From contig JBHGNT010000004.1 in NCBI GenBank assembly GCA_043228905.1, positions 10,602,001 to 10,666,000 of the forward strand: DNA of 64,000 nt. Reading direction: 5' to 3'. The notes below the pieces were generated by a model, which searched no databases, had not been told where the DNA came from, and was given only the letters and a program-made list of their open reading frames with translations. The position numbers and the translations under genes were made by a program. Source of the stretch: Azolla caroliniana (taxonomy: Eukaryota; Plantae; Polypodiophyta). Of the stretch, positions 1 to 64,000 are shown piece after piece. How positions within the stretch are numbered: position 1 is the stretch's first letter; every line of letters begins with the position of its first letter.

Positions 1-480
1 CTAGTTATACTTGTCGGGATGCCTCTCCTTCCCATCTGGGGGTATTACGTGCCAGTAGTTGCTACCGTTTCGAAGGTTGTTTCCGCATTGTTTCACCCTT
101 GCCCTTTTCTTTGGTTTTATGGCGCTTGTTGATGGCGCCAACACTGTCAGCCATTGTGCCACTCTGGTCCATGCCTTTTTACTATCTACCTTTGTTGTGA
201 TTGTCGTCCGGAGTGAGTTAACGACGATCAATGGCAGTTCACCTTTAAGCCTTCAAATGATGCTATGATAAATCTGGCCTTGTTCTTTGGCATGGAGAGC
301 GGCTAGGTATGGACAAATCAATAATCCAACAAGACTCTAGCCATCTCCTGGAACAAGGGATTCTCGCCACCCTATGTCCGATATGCCTTGATAGCGATCG
401 AGAATTCCCCGAAATAGTCTGTCAGTATTTCAGTCGAGGGTTTTTCAATCGAGTGCAGGCCTCCGGATGGTAACTTAATC
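1..480 (-). pseudogene. Decayed homologue of the N-terminal domain of retrotransposon ORF3 (continues off the window edge)
   Basis: Minus-strand pieces LPSGGLHSIEKPSTEILTDYFGEFSIAIKAYRT*GGENPLFQEMARVL and KKAWTRVAQWLTVLAPSTSAIKPKKRARV align by eye with ORF3 LPEGGIFQIDNPTSEQLTRYFGEYSVAGKGYRTQGGEDPLFREIARVL and RKLWHAVAQWVTLLVPPVETVQPKKRPRV. Stops and a frameshift are present. Confidence 0.85.
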
Positions 481-874
481 GCTAGGGAGGGGGAGAGAGA
501 AAGACAGGGAGGCGGCTTGTATAATACATAATGGATCATAATGGATCGTCTGAGAGAGAGAGAGGGAGGGAGGGAGGTTTCCAAACCGGTTCCCAAGCCA
601 GTTTAGGGATCGGTTTGGTTTGGTTAGGTTCAGGTTTGAGAACCCCAAAATGGTTTAGGCTTTTAACCGTTTTGGCTTGGATAAGGCCAAACTAGCTAAG
701 CCTAAACCGAATCGTTGCCGATACCTAGTGAGGGTCACAACCGCGAACTTTCTTGGTGGGGATTGCGTTGGTTTCTCGCTAACGCTACCGTTTGTGTCGT
801 GTTTTGGGTCAACCTCAAGTATTTTCCCTCTCATGATAGAAGAAGTCAAGTCGACCGCTTCACCTGCACTTCTT

Positions 875-1090
875 CGCCCGTTGGTGTTCCAATTCCCAAT
901 GAGAACCGCACATGGTCACTCACGCCCGTTGGTGTTCCAATCTCCAGTGAGGACTGCACATGGTCACTCATGCCCATTGGTGTTCCAATTCCCAATGAGG
1001 ACCGCACATGGTCGGTCATGTCCATTGGTATTCGTGTTTCCGTTGAGGACCACACATGGTCGCTCACGCCGGTCGGTGCTCCAATTCCCG
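875..1090. repeat. 48-bp tandem repeat, about 4.5 diverged copies, just upstream of the PPT of an LTR element
   Basis: Unit approx. CGCCCGTTGGTGTTCCAATTCCCAATGAGGACCGCACATGGTCACTCA. 16-aa periodicity in ORFs 677..1156 and 715..1128. Confidence 0.9.
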
Positions 1091-1614
1091 TTCACCCCTA
1101 CATCACGCTTTCGAAAAGGCGGTCGTAAAGGAGAGGATAATGTCATGACACAGTGACATCAAATACATTGTTGGTGAGGATTGAACCTACAACCTCACAT
1201 CAACAAGATGTCTTGCGCAACCATTTTGACATGACCATACATTTGCATATAATTGTGTAATATTCTATAGTGTATAGTATATTTCAGAATCAGAATATTC
1301 TAGCCGTTAGTATATTCTAGAGATATCGTATGGTATATTCTAGATTAATATATTCTAGAGATATTTCTCGAGTATATTCTAGAGATATTCAATCTTGGAA
1401 CTTGTATAAATACTTGTAACCTTGGTCCCTTTCAAGGGATTCAACACCACTCATTGATATATCAATCTAGTATTCTCGTTTCATGCTATATTGTCTCCTT
1501 CATCTATGTCTTCATGCTCTCCATAACTTCCTAAATGCATAATCTCATCACTCACAGCTTCTAGAGTTCCTAGCCTCGTCACTTTCAGTTCCACGTTCGT
1601 AGCTTTATGGATTG

Positions 1615-2033
1615 TGTTATTCTCTGACCGGACAAGGCCTAACACAAGGTGTCACGGAGACACTTCACCAAAGGGTGATTACGGCATAGGATTAAGATTC
1701 AACGATTACACCGACTTACGTAGGTTACACGATTAGAATGCTTTGGTTAATTACACGCGTAAGATATAACAGTAATTACAGAACGGAAATCAAGACAGAA
1801 GTATAAACATCATAAACTCTATTAATTATCCGCTGCGATTACAATGGGGTCCGGGCCTTTAAATAGGTTTCCGGCCCGTAGTACAAAACGGTGCCTATCG
1901 CACCTATTCGGGATCCGTCCGGATCTGGAACGGCATACCGTTTCCAGTCCGTCCGTCCACACTATGCTCATTTACAACCATATTTAATTAATTCCTTCAC
2001 TCCGTATTTTGGACTCCTTGCCGGCCGGTAACA
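1615..2033 (-). repeat. 3' LTR of Gypsy element (419 bp)
   Basis: TGTTATTC...GGTAACA; no difference from 10993-11411 found by eye. Confidence 0.97.
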
Positions 2034-2085
2034 CATGGCACGCCCGTGGGACAGTACCTTGTACGTCGAACCCTTCTCGGCCCCT

Positions 2086-4998
2086 TCATTGTTCACCCAA
2101 ATTGTCCAAAATACTTTGTTCAAGAATTTCCACTTGTTCTTCCGGTTGTGGTTGTTGTGGCTGTGCTTGCTGCTGCTGCTGTGGTTGTGGTTGGGACTGA
2201 GGCTGCTCCGGCTGCTCTACTTGCTGCTGCTACTCCGTTTGTTTCGCTGACTCCGGCATCTCCGTTTGACTGCTTCCGGTCCGGTCTCCTTCCAATAACG
2301 GTTCCTCATCACTGAGGTTGACCGTAACCGGTTCTCGTTCTTTCTCTCCCCGGATCCGGGACCTCTCGTAGCTTTCAAACTGGATCTGCGCCTCCAGCCT
2401 GTCGTCGTCCAGCTGAGCTACAAGTTGCCGGACTTGCTCTAGTTGGTCCTCTGCCAAGGCTTGAAAGTCTTCGGCTAGCTCATCTCTTATGCCGGTGAAG
2501 TCTTCGGAATTCAGCATATAGCAATCATCTCCCTCCTTCCGCCGGTTCTCTACGTCGGCCCGGAGCAATTGGAGTTCCGCCGCGTTCGTGGCCCACTTGG
2601 TCCACCATTTGACGGACACGTTGTCAATCAAGCTCTTGGTCTGGTTCAACCAGGCCCGCATGATATCCTGGATGCGACTTGCTCCCATTTGTGCTCTGCT
2701 TTCCACCACTTGTCGCTCCTCCTTCAACTGCTTGATGAGATTTGCCGTATCCTCCGCCTGCTCTCTGTAGCACGTCAGCTGCCCTTGATATGTCGTTTGC
2801 AGCCTCTGCAGTACCTCCGCCGCTCTTTCTTTTTCCGCCTGTTGTTGCCTGAGGAGCTCTGTCCGAACCTTCTCCGCCTCTTCCAACCGTCTTCTGTTTT
2901 CCGCTTGTTCCTTGGCGAATGCGGTTGCGGTCCGATCAACTGCTTGCCGGAGCTCATCCGTCCGTTCCTTGTGCTCCGTTTGCAACCGTTTATACTCCCG
3001 GTGCAAGTTCTCAAATTCCTCTGTTTTTTGTTTGAGCTTGCCGTTGATCTGGCGATGGTTCCGGTCTTCCCGGTCCTTTACCTGCCGGAGTTCCTCTTTC
3101 AGGCGCTCTACTTCTGTTTCGGTGTTCCTCCGGAGCCTGTCCTTCTCTTGCAGCATTTTCTCCTTTTCCTCCTTGAGCCGGTCGTACGCTTGGTGGCCTT
3201 TCCGTAAGCTCTCCTCGACTCGGCGTAGATTCTCAGCAGTCTTTTTGAGTTCTGTCTCCGCTGCCGTCTTCAACTCTCTTTCGCGGCTCCTCAGCGCTTC
3301 TTGGGCAGCTAGCTCATCCTTTAAGTCCGCAAGCTCTTGGGCTTGTGCCGCATTTCTTTCCGGAACGGTTTCCGTTGTCGGGGTCTGATTGCTATGTACA
3401 GGTTGATTTGACACTTTATTCTGTACATTGCCCGGAGTCACCGGTGCTTGGACTTGTGTTGTCAAAGCGAATTGAGCCATTTCCCTTGTGACCCTGTCCA
3501 AGTCTTGTTCAAGGCTCCGGATTCTGGACCGGGCCGTCTCTAGATCTACGGTTGTGACGAGCAACCGTTCCTGGTGCGCTCTCTCTTCCGCCTCTATATA
3601 CTCGACCGCTCCGGCGATTTGCTCACCTACCCACCGTAGCCACATGCTACTGGTGCCTTGCTGCTGTACTGGTCCTACTCCTTGGCCGCCGTGTGTGCTG
3701 GCTGGGCTCGCCGGCTGTTGAGTCCCGGTTCTCGCCGTCTCCGGAGCCGTTGGAATGACTTCTTCTATAGAAGTCGACAAGACCGGTTCCCTACGCACCG
3801 GTTCCGGTTCCTCCCTTGTGGTTTGCTCAGGTTGAGTTGGGGGCGTTTCTGCTTCTCGCGGGTACGACCGCTCCCCTCCTGTCTCGGCGGTCCTACTTCT
3901 TGACCGTCGTTGGAGGTGCTCTTCTGGCTCCTCCGTTTCCTCTTCCTGTGTAACGGCATGTTTCTGTGCCGTCAAGGGTTCTGGTTCCTTCTGTCCCGGT
4001 CGCCGTATGGTTATCTTAACGGGTCGAACCGGTGACACCTCCTCAGGTTCTGAGAGCCGTTTCTTCCCTTTCGTCGCCTTCGACGCCAGCAGCTGTTGTC
4101 GTTTGGACGCCGGCTTCGAGGTGCTTCCTTCCGATACTCTTGGCCGCTTCTTTGGCTGAACGGTCTCGACCGGCGGCACGAGCAATGTTACCCACTGAGC
4201 TACGGCATGCCACAGCTTCCGGCCCTCCTTGCCGTCCTTTCCTCGTACCATGTCGATTGCCACGCACAAACCGTCTGCAATCAACACCGGCCAATCCACC
4301 TTGGTCCCTTCATAGGTGGCTATGATCATCCCTGCCCAATTTTTTGGCATGACAGGGGGTCGGGGGTACACGTGGCCGTACTCATGGAGCACTCGAGCTA
4401 TCTCCCTGAACAGCGGATCTTCGCCGCCCTGCGTTCGATAGCCTTTGCCGGCAACAGAGTACTCACCGAAATATCGGGTGAGTTGCTCCGAGGTTGGATT
4501 ATCAATCTGAAAAATTCCTCCCTCCGGAAGGCCTGTTAGCGCACGGATCGCTTCCTCGGTAATGACTTCCTTGTCGAGCTCCTTGATGACCTGGTCGGCT
4601 TCTCTGTGCGGTGGTGCTTCCATGATGGCCAAGAACCCCTCCAGTCCGTGTTGCCTGAACCATTTCCTGGCCGCTTCCGACAGCGTTTGTGGTTCCATGT
4701 CTGCTTCGAGGTCGAGGGAAGATGGCGAGGTAGAGTGGTGATGAGAGTGAGAGCGAGAGAGAGAGCGTTCCGAACGTGGGGGTTCTCTGCGTGCAGGTTC
4801 GCGTTTGCTCAGCTTCCACTGCCTTGGTGCTTCTGTGCTTCTTGGCTCGCGAAATGAAAAGGTCTCCATGCGTTCTGCTTCTTCTTTGTGTGTTTTGGCG
4901 CCTTTTTCGAGCATGCACACGTCGTGTACCAATTTAGTATTAAGTAGCGTGGCGGCTCTTAAATGCCCACTTCGTACCTTTTTGCTCCTTGCTTTCAC
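2086..4998 (-). CDS. ORF3: extra sense-strand ORF of the Gypsy element (922 aa to a TAG at 2230, with a probable further Q/P-rich tail to 2086); globular domain, basic linker and long coiled coil
   Basis: 2.8-kb open frame between pol and the 3' LTR. The track start at 4998 is GTG; the first ATG is near 4914. The C-terminal half is E/K/R/Q-rich and heptad-like. Confidence 0.88.
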
Positions 4999-5082
4999 GT
5001 CCGTTCATACCTCGATTTTTAATGATTTCTTTTTTCTTTTTCTTTTTTTCTTTTTTTTTTTTTTAAATGACGGTATGTGATC

Positions 5083-8000
5083 TTACACATCCGTAGGTCC
5101 CTTCGGACCCTTACCGTTTTCCTTACGGGTTGCCGTGTCTTCCGTCGCCTCTGCTACGGGTTCCCCGTCGTCTTTTTCTTCCGTCCGTACCCTTCCGGGA
5201 CAGGATCCCGGTATAGTGCCGGTGAGCTGCATAAACGGGTTCTTTGGCATCGGTCCTTTATAGGGTTTTAGTCGAAATCCGTTCACCCACTTGCCTAGCA
5301 CTTCACCGGCAAGTGTCCCTATCTGATAGGACCCGTTGTATTCCCGTGTCAGCCAATACGGGCCTGTCCATCTGAACCGGAGTTTACCCGGCATCTTGCC
5401 CATCCTCGTTTGGAATACTAGAACTGGCTTTCCGATTTCGAACATCTTTTCGTTACCTTTCCGGTGACGGTCAACGAACGCTTTCCGTCGTCGTTGCTCC
5501 AGTTCCATGTGGAGGATGCTGGCCAGCCGTTGCTCCTCCAGTTCGCATAGTGCTGCTAGCCGCATTTCCTCCAACTTCTTTTCATTCAGCCGTTCCCGTA
5601 GTTGGATCCGTAAGCTTGGTACCTGAAACTCGACCGGCATGACCGCTTCTAAGCCGAATGCTAGCCGGAACGGCGTTGTCCGGATACTTGTTTTGTATGC
5701 CGTTCGGTACGCCCATAGCGCGCTATGGAGCTTTGTGTCCCAGTCCGTCCGGTTTTCATTGACAATTTTGCGGAGAATGTTCTGCAGCGTTTTGTTGGTG
5801 GACTCTGCTAACCCGTTCGCTTGTGGGTAGTACGGTGTGCTCCGTTTATGAACCACAGCATAGAACGTTGTTAAGCTTTCCACTACCTGGCCGAGGAAGT
5901 GCCCTCCTTGGTCGCTGATTAATTCAATCGGACATCCATATCGGCACCAAATGTTCTCGTACAGGAATTTTGCTGTGGATGACGCGGTATTGTCCCTCAA
6001 GGCCTTAGCCTCCACCCATTTAGTACAATAATCCGTTGCTACGATGACATAACGATTACCCGTTCTCATTGCCGGTGGCTTGAACGGTCCGACAAAATCC
6101 AACCCCCACTTCTGGAATGGCTCTAGTGGAAGTACCGGTTGGTGTGGCATCCGTGCTTGCTCCGTAGGCTGGCCCATTCGTTGGCATAGGTCACATTCCT
6201 TAGCATACTTGACGGCGTCTTTTAACGTCGTGGGCCACCATAAGCCGCTCTGCCATACTTTCCTTGCCGTCGCTTCCCCGGCATAGTGTCCTCCGGCAAC
6301 CCCACAGTGTGCTTCCCGTAAGATTACTTCTTTCTCGTCACTACGGACTGCCCGTCTCCATATTCCATCTGCTCCTTTGTGGTAGAGAGTGTCCCGTAAC
6401 AGACAGAAATTGCGGCTCTGCACCGCCAGTCGTTTCCTCTCGTCCCGGTTCATTTCCTCTGGTGGCAGGCCCGTGCTTAGGAACTGGTGCATGTTTGTCA
6501 GCCACCTATCTTCTAATGCCACTGTGTCGTCCGCTGCCGTTTCCGGGGTGATACGGAATAACTCTGCGTCCGGGAATTCATCCGCTACCCCGTCGCCTGG
6601 TTCTCCGGACTCTAACCGGCTCAGGTAGTCTGCTACGGCATGCTGGATACCGGGCCGGTGGAAAATCTCGAATTCGAACTCCTGCAACAGCAAGGTCCAA
6701 CGGGCCAACTTACCGGTCAGGGACGCCTTGGACACTAAGTACAGGAGCGCCGAGTGATCCACATGAAAGGAGAACTTCCTTCCTAATAGGTAATGACGAA
6801 ACTTTGTTACACTGTAGATCATGCCCAGGGCCTCCCGTTCCGTAGTCGAATAGTTCTTCTCCACTTGGGACAGCTTCCGGCTGGCGTAATATACCGGCCG
6901 GTACCATTTAGGCTCCGTAAGTTGCATTAAGGCGCTGCCGATAGCGATGTCGGACGCGTCAACGAACACGTGAAATTCCTTGCTCCAATCCGGAGGCTGC
7001 ACGACGGGTGCTTGCGACAAGAGTACCTTCAGGGCATTGTATGCCTTATCCTCCGTATCCGTCCATTGGAACGGTGTCCGATGTACCGCGGTGTGTAATG
7101 GTGTAGCCAAGTCAGCCAAGTGACGGAGCATCCGGCTGTGCCACCGGATCTGTCCTAAGAATCGGCTTAGTGCTTTGGCTGTTTTCGGCGCCGGTGCCCC
7201 TAGTATGGCGTTTACTTTATCCGGGTCGACCGCAATGCCCTCCTTACTTACAATGTGTCCCAGCAATATTCCACTTGAAACTCCAAAGATGCATTTTGCT
7301 GGGTTTAAGCTTAGCCGGTATAACCTACACTTTTCAAGGCATAACCGTAGGTGCTGCAAATGGTCTTTTCCCCGGCTATAGACTGCAAAATCATCCAGGA
7401 AAACTTGCATGAAGGCAGGAATGTATTCGCCGAAGATCTCCATGATGATTCGCTGGAACGTTGCTGGTGCCGTTTTTAGGCCGAACATCATGACTTCGGC
7501 CACAAACACCCCCCATTCGGTGACGAACGCTGTCTTCTCCTGGTCGTCCGGGTGCATCCGGATTTGATTGTAACCGCTGAACCCGTCTAGAAAGCTATAA
7601 ACTTCATGGCCGGCGACGGCATCCAGTACTCCATCCGTGAACGGAAGAGGGAATGCATCCGTAATTGTGGCTGCATTTAGTTTCCTGTAATCTACGCACA
7701 CACGGATTTTACCGTTCTTCTTGGGGACGACGACGATGGGGCTTAGCCACGTCGCTTTCTTTACCGGCCGGATGAAGCCCACTCTTAGGAGTTTGTCGAT
7801 TTCCTCCTTCACTTTGGCGGCGTAGTTGGGGTTCATTCGGTAACGTCGTTGCGCCACTGGTTTCGCGTCCTTGCCTAAGTGGATCTGATGCTGATATAAT
7901 TGAGGGTCCAGCCCTCGCATGTCCTCGTATGACCAGGCGAATACGTCGCGAAACTCCGTGAGAAGTTTGATCATCGCCGCTTTATCTTTCGGCTTCATTT

Positions 8001-8469
8001 CTTTGGCGATGTGAACCGGCTTTGATTCGTCCTTGCTTCCTAGGTTCACTTCGTCGAGCTGGGATGCTTTTACCCGTTGGGAAACGGCCATTTCCCGTTC
8101 CAACGCTTCATGTGCTTGCCGTAATTCCCGAATCGCATCTTTGTCTGGTTCGGCTTCGGTGTCGTCCCGCTGCGGCAAGTATGGCGCTACGGCTTCAGCT
8201 ACGTCAATCTCGAAGAGTGGTACGATCTTCGGGTGTTCCTCCAAGTACTGGGCTTCTTCGTCGTCTGCCAATCCTTCAAGCATGTTCACACATTCCGCAT
8301 ACAGCGGTGTGCATTCCTTCCCGTTGCTCGTCCGTGGTTGTGTTGGTACCCGGACCTTGGCTTTTCCGCGCCGGAAGGTAATCATATTTTTCCGCCAATT
8401 TTGCTTGATGTGTGCTGTTTTCAACCATGGTCTGCCCAGCAATAGTGGGTACGCGCCTTGCGCCTGTAG
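5083..8469 (-). CDS. Pol: reverse transcriptase, RNase H, integrase
   Basis: RT (CVDYRKLN, LDGFSGYNQI, MMFGLKTAPATFQR, FLDD). RH (VDASD, NYSTTERE, VDH, ADYLSR). INT (H..GH..C..C, GLDFVGP, SDQG, NGLAESTN). No chromodomain. Confidence 0.96.
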   Translation of the reverse strand, partial: LQAQGAYPLLLGRPWLKTAHIKQNWRKNMITFRRGKAKVRVPTQPRTSNGKECTPLYAECVNMLEGLADDEEAQYLEEHPKIVPLFEIDVAEAVAPYLPQRDDTEAEPDKDAIRELRQAHEALEREMAVSQRVKASQLDEVNLGSKDESKPVHIAKEMKPKDKAAMIKLLTEFRDVFAWSYEDMRGLDPQLYQHQIHLGKDAKPVAQRRYRMNPNYAAKVKEEIDKLLRVGFIRPVKKATWLSPIVVVPKKNGKIRVCVDYRKLNAATITDAFPLPFTDGVLDAVAGHEVYSFLDGFSGYNQIRMHPDDQEKTAFVTEWGVFVAEVMMFGLKTAPATFQRIIMEIFGEYIPAFMQVFLDDFAVYSRGKDHLQHLRLCLEKCRLYRLSLNPAKCIFGVSSGILLGHIVSKEGIAVDPDKVNAILGAPAPKTAKALSRFLGQIRWHSRMLRHLADLATPLHTAVHRTPFQWTDTEDKAYNALKVLLSQAPVVQPPDWSKEFHVFVDASDIAIGSALMQLTEPKWYRPVYYASRKLSQVEKNYSTTEREALGMIYSVTKFRHYLLGRKFSFHVDHSALLYLVSKASLTGKLARWTLLLQEFEFEIFHRPGIQHAVADYLSRLESGEPGDGVADEFPDAELFRITPETAADDTVALEDRWLTNMHQFLSTGLPPEEMNRDERKRLAVQSRNFCLLRDTLYHKGADGIWRRAVRSDEKEVILREAHCGVAGGHYAGEATARKVWQSGLWWPTTLKDAVKYAKECDLCQRMGQPTEQARMPHQPVLPLEPFQKWGLDFVGPFKPPAMRTGNRYVIVATDYCTKWVEAKALRDNTASSTAKFLYENIWCRYGCPIELISDQGGHFLGQVVESLTTFYAVVHKRSTPYYPQANGLAESTNKTLQNILRKIVNENRTDWDTKLHSALWAYRTAYKTSIRTTPFRLAFGLEAVMPVEFQVPSLRIQLRERLNEKKLEEMRLAALCELEEQRLASILHMELEQRRRKAFVDRHRKGNEKMFEIGKPVLVFQTRMGKMPGKLRFRWTGPYWLTREYNGSYQIGTLAGEVLGKWVNGFRLKPYKGPMPKNPFMQLTGTIPGSCPGRVRTEEKDDGEPVAEATEDTATRKENGKGPKGPTDV

Positions 8470-8994
8470 CTACAGCACGACAGCCGAGATGTGAAATGTG
8501 TGACCTCCTATGGTGACTTCCAATTTCCGTATTAAGCCCGTCGGCCGTACAGAGCTCGTATCCGCCATCCGTAGCCAGAACGGACATGGCTCCCATTCAT
8601 GTATACCCAAGGCATCACACGTGCGGAGGCTTATTACGTTCACCCCGGAACCTCCATCGATTACTGTGCCGGGAAGTTCGTGCCCTTTGACCATAGCTGT
8701 AATTACCGGACTACTAGTGTCCACCACCGTCGGTCCCTCCTCCGGATTCGAGAAGAGGACTGGTGCCGGTGGGGCTATACCGTCTGTCATGCCCGTTTTT
8801 AGTCCTTCCGTAAATCGCGGCACGAGCTGCAAGAGTCTTCCTAACGGCAACGTGATCTGACATTCTTGCAGTGCTTGCCATGTCTCGTTTTCTGGGTGGC
8901 TACCGCCGGCACTCCCTATGTTATTCGCCTTTTGCCGTTCCGCGTCCGCGACGTTCCTTTCATTGGCTTCCTTCACCCATTCCGTCGCCTGTTT
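8470..8994 (-). CDS. Aspartic protease segment of gag-pol (same frame as gag and pol, bounded by two in-frame stops)
   Basis: VIDGGSGVNVI active-site motif; the LLGRPWL motif follows the TAG at 8470-8472. Confidence 0.88.
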   Translation of the reverse strand, partial: KQATEWVKEANERNVADAERQKANNIGSAGGSHPENETWQALQECQITLPLGRLLQLVPRFTEGLKTGMTDGIAPPAPVLFSNPEEGPTVVDTSSPVITAMVKGHELPGTVIDGGSGVNVISLRTCDALGIHEWEPCPFWLRMADTSSVRPTGLIRKLEVTIGGHTFHISAVVL

Positions 8995-10941
8995 TCATAT
9001 GGCCTCTTGTGTTTCCCACTCTTTGGCCATGCCTTTCGACCGTGTGGTTACTTGTTGTACATCCGTAACTTCCGGAACCACCATATTAACTGTTGGTCGT
9101 TTCTCGTAGCTCTTTACCGGGCACTGGTTACTGTAGTGGCCTTCCTGCCTGCAGTAGTAGCAGTACTCTTTACGGGTATTGCTGGATTCAGCATTGCTGG
9201 TAGCCGGAGTCGGTCCCGTAGTGAGTGGTGCGTTCTGTGTCGGTTGGCTCCTTGGGGTTCCATGTTCCGGGTCCCTAGTGTGACCACCTTTCTTGAAATT
9301 ACGTTTCTTATTATTCTTATTTTTATTTCGGTAGTCCGGTCGTGGTGGATCGTAAAATCGGCCGTAGTCCTCCTGGTGCCTTCGGTAACCAGGGGAATGG
9401 TCTCTGTCGTATTGCTCGTGTCGTCTGTTGGGCTCCCGATAATGGTCCGATCGCTCATACCGGTCGTAGTTATCACGCCGATTCCCGTACCGGCCATCAT
9501 TCTCTTGCCTGTCTCCGTACCGGACATCCTGTGCCGGTCGGTACCGGTTCATTTTTTGCCAACGATCTTCATCTTCGTCTTGGCTGCTTCTTGGCTCGAT
9601 CCGTCGGACGGGTGGTGCTTGTCGGTTTAACAGGTTATACTCGCACCGGTCCGTTGTATGACTCTTGGATTGACAAATCACACACTGAGTGCGCATGGTG
9701 CACTCTACTGCCGAGTGTCCGGCATTCAAGCAGATTGTGCATTGAATTGCCTGCCGGAACCGGAGATCTTCCTCGGTGGGTAACGCCCGTTGCAGTGTTC
9801 CCAGCGTAAGCCATGAGCTTGACTTTTCCATTTCTCTGACCCGGTCAATGACCTGGTCGATGGTGCATCCTCGAAAGTCGATCACCGTACACACCGTGCG
9901 TAACGGTTCCCGGAGTGCATTTAAAAATATCGTCCGTAATTCCTCCTCCGGGGGTGCACGGGCAAGCTGGCTATGCATTCGTTGGAAACGGATGACGAAT
10001 TGGGGAATGCTTTCCCCTGCCTCCTGCCGGATCGTATAAAACAGGCCCACCATTGTCGTCTGGTCGACCTCCTTGTGGAAAAAATGCAAGAATTTTGCTT
10101 TTAATTCTGCAAAGGTTGTGATGGTCGCCGGGTCCTGCGTCCGCCGCCATCGTGTCGCCGGTCCCTCCAACGTGACTCCGAATTCCGCTATCTTCGAGCG
10201 TTCTTCTTCCTCCGGTGTCATTCGCTGGGACGTGTGATTTGCTTCCCACGTCTGCTCGAAGTCATGAACATGCGCTTCCGCGTCCGGATCATCGCGATAC
10301 TTTGAATATTGGAACGGCATGTCGTCGTCCAGTATTAGGCCGCGGTTTAGTGGCGTTTGTTGATATCTTTCCGGTTTTCTCTCCGGTTCCACTTCCGGTT
10401 CTTTTGCCGGTGCTTTTTCCGGTTCCTTCACCGGCTCTTCTTCCGGTACCTTTGCCGGCTCTTTCGTTGGTGTCGGTGGCTTTGCTTCTTCCACTTCCGG
10501 TGTTGGTGGGTTGACGGCTTCCGTTTGCGGTTCCGGATAGCCCTGGTTGAGTGGTTCCGGTTCTGGAGTCGGCACGGTATCCGACCCGTCGTCCTCCGGG
10601 CCGCCGGGGGTATCGTTGCTGCTCCGGTAGTTCGTGTGCACGTTGTATCCCCCTTCGGAATCCGATTCGTAGGCTGAAAAGGCTTCTGCCTCGTTTTCTC
10701 CGCTTGCCAGCGCCTCGAGGAGGCGTTCGGTTTCCCGGAGACTACTTAGACTGCTTTCGTCGTCCTGGTCGCGAGTTTGCCGTAACCGAAGGGATTCCTC
10801 CGCGACTCTCCGGATCTCGTTGGAGAACGAACGATCCGAGCGAATTTCGTGCGCTGCTTGCTGGAAAGTCTCACGCCGTCTTTGCCGTTCGGCGAGGCGT
10901 CGAGCTCGGTCTGTAACCAAGTCGTGCGTTGGTCTAGTCAT
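8995..10941 (-). CDS. Gag with three CCHC zinc knuckles
   Basis: Retrotransposon gag core (LEGPATRW..F.ELKAKF..IRQEAGESIPQFVIRF). Knuckles CTICLNAGHSAVEC, CVICQSKSHTTDRC, CYYCRQEGHYSNQC. Confidence 0.92.
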   Translation of the reverse strand: MTRPTHDLVTDRARRLAERQRRRETFQQAAHEIRSDRSFSNEIRRVAEESLRLRQTRDQDDESSLSSLRETERLLEALASGENEAEAFSAYESDSEGGYNVHTNYRSSNDTPGGPEDDGSDTVPTPEPEPLNQGYPEPQTEAVNPPTPEVEEAKPPTPTKEPAKVPEEEPVKEPEKAPAKEPEVEPERKPERYQQTPLNRGLILDDDMPFQYSKYRDDPDAEAHVHDFEQTWEANHTSQRMTPEEEERSKIAEFGVTLEGPATRWRRTQDPATITTFAELKAKFLHFFHKEVDQTTMVGLFYTIRQEAGESIPQFVIRFQRMHSQLARAPPEEELRTIFLNALREPLRTVCTVIDFRGCTIDQVIDRVREMEKSSSWLTLGTLQRALPTEEDLRFRQAIQCTICLNAGHSAVECTMRTQCVICQSKSHTTDRCEYNLLNRQAPPVRRIEPRSSQDEDEDRWQKMNRYRPAQDVRYGDRQENDGRYGNRRDNYDRYERSDHYREPNRRHEQYDRDHSPGYRRHQEDYGRFYDPPRPDYRNKNKNNKKRNFKKGGHTRDPEHGTPRSQPTQNAPLTTGPTPATSNAESSNTRKEYCYYCRQEGHYSNQCPVKSYEKRPTVNMVVPEVTDVQQVTTRSKGMAKEWETQEAI

Positions 10942-10974
10942 CCATTACCGTCGTTCGCTGCGAGAAAGCAGGAA

Positions 10975-10986
10975 TCGTGGTCGCCA
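10975..10986 (-). promoter_or_regulatory. Primer binding site TGGCGACCACGA (tRNA-Arg-like)
   Basis: 6 nt inside the 5' LTR boundary; begins TGG; complementary to the GUGGUCGCCA 3' end typical of tRNA-Arg(UCG). Confidence 0.7.
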
Positions 10987-10992
10987 AAACTG

Positions 10993-11411
10993 TGTTATTC
11001 TCTGACCGGACAAGGCCTAACACAAGGTGTCACGGAGACACTTCACCAAAGGGTGATTACGGCATAGGATTAAGATTCAACGATTACACCGACTTACGTA
11101 GGTTACACGATTAGAATGCTTTGGTTAATTACACGCGTAAGATATAACAGTAATTACAGAACGGAAATCAAGACAGAAGTATAAACATCATAAACTCTAT
11201 TAATTATCCGCTGCGATTACAATGGGGTCCGGGCCTTTAAATAGGTTTCCGGCCCGTAGTACAAAACGGTGCCTATCGCACCTATTCGGGATCCGTCCGG
11301 ATCTGGAACGGCATACCGTTTCCAGTCCGTCCGTCCACACTATGCTCATTTACAACCATATTTAATTAATTCCTTCACTCCGTATTTTGGACTCCTTGCC
11401 GGCCGGTAACA
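10993..11411 (-). repeat. 5' LTR of Gypsy element (419 bp)
   Basis: Direct repeat of 1615-2033; adjacent PBS. Confidence 0.97.
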
Positions 11412-11624
11412 GATTGTAGTCTGTTATCCGTGCTCCGTCGTAGTCCGCGGGTGGTGTGTACGTGACAGCTACTAGCTACTAATTGGTATAGATTTGGATC
11501 GGTACAACTATCCGGATTCATCTTTTCCTTAATAATTAATAACTACTATTTCCATAATATTCATCTGATCCATCTCTTCCCTGTCCACACCTCTCCTCCA
11601 GATTATACTCTAAAGGCCAACAAT

Positions 11625-11855
11625 TGAGCTTGAGGGGGAGTGTTGAGCGAGCAAGCTCAACATGATCCGAATCGACTGAATAAGCCGGAGCCGTATCGTA
11701 ATCCAGAACGAAGAACCGGATCGGTGTTTGGAATAGGGAGCCAGATCGGCATATGGATCTCAGTGTAATCGGGAGGCTGTTAGAGGCCTATAATCCTCGC
11801 CTAGTATATAGGCATGTTTTTAGGGGTTAGTGTTAGAGCTAAGTTATGAGCATTG
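11625..11855 (+). mobile_element. Copia PPT plus partial LTR (family related to the 34272 element)
   Basis: TTGAGCTTGAGGGGGAG followed by TGTTGAG..CAAGCTCAACA. Shares TTAGTGT.AGAGCT.AGTTATGAGCATT with the 39759 LTR. Cut by the LTR starting at 11856. Confidence 0.75.
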
Positions 11856-13046
11856 TGTTAGGATCGGAACCGGCCACAACCGGTTTCTCGTATACGTATT
11901 CGGGTGCAAAGAAATGAGCGAGATAGTGCACAGATAGAAAAACGAGAAGGAAGAAAACACAAGCACATAGACACAAGATTTAACGTGGAAAACCCGAAAG
12001 GGAAAAAATCATGTGGAGTCCTCGAACTCCGAACATATCACAATACGGTAGGAGGAATATACAATAAGACACTCGAAGGCAACGACCTTGAGTTCTTCTT
12101 CGTCAACAGACGGTTACAAAGTTATAACTCTGTTCTCACTCGCCTACTGACACTCACTCTCAGTTACTAAGGCCATTACCCACTGTGTAACTTATTACAA
12201 CTATATTAATTCAACCCACTATAAAGTTTGCCCTAGTTGTATTTATACTTATACAACTCTCTAGTTATTTACATACATGGCCCACAAAGGGGCACATTTA
12301 GACTATTTACATTTATGGTCTCCCGATTTTGGTTGACTCATTGACTCCATCCAATTTGGTTCATTCTCTTCTTCCCATCCGGAGGGACATGTTTCCCAAC
12401 AAACTCCCCCTTCACTCTGGCGTGGGGTACTTTACCAATCTGACTCTTTGTCGGCACGCACCCAACCTCACCTCCAATAACACCTTCGTCAACATGTCTG
12501 ACCCGTTCTCCTTCGTGTGGATCCTTACTAGAGCAAACTCCTTTTCTTCTACTCGCTCTCGGAGGCAATGGTATCTTCTTTGGATGTGCTTGGTCCTCGA
12601 GTGGTAGACAACATTCTTCGCAAGGTGGATGACACTCTGGTTATCACAATGGAGTCAAAATTCCTCTTGCCGAATTCCCAACTCTCCAATGAACTCCCTC
12701 ATCCAAATTACTTCCTTGCCAAGTTCCGTTGCGGCCATGTACTCGGCTTCCATGGTTGACAATGCCACATCCTTCTGCAACCTCGACTGCAACGAGACAA
12801 CTCCCCCTGCATAAGTCATCACGTATCTGGATGTAGATCGACTAGTATCTACATCAGCCGACATGTTCAAATCAATATAACCTTCCAATGTGGGGTTACC
12901 CAAGCTGAATCAAAGACACACATTTGAGGTGCCTCTTAGGTACCAAAGTATCCACTTCACAACAACCCAATGCTCTCTTCTGAGATTGTTCATATATCGG
13001 CTAACCACTCCGAATGCATACGCAATGTTTGGCCTAGTGCAAACCA
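11856..13046 (-). mobile_element. Ty1/Copia 3' fragment: RT/RNase H remnant, PPT and 3' LTR (11856-12401)
   Basis: MVCTRPNIAYAFGVVSRYM and SRLQKDVALSTMEAEYMAATE. PPT GAAGGGGGAG next to an LTR ending TTTCCCAACA on +. Confidence 0.85.
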
Positions 13047-14061
13047 TTGCCGAGAGTTGTCAGCAAATTCATGCACAACCCATGCCGATCACATTGGAAT
13101 GTAGTCAAACATGTATTCAGATACCTGGTGGGCACAAAAGACCATGGCATCGTCTTTAGTCCAAACAAGCACCCAGGCGTAGTCGGTTACATCAACTTAG
13201 ACTTTGTCGGTTGTGTGGATAGTCGAAAGTCAACAACCAGATACTGCTTCAAATTTGGCAATGGACCAATTTCGTGGAAGTTGAAACTTCAGGAGTGCAC
13301 GACCACTTCAACGACCGAGGCTGGATACGTAGTTGCGCCTGACACGGCAAAAGAAGCTCTATGGCTCGGTCGACTAGCATGTACGTTTCGACAAGATGAC
13401 CCCAATTCGGCTCCAGTTGTCTACAACGACAATCAGGGAGTTGTTGCTCTGTCAAAGACTCTGGTTCATCACAAAGCCTCCAAGAATATCAACGTTCAGT
13501 ATCACTTTGTTCGAGATTGTGTAACTTCCAAGAAGCTCGGCCTCGAGAAGATCTCCTCAACCGACAACATAGCAGACGGGATGACCAAGTGTCTCGTAGC
13601 TTATCGATTTCGGTCACTTCTACACCAGATGGGCTTAAGGAGTAATTAATCTGATTGGTAGGACGATTTTAGACAATCATCATCAATAGTTCGAGGGTCG
13701 GCTTCAGCTCTTCCAACCCCAGCCTACTCGGCTTTTTGTTCTCGGATCTTGTCGACTCGAATAAAGTTACCGATTTGTTCAACAATCTTGTATAAATCTA
13801 TCACCTTGTTTATTCTCTTATAGATTTTTCTTTTGTGTATACGCCACGACCATTACGGGGGAGTGTCGAATACAAGTGTTTAATGGTCGTATTCACATTG
13901 TCCCTTGGAAAAACTAGGTTTAGGAAAATTTTGTAAATATGTCAAAGGGTAGTTGCCCTAGCTCAATTAGTATATAACTGACTTTGTAACCTAGCTCATA
14001 ATGTTGTTGCCTCCATTTGTTCTAACTTTGAGTTCAAATAATACAATTACATCTTGTGTGC

Positions 14062-14120
<59 letters not shown>

Positions 14121-14216
14121 TTTGTCTCATTGATCTTGCCTTACCATGATAACTCAATGATCTTGTAATCATAGATGTTGTTCTTGTTTTCGTACTGACG
14201 GTCTCAAACTCCAACA
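13047..14216 (+). mobile_element. Ty1/Copia 3' fragment: RT/RNase H remnant, PPT and 3' LTR (13864-14216)
   Basis: DSRKSTTRYCF..ISWK..STTEAGY..NIADGMTK. GGGGGAG then TGTCGAA...CCAACA. Confidence 0.85.
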
Positions 14217-14735
14217 GACTCACGCTTTCACCTTTTCTCTAAGTTCATGAAACTCAATCAAAGATCCTTCATGCCTTAATTAGTTTGTAACGTGGTGATT
14301 CTAATTTGTGCCCTATTTTTCCTTTACCATGAGCAATCGATTCTTCTTTTGGATGAGCTCTCATAATAATCTTCTTCAAGATTTCCTGATCACCCTCCAT
14401 GTGCGATGCCTTTCTTCGGATTGTACAACAAGCCTCTGGGATCTTGGCTCATGTTGAAACAAGTCCAACTGTGCTTGTTAAATCCTCCAAAAGGATTGCT
14501 AGATCGTTTTCAAATGATTTGTTCACCATCCGAACAAACAAATATACCTTCTCTAACTAAAGAAGCTCTCAATCCCTTGCAGAGAGCTTGTTGTACTTCT
14601 TCTCAAATTATCTCAATAATTCTAACACTAAGAGACTTTCCCCTCCTTTCTCAGTCCATTCTTCAACGGTCTTCATTGTGACTCTAGTGCGATCATCAAG
14701 CATATATTCATCTAATAAGGCTTGGCGAAACTAAC

Positions 14736-15267
14736 TCCAATCTACTTGGAATCTTTCTTGAAATTCCATTACCTTTACTTGAACATCTAGAGTTGCCGCT
14801 CTATTGAATTGAGCCACTATGTGTAGCCCAGTTGCATGTTTATTGGCCATTTCATACTCATTGACCTCTAGAAAACTTGTGTGTCTTCACCATTGAATTG
14901 GCCAATCTTCTCAATTGTACATCAAGTGTCAACAATCAACATCCTTAGGTTAACCACACTTCATTCTTGTAACATTTGGTTCACCATGGTCGTCGTGAAG
15001 ATTCCAATCTACTTGGAATCTTTCTTGAAATTCCATTACCTTTACTTGAACATCTAGAGTTGCCGCTCTATTGAATTGAGCCACTATGTGTAGCCCAGTT
15101 GCATGTTTATTGGCCATTTCATACTCATTGACCTCTAGAAAACTTGTGTGTCTTCACCATTGAATTGGCCAATCTTCTCAATTGTACATCAAGCGTCAAC
15201 TATCAACATCCTTAGGTTAACCACACTTCGTTCTTGTAACATTTGGTTCACCATGGTCGTCATGAAG
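14736..15267 (-). repeat. 265-bp tandem duplication (14736-15000, 15003-15267) inside a decayed gag remnant
   Basis: Near-identical direct copies. The minus strand reads IEKIGQFNGED.., similar to VDRVGRFNGTE of the gag at 57451. Confidence 0.85.
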
Positions 15268-16876
15268 TTGACCATGTTGGCATTGAAGCCACTATGAACC
15301 GTTTCTACCATCAGACATTCCCCTTTGTTGAAGCTTCACGTCGAGTACATTAAATTTTACCTCGTGGAGTATGAGCTTCACAACAATGTATTAGAGAACT
15401 CACCAAGGACATTTCCAAACAATGCAAATGTTTTGGTAATCTCCTTTGGATCTCATAAATATGATGTTCTTGGATCATTACTCTCGTTCCTTTACTCCAC
15501 ATTCATCTAAATTGTCGACATTCTTCATTCTTTACTCACGCCATAACTTGCGTGATAGGAGAATTAGAAATGACATTACCATTTGTTATCTTGCCAATGT
15601 GCATCTCATAGTCTCCATTTTCTTCTCTTTTAATATATACTTGTGTTCAATATTGTTTAAGAACTATTTACCTTGAGACAAGACAAGACTCCTTACATAG
15701 TTTCACTTCATCCTTAGGTTGTTTGAGGAATGTTAATTTCAACTCAATCAAGTTTTTGAGATGTTAGTTCTGAACAATGATAGAACATTTAATTTTTCCT
15801 CGTCCATTGGCGGTGCTCGCAACTCTTAACCTTGCATGTTGATGGTATACCGTAGGGAAAACAAGTGACTTATAATCGTCGTTTCCATTATCGATAGTGT
15901 TGATACATTGAGAGTGACTTGAGATTATTTCAGTTGTATTCCGGTTGTGCCCCCTTAACTAGTAGTGGTGTTAGGCTTTAGCCACGTCAAAGCCAAAAAT
16001 TGTAAAAAAAGTGCAATTCTGAAATCCGTATATCTTTTCATGTCCAGAAAATTCCCCTATTTAGAAAATGTTGTCGAGCTCGTAGCGAGCCTCAATTCAA
16101 GCCATACCTTGTCTAAAGTGGAGATCATATGATCCAATTATGGCGAGAACAGTGAGCAATGTGTCATGTAGGCCCTAGGGTGAAGTGTGAGGAAGGCATT
16201 GCAATGGGCATGCCAGGTTTGAAGTGGGGATAAATGTGGGGGGGGGCGTGTTGAAACGGTGTAATATTTATGCACCAGAGTGGGCCAGGAGTGCAAAGAA
16301 AGAAGGGGGAGTAACAAAACAATCTATCTATACATACATACTACTATAATACTAGACTACGTAGCCTTAATTTGGGGGGGAGGGGGGAATAGGAAGAAGC
16401 CGGTTCCATGGTATTTATTTACATACTGTAATGGTCAGAGCAAATATTAAAAGGAGAGACATTAAGTATGTGGACGGGATTTAGAAAGACGAAGTAGAAG
16501 GAACAAAGAACGAATGAATGAAGGAAGGAAGATTGTTACGGTCGAAGAGAGAATCTTTAGAGAATGATGAGAGAGGGAGGGGGGCTTTACACCCCACACC
16601 CACACATACATACATACATACATATATACATCCATCCATTCATACATACTGATACATACATAGATCGAAGCAAAACAAACAGCAAATTTTGAAGAAGAAG
16701 AAAAGAGAAGAGAAGAACAGAGTCATGTATGTGTATGTATGTAGTCGATGAGAGAGAGAGAGTGAGAGAGAGAGGTCGAATGAGACACAGAGAGAGAGGG
16801 AAAAAAAGAAGCATAATGGAAAACTTGAAGAAAGAAAGTAACAATATAAGAAGAAGAAACGAATAAGTTGTTTTGT

Positions 16877-17106
16877 CACGTGTCCGCCACGTGGCAGGTC
16901 GTGCTGCCTGCGCCGAGAGAGGGAGGGGCAGAGGCAGAGGCAGAGGCAGAGGCGGAGGCAGGGGGAAGGCGCATCCGTCCGTTCATCTCATCCATCGGAC
17001 GGTGGAGAGCGCGAGGGGCGCACCAGGATATGGCGACACGTGTCAGGAGGGAGTTAGGGAAAGCTTGAGGTGTCAGCGGGAGCAATGATGACGTGCGGGC
17101 ACGTGC
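16877..17106. promoter_or_regulatory. G-box/ABRE cluster upstream of WRKY
   Basis: CACGTGTC (16877), GCCACGTGGC (16886), GACACGTGTC (17035), TGACGTG (17089), GCACGTGC (17099). Confidence 0.6.
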
Positions 17107-17107
17107 G

Positions 17108-17156
<49 letters not shown>

Positions 17157-17208
17157 TGATGGCCGGAAGGTCTCTTCATTTGCTTTCATGCGCTTCTTCT
17201 TATTATTA

Positions 17209-17243
<35 letters not shown>

Positions 17244-17425
17244 TCTCTCTCTTTCCATCCAACCCTCCGCCATAGCCATTCTCCTTCTTGAAAGCTAGCT
17301 CTTGCCTCTGCATTCTCTTCTCTTTCTTTCATTCCTTGCAGAAAAGAGAAGGAACACTAGAGAATGGGAATTTAAGCCTAAAACATTGTTATATACATAC
17401 GTGGGTGTACATAAATGAATAAATA

Positions 17426-17466
<41 letters not shown>

Positions 17467-18479
17467 TAGAGACTCTCCTCCGTCATCAGAATCTTTTCCT
17501 CTTCTCTTCTTCGAGTTCTGGTTTCTTTTTTCCGCTGCAGAGGATGAAGGAATTCGCCCCTGCAGAAGGTATGATACTCTCTCTCTCTCTCTTTCTGTCT
17601 TTTGGTACCTTTCTTTGCCACGTCTACAAATTTAGATATGAAGAAGAAGAGGAATGAAAGAGGAAAGAAGAAGTAGAAAAAGAAGAATAAAAGCAATAGA
17701 AGCTGCCAACATTAGGTCCTATTCCAATTTAGAGAAATACGAAAGGAGGAAAAGAACAAAAAAACCGAGAAAAGAGGCTCCTTGTGATTGTACGTAAGAG
17801 AATGAGAAGAAGAAGAAGAAGAAGCTCTAGCATGAGGTCCCGTTTAAATTTAGAAGAGAAGAAGATGAAAAAGAAGAAGAAGAAGAAGAAAGATGAGGGA
17901 AGTAAGAAGTTGCAACATAAGCAAGAGGATGAGAAGAAGAAGAAGAAGCTCTAGCATGAGGTCCCGTTTAAATTTAGATGAGAAGAAGAAGAAGGAGAAA
18001 TATGCGGGAAGGAAGAGGTTGCAACAGAAGGTGTCAATTTGAATATACTTAAGCTAAACATGTCTCAATATCTTCATTTATGCTTAAAAGTCGTGCCCGT
18101 CAATATGCATTAGAGAAGAAATTAAAATCTCTGATGCTTCGTTCTGAGAATTTTTTATACCTGTATTTAGGTTAATGTGTCGGTTTGTTCTCTCTCAAGT
18201 CTAAGGAGATGCAGCATATCAGTTTGTTTCTTCTACAGTCGTAATGATGATACATTATATTAGTTTGTTTCTCCTCTTATCTAAAGGGAACATTGTATAT
18301 ATCCGTTTTGTTGGGGGCATTTAACAATCCATAGGTAGGGGATCTGTTTGGGGTATTATACTTGAATTCTTGTTTTAATCCCTCGTAAATGACCTAATCT
18401 ATTTCAATCTCTTCCAGTTTTTGGTAAGGTCATTGAAGAAGGCTGACATTAAAGCTTGAGAATTTGTTTATGATCCAAC

Positions 18480-21459
18480 ATGCAGAAGAATTCATATAGC
18501 AACAAAAATTCAATGGAGACATTGACCTTATGCCTTTCATCATCCAAACGAGATCAAGGCCAAGAGGTTCAGGAAGCAGCAAGGCTGGGTCTCGAGAGTG
18601 CACATCGACTTGTATATATGATCTCACAACAACAAGAGCATCAATACTTATCAGAAGATAGTAGACTTACTGCCAATGAAGTCATCTCTAAATTCAAGAA
18701 AGTTGTGGGTCTATTAAGCCGCAAAGGCCATGGAATAGTCAAGAGAGGTCCAATGAAACCAAATGGATTACCATCTGAAAGTCTTGAGGATAGATTCGTA
18801 GGAAACCTTCATTGCCGATCAGATTCTATCAATGCAGCTCATGATTCAGGTTCTTCAGGTAACAAGATGGCAAGCATGCGAAACATAGGTCTCGAGAATG
18901 GGTTTGTGCAGAGTATGAATGACCAGTTTGATTCAATTAATCCTCCTCATGATTCAGTTTCTTTGGACAATAGGGGTATTACACCTAATGTAGGGCTCGA
19001 TGACGAGTTGTCAAGAGGTATTAACGGACGGTTTGGTTTGGTCAATGCACCTCACAGCTTGGTTACTTTGGATAACAAGGTTTTCACAAGAACTGCAGGT
19101 CTCAATGATGGATTCACAAGAGTTGTCTGTGGCCGTTTTGATTCAACCAATGCACCTCATGATTCAGCTTCTTCAGACAATAAGAGGGTGTTTATACCTA
19201 ATGTTGGTCTGGAAGATGGACTCACAGGAGGTATCAATGGCCGATTTGATTCAACCAATGCACCTCATGACTCGGTTTCTTTGGATAATAAAAGGGTGTT
19301 CACACGAAAAGTAGGTCTGGCGGATGGGTTGACTAGAGGTATTAATGGACAACTTGATATGACAAATGCACTTAATGGCTCAGTTTCTGCAGATCAGATG
19401 GTGTACAAGCCTAATATAGACCAATCTATGCTGACTCCATTGTCAGGCGGAGGCATGGATGCCTTAATAAAGTATCACACACAATTGCTTAGACATCAGT
19501 TAATGCTATCTCAACAACCGACCATATATCCCTCTCAGACACCGGGTGATGTTGTAATGCCTCCATATTTTGCTATGGAGAACTCGGTGGCATGTAGTCC
19601 ACTTTCTTCAGCAAGGTCATTCTTGTCTTCTCTCAGCATGGATGGCAGCATATCAACCGATCACCAGCTTCTTCATCAATCGTGCAGTCAGTTGCGAGAA
19701 AGAAAAGTCACTCCCTCAAAGAGTAAATGTTTTGGTAAGGGAGATGAAAATGGAGGGAAATGCTCGATGAGTGGACGATGCCGTTGCTCTAAGAGGAAGT
19801 AAGGATTTTTAAAATGAGATAATGGCTAGAAGGTGCCACTTTGTGAGTAATTACTTATATAGACTTTGTTATGTTTTGGGACATTGAGATTTTTCAATCT
19901 TTCTTTAGGAAATCGAGAGTGAAACACATTATAAAAGTTCCGGCTATCAGCAACAAATTGGCTGATATTCCACAAGATGACTTCTCCTGGAGGAAGTATG
20001 GGCAGAAGCCGATCAAAGGGTCTCCACATCCAAGGTACTTTTTTGCTGTTTAACTTTGTCCTTTATATGCAATGTGTATTTTCTGACCTAGAAAGGGTGT
20101 CCATGTCCACGGTACTTTGTTGTTGTTTAAGTTTGTCCGTTGTGTAATGTGTATTTGTGACCTAGAAAGCTGTTTTTTGCAATGCATTGCCCCACCATCG
20201 AGTCTTAGAGAAGCGTCATGCCTCATTCAGTAGCTGCAAATGTCAAAGGTTTGGCACAATATAAAAAGGATTTATATTGAAGTTTCTGTCTTTGTAATGT
20301 GTATACCTGTCAACTAAGTAGTTTTGTTGTTCTTTTATCCTTCATATTACTTCTTCTTTGCAACAGTCATTTTTTAAGAGTCCATATATCTGACAATGTT
20401 GCATTATCAAAGCTTTGATGTGATCTATAGACTCGCAAGATGTTTTTCAGAAGCGAGCATATATATTTTCCTCAATAGTTGCATTATTGAAGCTTTGGTT
20501 GATGTGTTGTATATTGCAAATTGTTTTGTTATGTTCTTTTATCTGCCTATGCACTTTTATTTTACATCAATGTTTTCAAACTTTTGAGTGTCCAAAATTG
20601 CTAGTCACATTCACATTGAGATTATTTCGCTTGTTTAGAAACTACGCATGCCTACTCTACTTGCTTCCTATGGTACATGACTTAAGTTTGATATTTCTCT
20701 TGTTGAACAATCACACACCCCTAGTTCCTGCTTCCAATTATATGTGCCTACTGTGCTTGCTTCCTATGGTACATGACTTCTGGTTTGAGATTTAGCTAGT
20801 TGGCAAATTGTGTATGCCTACTTTTGTTTCTTAGACTTTTTGTCTGAGATATCACTTGTTTGATAGTCATCATGTGACCAGTCCTTGCAATTTCATTTGG
20901 GATTTGAGATTTCGATTCTCCTAATATCGTGCATGCCAACATTATAAGTAGCGAATTAGTAATTCGTCTCATAAATACCAGTTGTGCTAAAGCTGGGCCA
21001 TTTGAATATCCACTTTTTGACACAATGCAACGGACGGATGAGACATGGTCATGGTTGCAACTTGCAAAAATACAAAAGAGATGGTTGGTAATGGCATTTG
21101 AAGAGATGGGCCATTTGAAGAGATGGAATGGGCAGAGAGAGAAGAGAGAGAGAGTGATGGATGGGGAAGACATGGGATGGGGTGTATAGAAAAGTTGTAT
21201 GCAATTTGTCAGCAATTGAAAATTTGAACCAAAAAGTCATGTACCATAGGAAGGTTTTGGGGTTTACCTAGACCCTATATTGAAGCTTTGTTTTTACAGG
21301 GGTTACTACAAATGCAGCAGCATCCGTGGTTGCCCAGCAAGAAAGCATGTGGAACGTTCATTAGACGAGCCAACCATGTTGATTGTTACATATGAAGGTG
21401 AGCACAACCATCCTCGAATCGTGCCAGGCGGTGGAGGATTAGTGGTTCATCCTCCTTGA
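18480..21459 (+). CDS. WRKY: Group IId WRKY transcription factor; exons 18480-19798, 19909-20034, 21300-21459
   Basis: VQEAA..GLES, CaM-binding-like [11 protein letters not shown], zinc cluster [26 protein letters not shown]|GYYKC..C..HNH. GT-AG junctions keep frame, and the conserved PR intron is present. Confidence 0.95.
18783..19424 (+). repeat. Six in-frame 105-108 bp (35-36 aa) repeats in WRKY exon 1
   Basis: Consensus [36 protein letters not shown]. Confidence 0.92.
20760..21253. mobile_element. MITE-like fold-back element in WRKY intron
   Basis: Terminal inverted repeat CTTCCTATGGTACATGACTT / AAGTCATGTACCATAGGAAG, with imperfect pairing over about 60 bp. An extra TIR copy lies at 20664. 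Confidence 0.65.
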
Positions 21460-24400
21460 CTTGCATTCATACCTAGGTAGGATTTTAAAATATAGAGTCA
21501 GATACTCGATAGACGCTTTCGACTAAGGATCCTGATTCTCTTCTGAGGCTTGAGATGCTTCTTTCATATCAAATTATTATCATTCTCATTGCTGGATATC
21601 TCTTATTGTTGATATATTCTCGTGATCAAGAAAAAAAGAAGCTTACACATACACAATATTACTTAAATGACCATCTTGCCTTTACCTCACAGTGCCATCC
21701 ATTGTACTACTGCAAGAAGATTCTAAAGAATTGGGCACATTATTATGAAAATCTCTCTCTCTCTCTGTCTCTCTCTCTGTCTCTCTCTCTTATGACAATT
21801 TTCCTTTTGGTCTTGAGGATCAGAAACTATCAGTGATTCATCTCTCCCCAAGACTTGCATTCATTCCTAGGTTGGTTGTGTGGGCTAGGATACTCGAATG
21901 CCATCCCCTTTGTACTAAGAGTCATGATTTCTTTTGAGAGGTTTGAGATGCTTCCTTCATATCAAAGTAGCAGAAATCTATTTCTACCTGTTCAGTTGGG
22001 TGAGTGTTGTTGTTACATTCCACTGGAATTGCAGTATTAGTTGCTTTGTGGCTTGGTTTTTTAGCACTACTTCCGTTAATGGCTTATAATTGTCTATGAT
22101 GGATCTAAAGGTATATTGGACTAGCCACAATTGAAATTGAAGTAGCTCTTCCAACCATTCATCTGAAGTCTGTTTCATTTTTTCCCCAATTGAAGTTTTC
22201 GTCTTCTTTGAATTATGATACATCAAGATTGTCTGAACTGCATTGATTGAGCAGGAACAGAAGCAATGTTTGTGTATGCTTGTATATCGCTATAAAAATG
22301 CTGATATACACTTGTTTTACACATCAAGATTACAGTTTTGAAACTATAGGTTTACTCATTCCATCAAGTTGAATTTGGAGTGTGCATACTATCACATTGA
22401 AGTGCAAAAAATTGCTTATCCTGTTCACATCATTCCTTACGACAATCACAAAAGATGGAGGTACTGCTGTGAATCATTTGAACATTGATGGATGAGTTTG
22501 GTGATATCAAGGCACTTACAGATAGCCTCATAACCTAGGGCTCTAGCAAATTTTGCCTTCTGTCTTCGGTGGTCTAGTGCAGTGTGCTTTTAAGTATTAC
22601 TCGAGATTTTTCAAATTAGTTTGTTGTTGACAGGTAAATTCTTATTTTTGTCTTGTAATCTTGGTAAGGATCCATATGCCCCTTTTGGCGTTTCAAGACA
22701 GATGGGGTGGGTTATAAGTTCAGGATAGATAAAAGAGTTTGATGAGTATATAGGTTGACCTCTTGTCTTGAGCTAAGACTTTCGGTCAAGCATGCAAACA
22801 AAGATCGATCCTCCACTTGCCCCTATGTACCTACTTGCGCATGCAGTTATAAAATGAATGACAACCATGCGTAGCATAATAGATTTAACTTGAGCGAGAA
22901 GCACATCATTTGGAAGCTATCCCATCAGTTGCAGTAACAAAACACCATAAAATGGAGTCAAACTTGAACAAAATTAATTCTAGCAACAATTTCTGAAATT
23001 TAGTGAAAATAGTTAATAAATATCCATGAACATTGATGGAAATTGTGAAGAGTTCGTAGTCTACATAATTTGAACATTCCAGGAAAGGACATACAAGGGT
23101 TGGATGATGTAAAACCGCAAAGTAAATGATAAAAAATTGGAACATTGATATGGCATTGATTTGTGTGATATTTGCAAAATCACAACATATTTGTGAAACC
23201 TACACTTCATGTTCTTTGGGATAGATCCCAACAATTATTGTTTAGGCTGAGCAAAATATAAATTGCACTTATGAGTAGGTGATGAAAGATGGGGCCATGA
23301 CTATAGGAATAGGAACTCATCATGTATGAATAATCATGAATGGGCACATCACCAACACCATCCACAAATTAGAATGTCGATGACTCTTTAAGTGGAGTGT
23401 TGAGAAATTAGATTTCATTTTACATGAATTAAATGGCCACCTACCTAACCTTTAATGTCCTTTTGATCCATGGCAAATGATATACTTGCCACAAAGATGC
23501 CAAATCCACTTCATTGATGATCTATACATATCTTGTCAAAAACATTTCACAAATATTATGGACACACAAATGTCATGTACCTATTCTTTTCAATGATCCT
23601 ACAATCATGATGCATATTTGTTTTCATTTAGCGAAGAACTAATATTATGATATGAATCAAGGAAGAAAGTAAAGATGCCATCTTTATAAATACTATCTAT
23701 ACCACATCGTTCACTCATTACAATGTCTTAAGTATGTCATATTTATATGGTTTAAGTATTTTAGACACACCAAGATAATGGCCCCTATTGAGTATGATAT
23801 TAAATATGTCTATTATGAATAGAATACAAACGATAACCAATGAGTGTTAAGATTAAGAAAAGAATGGTTGAATGTTCAACTACACTGACCACTCAAGAGA
23901 TGAACATCTAATACTTACTATTGACACCCCATACCTTGAGTGAGGGTTATACCTTGGAAGTTGAAATGAATGGTTTCGAAAGAAGATTTTGCTTCAACAA
24001 TAGAGTCTCAAGATTTCATAATGAAGGGGGCTAATCTAACTCCATAGGCTCCTAGAATACCACCATGTACATCCATGCGCCATAGGTCTTTATGGCTTTG
24101 TCCTAAGTCCTAGGGTAACTGGTTTCCACTTGTCCTACCCTTAATAAACCTTTGAAATTAGTCTTTAGAATTGGTTCCTAAGGTTATGTTTGTAATATAT
24201 TATATGTTCCTTGCACATCACAATTGGAATATTGTATTTAAGAATTCAAAGATCTAAGACTGTGCACCTTCTCCCAACTAGTACCATACAAAGTTTGATC
24301 TAGCCATTTGATTTTGAATTCTAGGATTGATGATCAAGTTCCTTTTTATCGGAATAAGGATTAGAACATAAATAGAGATGAGTTACTAGACATTTAATGG

Positions 24401-24833
24401 TCATTGGTGACCATGTTGTGGTTATAACTAAGAAGTTTATTTCATGTGACAAACATAAGAAACAAAAAGAATGCTCGCTGCTTAAATGGTTACCTATTGT
24501 GGCTAGAACTAACAAGTTCATTTCAAGTGACTAACATGAAAAGCAAGAAGAACAACGTCAACATTATCAAGAAGATAAATAAAAGTGACCTTTAACAAAG
24601 TAGCTGAGTTTTTATTATTGTCGAAAAAGTAAGGCATAGAAATATGAAGAAAAGGATATTACCTCAAAAGTCATTCTCTCATTGGTTATGCATTTGCAAA
24701 GAAGTATAGCCAATCTTAGGAAATGAGAATATCCAATAGCTACTACACATAAAAAAATGACGTGATGAATCGAATCGAACGAGCGTGATGAAAGAGATTT
24801 GGCTAGGAGCAAAACCAATCCAAACCCAAGCCC

Positions 24834-25279
24834 TCAGTCGTCATCTTCATGCTCCTCATTGATAGCTTCGGATGCGACTTCCTCATAGTCCTTCTCGAGC
24901 GCGGCGAGGTCTTCGCGAGCCTCGGAGAACTCACCTTCCTCCATGCCTTCGCCAACGTACCAGTGGACGAATGCGCGCTTGGCGTACATGAGGTCGAACT
25001 TGTGGTCGATTCGGGAGAAGACCTCAGAGACGGCGGTGTTGTTGCTGATCATGCAGATGGCACGCTGGACTTTGGCAAGGTCGGCTCCGGGGACAACCGA
25101 GGGGGGTTGGTAATTGATTCCACACTTGAAGCCAGTTGGGCACCTATATATATATATATATATATATCAACTTATTAGTTAGTATCATGAACCAACAACA
25201 TACATACATACATACATACATACTGATACTGATACTGATACATATATATATAGTGATATACATGTTGTACATACATACA

Positions 25280-25315
<36 letters not shown>

Positions 25316-25946
25316 TATACATACTGATACTGATACTGATACTGATACATAATATATACTGATTGATATACGTACATGTTGTTGGTACATACATAGATGT
25401 ATACATATATATGTATGTGGCATACCAGTCGACGAATTGGATGGTGCGCTTGGTCTTGATGATACCGATGGCTGCATTCACGTCCTTGGGGGTGACGTCG
25501 CCCCTGTACATGAGGCAGCAGGCCATGTATTTGCCGCGCCTGGGGTCGCACTTGGCCATCATGTTGGACGGCTCGAAGACGGAGTTGGTGATCTCGGGCA
25601 CCGAGTGCTGCTCGTGGTACGCCTTCTGCGCCGATATGACGGGCGCGTAGGAGGAGAGCATGAAGTGGATGCGCGGGTACGGCACCAGGTTCGTCTGGAA
25701 CTCCGTCACGTCCACGTTCAGCGCCCCCTCGAAGCGCAGCGACGTGGTGAGCGACGATATGATCTGCGATATCAGCCGGTTCAAGTTGGTGTACGTCGGC
25801 CGCTCGATGTCCAGGGAGCGCCGGCAGATGTCGTAGATCGCCTCGTTGTCCAGCAGCACCGCCACGTCCGTGTGCTCCAGCAGCGAGTGCGTCGACAGCA
25901 CGCTGTTGTACGGCTCCACCACCGCCGTCGACACCTAACCCCATGA

Positions 25947-25977
<31 letters not shown>

Positions 25978-25985
25978 TCATATCT

Positions 25986-26017
<32 letters not shown>

Positions 26018-27479
26018 ATGTACATACATGTACTATCCGTATGTATGTCTTCTATGCCTGTGTATTCATTTCATGCATCAATCTCAGTATGTACATTCTC
26101 TTAGTTTTGTCTCACAAATCCAATCCAATCCAATCCAATCCAATCCAATCCATTCCATCCTACCATCCTACCTACCTGCGGGGATGGATAAATCGTGAAC
26201 CCCAGCTTCGATTTCTTCCCGTAATCCACCGACAGCCGCTCCAGTAGCAGCGATCCTAGCCCAGATCCAGTCCCACCCCCCACCGCATTGAACACCAGGA
26301 ATCCCTGCAGACCCGTACAATTGTCCGACAGCTTCCTCACCCGATCTAGACACACGTCCACGATTTCCTTGCCCACTGCATCCATCATATGAGAATTGCA
26401 GGTATTGAGACAACATTAGAATTGAATGGATTTTCTGCTGCTTTCTTTTACCTGTGTAATGACCCCGGGCAAAGTTGTTTGCGGCATCCTCCTTTCCAGA
26501 GATGAGCTGCTCCGGGTGGAAGAGCTGGCGATAGGTGCCTGTGCGCACCTCATCGATGACTGTGGGCTCTAGGTCGACGAATATGGCGCGTGGCACATGC
26601 TTCCCTGCACCTGTCTCGCTGAAGAACGTGTTGAATGCGTCCGTCGCAACCCCTACCGTCTTGTCACTAAATTCAATACATAAATCCAACACCCAACCCA
26701 CCAAAAAACACCAAAGAAGGAAACAATTTAATTAATTGTGAATAGATTTACACAAGGTAACTTACTGGTCATGACACACCAAATCCTTTATTTTGTATGA
26801 TCAATCAGGTGGAGCTCTTCCTAGCTACTATGAACATGGGGCACATTCCATTCCATAATTATCCAGGAGAAAGAAAATGATGGTGATGCACACATACTGC
26901 GTGAATGACCTGTCATTGCCATGATACATATGTGGTTTCCTGCAGGCAGGAAGGCACCCCAGCCCATTCCCACTTGGGAATTCCAATTGGCATCCCCCTT
27001 AGCTAGCTGATCTTCTTATTCCTAAACTTGAATATTGGTGGCAAATTTTGATGGTTTAAACTAGTGCATTATTTAAAATGAGTCTAGCTTTTCAGAGTTT
27101 AAATCATATGGGCTGTTCTAATCATATTTGATCAATCTTGGTGGCAGCCTCGGAACATGAAAGGTAACTAGATACATACATATAGTCGCAAAATTATGCC
27201 AAGGAGTGGGTAGTGGGAGAAAAAAGTAGCCCCAGTAAATAATATTGATGCGCATATTTATACATTCATTTAAGCTCTCTGAAGAAGACCACACATATTG
27301 TTTACTGCTTGCTAAAATCATTTAAAAAACCCTATATCAGTTACTTATCTTTAATAATAATTCTCTAGATAGAGCTTTTCAAATTATTATGGAATCTGAT
27401 GACTCTGAACGATCTACAGCTACTGGGAGGACTCTTCAACTCTGATGCAATTTATTGTACAACATACATACAAGCATTG

Positions 27480-27513
<34 letters not shown>

Positions 27514-27712
27514 GGGATGGATCAGATGATAAATCCCGGGACTGGAATGTGTGAATGAATGGATTAATGGATGCGTGATTAAGAGTAGGCGGTAATTACC
27601 TGGGCATGTTGCCATCCGGGAGGATGCCATGCTCCAGACAGTAGAGCTCCCAGCACGCGTTCCCCACCTGAATGCCCGCCTGCCCAATGTGAATGCTGAT
27701 CACCTCTCTCAT
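24834..27712 (-). CDS. TUA: Alpha-tubulin, 448 aa; exons 27712-27600, 26666-26452, 26375-26176, 25934-25426, 25143-24834
   Basis: [52 protein letters not shown]. Exons of 113/215/200/509/310 nt with GT-AG introns join in frame. Confidence 0.97.
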
Positions 27713-28021
27713 CCTTGATACTCAAATCAATGGATTAATTTGGTCCCCCCCCTTCTAGCAGCGTTAATCGATTAGAGAGCTTTAATCCACAGTTGCAGAT
27801 CCAGAGAGGGAGAGGGAGAAGGAGATGGATCTCGATTGGTTATAATCGATGTGGGAGGAGGGGGGGGGGGGGGGGGCTACAAAGAAGAAGAAGAAGAAGA
27901 AGAAGAAGAAGAAGAAGAAGAAGAGAGCTGTGATGACCTGTCATATGATCCCATGATTTTTCCATCTCAACACTTTTAGATTCTCTTCTTTTCTTCTACC
28001 CCACCACGTCTTCCCCACCCC

Positions 28022-28067
<46 letters not shown>

Positions 28068-28879
28068 CCCCATCCCCTCCAATTCCATCGCCATTACCAG
28101 CCCCGTTTCTTCTGTAAATAAATTTGGCAAGTGGCAACCATGACCGATCCTCCCCCCTGCCTTCTTCTCTCCCATCTGCAATTTATCCCTCCAACTTAAT
28201 TTAATGCATCGCATTCGCATTGTGGGAAGAAGTGGATGTGGGAATTGGCCCAGCTGAAGTTAGCAGAAACTGACCTATTATTCACCACTATTTTGGAGAC
28301 GACGACGAAGAACAGAAATTCATTTCCTCTTCTTCTTGCTGCTGCTAATACTACTCCAGAGTTCACACAAACAACTTTTTAATACATTTTTGCAGACGCG
28401 CGCGCGCGCACACACACACACACAAAGACAGCGCTTTCCAAGCACAAGTATTTAATATGCACACACATTTACACATCTGAGCAAACAAACATTACAAAAA
28501 CATATTCATTCATTCGAGAGTACAAGAAACATATGCACCATCAATCACAACTTAATAAGGCAATCGGTTGCATCCACAAACTCATATTTGTCAATCCCTG
28601 ATCTAGTGCAGAATCCAGATCCAAGAAAGGCTATCAATCAATACCTCCAAGTCTGGACACTATTGGCGTGCGCGTGCGTACACACACACACACACACACA
28701 CACATGTCAACTCACGTAAACTTCCCCACAAACCGTCATCCACAACACCATTTTCTTGACACCCGACACGAACATCGCTAGGGGATGATGGGAACAATAA
28801 ACGAACAGTTTGCATCAATGCTAGCAAGAATGATGACGCAAGTACAAAAGAAAGGGAAGATGCGAAGATCCCACAACAT

Positions 28880-29300
28880 GTCGTCATTGTAGACCGAGCT
28901 TGAAGGTGAAAATATCTCGATTTTCTTTAACACACACACACACACTAATGAGATGTTTCAACAAGGTATAAGTGATTCAAGGAAATTGAAATTGTTCAAA
29001 GGGATGGTTTGTATACCATTGCATGAAGAATTGTAAAACTTGAACACGCTCATACTTCTTGGGGTTCCCTTGAGCAAGCATTACTAGAAGAATTTGAAGA
29101 TGAATTTAGAGACCATGGGATCAAGCCATTACGAGGTTGACAAGTGGATTGAATGGAGCATCACATTGATGATACATACTCCTTGAGTTCCGCCATCATT
29201 TTACACAAACTTGCAAGCAAGGATCAAATATTGGTGGGGGTGAAATTATAATGTTATTTTTACTTCCAAGTCAATTGAATAAGATGATAGATTGATGCCA
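28880..29300 (+). pseudogene. Highly decayed gag remnant related to the 57451 gag
   Basis: Reads ..KLEHAHTSWGSLEQALLEEF.., versus ELREAHESWVSFEGAL at about 57720. Confidence 0.55.
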
Positions 29301-30121
29301 GTATTTAGCTAGAAGATGACAATGAGGCAAATGGACAAATCATAGAATATAACATCACTTTGAGAGATCAAAGAAGAAGACGTGGGACATGCCTCAAGTC
29401 TCTCAAATATGAACAAAATAAGGTCCAAAAGAACTTGGGAATGACGTGGCCCATAAAAAAGCTCACGTGCTACATGAAGAGAAGACCAAGAGAGAAGGGA
29501 GTGGCATAAACTACCTTCTAATCATATGAGTAGAAAGTGGCTGAAGGCAAGGCTAAATAAGTGAAAAAGGATGAACATAAGTGTTTATGTGCATAACCAT
29601 AACTGATCATGAGATAGGTTTTCCATAGTTTTTTGTAATCTTATGATGAGTACGTGCGGGTTAATTATGAAAGGAACAAGGGCATGAATTGTAATATTCA
29701 ATTCCACGGTGTGGTATAACTACTAAGTATGTTATCACTTAGGGTTTCTTCCTATATAAAGGAGGCTAGTTACCTTCTTATCAAGGCATGCTCAAGTTAT
29801 GTTGAGACTATCACATTGTGGCTATGGCGCTTGTTAGCTAAGTATGTCCCATCCTCGCAGGACCGAAGGTATGAGCCACATCAACCCTCAATGGTATGGG
29901 ACATCGAGGAGGTTTGGGTTCGTCTCATGTCGTTGCTAGGGGGTGGTTGGGTGGTTTGGCACCCCTCTTTTCTTTCTTTGGTCCATATTTCCTTATGTTT
30001 TGCTTAATTAATTAGTTAGACTCTAACAATAAGTTCCTTAGGAATGGTTTGAATAATATGATGAACTACATCCTAAAAGCTTTGTGCCTATGCTGCATGT
30101 AAATAATTACCTGTGTAATTA

Positions 30122-30921
30122 TGTTAAGCGGAATAGATTAGCGATGTGTGTGTGTAAAAGAGGAGAGAGGAGAGACACAATCTATAGATAGGAAAATAGA
30201 ATACTCAAGATGTATACTAACAAGAAGTAGAGAATAACTAAACAGAAATAACAACCACTACAAGGGAGATAAAACCAACAACTACAAGGCAAGAGGATGT
30301 TGCTTTATATAAGGTCACCCTCTCACTAAAATACTCACTCTTTCTCTAGAATCTTGGGGAGTGGGTAATATTATTAACTATGTGTTATAGAGTGTAACTC
30401 CTATGACACATTAGTTATGTTACAAGACTCATTAACTATGTGACATAGAATGTAACTTCTATGACACATTAATTATATTACATAGTGGAGGTGGCATGTC
30501 CACACACTTGTAGTCTTAGGATGTGTTCACACCAAGGGGAGTTGAGTTTGATTCTCAACATGCCCCTTTACGCTCAACTCCCGGTCGCTGGAAAGTTGGC
30601 TTTCATCTTGCTGGTATCTTGGTCCAACTTTGATAGTCTCCAACTCCGGCTTTGGTTGTGAAGTCGGCTCGCTCTGCTTCCTCCTTTGTTTGTTCGGCTT
30701 CATGTCTGGATTTTGTTCGTTCCTGGCTTGAGGATGTTCGACTTTGATGGCCGGCTCACTTCCCCTCAAGCAAGTCGGAGGTCAAAAGACCAAGATCCGA
30801 CATGAATTACCAAAGCTTGTTGGGAAGATGTTGGCCGGCTCCCAGGGCTTTTGGGAAGATGTTGGCTATCTGAAGGTTTGTGCCGATATGTTGCAGGTCG
30901 ACATCTCCAACCACGACACGT
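30122..30921 (-). mobile_element. Copia 3' fragment: RNase H end, PPT and 3' LTR (30122-30560)
   Basis: Minus strand AGDVDLQHIGTNLQIANIFPKALGA matches the end of ORF 49448. The LTR begins TGTTGAGAATCAAACTCAAC, like the 51542 LTR. Confidence 0.8.
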
Positions 30922-31480
30922 TGTCATGAAGAATTCCTGCGATAGAGAGAAAATATACCGAGGAAGGAGAAAAAGGAGTGTGCACACACAAAAAGGGAAT
31001 TTGTATATAAACATTAGGCAAAGTAAAGGGTTGTTAGAGAAGTACTTTAGGAATATTTTAGTGTGTACTTATTTTCCCACAAAAAGAGGGGAATTATGGG
31101 TAGATGAGGGGAGGAGATCATGGGGAGGATTGTTGACAAGAAAAGGATTGTCATAACAACCGGATAGGATGTTGACCCTCCCTCTCCTTGAAACCTATAA
31201 AAGGAAGGGAAGGTGTTTGTCATAATAGCCGGATGGGATGGTCATTTTGGTATTCGAAGGGAAGGAAGGGTCTTTGTTTTCTATTCTGTGATTCGTGTGA
31301 GGCCTCCACTCACAGTACTGAGCCCATGTGCTCCCGACCGGAGGCTCACCGTCGTGTATCTATAGGAAGTGTCTATCTGCCGGCCTTGGGCCATTCTTGT
31401 ATCTACTTCCTCTTGTTAATCGGAATCGTTGCCATCTATTGTACTATGGGTATATTGAGCTTCACTGTCTTTTACATTTT
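30922..31480 (+). mobile_element. Probable LTR fragment of another family
   Basis: Starts TGTCATGA exactly where the Copia fragment breaks; CCTATAAAAGG TATA motif. The 3' end and TSD are not resolved. Confidence 0.4.
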
Positions 31481-34271
31481 TCTTTCTCTCTCTCTCTCTC
31501 TCCCGTTTTTTTGCACGTTGATTCCCAACGCTCTTTGCTCATCTCCCGTTTGATGTAGGCCATCATTTTCTATGTTCTATAACTCGTTAGAAAGCCCTTT
31601 CAGAGATATTTCTAAGGAATGTTCATTTATTGAATTCTGTTACCGTGGCGAGAAGTTATGAGCATTTTCGTCCGCAACCATATTTTCTCCACGGTTCCTC
31701 AAACACAAGGTAGATTTTGTGGCCCTAAATCGAGTGAAAGGTACATTCCCTCTCCCTCTCTCCCTCTCTCCCTCTCTTCCCATAGGGTTTGGTCCTACAA
31801 TGGCAAACACTCGTAAGGTCGCCTCAAAGTTTGGGAGTATGATTGATAATGAGCCGAAATCACCAATAAATCTTGATTCCAATGAAATAAACTTAACCAC
31901 AATGGACAAAATGCTTATGAGTCACTTGATTTCTCTTCAAGAAACCATAAACAAGCAAGGTGAAGAGATTAGGACGTTAATGAAAGAGAATGCTAAGCTC
32001 CAAACTGTTGTCATTGAGAATGAAAGTCTTAAGAAAGTGGTTGCAAAACTTGAAGATAAGATTCAAGAATGTAAGAAAGATTCTTTCAAAACAAATGAGT
32101 GCCTTAACAAGATTGAGTTAAAGGAAACATTAAAAGAAGAAAAATTGGACACGATGAGGCGAGATGTAAGTGAGATGAAAAATGTATGTACAACGAAGTC
32201 ATGGGCCGATGTATGTGGTGGGGATGTGGTATCAAACTCATCTAATATGCATGTGATGCATGAAGGGAAGAATATATAAAGCATAGATATCCAAGAATTG
32301 AAAGAACGTGAACGACGATCAAAGAACATTGTCATATGTGGGATTAAAGAGGAGAGTATGGAAACACCCGCATCCCTCAGAAAGGCCATTGGTGAATTTT
32401 TTAGCATGCATTATGGGATGTCAGATGTGAATTTATATGGGGCACACCAAGTTGGGAAATATGGTGTTACTCGCTCCGGAGAAAGGCCTATTGTATGCAC
32501 AATGACGGATGATACAAAGCGGCGGATCATACTCGAAAATCGTTGGGTATACCTCAAAGGTACACAATGCTTTGTGAGTGAAGATTGTACTATCTCACAA
32601 CAAAATGCCCGTCACAAAGCATATGAAGAAAGATTGAAAAATAAGGTTATGGATGCGCCTAAAGATGGAAAGGTAGGCAAATAGGGACACATGACTTAGG
32701 AGACTAACCCACGTCTTTTACGACTATGCTTTTGGAATTGCAATGGATACCCATGGAATGGGGATTTGGCATAGAGGAGTTTACCGATGACTCAGATATC
32801 ACTTTTCTTGTTGAAACATGGGAGCATGATACTCAAATGATTCAAGGTTTAGGAAACTATAATGTACACTCTTTGATATGGGAGAAAAATCCAAGACAAA
32901 GAAGAGGACAAGGAGGGGTGGCATATTTGCTTAAGAAGGAAATAGAGAAATATGTGTCAATTGTAAAAAATGATGAACATAAATGCTACAGATGGCTCAA
33001 AATAGAAACACCTAATGATTTACCCACTTTAATTTGTAGTTGGATGTTACATTCCTCATCAAGATTCTAACTTTTATGCTTGTTTGGATAAAAAGATCAA
33101 CCTTTTGCCAATCTAGAAGATGATATTGCTTATTTCACATCCAAAGGGGAAGTTATTGTCTTTGGTGACATGAATGCTTGTACAAGAAGTTTCCAACTTG
33201 ATTCACAAGAATCTTTCATGCCACATATCTCAAGGATGCAAGAGGATATGAAAATGTATAGCCGCTCTTCTAGCGATGAAAAAGACTATGTACTACTTTC
33301 CAAAGGTATTTTGGATCATATACATAAATTCTCACGTGGGGAATGGACACCAGAATTTGATCATAGGGCTTTATGTATTGATCTCAAATGTATGCATAGG
33401 TTTGATTGTGAGAAGGCCATTGAAGATAGTAAACAACCGCACTTGAGCATGAACTTTAAGCGAACACCCATGTATTCCAAGATGGTTGAGGATATGTTAC
33501 AAATGAGCTACAACATGGTGCCACACTAGAATGCAAATGGGAAGCTTTTAAGAAAGTCATTCTCTCCTATACAAACAAATGTTTTTCGACCAACCGCACA
33601 TCTTGGAAATGCACCAAGAAATTTTGGAAAAAATGGTTTGACAAAGAATGTCGTGAAGCTCAAAAGTGCCTTATGGTTTTGGATGTAGTTAAGGATAAAG
33701 AAAATTACCAAAAGCATTTGCATGAGTATAAAAGGCTTATTCAAAGAAAGAGAAGAATATGGGAAGTTACTCAACAATTTCTCCAAACGCAAGAGAAAGA
33801 ACATGCATGTGCTAAATTTTGGGGAAATCTAAAATGGAAGCGTGTTGAGAGTTATGGTGACTTAACTCTTCACGACTTGTCTATGCATTGTAAGAATTTA
33901 TATGAGTTATCTCTTGTCGGAAAGCAATGTGTGGACGTAATTGTTCTATAGCACGTGGCTAGGTTTTGTTTCACATATGTCTTCCTTCTTTATAGTTGAA
34001 GATATATCCATAGGACCTAAGAAATTGGCCTCTCGAAAGGCAAGCGATCTTCAATGTATAAAGGCTGAAATGCTCAAATGGATGGGAAAGGTAGCACATG
34101 TATGGATAAACAATATGTTTAATGATGCATTGCAATATGGTATGCCATATGATTGGACTACAAATTGGATCAAACCTTTACATAAAGGTAGAGATGTAAA
34201 TAATGTAAACAACTATCGAACCATCATGGTGGGCTCATTAATGGCAAAACATTTGGATATATAATGGAATC

Positions 34272-34587
34272 AGTTGAGATACAAGCTCAACATTGGTTGG
34301 ATCAGCTGTGCAAGCCAAGAACCGGATCGGTTGGGATTGATCGGTTAGGCCGGATCGGGTGCGTAAACCGGTGCGCAACGAGAAGCCGTAGCAGTGCTTA
34401 AACTACAAGACTGTTGGAAAGATATTCCACGTAGGAATATATTTTAAGAGTTAGTGTAGAGCTCAGTTATTAGCATTGAAGTACTGGTTAGTACTTCTGT
34501 CAGTTCGTATGGACTTGTATAAAAGTGCTCATTGAGCACATTCTATGTACCGACTGAGTATTATTTTTTGAATAGAGTTGCGTGTAT

Positions 34588-34628
<41 letters not shown>

Positions 34629-37600
34629 CTCTCCCGCATACTCTGTGTGTGTCCAAGCTCTCCATTAAATCTGTGATTTCCTATGTTCTGATTTTTGTTG
34701 CTTCTGCACGTTGTTCTTTTCACATGGTATCAGAGCGCGAGGGTTGAGAACCTCTGCAGCTGAGAAGAAAACCTAACCTTTGTAAAGAATAGGGAAAACA
34801 AAATGGATAGAGGCATGGCTAGCTCGCTTCCGACCGAGAAGCTCGATAGAAACAACTACGTGTCTTGGTCATACAAGATGCAACAATACCTGCTCGGGCA
34901 TAGATATTGGAGCTATGTCGACGGAGCAAATGACACAACACCCGATTCGACACACAAAGACTTCCCGGTGTGGGAACAGTCGGCGAGCAGAGTTCTCTAC
35001 TGGTTCGCGTCTTGTGTGGGCGAACAACTTCTGAGCTATATTCGGGATGTGAAAACGCCGAAGGATGCTTGGGAAAATCTGAGAAAGATTTTCACCGCAA
35101 GCACCACAGCCAGAAAGCTCCAACTCTGACAGGAGTTGAGCAACTTGCGACAACGTGATTTGTTGGTGGTTGATTACACCTCGAAGATCAAAGATATATG
35201 CGACTCCCTAGCCTCCATCGATGTGAACGTCGAGGAAGGCGAGATGGTGCAGATCTGTCTCGGGGGACTGACGTCGAAGTTCGGAGCATTCCGAACTGCT
35301 GTGTGCACACGGGAGAATACGCCATCGTTTTTCGACCTATAGTCGATACTCCTTATAGAGGAGAACCACGCGGGTGCATCGACGAGTACGCACACCGATA
35401 GCAAGATGTTGTACACGGAGGGAGATAGGCCCCGTGGTCGTGGCGGACGAGTCAAGTCGGTGCGCAATGGAGGCGGCCGGCGGGATCAAGGAAGAAGGCA
35501 CCGTAGTGATGCCGACCGCAATTTCGGACCCTCCGGAAATAGGGGGAGTTGAGGTGACGAGAACTGGCAACGGAAATCCGTTGTGGAATGCTGGTATTGT
35601 AGCAAGAAAGGCCACAAGGAGAGAGAGTGCTGGAAGAAGCGCGCCGATTCGAAGAAAACCGGATCTGGATCCGGACAAACCGACAAAGGAAATCGGCAAC
35701 GATCGCACTACGCCGAAGGATCTGAAAAAGTCGGAAAAGGTGTAGCCTTCGTGATGAGACACGAAGCGAAATCAATGAAGAAGACCACCCCGAAATCGGA
35801 TGAGGTGTGGTACGTTGACTCCGGCGCGTCAAACCACATGACGAGCCATAAGGAGTGGTTCTCATACCTTGAGAAACCGATGCAACCGGGAGTAGTCGCA
35901 ACAGGAGATGACACTCCGCATTCGGTTGAGAATGTCAATGAAGTTCCCTTGAGCCATGTCGGGCAAAAAGGGAAACTCATGAACGTGCTACACGTCTCGA
36001 TAATCACGAAGAATCTGGTGTCGGTCGGGCAGATCGTCGACCAAGGGATGCAAGTCCAGTTCACGCATCTCAGGTGCTTCATCGAGGAGGAAGGCCAAGT
36101 TATTGCGCAAGGGCGCAGAGACGGGAGGATGTTTATCCTCGACACCAATGATGTTGGCACCGCAATGTTCGCAAAAGGACAAAAAGTCGCGTCGGATATC
36201 GACTTGTGGCACAAGTGGATAGGCCACGACAACTATCAAAGGCTTCAGGACTTGCAATCGAAACAAGTTGTGTTAAGATTGCCCAAATTCAGTGGCTGGA
36301 AGGCCCAAATTTGTGAAGCCTGCTAGCTAGGGAAGCAACACCGACTTCCTTTCCCAAACGAGTGTAACCGGAGTCGGAACAAGCTCGACTTGATACATTC
36401 AGATGTATGGGGGCCGGCACAGAATGTTAGTCTTGGCAGGAGTCAATATTTTGTCTCCTTCATCGACGACTACACGCGGCACACGTGGATCTATCTGATT
36501 GAAAAGAAGAGTGAAGTTTTCGACTGTTTTCGGGACCTCAAAAGATTCGTAGAAAGGGAAACAGGGAGAAAGATCAAGTTCCTGCGGTCGGATGGCGGAA
36601 AAGAGTACTTTTCCGGCCAATTCAACAGTTATCTGCAACAAATGGAAATTTGGCGCGAATTCAATTGCAGGTATACGCTGGAGCAAAATGGCGTAGCTGA
36701 AAGGAAAACTCGGTCGGTTGTGGAAGCGGCGCGGGCAATGCTGGAGGAAAAGAGCTTGCCCAAGTTCTATTGGGCCGAAGCGGTATGAACCGCGGTCTAC
36801 ATCCAGAATCGGATCGGAGACAAAGTGTCGGTGCATGAGCTGTATTTCGGAAGGAAGCCGAATCTACGACACTTGAGAGTTTTCGGTAGCATTGCGTATG
36901 TGCATGAGCCGAAGGAGAAACGGAGGAAGTTGGACGCGAAAGCCGAGAAGTGTATCTTGGTCGGCTATTTGGACGCACAGAAGGGTTATAAGTGTTATAA
37001 CCCTTCTGTGCATTGCGTATGTGCATGAGCCGAAGGAGAAACGGAGGAAGTTGGACGCGAAAGCCGAGAAGTGTATCTTGGTCGGCTATTTGGACGCACA
37101 GAAGGGTTATAAGTGTTATAACCCCCGAACCAAACAAGCTCGTGTGAGCCGCGATGTTGTGTTTGATGAGTCTGCATCCTGGTACTTGCCTCCGACTCTG
37201 GATCTCAACTCCAACTCCGGATCTCCGGACACGAGTTCTGACGATGAGGTCAGCGAGGCTGAAATGCCTCTAGATGACCGCGAAATCAAGACCCTCGATG
37301 AGAGTCCGATTTCATTTCAGCTAAGTGGACCGAACGAGCGACTGGGTCGGTTTGACTAGTCTGAAGAAGAGCCGGCGAGTAGTGGAGACTCGGCCGTGCA
37401 TTCCCAACGTAGGAAGCTGAGGAGATGGTTTACGCGCAAGGAAAAAGGAAAGAAGAAGATGCCAAAGTATGGCACGGATAAGGGCGAGTCGGATCGATGC
37501 GAATCCGACTCCGAGAAGAGCGATGACGGGCCTTCGAGAGAGAAATCTGCGTCAGCCAAGGAAGCCTCAATATCGGCTAATGAGCAGTTACGCCGATCTA

Positions 37601-40074
37601 CCTGCCAGAAGAACCCTGTTGTGCGGTTCGGATACAATGAGTCTATGGCGCATCACTATGCATACATGACGCGTGTAGCGGAAGTGCGTGAGCCGGAGAG
37701 CTACGCATAAGCGGCGAAGGACGCAAATTGGCGTGCCGCGATGGAGGAGGAGATGTGCGCATTGGTGGAGAATGAAACCTGGGACCTGGTTGACGCACCG
37801 AAGGGTGTGAAGCCGATTGGATGTAGGTGGGTGTACAAGGTCAAGTACAACACCGACGGCTCGGTCAATTGATACAAGGCCCGGTTAGTAGCGAAAGGCT
37901 ACGCACAGCAACACGACATCAACTATGATGAGACGTTTGCGCCGGTCACCAAGATGACAACCGTTTGTGTTTTGCTTGCGGTAGCTGCGGCGAAGGGGTG
38001 GCATTTACATCAGATGGATGTCAAGAATGCGTTCCTCCAAGGCGAGCTTGAGGAACAGGTGTACATGGTACAACCCCCGGATTTCACTCCGGAATGAACA
38101 CTTCGGCGGTCTGCCGGTTGAAGAAGTCCCTTTACGGACTAAAGCATGCCCCGCGTGCTTGGAACGCGAAAATCATGCAGTGATTGGGTCAAATGGGATT
38201 TGCGATGTCGAAATCAGAATCTTCACTGTTCATTCAACAAGGTCGACTCGGGCCGGTTAGTATTTTATTTTATGTTGATGACTTGGTCATCACCGGCGCC
38301 GACCTAGGTGAAATTGACCGCGTAAAGCTCCAGCTCACGGCATCATTTGACATAAAGGACCTGGGGGACCTTCATTACTTCCTCGGGATCGAAGTGATCC
38401 GTACCCCTTAAGGCATACTGATCAACCAACAACATTACGTGCTGGGTATGCTCTTCAAGTTCGGGATGGCAGATTGTAAGTCCGTCTCGACTGCTTAGTT
38501 ACGTGCTAGGTATGCTCTTCAAGTTCGGGATGGCAGATTGTAAGTCCTTCTCGACTCCTTAGGATAGAACCGTCAAGCTTCACCCCGACTCTAGAAAGGT
38601 TTGCGACTCGAAGAGGTTCCGACAGATTGTCGGAAGCCTCATCTACTTGACTATCACTTGACCAGACCTCAGTTACCCGGTCGGTGTGATTAGTCAGTAA
38701 ATGACGCGGCCAACTGAGGAGCACCTTCAGTGCGCACAATGCGTACTCTAGTATGTCAGTGGCACTAATGACCGGGGGCTACTCTATCGGACCTATATTG
38801 CAATGCAGTTAGTCAGTTACACCGATGCTGATTGGGCCAGAAACGCCGGCGATCGCCGATCCACATCTGGATTCGTGTTCTCTCTTGGGAGCGCTGCGAT
38901 CGTGTGGAGTAGCAAGAAGTAGCCGACAGTTGCATTGTCGAGCACCGAAGCCGAGTATAGAGCAACGGATGTTGCAACATGCGAAGCCATCTGGCTGAAA
39001 TGGCTACTTAAGGATCTGCGGGTGGAGGTGTTCGATCCGACGACAATCTACTACGACAACCTCAGTAACATCAAGTTAGCAAAGAACCCTGTCTTACACG
39101 TTTGGACTAAGCACATTGAGGTGCACTACCACTTTTTCTGCGAGCGTGTCCTCTCCGGTGAAGTCGAACTTTAGTATGTTCCGACGGATTGGTAGACAAC
39201 CGACATTTTCACCAAGCCCCTTGGTCTCAACAAGTTGCGGAAATTCTTGGGTGCGCTTGGGTTGCGGCACCTCGATGTGCCGAACTTGAGGGGGAGAGAA
39301 GTCCTGGAAGACCATGGAAGGGAGCAGGAAAGGAGTAGAAGAGACAATGACGCCGAGTCGGATGACGAATTCTATTTCGGGTCGGCTGAAGAAGCCAAGG
39401 GAGGATCTGCGGAAGAGTTCGAAAGCGAACGAGAGGGCAATAGTTGAAAGATAGAGCCGAAGCTAGCCAAGCGTGGGGGAGATGAAGCCAACTCGGATGA
39501 GAGCGAAAACCAATCGGAGGAAGCTGATTCGGTTCGGATGTTTGATTCGGAGAAGTCGAAACAACCAAGGGCCAAGCATAGGAAAGGGTAGCCGAAGAGG
39601 TGCCAACACCACGACAACAAGGGAGCTGAGAAGGGTCAGAAGGGTCGAGGCGCGCAGAATCGAACAGGTCGAGGAGTGCGAGCGAGGCATGAAGCTAGAA
39701 GAAACCGTAGCGGTGATCCGGAAGAACCAGAGAGCCTCAAGTTGAGCTTGAGGGGGAGTGTTGAGATACAAGCTCAACATTGGCTGGATTAGTTGTGCAA
39801 GCCGAGAACCGGATCGGTTGGGACCGATCGGTTAGGCCGGACCGGGTGCGTAAATCGGTGCGCAACGAGAAGCCATAGTGGTGCTTAAACCGCGAGGCCG
39901 TTGGAAAGATATTCCGCGTAGGAATATATTTTAGGAGTTAGTGTAGAGCTCAGTTATGAGCATTAAAGTACGTGTCAGTACTTCTGTCAGTCCGTATGGA
40001 CTTGTATAAAAGTGCTCACTAAGCACATTCTATGTACAGACTGAGTATTATTTTTTGAATAGAGTTGCGTGTAT

Positions 40075-40109
<35 letters not shown>

Positions 40110-40209
40110 GTTTCTCTCCCGCATACTGTGTGTGTGTCCAAGCTCTCCATTAAACCTGTAATTTCCTACGTTCTGATTTTTGTTGCTTCCGCATGTTGTT
40201 CTTTTCATA
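34272..40209 (+). mobile_element. Full-length decayed Ty1/Copia element (LTRs 34272-34724 and 39759-40209)
   Basis: TSD GAATC (34267-34271 and 40210-40214), PBS TGGTATCAGAGC (tRNA-Met), gag-PR-INT-RT-RH with many stops, PPT GAGGGGGAG. Confidence 0.95.
36889..37124 (+). repeat. 115-bp tandem duplication within Copia integrase (a second duplication of about 55 bp lies at about 38435-38556)
   Basis: GCATTGCGTATGTGCATGAG...AAGTGTTATAACCC occurs twice, separated by a 6-nt filler. Confidence 0.9.
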
Positions 40210-40409
40210 GAATCAAAGATAAGTGTATGGGTTGAGAAAAAGGGTAAGAGAGCTTATGGATAAGCTGGCTTTTGAAAACACCATAATACCATTGATTGCC
40301 TTGTCACCCTTCGAGTATTAATTGGGGAAAGTCACCTTAGAGGTAAAGGTTTATATTGTTGCTTTATAGACTTCAAGAAAGCTTTTGATATGGTACCTCG
40401 TGAGCATCT

Positions 40410-40851
40410 TGTGTAGAATAGTGCTTGGCCACAACCGAGTCTTAACCACTCAATGGAAGAAACAAAATAGAAATGAAGATTAATGCACTTACACAGATTC
40501 CAACTATCACTATGAGAGGAAGGATATAATGCGAGACTCGAAGGCAACGACGTCGAGCTCTATATCTTCACCAACCAGTGGTTACAACAAAAAATACTTT
40601 TTGTTTCTCTCTCTATATATATACAACAATAATGATAACAACAACACTATTTTCCCTAGTTATATTTATACTCATATAACTTATGGGCTATTTACAAATA
40701 TGACGTCAACGGTCATGTCTGAACATATTTATCAATATGTTCCTATTTGCTGATTCATACGGGATCCGGTTGGATTCCTTTTGGATCCATCCGTTCCAGT
40801 TCCTTCCTTCGGCTCGTACGGATCCTATCCGGAGGGACTTGTTTCCCAACA
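40410..40851 (-). mobile_element. Copia solo LTR inserted in LINE RT
   Basis: TG..CA ends and TSD CATCT. Shares CCGGAGGGAC.TGTTTCCCAACA with the 11856-12401 LTR. LINE reading PREH|LWRR resumes after it. Confidence 0.9.
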
Positions 40852-41169
40852 CATCTTTGGAGGCGAATGGAAGAACTTGAGGTGCCAAGTGAATATATGC
40901 TTGCAATTTCCCGAATATATGAAAAAGGGTATATGTTGTGTGTGTGTATGAGAGATAGACTTTCAGATTTTTTCAATAGCACTATTGGTGTTAAGCAAGG
41001 ATGCCCACTCTCACCAACACTATTTGTTCTATGCATTGATGAATTGGAAGAAATGGTTACCAAGTTTGTAAAGGAAGAATGTGTTGAAGAACTTTTCATT
41101 GGGAATGTTGTGATTATGCTTTTGCTATATGCGATGATGCGATGTTGAAGAAGTTGTCATTGGAAACGA

Positions 41170-42950
41170 GTTGTTGTGGAGGCAATGAAAGAAGACAAAG
41201 GTAAGTAGAAGGTCGCCCCGTCATTCAAACTCGCCTCCAACATAGAAACATCCACCGACCTAAAGCATGTGCTCGAATCTAGGATTCTCGATAGTAAAGT
41301 CGAGTTAACACTCTGAAAAGTACTAGGGATCGCGAAGAAGGAATTTCATGAAGTGATCATTGATGTGATTTAGAGAAAAAGACAAGTGATTGAAGAAACG
41401 GGTGGAGTAAATACCGTCATGATACGGGAGGAAGATGAACATATGGAGACTGCATTATTAGTTGGGGTACGGATTGCTGACATACATTGTTGTCATGAAG
41501 AGGAAAGAAGCCATTAAACCCACACACACTGGGCTTGAGCGACAATCGAGGCTCCAGTCAGAATTGGTGATCAGATGGAACCATGTGTGGCATTCATCAA
41601 CCACGGCTCCAAGATTAACATCATATCATCTTATTTCTACAATCGCGGGAGATGGCCAATAGAAAGAAACCACGGGTGGAAGGTCAGAGCAGCGACCGAG
41701 GTCGTGGAGGATTTATGTGGCTCATGCCCCAATATTAAAGTTACAATTGGGGACATGTCAGTAGATCAAAACTTCTTCGTCCAAGAGAAGTCATTTTATC
41801 CAGTAATCCTAGGACAACCGTACATCACAACAATACGAGTGGAGACTAAAGTGATTGATAACGGAGCGGCATTTTCTAGGATTCGGAGTTAGGATGCGAA
41901 GAGGTTGGTACAGTTCCTTACTGTTTGACCAAATCATGAACGGAATAAGGAGCATCTACGGGATCATCCACTACGAGATGTGGGGGATTTCGTACAGGAT
42001 TTCTAGAGCGGGCCCTTACAAAAAGGGGCTGTGATGGCCCAAGGGAGGTAAGAAGCCCCATTCATAGCATTGAGGATAAAGGTAAATTATATGTTGCGTT
42101 GGTAGATGGCGCAACTATAATGGAAGATTTCAAAGGAAATAAATTCTGAAAAATAGAAAAAGAATTACAAGGTTGAGGCATGATAGATTCAGAAGAAAAA
42201 TTAGTGAATATATTTGAAGAATATTGTTTTAAAGATACAGTAGGAGTCTCTAACGACGGATGATGATAAAGTTGAAGTAGTGGTAAATACCATCGAGCTA
42301 TTCAAAACCATCAAGAAGTATGTTCAAAATGAAGAAGCTCGAATAAACACAAAGTACAAAACAATGGAGAAGAAGGACAGTCCAACATCAACACCACTTC
42401 CAAAGGACAGTGAAAAGATAATGACGGAGGTATCGAACGAGCCAATTCTTTAGGATCCAAAAAGAATTGGGCACAAATTCACGCAACAAACAATTAAAGA
42501 ACTAAGAATTGGAGCGGGGGACTTCCTAATGCCTATGGAAGAAGCAGAATTTAGAAAAATGCTAGGGATCCAAAAGTAGTTGAACCAATGGTCATCTTCA
42601 TGATCCCACACATTCCATGGAATCTGAAGCCAATCCCAGTGCCAAGAGCAAAGATACCGCAATTAATCGAGCTTCTAAAAGAGAAAGTGAAGATGGGCAT
42701 CTTGAAACCATCAAACCATCTACGATTAAGTTATTATCTTCACAGTGCAAAAGAAGGATGGGCGACTTCGATTCATTCAAGACATGCAACCTATGAATCA
42801 AGTTATTATTTGGAATCCAGGAGTGTGGCTGATAGTAGATGAGTTTGCATGTGTCTTCTATTGCAGGTGGATTCCACATTATGCCCACATATCAAATCCA
42901 TTATATCGACTATTAAGAAAAGGGAAAGAATTCGAGTGGACAGATTCACT
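41170..42950 (+). pseudogene. Decayed Ty3/Gypsy protease-RT fragment (Phygy/Selgy-like lineage by motif)
   Basis: FINHGSKINII, VILGQPY, PHIPWNLKPIPVPRA, QKKDGRLRFIQDMQP. Confidence 0.75.
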
Positions 42951-45900
42951 CTGATCTTACTCGTCTCTGTCGATGTCGTACTCCAACATCTTCTTCTTCC
43001 CCTTTTCCTTGCTTGTGAACCGTCTCCTCGGTTCCTCACGTGGGGAGAGCACAACCGAGTCATCATTGCTCGCCGACTCATCATCTTGCTAGTCCTTCCG
43101 ACTCAGTGCTTCATTCGGCCCGCTTAGCCGAAATGGGATCATACTTTCATCTAGAGTGCCGATGTCTTCTTCGTCTTCAACCCGGATCGTTTCAGGCTCA
43201 CTGGCCTCATCCTCCGGAATCGGGTCAGAGTCGGACAACGAAGCCTGTAGAGAGTACCTTGATGCTGACTCATCAAATTTGACATCTCGGCTCACTTGAA
43301 CTTGTTTTGTCTGGGGGTTATAGCACTTATACCCCTTCTGCTCATGAGAGTAGCCGAGTAGTATGCATCTCTCCAACTTTGGGTCCAACTTCCTTCGCTT
43401 CTCATCTGGTACATGCACATAGGCTATGGTACCAAATATCCTAATGTGCCTCAAGTTCGGCTTCCGCCCGAAATACAGCTCGTGTGATGACACCTTATCC
43501 CCAATCCGGTTTTGGATGTAGATGGTCACCTGGACCACTGCAGCCTAGTAAACTTGCGCATGCTCTTCTCCTCTAGCATTGCCCTTGCCGTGTCGACAAT
43601 TGACCAGTTCTTTCTTTTGGCCACACCGTTTTGTTCCGGTGTGTATCTGCAACAAAATTCTCTCTGAATTCCAATTTTTTGCAGATAATCATTGAATTGG
43701 CTAGAAAAATATTCTTTTCCGCCATCTGACCGTAGGCACTTGATCTTCCTTTCCGTTTCCCATTCAAGTGGACTTTGCAAGTTCCGGAAACAGTCGAAAA
43801 CTTCGCTTTTCCTTTCTATTAGGTAGATCCATGTGTGCCGGTTGTGGTCACCGATGAAGGAGACGAAATATCAGCTCCCGCCAAGACAAATGTTTTGAGC
43901 CGGTCCCCATACATCCGAATGTATTAGATTGAGCTTGTTACGGTTCCGGTTTCTTTCGATGGGAAAGGGAAGTTAGTGTTGCTTCCGAGTTGGCAGGCTT
44001 CACAAATTTGGGTTTTCCGGCCACTAAATTTCGGCAATTTGAAAACAACTTGTTTCGATTGCAGATCTTGGAGCCTCTGGTAGTTGAGGTGGCCGATCCG
44101 CTTGCGCCAGAGATCGATGTCTGATTCGATCTTTTGTCCTTTTGCGAACATAGTGGTGCCGCTGTCGTTGGTGTCAAGGTGTCAAGGTGTCAAGACGGAG
44201 AGAGAGAGAGAGAGAGAGAGAGAAAGGTATAGCGCTAAGACAAAGAAAGAGAGAGAATTGAAAGGGAAATATTGTATTATAGAGTAAACTGGATTATAAT
44301 GAGTAGGCAACAGAGTGTTACAAAATGGCATTGAACCGATTTAGGTTGGGATGATTCATAGATCCCTATTTATAAGTAATAGAGAACACTCTAGAATATT
44401 CTAGGTCATCCTAGAATGTAAAGTGATCTAGAAGGTTTCTAGAGTATTCGAGAAGGTTCTAGTGTATGGAACACTCTAGAATATTCTAGGTCATTCTAGA
44501 ATGTAGAGTAATATATACTATTCTTATGATATTAGATTATATATTCTAAAAACTATACATATAAGAATATTAATATAATGGTTAAGGATTTGACATGTGT
44601 ACAACAAGGTCGTGGGTTCAAACCCTTTCGAGGCATGATGTGGGTATCATCATGACACTGTCCCCCTACTTCGACGACACGTCTCACGGGTCGTAGGGTT
44701 TGCATTAGGACCTGGTTTACGAGGATATTGGCGATGAAATGCAGTGACAAGATTTGCGGCAGGTTCCCAAGTTCGATCATAGTAGTCTTGATGTTGTGCT
44801 CGAGAAGCCATACATGATCCCCAACGTGGAACTTTTTTTAGGAGTCTAGGCGATGACGATCCGCAAGCCTCTTGTGTGTAACTTGAGCATCATGCAAATT
44901 GTGGAGAATGGTAGCATGAATTTCTTGGAGGCGACTAAGACGATCCTCAACAACAAGGTTGGTAGGAACATCTGGATGTGCATTTATCGTCCACCGAGGA
45001 TGACAGTCTGTATTTGCGGAAAATGGGGAATATCCTGTAGAAGAATGGGCTGAGTTGTTGGAATCGAATTCAGCCAAGTGCAAAAAATCAACCCAATCAT
45101 CTTGTTGATAAGTGATGAAACAACGATGATATTGCTCCAAAGTCTGGTTGGTATGCTCAGTTTGGGCATTAGTTTCTGGATTATAGCCCGAAGAAAGCTT
45201 AACCGAAATATGGAGAAGTTTGAACATGTGCTTCCAAAACTTTGATATGAATTGTGGACCACGATCACTAATAATATCATCCGACAAACCATGATGCCTA
45301 AATAGCTCCCGCATAACGAGATTGAAAACCTCTTGACTTGTAATAGGGCAAGAAATGTGCCATTTGGTAAGTTGATCAACCACTGTGAGAATTGCATCAA
45401 AACCTTTTGAAACTGGGATATCGGTGAAGTTTGAACATGTGCTTCCAAAACTTTGATATGAATTGTGGACCACGATCACTAATAATATCTTCCGACAAAC
45501 CATGATGCCTAAATAGCTCCCGCATAACGAGATTGAAAACCTCTTGACTTGTAATAGGGCAAGAAATGTGCCATTTGGTAAGTTGATCAACCACTGTGAG
45601 AATTGTAATAAAATCCAAGGATATAGACTTCCAAGGATTTTTCGGAATGGGAAGTGGTTGTAGTAAGCCATAGGATCAGTATCGAGGACTGTTTGATCGA
45701 CAACATATATCACAACTACGAACATACTCTTTGATCGACAACAGAAAACCACCATGCCAATAAAACTGATGATAGTCCTTACGAGGGTTTTTCGACTGCG
45801 AGCAAGAAGCACGATCTGGGACGATATGATCCAAAACATCCTTGGTGAATTCATTAGTGGCCATATGATCTCGAATGGAATCAAGAAGAGTGGAATCTTC

Positions 45901-46540
45901 AAGAGTTGTTATGACATTGACTACCATTAATTGTAGGCGATTAGGACCCAAAAGGATTTGTTTTTTAAGCTCAAATGCAGGTTCCCCTGGACAAAGTTCC
46001 ATATAAGATCGCCAATAAAGAGCATATGTTTTGCCTTGTTGCATCCCAGGGCAATATATGATGACAAAGTCGAAATGAGTCAAAAATTGCCCCCACCGGG
46101 CTTGTCGCCGACTCAAGACTCGAGCATTTTGGAAATATGTCAGGTTCTTATGATTGTTGTAAACAATGATCTGCTGAGAAGAACCTTCTAGAAAATGTCG
46201 CCATTTTTGAAAAGAATTCACAATTGCAAGAAGTTCATTGTCAGGGATCTTGTAGTTGATCTCTACAGCTTCAAACTTTCGGGAATGAAAGGTGACAGGG
46301 TGTAGCTGTCCATCATCTCCAGTCTACGATAGGACACTCCCTAGTGCAAAATCTGATGCATCGGCTTCAAGGATAAAGCGTTTTGTTGGGTCGACATGTG
46401 CTAAGATAGGTGCCGTTGTAAATGCTCGTTTTAAGCTTTCGAATGCCTAAACTGCATTTGAACTCCATATAAATGGCTGATTTTTGTGTGTGAATTGAGT
46501 GAGCGGAAGCACGACCTTGGAATAATCTTTAATAAATTTT

Positions 46541-49500
46541 TGTTCAGAATCAAGCTCAACTTGGTCTAGTGTGTGAACTCACCTTGAGAGTGAATAGACA
46601 CTCCAACGGTCAAGAGTCACCATTATGTCACCACTTGGTATTCTAGCATTTAGTATGAGTCATAAAATCATATTCTATGACAAATAACTTATGAGCTTTC
46701 ACATTCCCCATGCTCCATGAGTCTTGTAGTTAATGAAGAGAGAGGGTGACTATATAAAGCACCCTCCTCCCACCTTGTATAACGTTGAGTCTTTCTCCTT
46801 TCTTAATATACTTTACCTTGCGTATTCTCTGTCTCTCTCACTCTCTCACTCTGTCTCTCTCATAGACACACACAGTTCATACCTATTCCGCTACACAGAA
46901 TCCATCTCTTGATTCTTGACATGGTATCAGAGCGAGGTTGGTAGCTCGATCTAGCCCATTCGCGTGCATTGTGTCCTACGCCGATGACCAAGAACCGGCC
47001 CATCACTATCGTAGCTTCGCTACATAGCTCGCATTCGAAGAGAGAAGAAGAAGAAGAAGAATCGACATAATGAATACTTAAATGGGGAGCACTCTCCCTA
47101 CCGAGAAGTTGGATCGAAACAACTTCGCATCTTGGGAGTACAAGATGCACCAATACCTTGTCGGACAAGGCTATTGGAGCTACATCAAAGGAGAGCACGA
47201 AGAACGACCCCCGGAAGTGGCTCCCGAATACGCGACATGGGAGCAAGCTGCAAGCCGCAAGCCACTTAATGTATTGCTTGGCGGCATGTGTTCACGATCA
47301 CATGCTCGGCTACATTCGCGAAGCCAAGGGGCCGAAGGAGGCATGGGAAAATCTACGAAAGATTTTCGCGGCGAACACAACCGCAAGAAGGCTTCAACTC
47401 CACCAAGAGTTGAACAACATTCAACAAAGGGACATGTCCATCACAACATACACCTTGAAGATCAAGGAGTTTTGCAACTCGCTCGGCTCGATAAGCGTAA
47501 ATATCGATGATGATGAGATGGTGCAAATATGCCTCGGCGGCATCGCACCACGGTTCGGCGCGATGCGAACCGCCATTCTAGCAAGGGAGAAATCTCCCTC
47601 CTTCTTTGAGCTATCAATGCTATTGGTCGAAGAAAACCACGTGCGTACAAGGAGCAATGAGTCGGAAGGTCACATGCTCTACACGCACTCGAACGGAGGA
47701 AGAGGACGCAGACGAGCGAGGGGCCGATTCGGCCAAGGACAAGGCGGACAAGGTCCGACCTACGACAACAACTCCCAATTTTGGCCGCAAAACGGAAGCC
47801 AATGGGGAACCTTCACAAGAAGGGGGAGCTTCCACTCCGGCCCGAGCCGTCAAAACGCAACCGAATGTGGATATTGTGGAAAGCTCAGCCACGACAAAGA
47901 AGAGTGCCGAAAGAAGATGCACGAATTAGCCTCCACAAACTGACAACTTAAGAATTACGCGCACAATTCCGACTACGAAGAGTATAGTGGAATGTACGGG
48001 CACAACTCCTACTACGAAGATCATGGCCAAATGTATGCACACAACTCTGACCGTGGCGGAATGTTCATGATGAAACATATAGCAATCTCTATGTTGGCCT
48101 CTACCTCAACTAGTGCCCTCAATCCGGAGGATGTATGGTTTGTTGACTACGGAGCTTCAAACCATATGACATCTCATAAAGAATGGTTTCTCGAACTTTG
48201 AGAGCCGCAGCGACCCGGTAATGTCGAAACCGGAGATGGCACTACGCACCCGATTCGGCACATCGACAATGTTCCGTTCGGCGAAAGAGGTAAGCAAACA
48301 TACATTAAAAATGTCTTGCATGTTCCCACCATCACGAAGAATTTGGTCTCGGTTGGCCAAATGGTTGAGCAAGGGATGCAAGTACGATTCGACCAAGAAG
48401 GGTGCTTCATCGCAAAAGAGGGTTGAATCATCACACGTGGAAGAAGAGAGGGCTGGATGTTCATTCTCAATTCACACGAGATGAAATCCGCCATGTTCCC
48501 AAAGAGCACGAAAGCCGACTCCAACATAGAGCTATGGCACAAGCGAATCGGCCACATCAATCTCAACAAACTCAAAGCAATGAAATCAAAAGGAGTCGTC
48601 ATCAGACTCTCGACATTCAAAGAGAAGGAGATTGAAGGTGTATGCGAAGCATGCCAATATTATGTGCTCTTCATCGACGACTTCTCCAGGCACACGTAGC
48701 TCTATCTGATGCGGCAAAAGAACGAAGTGTTCGGACACTTCCAAAGGTTTTAAAACGAAGTTGAAAAAGCCACCGGTCGTCATGTACGATGCCTTCAATC
48801 GGATGGCAGCAAGGAGTACTTCTCAGACGATTTCACGGCTCCGAAAGGAAGGAATTCGGCGAGAATTCACTTGCCGATACACTCCGCAACAAAACGGAGT
48901 AACCGATCGCAAAAATCGGCACATCCTCGAAGTAACGCGGGCCATGATGAATGAGAAGCATATGCCCAAGTCATATTGGGCCGAAGTTGCAAATATAGCC
49001 GTCTACCTAATGAACCGATGCACAACATCCGGAGTGCACAAGGTCACTCCGCACGAAAAATACTTCGGAAAGAAGCCGGACTTATCGCACACCCGGATAT
49101 TCGGTGCGATAGCGTACGTGCACATCCCCAACGAGAAGCGTCAAAAGCTTGACCTGAAGTCGGAGAAATGTATCCTCGTAGGATACTCACTAGAGCAAAA
49201 GGGCTACAAGTGCTACAACCCCTCAACTCGAAAATCTCGAGTAAGTCAGGACGTCGTTTTTGACGAATCCACATCCTGGTATGCACCAGAGACAACTTCG
49301 ACTTCGCTCGACCCAGAATCCGTCAAACAAGAGATAGAGGATGAAGATCTCCTTACGCGCATGTTCGAAGAAAGTCCGATCATGACCCAACTGAGCGGAC
49401 CACAGGAGCCTTAGAGTGATCAAAGCACATCACGGCCTAGCCCGAAGATGGACAAAGGCAAGGCGAAAATGTCGGAATACAAAGACGATCACTTCGACGA

Positions 49501-51918
49501 CGATGAGTCGACTGACTCACTCAACAGTGAGTTTCGCGGCTTCGATGTACCAATCGGAGTTAAGAAAGCCCTCATCTCTGCAAATGAAAAGCTTCGTCGC
49601 TCCACCCGTGAAAAGAATCCGGTCAGCCAATTCGGCTACAACGACTACATGGCATATCACTATGCCTTTATGATGAAGGTGGCGATAGTACGCGAGCCGG
49701 AAACATTTTCCGAAGCAGCCAAGGATCCGCGATGGATCGAAGCCATGAACGACGAGATGGAGGGACTACACAAGAACGAGACGTGGGATCTCGTTCCCAC
49801 CTCACCACACAAAAAGGCTATCAGCTGTAGATGGATTTACAAAGTGAAGTACAACGCCGATGGTTCCATTAACTACTACAAAGCGCGACTCGTAGCAAAA
49901 GGCTACGCACAAACACACGGAGTTGACTACGAAGAGACCTTTGCCCCGGTGGCAATGATGACAATAGTACAGACCGTAATTGCGCTTGTCGCGGTGAAAG
50001 GGTGGCACCTCCATCAAATGGACGTCAAGAACGCCTTTCTACAAGGCGAATTAGAAGAGGTGTACATGATACAACCACCCGGTTTCAACTCGAGCACCCA
50101 TCCAAAAGTTGTATGCCAACTCAAGAAGCCACTCTACGGTCTCAAGCAAGCACTGCGTGCTTGGCATTCGAAGATAACGCAATATATTCATCAAATCGGC
50201 TTCTGTATGTCAAAATCGGACAACTCCCTCTACATACGAAGTGATTCTGCAAGTTCGATCGTCATCATCTTATATGTGGATGACCTAGTCAATGGAGGTG
50301 AGCACCTCGTCGAAATCAATAAGGTCAAATCCCTCCTTTCCGACAAGTTCGAGATGACGGACGTGAAGGAGCTCCACTACCTCCTCGGCATCGAGGTAAT
50401 TCGGACTCTGGCCAGAATCATGATCTCTCAACGGCACTACATCCTCAACTTTTTATACAAGTTTGGTATGGCTAAGTGCAAATCCGTGGCAACCCCGCTC
50501 GATCGCAATCTAAAACTAGATGCGAACTCCGGCACCAAAGCGTGTGAGCCGACTCAGTATCGGCAACTCATCGGGAGTCTCATCTACCTCACGATCACTC
50601 GACCCGATCTCAGTTATCCGGTCGGTCTCCTTAGCCAATTCATGCAAGCACCGCATGATACTCACTTGGATTGTGCTAAGCGAGTTCTACGATATGTGAG
50701 CGGCACAATGGATTGCGGCATCCTCTACAAGACCGTGATGCCAATACAACTGGAGGAGTACACAGACGCCGATTGGGCCGGCTACAAAGCCGATAGAAGA
50801 TCAACCTCCGGATTTGTTTTTTCCCTCAGCAACGGAGCAATATCCTGGCACAATAAAAAGCAACCAACTGTCGCTCTTTCGAGCACAAAGGCGGAATACA
50901 GGAGCGCGGCAATGGCCGCATGTGAAGCCGTATGGCTCAAAAGGATACTCAAGGATCTGGGCGTACCCATCAAGGATCTGACTTCCCTTTACTGCGACAA
51001 CATGAGCAGTATCCATTTGGCTCGGAACCCGGTGTTCCGCGCGCGGACAAAGCACATCGAAGTGCACTATCACTTCATCCGAGAGCGCGTTCTAGCTGGT
51101 GATGTCGACCTACAACACATTAGCACAAATCTTCAAACGACCGACATCTTCACTAAAGCCTTAGGAGCCGACAAGCTATGACAATTCATGACTGATCTTG
51201 GATTGACGATCCCTGACCTACCAAGCTTGAGGGGGAGTACTGAAGAAACTACGCAATAACGTGTGGATTCCGCAACTGCGCAATGAAGACACTACGCAAT
51301 AACGTGTGGATTTTGCAACCGTGCAACGAAGCTGCGAAGAGCCGATCTACCGCGCAAAGCCGCGAAGAAAGACGCAAGCCGAAGCACAGACTCCGCAACT
51401 ACGCACAACGCAAGCTGGAGCACGGATTCCGCAACTCCGCATAAATGCGAGTCGACACGAGTCGACGTGGACTCTGGAACGCGAGTCGAAGCGGATTTCG
51501 GATACCGTCTGAAACCGACCCGACTTGAGCTTGAGGGGGCGTGTTGAGAATCAAGCTCAACTTGGTCTAGTGTGTGAACTCACCTTGAGAGTGAATAGAC
51601 AATCCAACGGTCAAGAGTCACCATTATGTCACCACTTTGTATTCTAGCATTTAGTATGAGTCATAGAATCATATTCTATGACACATAACTTATGAGCTTT
51701 CACATTCCCCATGCTCCATGAGTCTTGTAGTTAATGAAGAGAGAGGGTGACTATATAAAGCACCCTCCTCCCACCTTGTATAACGTTGAGTCTTTCTCCT
51801 TTATTAATATACTTTACCTTGCATATTCTCTGTCTCTGTCTCTGTCTTTGTCTCTCTCATAGACACACACAGTTCATACCTATTCCATTACACAGAATCC
51901 ATCTCTTGATTCTTGACA
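46541..51918 (+). mobile_element. Full-length Ty1/Copia element nested in the chromovirus RT/RH junction (LTRs 46541-46921 and 51542-51918)
   Basis: TSD ATTTT, PBS TGGTATCAGAGC, gag-PR-INT-RT-RH, PPT GAGGGGG. Confidence 0.95.
49448..51181 (+). CDS. Copia RT-RNase H portion (577 aa open stretch)
   Basis: [46 protein letters not shown]. Confidence 0.9.
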   Translation: MDKGKAKMSEYKDDHFDDDESTDSLNSEFRGFDVPIGVKKALISANEKLRRSTREKNPVSQFGYNDYMAYHYAFMMKVAIVREPETFSEAAKDPRWIEAMNDEMEGLHKNETWDLVPTSPHKKAISCRWIYKVKYNADGSINYYKARLVAKGYAQTHGVDYEETFAPVAMMTIVQTVIALVAVKGWHLHQMDVKNAFLQGELEEVYMIQPPGFNSSTHPKVVCQLKKPLYGLKQALRAWHSKITQYIHQIGFCMSKSDNSLYIRSDSASSIVIILYVDDLVNGGEHLVEINKVKSLLSDKFEMTDVKELHYLLGIEVIRTLARIMISQRHYILNFLYKFGMAKCKSVATPLDRNLKLDANSGTKACEPTQYRQLIGSLIYLTITRPDLSYPVGLLSQFMQAPHDTHLDCAKRVLRYVSGTMDCGILYKTVMPIQLEEYTDADWAGYKADRRSTSGFVFSLSNGAISWHNKKQPTVALSSTKAEYRSAAMAACEAVWLKRILKDLGVPIKDLTSLYCDNMSSIHLARNPVFRARTKHIEVHYHFIRERVLAGDVDLQHISTNLQTTDIFTKALGADKL

Positions 51919-54565
51919 ATTTTCGATAAAAATTTGCCAACCCGAGAAAACATTGCACATTGCACACTGAAAGGGACGTTTGCCACTCTAAAATTTCTTG
52001 TACCTTCATGGGGTCCATAGCAATACCATCTGATGATACAACATACCCCAAAAATTCCACTTGATTTTGGCCGAAACTACACTTTTCCAATTTTGCGTAG
52101 AGACCATATTCTCGGAGTCGACGCAATACCTGATGACACATGTTCATCATGCTCCTCTTGGGTCCTCGAGTAGATTAAAATATCATCCAGGTAAACTATA
52201 GTGAAGATATCAAGAAAATCTCAAAAAATATCATTTGCCATATGTTCGAAAATTGTAGGTGCATTCGTGAGACTGAATGGCATCACAGTATACTCAAAAT
52301 GTCCATAGAGAGTGCGAAAAGTTGTCTTCCATTCATCCCTTGGGCGAATCTGAACTAGATAATATGCATCGTGAAGGTCCAACTTCGTGAAATATTTTGC
52401 TCCACTGAGACGTTCCAAAAGATTCAGGATTAACGGTAAAGCATATCTATTCCAGATTGTCACTTTGTTTAGCCCTCGATAATCCACGACCAATCGAAGA
52501 GTCGCATTCTTTTTCTTAACGAAGAAGATAGGTGCACCAGCAGGGGATCTAGAATGTCGAATGAATCCGTTTGCCAGATTCTCATCAATATATTCCCGCA
52601 AAGTCTCTAGCTCTATAGAGGACATATTATAAATTCGTCCCCATGGAGGCTCTTTCCCTGGTTGTAAGTCAATAGGGCAGTCGTATGGTCGATGCTCTGG
52701 CAATGTATTGGCCTTCACCTTATCAAAGACATCTGAGAACTCTTTTTATTTCTTTGGTATTTTAATGTTTGCTTCATGTAAAGTGGATGATGGAGTTGCT
52801 ACTATTGCGAAGATGAACATGGCCTCGTCCCCCTTCCTCATGCAACTCTCGTAGAGAGATGGTCGATAACTCAGGGGATCTAGTATCACATGTCGAAGAG
52901 AGGGATGCAAGGTTTGTGCTTTTTTCCTGGGTCTCCTCAATTGTTCTTTTCATCCAATCAATCTTCGGGTTATGGAGTTTAAACAAAGGGAGACCTAGAA
53001 CTATTGGTTGTTCCGGACTGTGAATAATGTGGAAAGAGATTATGCTTGCCAAATCGCCAAGAACTATCGGAATTGGCTCAGACTCCTTGACTATATCTCC
53101 TGATACTATGGGACGACCATCAATGACTCCTACGACTACTAGGCTTGGGAGCTTATTCAAGAGGATGTTTTGTGACAAGGCAAATTCATGATCCATGAAA
53201 CAAGACTTGGCTCCAGAATCTAGGAGGGCAGAGAATAGGACTCGATGACATTTAGATGTGGTAAGCTTGACTTGTGCAGAAAAAACTCTACTCGCGTGAT
53301 TTGATGAAATGGAACCACGACTAGGAACTAACTCTACATAGCTAGGATGGACCAACCAAATGGCTCCTATTTTGGCCGAACTTACTTGTTTAACACATCT
53401 TCTAATTGGCTCAAGACATCGAATCTATTCTCATGGAATGGACTATGAGGCTTACTTATGTTATTAGAAGTAACAATGGAACTCGAAGTACGGTTGTCAT
53501 GGGAACTTACTTGGTATACTTGACATCTAGGTTTATGTGGACAATTTACAACTATATGTCTTGGACTACCACAATACAGGCATAGGCGATGCGTTCGACA
53601 TCGTTGCTTCTCAGCATCTCATAAAGGCCCACAACATTGTGTTGACTCTATTTACATCAGAGTTGGGCCATCCCTTATAATGGGTCTGGAAACTGATGGA
53701 GGTGTTGCGACTACGGAAGTGTAAGTCAATTCTGGTTGGCGGCATAACATTTGTTGTCACTCAGAATGTCGCTCAAATTATCACATCGCACAGCTCGACT
53801 AATGCCCTCAGTAAGAAACTTTAGATCTTCAGGAAAAGTAAGAAGAAGATCCTTGACATCATTACTCATACCTTGACGGAATTGATCCATTAAGGCCGCC
53901 TCATCCCAAGGGATATCGCATGCCAAGCTGACGCGGGACGATCTCCTTGTCGGAGCCTTCGACTCATGTTTATTGTTGTCCTAGTGTTGTCAGTGTCTCC
54001 GAAACCAGCTTGACACTCCTTAACAAATGCCTCGAAATCCTCCAACAATGGTGATTTCTTCTTGAGATGTGGTGCGAACCATGCTAATGTCGTACCGCAT
54101 AGCAAAGTTCCCACTAATCCCACATGAGCAGCGTAGTTGGATACCGATTGGGATCTAGTTGAATAACCAGACGAACTTGATTAAAAAAGCCTCAAAATAA
54201 AGACCTTGTACCATCAAACTTGGCAAGGAGGCTAATCTTTGGTTCTCTAGGGGAGTTTTGAGCCCCCAACGCTTGTTCTCGTAATGATAATATAGTCGCC
54301 TCGAGTTCGTGAACCCATTGTGATAACTCTTCATACTGTTGAGCTTTTTCGGTGCTTACTTGTTGTAGGTCTCAAAGTAGCCCTTGATTTTCATGCTCTA
54401 ATGCCACAAATTTACTCGTGAGCATGTCAAGCTCAGAACCAACACGCATATACTCCTGTTTGCTCACAGACTCCATAGCTTACGAGGGGAGAGGAGAAGG
54501 AAAAAGAGAACGTGTTAGGGTTTGTGGAAGGGGAAGGAATGAGAAAATCGATTCAAACTGTCAAG

Positions 54566-54620
<55 letters not shown>

Positions 54621-56729
54621 ATAGCGCTAAGACAAAGAAAGAGAGACAATTGAAAGGGAAATATTGTATTGTAGAGTAAAATGGATTGCAAGGAGTAGGC
54701 AACAGAGTGTTACAAAATGGCGTTGAACCGACTTAGGTTTGGGATGATTCATAGATACCTATTTATAAGTAATAGAGAACACTCTAGAATATTCTAGGTC
54801 ATCCTAGAATGTAAAGTGATCTAGAAGGTTTCTAGAGTAGTCTAGAAGGTTCTAGTGTATGGAACACTCTAGAATATTCTAGGTCATTCTAGAATGTAGA
54901 GTAATATAGAATACTCTTATGATATTAGATTATATATTCTAAAAACTACACATATAAGAATATTAATACAATGGTTAAAGATTTGACAGGTGTACAACAA
55001 GGTCGTGGGTTCAAACCCTTTCGAGGCATGATGTCAGTGTCATCCTGACACAAGGATGAACATCCTCCCGTCCCTACGCACGCGCACTTATCGGGCCTTC
55101 TTCCTCTATGAAGCACCCAAGGTGCGTGAACTGGACCTGCATCCCCTAGTCGACGATCTGCCCGACTGACACCAGGTTCTTTGTGATTGTCGGAACATGT
55201 AGTACGTTCATCAACTTTCCCTTTTGTTTGATATGGCTTAAAGGGACTTCTTCGACATACACGATCGGGTGAGGAGTGTCGTCTCTGGTTTCGACAACTC
55301 CCGGTTGCTCCGGCTTTTCCAAAAATGAGAACCACCCTTCATGGCTCGTCATGTGGTTAGACGCTTCGGAGTCAACATACCATAGTTCCTCCAATTTGTA
55401 AGTGATCTTCTTCATCGAGTTCACCTTGTGCTTCATCACAAAGGCTGGCCCTTTTTCGGTCTTATCGGTTCCGGATACCTCTGATCCTTCAGCATAGTGC
55501 GAGCTTTGTCGGTTCCCTTGTCCGGCCTTGCCGAATCCAGATTTATCCGAATCGGCACGCTTCTTCTAGCATTCGCTTTCTCGAAGGCCTTTCTTGCCAC
55601 ATTACCAACATTCCGTGTCGGTTTTCCCTTGCCTGTTTCCGGCGCTGCCTTGACTCCCCCTGCTAGTGAGTGGAGGGTCTAGAACAGTTCTCGGCACTAT
55701 CTCTGTGCCCCCGGTTTTGCTTTGGTCGGCCACCTGCATTGTGTGCCGATCCACCTCGTCCTCCACGTCCACGGGGCCGATCCACCTCCGTGTACAACAT
55801 CCGGTTGTCTGATTCAGTGGTCCTGACCCACTCGTGTGTGGTTTTCTTCGACCATGAGCATCGATTGCAGGTCGAAGAAGGACAGTGGTTTCTCTCGGGT
55901 GAGGATAGCGGTTCGGATGGGCCCGTACCTTTGATCTAGACCACTGAGGCAAATTTGCACCATTTTGTCGTCGTCTATCGTGACGTCAATGGACCCTAAT
56001 GCGTCACAAATCTCCTTTATCTTCGTGGTGTAGTCTGAAACTGACATATACTTTTTTCGGATATTGTTCACTTTTTGCCGAAGTTGTAGCTTGTGGGCTA
56101 AGGTACTTGCGGTGAAAATCTTTTTCAGATTTTCCCAGACTTGGTTAGGCGTCTTAGCATCTCTAATGTAGTTGATCATCTGGTCGTGCACAAAGTATGC
56201 AAGGCAATATAGAACTCTGCTTGCCCCTTGTTCGCATGTTGGGAATTCCTTTTGTGACGACTCTGGCGCTATTTCATTCACACCCTCAACATAACTCCAA
56301 TATCCATGTCCAAGCAGATATTGGTGCATCTTGTATGACCAAGATGCATAGTGGTGTCTGTCCTACTTCTCTGTCAGAAGCGAGCTTGCCATACCTATGT
56401 CCATCTTTCGTAGTTTACCAGGTGTTAGGGTTTGTCTTCAGTAATCGCTCGTTGGCTGCGGAGGTTCTCAACCCTCGCGCTTTGATACCATGTCAAAGTT
56501 AATACGCGGAAGCTTTGACAAACCAATTTACCCAGATAGTAACATAAAACAGAGAATGAAGGTTTAATGGAAGCTTAAGAACAGAGAATACACATGAGAG
56601 ACAGAGAGAGCAGAAAGTATAAACTCAATTTAAAATAATAACACTCTGTCCATAGGATGTGCTCAGTGAGCACTCTTTATACAAGTCCACAAGGGACTGA
56701 CAGAAGTATTACGTACTTCAATGCTCATA

Positions 56730-59700
56730 AGAGTGGTTGAAACTAACTATGAGGACGATGACTACCTAGTAGTCTAGAAGCGTAGACCTCTAAACGGCCT
56801 ACCTATACACACATGGGTCCGACTCTCTAATTCGGCTCCCCGATCCCGATCCGGCTCCTGGTTCCGGATACGATGTGGCTCTAGCTTATCCAACCGATCC
56901 GGTGTCGTGAAGATTTTCATCCATAGGGGGAAAACGGGGTGGAATGGGCAAGTCGGTGGTGTGCAACATGTGCACACGTATACTAGGGAATGGTGTATAG
57001 AAATAAGATGGGAAATTTTATCCCACATTGTAAGGTCCCTCCCTCCTTGGGCCATAAAAGGAAGCGAGGGGTCACTTATGAAGGGGTTGCCTATTTTGCG
57101 TATGAAAGGTATACCACTTAGTCTAGAGTTCTTACCGTTTTAGGGTTCTTTATTCATCTTCAGTTAGGGTTTTCTCATAGTCGTTTGGTGCGGCCCACAC
57201 GGCCACCATTGTTGTAATCGTTCGTTTGTTTTAACATAACTTGTTGAGTTTCTTGCCTCCACCAATCTCTCCTTCTATGTCATGGTCTTATTCTTTCCTC
57301 TTCTCCTCTTGAGCTAAGCCTCCATATCATGTCTTATTCTTTCTCCTCTACTCCCTAATCCGAGACCCCCGTGGTCCCGCCCCTTCTACAAGCACGTGCG
57401 TAACAACGCAACATCTTTGGTGAACCCGACCTGAAGGGCGGAAAGGGAGCATGGAGATGGAAGAAGACTTCGACTTCGAGGAGATGATGGCAAAGATCGT
57501 GATGGAAGCCGGACGGAAGATGGCGAAGCGAGATGCGGCTCAACAAGCCGTCGAAAGGGTGGTCGATCGAGTCGGCCGGTTCAATGGGACCGAGGTCCAA
57601 AAATTTTTGGGAGCCTACAAGGCCGAGATGGCGAAAGGGGGTGTGGACGAGGCGATGCGGCTAGAGTATTTTCCTCAAGTGGCGGTCGTATCGGTGCACA
57701 AGGAGGTCAAGGAGCTACGAGAAGCTCATGAGTCGTGGGTGTCCTTTGAGGGAGCCCTTTGGAGGCGTACGGGTACACGGAACCGGAAGGGAGAGATCGA
57801 CCTGAGTTCGATCGGTGGGTGTCGTTGGCGAGGCGTCATCGGAGCGTGATGGAGGCATTCCGAGAGTTTGAGCGCCGTTTCTCGCAACTCTCAGAGCGAG
57901 ATCGGAGATCGGTGGGGGCGGACAAAGTCCTCTTTTTTTTGAAGACAATCCATCAAGAGGAGAGGACGGACATCTTATTCGAGCTTCAAGATGATTATGG
58001 AGCACATGGTCTCACCGAGGAGTGGTCCGAGGTGGAATGGGTGTGCCGGCAACATGATGCGAGGCGGTCGGCCACAACACGGCCCGCTGGCGGCAGAGAA
58101 GAGAGAGCGGCCAGTGAGTAAGCACTACCGCCGGAAGAGAGCTGAATGCAAAATGGTTCGGAGGAGCTCAACCTAGAAGCGCTAATACGGGAGGCATGCG
58201 AGCTTGTGAAGGGGAAAATCGAAGCCGAAGAAGGGCTTATTATGGAGTCAGGCCGGAGGCGATCGGAGGATGCAGAGGAAGAAGCCTCCCTAAGCGTAGA
58301 AGACGGGGCCTATACGGAGGCTAGGAGAGCGTACGACGGCGACATGGGAGAGGGTGCGGAGCAAGCAACCCTCTTGCCTTGCGGTGAAGGGACAGCCATG
58401 GAGGCCGGTAACTACGGATTCGGGACATGGTAGCCCGAAACATCGAGTCGGGAGAAGACAAGCGGCGGTGCCACGACCTTACACACACCGGCCCTAGAGG
58501 CTCCGGCGGACAGCCCGAGTGCCGACGTGAGACCTAGAGCGACGGGCGGCGGCGGCGGCAAGGCGGGCAACCGACACGACGACATGGAAGAGACGGCGGC
58601 AAGCGTAATCGAGGCTTGCGCGATCGGAGGCAGGGTAGCCACGGACAACGACGTTCGGACAGAAGCGGCTACGGACACAACGAGCGGCGGTGCCGGATCC
58701 ATACCCACACCGGTCCTAGAGGCTCCGGCGGTCGGCCCGAGTGCCGGCGTGAGACCTAGAGCGACGGGCGGTGGCGGGCAACCGAGACGACGACGAAGAT
58801 TGTAGCGGACGGAGGCAAGACCCCTCGACACCGGGGCCGGAGACTACGACGGCTGCACTTGAATGTCAACGTAAGACTGGAGAGAAGGGTGGTGGCCATG
58901 AGGAGGCGTGGCCCGGAGCGAACACATACGAAGATGAGGATGCGAGGCCCGGAACGGGCATATACAAGAGGACCGATGGAGAGGTCGGGAGCGGCAAACA
59001 GGAGAGAGTCGGGGGCCGACTCGACCAGAAGACGAAGCGGAAGAAGAGTGAAGTGGGGGCTGGTCCACCGGGCCCAAACCGAAAGAAGCTGGCAAGACCG
59101 GGATTGTTTGATCGACTCCTTACCGGCCGGTTATGGTTACGATGGGAGCCGGTGAGAGTGAGAAGGAGGCTAACCGGGCACGACGAGTACGGATCAGTGA
59201 GAGGTCGAGAGCAAGAGGGACCCTCCCCGCCTATTCTAGAGACTTCGGCAGTTGCGGATCAACATAAGACCGGAGAGACGGCAGGTGGCGGCGAGGAGTC
59301 GGAGACCAGAACGGACGAGGCTACCGGAATGGGTACTCGGTGTGTGAAGACGGACGAGCATTGCCAAGACGGCAAGCCGGAGTCGGAAGGGGCTACGGCA
59401 ACGAAGGACGAAGAGACCGACGCGGAGGTCAGGTCTACGGCGGATGACGCGCGTAATATGAAGTATGCACTACGGCGTAAAACGGAGCATGCTCTACAGC
59501 CACTCGAGGGCCAAGAAACGAGCATGTATTCAGAAGAGCCACAACGAGTGACCGGTGATAGCGGTCCGGTCGAGCCTTTGAGAGGCAAAAGCGCGGCGAG
59601 ATGCCGGGATCGGCGGATGGGCGGCGAGAGCGAAGGATGGTGCACGGAGAACAATGGGGTACATGCCGGGAAGAGAAGATGCGGCGGCTTCCCGGAGGGC

Positions 59701-62670
59701 ATGCAAGGCCAAGCGGGCCAAGAGGGCGCAAGTCGAGGCGAGGTGGTAACGAGAGCCTCGAGGGACACCGACACGGAGGTCGAGATGACGGTACGCTCTA
59801 CGGCAAGATGAGAAAGCACGGCGGGCAAAGGAGAATCAAGGAACGCGGAATGGGGTCGCCTAAGGGCCAAAGAATGAGCGCATATTCGGGGGACAACATC
59901 GGTGCATGGGAAGAGCCGACAGAAGGCAAGCGTGGAGCGGGAAGAGTCGACACACCGAGGTGTTGGGCATGCGGAGACGATAAAACCAAAGGAGTAACAT
60001 ACGCGGCACACAAAGGGCGGAATCCGGAGTGCGATCGGAGAGATCGGGAGTGCATCCGGAGGACATACATGGCGGACCAAGAGGGTGTACCTCGGGGCGA
60101 AGCGGCAACATCGGAGGTTGCAGAGGACACCGAGGACGAGAGCACTGGCACGGATGTTGGGGAAGCAACGTACCTTTTCGAAAGGGTACGCAGAGCAGAG
60201 CGGAGTGCGAGACGTGCGATGTGGCCGCGTAAGGGCCGAGCGACGAGCACGAGGATGATCGACGACGAAGTTCAGCGCGTGATAGTGCCGAGTCAAGGAA
60301 GCCACCGAGGCAAGACAAGCGTGGACGAAGAGCACACGGTGCAATATCCAGCAAACAGTCAGGAAGAACGAGGATTCGGTCCAAGATCGCGTGCGGAAAA
60401 CGAAGGAAGACAAAGAGAGGTGTGCGAAGACTGGGTTTGGCGGACCGGGCGGAGACAGTGGTTCGGTGAACTCCATCGAGTATGGTGGATCGGATGGAGG
60501 CGATGGTTCGAGAGCATACGATGAATATGGCAGACCGGGAGGCTACAGTGGTCCATGTGGGACGGATGGGCTTGCTCGAAGTGGAAGACGATGTCGGGCA
60601 AAGCTGACAAAGACGCTAAGGACTCGGTTGACCGCCATGGCCAAGAATCTCACCTCTTTCCCCTTCTTGGCACATACCGGTGGATGTGCGGTTTGGTGGG
60701 GGCGGATGTCGTGAAGATTTTCGTCCATAGGGGGAAAACGGGGTGGAATGGGCAAGTTGGTGGTGTGCAACATGTGCACACGTATACTAGGGAATGGTGT
60801 ATAGAAATAAGATGGGAAATTTTATCCCACATTGTAAGGTCCCTCCCTCCTTGGGCTATAAAAGGAAGCGAGGGGTCACTTATGAAGGGGTTGCCTATTT
60901 TGCGTATGAAAGGTATACCACTTAGTCTAGAGTTCTTACCATTTTAGGGTTCCTTATTCATCTTCAGTTAGGGTTTTCTCATAGTCGTTTGGTGCGGCCT
61001 ACACGGCCACCATTGTTGTAATCATTCGTTCGTTTTAACATAACTTGTTGAGTTTCTTGCCTCCGCCGATCTCTCCTTCTATGTCATGGTCTTATTCTTT
61101 CCTCTTCTCCTCTTGAGCTAAGCCTCCATATCATGTCTTATTCTTTCTCCTCTACTCCCTAATCCGAGACCCCCGTGGTCCCGCCCCTTCTACACGCATG
61201 TGCGTAACAATGCGACACCGGATCCGGTTGATCTTGTTCGCTCAACAAATTTCTAGTTCTCTGAATCCCAGAGCCTGTAAATTCCCCATCGGTTCCATAA
61301 CCGAGAAATGTACACTTCAGTGCATGGGGTGCCAACTTGGTCCTTTTGTCCCTGGGGATGAATGCATAGGCTTCACATCTGAATATACAGAATCTGTCAT
61401 AGGTCAATTGTTTGCCTGACCATAGTGCATGTTGCACTTCGAGCTTGATTGCTTTCGATGGCGAGAGATTTATCAGGTAGATAGCTGTCTACAATGCTTC
61501 GGCCCGGAATTCCAGCTTTTGTTCCGTTCCGCCACTCCATTCTGCATGGGTGTGTAAGGAACGCTCTTTTGGTGCCAGATCCAAGTACAGTTTGAAGGCT
61601 CGGGGGGTACTGTATTCTCCTCCAATGTCAGATCGGAGTGTCTTCACTCGGTATCCTGATAGGTTCTCCACTTTAACTGTCCACCGAGTGAAGAACTCGA
61701 ACGCTTCGTCTTTCAACCTAATCGAGTAGGCTCAAACCTTCCGTGTACAATCATCTACAAATGTGATGAAGTACCGAGAAACTCCAAATGACCTTTCAGG
61801 CATCAGTCCACATATATCTGTGTGGAACAATTCAAAGGGTTGTTGTACCATCTCATATTGGAGAGAGTGCGAACTTCAGGTTTGTTTCCCGTAACGACAA
61901 TGCTCACAAAAGTCCGTCTTTGTGTATAGTTTCGGGATGTAATCGATTGCCATCATCCAGTCCAATCCGGCTTGAGACATATGGCCGAGTCGACCATGCC
62001 ATAAGTTCAAGTCCCACGATTCAGCTATGTTCACTACCCCTTATGGATTGATCACCATCAATGGGTACAAGTTATTGTACTTGTATCTGTTCTCAATTTT
62101 TAGATTTCCTTGGCTGATTGTCCATAATGACTCACTAAGAATCGTTCTGTACCCATCTTCAACTAACATGCCGATGGAGACCAAACTCCTTTTCAGCACG
62201 GGTATGTACCGGACTTGGTCGACTGGTGACCAATTTTTCTACAATGGGTGCAAAAATCACTTGATCGACTATTCCTCGACCTTTGACCGTTGTCGGTCTC
62301 CCCTCTTTCTTGGTCGACTGGTGTTCCAACCGGTTCTTTCGACTTGTTCTCTTGATCGGCTGAATCGCTCGATCAACTTGGTCAAGTGGTGGGCTTCTGC
62401 CGACTCATCGATGGTAAGTCCTAAGGACTTTCGTTGAATGTCCTCGATGAGGACTTGTCCGATTGTTTCATCTAGATTTAGATTCGGACAACTATTGGCA
62501 AAGGTCGTGCAGAATACCTCCCAACTCGCCGGCAACCTCGAGATGAGGGCAAGGGCTTTGACTTCTTCTTTGAAGTTAATCCCTTGGGAGGAGAGTTCAG
62601 ATAACACCCAGTTGAAGGTGTTAATGTGGGAGGTTGTTGCATCCGTCTCTCTCATCTTCATGTTGAATAG
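56730..62670 (-). mobile_element. Decayed Copia (Tnt1/Tork-like) gag-integrase fragment, interrupted by the 56903-61217 element and cut by the LTR at 62671
   Basis: LFNMKMRE..HINTFN..ALALISRLPASWE, VKTLRSDIGGEY, RTKLAPHALKCTFLGYG. Confidence 0.8.
56903..61217 (+). mobile_element. Non-autonomous gag-only LTR element (LTRs 56903-57413 and 60707-61217, 511 bp)
   Basis: TGTCG..CGACA ends, 4-bp TSD CCGG, PBS TGGTGAACCCGACCTGA (57418-57434, tRNA-Trp-like), frameshifted gag-like 57451-58121, PPT GGTGGGGGCGGA. No PR, RT or INT motifs seen. Confidence 0.9.
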
Positions 62671-63975
62671 TGTTGGGAATATGTCCCTCAAGTGGGAGGA
62701 GCCGACTGTTCGGGCCTAGAAGAGACAACAGTCGAAGACAAGGAGGAGCCGACTGTTCGGGTCGAGTACCAAGAGTGAAAGAGTCAATAGTAGAGAGTCG
62801 GTTGATTAATTATCGATTATTATTATAGTTATAATAATAATAATAGTAACGATGTGTAGTAGGGGCTACACCTGTAAATAGCCCATATGATGTATGAGTA
62901 TAAATACATCTAGGGAAAAACATAGAGATAGAGTTGAACAGAATAAGGTATTAGCCTCTATTATCCGAGAGTGAGAGAAAAGAACGAGAGAGAGGTGCCA
63001 TAGTTGTGTTCGTAATAGTAAACGCCAAGAGCCTTGTGAGGTTGATACACTCCATAGTCAAGAGAGTGTTATCGTGAAGATTTCCGACTATAGTGTGAAA
63101 CTAGGGTGGAATAGGCCAAGTCGGTGGTGTGCAACGTGTGCACATGTATAGTAGGAAACGACGTATAGAATAAAGGGGAGTATTTGTCCCACATTGTAAA
63201 GCCCTCCCCTCCTTGGTCTATAAAAGGAGGGAGGGGTCCCTTGTTGAGGGGTTGCCCATTTTGAGTCATGGGGGTATACCATTTTTGTCGAGGGTCTTTT
63301 TGTTAAGAGTTTTCTAGGGTTAGTAACATCCTGTTCTTCTTCTTCTCCTCCTTCTTGAGAAGTCGAGGCGTTGCAGCCATGGCGGCAAAGCTGTTAGGGC
63401 TAACTTCTTTTCTTCTGAGCGTACCCGGCTCGAAGCCGGGGTTGTATCTTTCCCCTTTGTAATATATACACTTATATCTGTTTGTGCGTATTGGTGTTTC
63501 TGATGGTGTCAGGAGCATAGACCCTTTCGTTTCCTATGCATAAGAGTCGACGTCGCACGCATGCCCTTTTCTCTCTCTCTCTCTCATGTTCGGTTGCCTC
63601 CGGGTCATGTTCGGAGTCAGTTTTCTTCGCATCCCTTTTCTCTCTCTCTCTCTCATGTTCGGTTGCCTCCGGGTCATGTCCGGAGTCAGTTTTCTTCGCA
63701 TCCCTTTTCTCCCTCGTCCGAGACCCCCATGGTCTCGCTCCTTCTACATGCACGCGCGTAATAACGCGACAGTGTGGTAATATTCTCCCTTGTACATCCA
63801 CTGTATAGTGAAGACGTCTTCTTCCGTGGTTTTTTCTCCCGTTTTGGGGTTTCCACGTAAATCTATGTGCACTGTACTTTCTATTCATCTTGTTGTTTTT
63901 CTATTTTGAGTTGTGTATTTTCAGCATATCTATTGTGGATTGACGATCTGATTCACATCAAACTAGTATCGGAGC
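62671..63975 (+). mobile_element. 5' LTR (62671-63960, interrupted) and degenerate tRNA-Met PBS of a Copia element running off the window
   Basis: Starts TGTTGGGAATATGTCCCTC (same family end as 12401 and 40851). Contains GGGTTTCCACGTAAATC. PBS TAGTATCGGAGC at 63964. Confidence 0.75.
63070..63771 (+). mobile_element. Solo LTR related to the 56903 family, with a ~70-bp internal tandem duplication
   Basis: TATCGTGAAGATTT...ACGCGACA with 4-bp TSD GTGT. Shares GGTGGTGTGCAAC.TGTGCAC and TCCCACATTGTAA blocks with the 56903 LTR. Confidence 0.85.
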
Positions 63976-64000
63976 TTGAGGTGCAAGCATGAAAGGAGGT

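What the first reader, a model, noticed from the sequence alone, without database searches (positions are those of the whole stretch)
2086..4998. Large non-env ORF3 in a young Gypsy element: conserved globular domain, NLS-like linker, ~400-aa coiled coil
Seen: a >900-aa open sense ORF at the env position, separated from pol by an A-rich tract. It has no convincing transmembrane helix. It has basic patches (KKRPRV, KGKKR), a long coiled-coil-like half and a poly-Q/P tail. The motifs ITEEAIRALTGLP and KVDWP recall the plant mobile domain or Athila-type extra-ORF proteins. Known: PMD proteins (MAIN/MAIL1) affect TE silencing, and some transposons encode anti-silencing proteins (VANC). Inference: a nuclear accessory factor, such as a silencing antagonist or integration tether. 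It is the best protein-level candidate for an undescribed system here.
Basis: partly seen in the sequence, partly recalled or inferred. Interest (0 to 1): 0.72.

Follow-up and report, generated by a model that had tools for sequence, protein, structure and literature searches.

The report
Retrotransposon extra gene resembles anti-silencer VANC21
A recently active plant jumping gene carries a conserved extra protein whose predicted shape resembles VANC21, a known transposon protein that blocks host silencing, so it likely helps these elements stay switched on.

Summary
The frame is open for 924 codons (2233-5004, minus strand), then a premature stop at 2230-2232 cuts off the Q/P tail. It is the third gene of a 9.8-kb Ty3/Gypsy element with identical LTRs, occurs in many related families, and is under purifying selection (pN/pS of shared variants about 0.3). 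It has no transmembrane helix and no Pfam match. Two AlphaFold models of the 180-aa domain each gave one clear structural hit among 48,161 chains: the VANC21-DNA complex (Z 6.5 and 6.0, about 168 residues, next hit 2.5 or less). Published work links VANC to the MAIN/PMD fold. The best reading is a VANC/PMD-fold, DNA-binding anti-silencing accessory protein; the fold match is middling and the function is untested. Separately, these elements have a tRNA-Arg(UCU)-like hairpin motif in place of the polypurine tract, which this scan noted before on other DNA of this genome. I add genomic footprints: mature tRNA sequence joined to the start of 5' LTRs (two clear events, one probable), as expected if a tRNA primes the plus strand.

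The parts
1610..1614 (.). 5-bp target site duplication, left copy
   Evidence: same 5 bases at 11412-11416
1615..2033 (-). 3' LTR, 419 bp, TG...CA
   Evidence: 0 differences from the 5' LTR
2036..2075 (-). tRNA-Arg(UCU)-like 3' motif with inserted hairpin, ending CCA two bases before the LTR, in place of a polypurine tract; likely plus-strand priming site
   Evidence: host tRNA match; 29 of 30 family loci; covarying hairpin; no purine run of 10 or more in 300 nt upstream of the LTR; tRNA footprints
2086..2229 (-). Q/P-rich tail with conserved acidic C-terminal 'ILD' motif, cut off in this copy; terminal stop at 2086-2088
2230..2232 (-). premature stop in this copy of ORF3
   Evidence: in 0 of 15 aligned sister copies
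2365..2694 (-). conserved C-terminal block (aa ~771-880, W...AAELxxLRADxENR)
   Evidence: shared by families 25-35% identical; shared-variant pN/pS 0.06-0.17
2695..3654 (-). predicted helical / coiled-coil region (aa ~451-770)
   Evidence: composition and heptad test; shared-variant pN/pS 0.07-0.38
3655..4149 (-). low-complexity linker with basic patches (aa 286-450); nuclear signal predicted only by eye
   Evidence: weakest constraint
4150..4698 (-). globular domain (aa 103-285), predicted VANC21/PMD-like fold
   Evidence: AlphaFold pLDDT 90.6; VIA-align to 9lnk_A Z 6.5, rmsd 3.8, 169 aligned
2233..5004 (-). ORF3 open frame, 924 codons stop to stop; in-frame ATGs at 4914, 4869 and 4698
   Evidence: ATG in 29, 30 and 30 of 30 loci
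5026..5064 (-). A-rich spacer between pol and ORF3, variable in length
5083..8469 (-). pol: RT, one RNase H, integrase; no chromodomain or second RNase H hit
   Evidence: Pfam
8470..8994 (-). protease part of gag-pol, bounded by in-frame stops in this copy
8995..10944 (-). gag with zinc knuckle
   Evidence: Pfam PF03732, PF00098
10974..10986 (-). primer binding site, 13-nt complement of tRNA-Arg(UCG) 3' end
10993..11411 (-). 5' LTR
11412..11416 (.). target site duplication, right copy

Best explanation
ORF3 is a conserved accessory gene of a Ty3/Gypsy lineage whose N-terminal domain is predicted to have the VANC21/plant-mobile-domain fold, and it likely binds the element's own DNA in the nucleus to counter host silencing. 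Shown: the ORF, its spread across families, purifying selection, lack of a membrane helix. Predicted: the fold. Inferred from VANC21 and MAIN: nuclear import through the basic linker, oligomerisation through the coiled coil, sequence-specific DNA binding, and recruitment of a host chromatin factor through the conserved C-terminal block or acidic tail, which would keep cognate LTRs transcribed.
For: Two models (pLDDT 90.6 and 94.2) of domains 40% identical each hit only VANC21-DNA (9lnk_A) at Z>=5 among 48,161 chains: Z 6.5, rmsd 3.8, 169 aligned, and Z 6.0, rmsd 3.7, 168 aligned; the next rows are 2.4 and 2.5. The one hit is itself a plant transposon accessory protein. Atlas feature neighbours include ATHILA and Transposase_32 clusters (0.85, 0.84; lead only). 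VANC resembles MAIN/PMD structurally, and VANC21 and the Athila domain are predicted to oligomerise through coiled coils (PMC13547354, passages and section 10; passages). pN/pS of variants in 4 or more of 30 copies is 0.28 (transitions) and 0.35 (transversions), with no stops in that class; family 2 domain 0.12. 303 relatives at E<=0.001 with conserved basic positions K187, K221, 223, 262.
Against: Z 6-6.5 is below the level (about 8, higher for helical folds) that the tool calls safe; identity is 7-10% and rmsd near 3.8. The two models share most alignment rows, so they are not independent. No Pfam hit for the protein at E<=1 or to PMD, DUF1985, ATHILA or Transposase_32 for 78 relatives at E<=0.1. 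A shared fold shows no function: MAIN/MAIL1 promote TE silencing (PMC5418596). C-to-T changes are still enriched at CG and CHG in these copies (about 2.2-fold over CHH), so they are not free of methylation-type decay. I found no obvious short repeated target motif like those of VANC targets (VANC motif biology recalled).
Confidence: 0.45

Rival explanations
1. The fold is VANC/PMD-like and binds DNA or chromatin, but it tethers the integration complex or acts as a plain transcriptional activator rather than opposing silencing.
For: Same structural evidence. Pol has no chromodomain hit, so a separate targeting factor is plausible (inference).
Against: Target duplications and flanks differ among copies with no evident preference (not tested statistically). 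The closest characterised TE protein of this fold is an anti-silencer.
Confidence: 0.2
2. The VANC21 match is a coincidental helical arrangement; ORF3 is a functional protein of another kind, for example a particle scaffold or transport adaptor built on the coiled coil.
For: Middling Z, 7-10% identity; no profile support; the coiled coil and C-terminal block are as constrained as the domain.
Against: The hit covers over 90% of the domain, stands about 4 Z units above all other chains twice, and is a plant transposon protein among 48,161 chains.
Confidence: 0.22
3. ORF3 is a cofactor of the unusual replication, helping to recruit or anneal tRNA-Arg(UCU) at the plus-strand site.
For: ORF3 ends 10 bases from the motif in this element, and ORF3 homology lies just upstream of the motif in 23 of 30 genome loci and 41 of 66 metagenome loci with enough flank.
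Against: Co-occurrence follows from shared ancestry; no RNA-binding fold was matched.
Confidence: 0.08
4. ORF3 is an env-like membrane glycoprotein, or a neutral passenger.
For: It sits at the env position.
Against: No hydrophobic helix (max 1.27); purifying selection; 10 of 30 loci keep an uninterrupted frame of 966-1011 codons.
Confidence: 0.03

Closest known systems
VANC21 of VANDAL21 (Mutator-like DNA transposon, Arabidopsis; PDB 9lnk; described in PMC13547354 and bioRxiv 10.64898/2026.08.24.746577, passages)
   Same: Predicted fold over about 168 residues (9lnk_A 305-533); transposon-encoded accessory protein; coiled-coil part.
   Different: Carried by an LTR retrotransposon; 7-10% identity; no DUF1985 hit; no function shown. 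VANC is called dicot-specific in PMC13547354.
Plant mobile domain proteins: Gypsy-encoded PMD-A and host MAIN/MAIL1 (PMC5418596, bioRxiv 10.1101/2024.09.27.615353, passages)
   Same: Extra ORF of a Gypsy element; fold linked through VANC.
   Different: No PF10536 hit; domain of about 180 aa followed by a long linker, coiled coil and a C-terminal block of its own.
Athila ORF1 (PF03078) / Transposase_32 (PF20167) extra ORFs (PMC6317226 section 13; PMC11728184 passages)
   Same: Extra ORF in a non-chromovirus element without a second RNase H; weak Atlas feature neighbours.
   Different: No Pfam hit in the protein or 78 relatives; the link is a lead only.
Canonical LTR retrotransposon replication, tRNA at the PBS and PPT before the 3' LTR (PMC10886601 introduction, PMC6317226 background)
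   Same: tRNA-complementary PBS, TG...CA LTRs, 5-bp duplication.
   Different: No PPT; a tRNA-Arg(UCU)-like hairpin motif sits there, and tRNA sequence is found joined to 5' LTR starts.

Membership tests
VANC anti-silencing proteins | VANC21-like fold of the DNA-binding region | tested here: met
   Z 6.5 and 6.0, 169 and 168 aligned, sole hit at Z>=5; middling Z on predicted models
VANC anti-silencing proteins | DUF1985 sequence profile | tested here: not met
   no Pfam hit
VANC anti-silencing proteins | encoded by a VANDAL/Mutator DNA transposon | tested here: not met
   encoded by a Gypsy LTR element
VANC anti-silencing proteins | sequence-specific DNA binding and loss of methylation on cognate copies | not testable with these tools
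   only an indirect, confounded mutation-spectrum test
Plant mobile domain (PF10536) | match to the Pfam profile | tested here: not met
Plant mobile domain (PF10536) | PMD fold | tested here: inconclusive
   indirect, through VANC21 and published VANC-MAIN homology; no PMD model compared directly
Athila ORF1 / Transposase_32 | match to PF03078 or PF20167 | tested here: not met
   Atlas scores 0.85 and 0.84 are under the tool's 0.9 line
env-like proteins | transmembrane helix | tested here: not met
   max hydropathy 1.27 and 1.31 in two family members
Athila lineage (non-chromovirus, OTA) | no chromodomain, no additional RNase H, extra ORF present | tested here: met
   Pfam on pol; definitions in PMC6317226 sections 9, 13
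Athila lineage (non-chromovirus, OTA) | RT/RH/INT phylogeny groups with Athila | not tested
   no reference set was on hand
canonical LTR retrotransposon | polypurine tract before the 3' LTR | tested here: not met
   8 purines in the last 15 bases, no run of 10 or more in 300 nt

The most novel reading that the evidence does not exclude
An LTR-retrotransposon lineage that encodes its own VANC-type, sequence-specific anti-silencing protein at the env position and primes both DNA strands with host tRNAs; its ORF3 would be an outlying branch of the VANC/PMD fold, invisible to sequence search, that bears on where that fold came from.
Probability: 0.33. Interest if true: 0.88.

Novelty: new variant of a known kind. 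Interest (0 to 1): 0.68.

Why it matters
The function of the extra ORFs at the env position of plant Gypsy elements is an open question (PMC6317226 section 13 asks whether they have any). A structural link to VANC21, which was solved with its DNA, gives a concrete hypothesis and a small soluble domain to assay. Many coexisting families with diverged LTRs and diverged ORF3 allow a test of protein-target co-evolution. The anti-silencing factors named in the passages I read belong to DNA transposons. Whether the PMD fold began in Gypsy elements or host genes is called 'fully open' in PMC5418596. The tRNA footprints at 5' LTR starts are genomic evidence for plus-strand priming by a tRNA, which I did not find described in searches.

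Tried and rejected
1. 'ORF3-only satellite family': a 3.5-kb element with LTRs, a long PBS and only ORF3 first looked like a family. One search showed 1 of 30 copies has that form; the other 29 have pol upstream. It is one deletion derivative. Rejected, and corrected in the notebook. 2. Programmed read-through of the gag-pol and ORF3 stops: not shared by sisters. 3. Foldseek against PDB and viral models: no match at E<=0.001, and VANC21 was not among the rows shown. Sequence search of PDB chains: best E 0.47. 4. Expression: no RNA holder listed; three contig sets of uncertain type were laid and say nothing on transcription or splicing. 5. Methylation proxy: CG/CHH ratio of singleton C-to-T changes 2.2 (this family), 1.7 (family 2), 3.4 (Copia control). 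Confounded by changes made before insertion; inconclusive. 6. tRNA footprints: of 11 matches (8 distinct events) I dropped L319, L320, L321, L325 and L326 as ordinary PBSs read backwards or unassigned. For the same reason the 1772 matches (control 12) are an upper bound. 7. Rfam: no match at 1600-2300. 8. Self-pairing of the 3' motif with this element's PBS: they match different tRNAs. 9. One search found nothing because my spacer length was wrong; one search was a script slip. 10. The VANC21 structure paper (PMID 41260640) and PMC9016345 are not held; the one supplement opened for PMC6317226 held chromodomain logos only. No complex prediction was run.

Full report
The element. The finding lies in a 9.8-kb LTR retrotransposon on the minus strand: LTRs at 10993-11411 and 1615-2033, identical over 419 bases, with a 5-bp duplication. 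Gag, protease, RT, one RNase H and integrase are in one frame, with no chromodomain hit. By the features in PMC6317226 (sections 9 and 13 read) this looks like a non-chromovirus, Athila-like element; I did not test the phylogeny. This copy has stops at 8995-8997, 8470-8472 and 2230-2232, found in 0 of 8, 1 of 8 and 0 of 15 aligned sisters, so it is a damaged young copy.

The ORF. The frame runs 924 codons from 5004 to 2233; 47 more codons follow the premature stop, up to a stop at 2086-2088 shared by 29 of 29 sisters. In-frame ATGs at 4914, 4869 and 4698 are kept in 29, 30 and 30 of 30 loci; several distant families also have a Met just before the domain, so 4698 is a candidate start (inference). 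Layout: globular domain aa 103-285, low-complexity basic linker to about 450, helical and coiled-coil region to about 780, a conserved W-rich block, and an acidic tail ending in an 'ILD' motif. There is no hydrophobic helix.

Spread and selection. A DNA search scored 40 of 2283 candidates and gave 45 matches, 36 of them near full length at 94-100%. Protein searches scored 150 of about 4500 candidates each and showed further families at about 75% and 38% identity. Of 30 loci, 10 keep an uninterrupted frame of 966-1011 codons. Among these 30, pN/pS (transitions/transversions) is 0.61/0.50 for singletons, 0.36/0.25 for variants in 2-3 copies and 0.28/0.35 for 4 or more; integrase gives 0.11/0.31 in the last class. 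Stops number 11, 4 and 0 in the three classes. The linker is least constrained (0.96/0.45). In family 2, shared variants give 0.12 in the domain, 0.37 in the linker and 0.18 in the coiled coil (30 copies). These are counting estimates, not codon models.

What the domain is. Pfam gives nothing for the protein, and no PMD, DUF1985, ATHILA or Transposase_32 hit for 78 of the 150 listed relatives that I scanned. The Atlas, queried with a 96%-identical stored homologue, lists unnamed clusters first and then ATHILA (0.85) and Transposase_32 (0.84), which are leads only. AlphaFold2 on a 76-row alignment gave pLDDT 90.6. VIA-align over 48,161 chains returned VANC21 bound to its target DNA (9lnk_A) at Z 6.5, rmsd 3.8, 169 residues, 10% identity; next Z 2.4. 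A second family member, 40% identical, modelled at pLDDT 94.2, returned the same single hit at Z 6.0, rmsd 3.7, 168 residues; next 2.5. The tool warns that Z under 8 can reflect a common arrangement, and the two runs share alignment rows. In favour: the match covers nearly the whole domain, stands alone, and is a plant transposon accessory protein. PMC13547354 (passages, section 10) reports VANC-MAIN structural homology and predicted coiled-coil oligomers for VANC21 and the Athila domain; bioRxiv 10.1101/2024.09.27.615353 (passages) links PMD-C to DUF1985 of VANC; PMC5418596 (passages) places PMD-A in angiosperm Gypsy elements; PMC11728184 (passages) reports Transposase_32 in a sunflower Athila extra ORF. 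I could not see the VANC21 structure paper or the EMBO J paper on VANC evolution. In searches (listings) and the passages read I did not find a VANC-fold protein described for such an element; subscription papers and closed supplements may hold one.

Likely mechanism. ORF3 is likely made from its own message (not shown), enters the nucleus, oligomerises through the coiled coil, binds cognate element DNA with the VANC-like domain and recruits a host chromatin factor, keeping the family transcribed. Only conservation and fold prediction are in hand. I put the fold relationship at about 0.7 and anti-silencing function at about 0.45. Against: MAIN-type PMD proteins promote TE silencing; copies still show CG/CHG-biased decay; no repeated target motif stood out.

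Second feature: no polypurine tract. I noted this; later look-ups showed the scan had reported it many times on other DNA of this genome, and those notes are not independent support. The PBS matches tRNA-Arg(UCG) over 13 bases. Before the 3' LTR, 2036-2075 reads like the 3' half of tRNA-Arg(UCU) with CCA, lacks one base of the tRNA and has a hairpin inserted, then 2 bases, then the LTR. It is in 29 of 30 family loci (one could not be anchored) and in other LTR groups. In 72 metagenome stretches, all from one accession series, 68 of 74 matches are followed by two bases and TGT. On 47 distinct rows of the 3-base-loop class, two hairpin pairs show double-sided changes in 20 and 22 rows, and 92% of cells pair against 34-50% for slid controls (rows were picked by pattern and are related).

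Footprints of the primer. Nine loci have an LTR end followed by about 29-73 bases of tRNA-Arg(UCU) complement, so related families reverse-transcribe this tRNA. A search for the complete 18-base tRNA end plus CCA, two bases and TGT gave 11 matches, 8 distinct events. After dropping five, L316-L318 (one event, locally duplicated) have 54 bases of mature tRNA, CCA and the family's two-base spacer joined to the start of an LTR of this very family; in L317 the Arg(UCG) PBS and gag follow, and the element has its ordinary motif at the 3' LTR. L322/L323 (one event) join an LTR end to exactly 18 tRNA bases, the family-2 spacer and an LTR start. L324 is a probable third. These carry the base that the element's own motif lacks and no hairpin, so they come from the tRNA. 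This is what an unremoved plus-strand tRNA primer would leave (the 18-base stop at m1A58 and the 2-base trimming by integrase are recalled textbook points). A template switch from the motif to a packaged tRNA is the main alternative. Searches found no description of this route; PMC10886601 (passages) describes tRNA-like sequence inside LTRs of elements that keep a PPT.

Verdict. A real, selected accessory gene with a predicted VANC/PMD-like fold, in a Gypsy lineage with unusual priming. New variant of a known kind; interest 0.68.

Noticed in passing
window 2036-2075 and G000 loci L316-L318, L322-L324: tRNA-Arg(UCU)-like motif replaces the PPT; mature tRNA sequence is joined to 5' LTR starts in two clear events and one probable.
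   Followed up: yes
L307-L315: Nine loci with an LTR end followed by about 29-73 bases of tRNA-Arg(UCU) complement, two spanning the whole tRNA; several then jump into pol or ORF3, deleting gag. Likely tRNA read-through with template switching.
   Followed up: partly
L104 (G000:C1:21120000-21123486): Single 3.5-kb derivative with 457-bp LTRs (99.6% alike), long PBS and only ORF3; 1 of 30 copies of family 2.
   Followed up: yes
G000:C11:693798-703402, C22:1428856-1504823, C4:19551136-19587072: Clusters of tRNA-Arg(UCU)-like 3' ends, many about 700 bases apart; tandem tRNA arrays or a repeat.
   Followed up: no
window 11600-13700: Fragment of a Copia-like element (LTR-like stretch and RT/RNase H-like frames) next to the 5' LTR; read by eye.
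   Followed up: no
window 828-1115: Tandem repeat of about 48 bases, 5-6 copies.
   Followed up: no
window 18474-19802 (+): 442-codon frame with six 105-108-base repeats; its ends recall a WRKY-type transcription factor N-terminus (recalled), but Pfam gave no hit.
   Followed up: partly
window 25188-25934 (-): Tubulin exon (PF03953, E 1.7e-35).
   Followed up: partly
window 35553-36326, 44838-45908, 47074-51181: Further Copia-like and Gypsy-like frames, read by eye.
   Followed up: no
window 1615-11411: CpG observed/expected is 1.08 in the element and 1.33 in the LTR against 0.57 in 12-34 kb flank; a young Copia gives 0.97, so this is not specific.
   Followed up: partly

Follow-up and report, generated by a model that had tools for sequence, protein, structure and literature searches.

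A putative tRNA-type Pol III promoter module near the outer edge of LTRs in a clade of self-priming chromodomain retroelements

Why would LTRs of plant retroelements carry, close to their outer ends and facing away from the element, two motifs laid out like the internal promoter of a tRNA gene? The question is raised by a 64,000-nt stretch of land-plant DNA, hereafter the window, which is dense in nested LTR elements. An earlier note on this stretch described an A box-like and a B box motif in three LTRs of two diverged families and proposed that a tRNA-derived module may be kept there, as an insulator against silencing or as an antisense Pol III unit. Below, we describe the module and its carriers, their relatives in metagenomes and the explanations that may account for its retention.

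The module and its carriers

Both boxes lie where the earlier note had placed them, with a start-to-start distance of 44 nt in all three LTRs (Table 1). Likewise, the module is antisense to the element in each LTR, with 33, 33 and 37 nt separating the B box from the LTR 5' end. The pattern GGTTCRANYC[CT] occurs three times in the 64 kb, once per module-bearing LTR. Taken alone, the strict B box is weak evidence, since two matches are found in the window versus 0.55 expected and 11 of 100 shuffles reach two. The combined A-gap-B pattern, itself derived from these copies, also matches twice and is found in none of 100 shuffles. Seven other LTR stretches in the window are without the full module; the one loose match among them is missing the AGGT block.

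Table 1. Positions of the module and of the elements carrying it in the window
Feature	Position	Strand	Remark
E1 3' LTR, A box	44571..44581	+	tRNA positions 8-19; antisense to E1
E1 3' LTR, AGGTC block	44607..44611	+	tRNA positions 44-48
E1 3' LTR, B box	44615..44624	+	tRNA positions 52-61
E1 3' LTR, AT-rich patch upstream of A box	44524..44563	+	putative TFIIIB/TBP platform
E1 5' LTR, module	54964..55017	+	A 54964-54974, AGGTC 55000-55004, B 55008-55017
E0 LTR, module	1178..1231	-	A 1231-1221, AGGTT 1195-1191, B 1187-1178
E1, Ty3/gypsy element	44188-55050	-	LTR pair and flanking TSD
E1 3' LTR	44188..44657	-	TG...CA
E1 5' LTR	54559..55050	-	
E1 TSD	44183-44187 and 55051-55055		CAAGG
E1 polypurine tract	44658..44667	-	
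E1 primer-binding site	54545..54556	-	self-priming, complementary to own R start
E1 3' LTR, R start/self-primer	44331..44342	-	33 nt after TATA box 44374-44367
E1 5' LTR, R start	54734-54723	-	TATA 54767-54760
E1 broken pol	44653..53424	-	protease, RT, RNase H, integrase, chromodomain remnant
Copia element	~46542-51918		splits E1 pol
E0 LTR, first part	1141..1614	+	resumes 11417-11467 beyond nested Tat-like element
Tat-like element	1615-11411		inside E0 LTR; TSD GATTG

The two LTRs of E1 are 94.8% identical across 463 nt. The window copy has lost most of its chromodomain, and its integrase is 81% identical to that of P0001, an intact Pol with a chromodomain. Close relatives have a chromodomain (PF00385) with visible F/Y-W-Y aromatic-cage residues and best matches to HP1; intact Pol proteins of relatives exceed 1100 aa, and the elements are ~5 kb long and encode gag-pol. 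In this clade, the pol frame reads through the polypurine tract and stops in the first bases of the 3' LTR (window 44653-44667; 1141). The attribution of the LTRs to chromoviruses, made in the earlier note, is supported for E1 and not supported for E0, since region 1-1140 upstream of the E0 LTR has no pol or chromodomain similarity. The E0 LTR has a PPT-LTR junction and a transcription-start motif common to the module clade, and E0 may be a non-autonomous derivative. A 48-bp tandem array with an open frame and no Pfam match lies upstream of its polypurine tract (828-1115). The Tat-like element nested in E0 is young, with LTRs 99.8% identical, and contains an extra frame of 924 codons (2230-5004) without a Pfam match.

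The E0 and E1 LTR families are both high-copy in several public sequencing runs, and the contig differences listed for the two window LTR families (40 of 108 and 40 of 101) spare the invariant bases of the boxes. In the one confirmed RNA run, two contigs map to E0 and none to the module; such contigs show neither strand nor level.

The elements of this clade prime reverse transcription from their own RNA. The 12-nt primer-binding site pairs with the start of the element's own R with 0-2 mismatches in all 12 LTR-PBS junctions (those of the window and of loci L008, L009, L012, L026, L035-L038, L041, L058 and L064, four of them near-identical), and PBS and R start covary between families. The R start follows a TATA box by 32-33 nt and sits in a small hairpin motif that is kept across families. 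The elements keep a Pol II promoter with its own start. Between PBS and module there are 4-5 mismatches. Since the elements prime from their own RNA, the module is not the primer, and this role was rejected.

Self-priming is also reported for Tcn1 elements (PMC6317226). From its PBS and the aromatic-cage chromodomain of its relatives, E1 is predicted to be a Tcn1-type element, the comparison having been made against unlabelled tree rows. Like the Tcn1 chromovirus clade of the Tf1/Sushi group, the elements described here self-prime; with this clade they also share the aromatic-cage chromodomain, an affinity to fungal-type elements as nearest relatives and hosts among non-seed plants (PMC6317226, PMC2864245, PMC3350952). 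Judged from the Tcn1-type element, the plant from which the window derives is probably a non-seed plant. What would set the present elements apart is the tRNA-type Pol III module, of which the passages covered in these papers make no mention for Tcn1 LTRs.

Conservation within the clade

Relatives of E1 were fetched by protein alignment of the integrase end and chromodomain, which carries no LTR information. Of the 600 candidates listed, 116 were confirmed, and the best 80 of these gave the 78 metagenome loci obtained. All 78 close loci stem from one block of assemblies; searches of viral contigs yielded 2, 0 and 6 loci. The LTR start could be located in 70 loci, 65 of which have at least 150 nt. 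Together with the three window LTRs, these make up 68 sequences, which fall into 28 families at 75% single linkage with a median pairwise identity of 0.59. An antisense B box (at most one mismatch) is present within the first 80 nt of 57 of the 68 LTRs and of 22 of the 28 family representatives, versus 0/63 in the control interval of nt 121-200 and a mean of 2.07 (maximum 5) in shuffles. Exact matches are all antisense (37 versus 0 on the sense strand), and the 16 matches found on the sense strand are explained by the near-palindromic nature of the B box. The distance from G18 to G53 is 35 or 36 in 61/66 anchored copies, out of a searched range of 25-49, and equals that in two real tRNA genes of locus L003 after allowing for their extra D-loop base. 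The exact A core ARYGG is found at this spacing in 49/66 copies. The B box itself lies at varying distances from the LTR end (11-63 nt).

Because anchoring on the boxes inflates their conservation, the test was repeated with a motif-blind alignment of the 28 families. Identity reached 0.70 in the B box, 0.78 in AGGTC and 0.63 in the A core (44577-44581 in E1), versus 0.33 in the spacer, 0.27 between B box and LTR end, and 0.41 and 0.21 in upstream U3. The 5' half of the A box is weakly conserved (0.37). With 0.63-0.78 against 0.21-0.41, the boxes are far more conserved than the surrounding U3, as the proposal of a retained module had implied. The AGGTC block was not used as an alignment anchor, and G46 and T47 are present in 61/61 numbered copies. 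The CpG site at positions 56-57 reads CG in 31, CA in 24, TG in 5 and TA in 1 of 61 related copies; thus, loss of C56 is rare and the change of G57 to A common, matching the prediction from the B-box consensus. Upstream of the A box, AT content across 22 families is 0.86 (-1 to -20) and 0.79 (-21 to -40), versus ~0.6 elsewhere. Selection very probably acts on the module. Intact modules are found in 36/42 high-coverage versus 15/23 low-coverage contigs, a difference that is not significant (p 0.066), and 14 of the 68 copies fail the intact test, including those of the high-coverage loci L005, L007, L057 and L073.

In a quick tree, 23 rows of the module clade form one side of a branch with an SH-aLRT of 94-95, nested among unlabelled fungal-type elements. 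No module was found at the LTR start in 33 scanned distant loci, many of them without a full LTR start (33 of 44 fetched, with 11 short or contig-end matches excluded), and since many are incomplete, the boundary of the clade is only loosely set. A single capture at the base of the module clade would be the simplest reading of this distribution. Module-like sequences also occur at L043 (~185), L066 (~621), L048 (~306) and L061 (~1818). Two of them follow LTR-like starts with TGTCAT and have fuller tRNA-like A boxes, and these sequences possibly represent other families nearer to the ancestral state.

Although the motifs are those of a tRNA gene, the module does not hold up as a tRNA. ARAGORN finds no tRNA gene in the window, Rfam yields no tRNA match on the window or in two 201-nt local scans at E<=10, and 44563-44636 does not fold into a cloverleaf (z +0.86). 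The tRNA search over 60 relative loci returned two ordinary genes and none on a module; both belong to L003, where tRNA-Asn and tRNA-Thr (552-627 and 831-906) lie ~150 nt from a truncated integrase fragment. Across 22 families, none of the four stems pairs better than with permuted partners (p 0.22 for the acceptor stem, 0.19 for D, 0.38 for the anticodon and 0.61 for the T stem), whereas the two L003 genes, used as a control, pair fully in the same test. A helix shared across the clade was sought at all positions and none was found (p 0.44 and 0.83), and both a cloverleaf and a clade-wide helix were consequently rejected. The ACATC/GATGT hairpin pointed out earlier is present in the LTR at 1141, but pairing of the anticodon stem is not kept across families. 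The hallmarks of SINEs are missing as well: no candidate TSD of at least 8 nt surrounds the module in any of the 22 families, and there is no A tail. The module occupies one position in LTRs of the clade, consistent with a fixed component rather than independent SINE insertions. With neither cloverleaf stems nor TSDs and tails, it is thus neither a tRNA nor a set of separate SINE insertions. The higher conservation of the boxes relative to U3 and the lack of SINE hallmarks support, at the sequence level, a retained type 2 promoter of Pol III, and this prediction, with A and B boxes in order at tRNA spacing, is well supported.

What the module may be kept for

What the families have in common is the A core, positions 44-47, the B box, the 35/36 spacing and the AT-rich sequence upstream of the A box. 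They share neither a tRNA fold nor the sequence of the spacer, and the module lies at no fixed distance from the LTR end. Positions 44-47 are not part of the textbook B box. In yeast, however, the TFIIIC subunit tau138 makes a base contact at +47, on the upstream side of that box; G45A lowers TFIIIC binding 5-fold, and transcription responds to bases +44 to +47. TFIIIC can bind without the A box, which TFIIIB requires, and the commonest gap between the boxes is 32 bp (PMC11724288). Counted in the same way, the gap in the module is 32-33. C56 is the position most important for binding (PMC11811891). Judged from its bases, the module probably binds TFIIIC. As the A box is kept together with the AT-rich patch and is needed for TFIIIB, a full TFIIIC-TFIIIB assembly would be expected rather than a lone ETC site, if yeast can be extrapolated to plants. 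TFIIIC accepts variable spacing between the A and B boxes (PMC12409998) and, therefore, binding does not fully explain the tight 35/36 spacing.

The explanation that we favour, with a probability of roughly 0.45, is that the module is an outward-facing type 2 promoter acting as DNA, that is, as a barrier or open-chromatin platform. On this view, an ancestral element would once have captured a tRNA gene or the head of a SINE. TFIIIC would read the B box and positions 44-47. Positioned by the A box, TFIIIB would sit on the AT-rich patch at ~80-160 nt into the LTR, which is roughly 100-250 nt upstream of where Pol II starts. Pol III would be directed away from the Pol II unit, and the module of the 5' LTR has flanking DNA on one side and the Pol II promoter of the element on the other. 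The most speculative step is the benefit, which may be a shield from silencing in the heterochromatin that an HP1-like chromodomain is expected to target. Chromodomains of this type are reported to direct integration into heterochromatin (PMC3350952, PMC7466625), and tDNA and ETC barriers depend on TFIIIC and stop the spread of heterochromatin (PMC12409998). The combination of the two favours a barrier or open-chromatin platform, and by analogy with yeast and mammals the module may act as a barrier. A bolder version, which we put forward tentatively and hold to be less probable than the platform itself, is that the clade turned a tRNA gene into a portable TFIIIC/TFIIIB barrier, carried along the outer edge of all its LTRs, so that each copy can still be transcribed within silent chromatin and thousands of boundaries of the tDNA type are spread through the host genome.

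The strongest competitor, though somewhat unlikely, is an active Pol III gene of which the short antisense RNA is selected, as a self-limiting RNA or decoy against U3 or as a source of small RNA. The promoter is complete, including the A box and the AT-rich sequence upstream, and units producing miRNA by Pol III are known from the U3 of foamy viruses (PMC3993851). A T4 run falls within tRNA positions 62-83 in 10/22 families versus 3.7 expected (p 0.001, the families being related), and five of the ten runs are at 73-74, the position of a terminator, which speaks for discrete transcripts in some families of the clade. However, the other 12 of the 22 families have no T4 in this interval, and the first T4 in the window copies is at positions 270, 266 and 123. 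Moreover, the RNA sequence between the boxes is not conserved and, as noted, shows no conserved helix at any position. In 9/22 families, that of E1 among them, the spacer and the B box form an inverted repeat with at least 8 of 15 pairs, yet the test was post hoc (p 0.08 with Watson-Crick pairs, 0.013 with G-U). The T4 runs and the partial inverted repeat therefore keep antisense RNA in contention. The degenerate inverted copy of the B box in the spacer attains up to 13 of 15 pairs and is not significant after a scan of all positions; it was seen at window 44585-44626 and in L006, L011, L014, L016, L025, L032, L042, L046, L076 and L078.

We consider it improbable that the module works in the sense genomic RNA, by pairing with the D, variable and T loops of a host tRNA or by forming a hairpin, and so aids strand transfer or packaging. 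Such a role would resemble HIV-1 U3 and the bipartite primer site of Ty3, and the antisense orientation and fixed, tRNA-colinear spacing would suit pairing with a tRNA. But the elements prime themselves, their PBS matching the own R start far better than the module in every junction. Changes that wobble pairing would tolerate are absent (G46 61/61, G53 60/61, T54 60/61), and A58, the methylation of which prevents pairing in tRNA, is retained in 60/61. Folding of the sense strand reaches z <= -2 in 8/22 families, and a control U3 window folds equally (9/19). Slightly less probable still is a part in integration or nuclear positioning, either as a landing pad for elements that target Pol III genes or as a TFIIIC tether. 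The two tRNA genes beside an integrase fragment in L003 would fit a landing pad; the nested insertions of the window, by contrast, are far from the modules (the Tat-like element at 1615, the copia element within pol), a perfect B box lies within 400 nt in only 1/17 3' flanks, and for pad and tether alike the benefit to the carrier is unclear. The least probable explanation is that the module is a neutral leftover from an early capture of a tRNA or SINE, or that SINEs were inserted independently: tRNA-like pieces are present in many LTRs (PMC10886601), but conservation in the boxes is two to three times that in the intervening spacer and the module holds one position in one clade without TSD or tail, which contradicts both.

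Known systems and further features of the window

The closest parallel to the module are the Helenus TRIMs, or TRIMp3 (Kojima 2024, PMC10886601), with LTR sequence that is likewise tRNA-derived and has conserved A and B boxes. As in Helenus, the tRNA-like sequence is present in both LTRs of E1, there is no functional tRNA and the tRNA-derived sequence is not the primer. Unlike Helenus elements, which are non-coding, 311-1263 bp long and tRNA-primed (PMC10886601), those described here are ~5 kb long, encode gag-pol and prime themselves. For the Helenus promoter, a role in transcribing the element in place of a Pol II promoter has been proposed (PMC10886601), whereas the module points outward and the TATA box and Pol II start are kept. 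E1 differs from Helenus in that it encodes pol domains and in that its self-priming PBS is not complementary to a tRNA. Many Repbase LTRs contain tRNA-like pieces according to PMC10886601, the analysis there being limited to TRIMs, and autonomous elements are expected by the same source to use Pol II. Cassandra also keeps a Pol III promoter in plant LTRs; in contrast to the module, this promoter is derived from 5S, is carried by a non-autonomous element and transcribes it (PMC10886601). The tDNA and ETC barriers and the boundaries formed by B2 SINEs (PMC12409998, PMC8136502) share with the favoured platform the use of TFIIIC sites that block heterochromatin and, for B2, the mobility of the boundary, which is linked to CTCF (PMC8136502). 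They are host genes, lone B boxes or SINEs, whereas the module is fixed in the promoter region of an autonomous element. Foamy viruses, like E1, have A/B-box units in the U3 of an autonomous retroelement; their hairpin products and terminators are backed by experiments (PMC3993851), while in the module clade the product is not conserved and an early T4 run is confined to part of the families.

The earlier note knew of no description of such a module in plant chromoviruses. This can be maintained in part: LTRs derived from tRNA with A and B boxes are known from Helenus TRIMs (PMC10886601), and no conserved outward module was found for autonomous plant chromoviruses in the portion of the literature that was covered. 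It is an open question how expression is maintained in elements directed at heterochromatin, and a platform of Pol III factors beside a Pol II promoter would be a concrete answer that can be mutated. LTRs of the clade would offer natural test cases of TFIIIC insulation in plants, and its families can be used like an extended mutagenesis experiment, indicating independently of tRNA structure which bases TFIIIC would read, namely the B box and positions 44-47. High-copy LTRs with the module could also add TFIIIC sites and false tRNA-like calls to genomes of non-seed plants.

Several further features were noted. The window contains another LTR pair (97%) at 56903-61217 and a related longer LTR at 63070-63960, with no Pfam match in two frames tested. 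A WRKY-like exon with an internal repeat array of 105-108 nt and a tubulin gene are found at 18474-19802 and 25144-27400; the WRKY-like exon narrows the host down no further than Streptophyta. Behind the same module, the U3 enhancer region is of two types, containing either arrays of TTCTAGAA, which we take to be heat-shock-element-like, or arrays of a CCA(A/C)(G/A)TGG box; these were found at window 44380-44510 and 1290-1400 and in L004, L008, L012 and L049.
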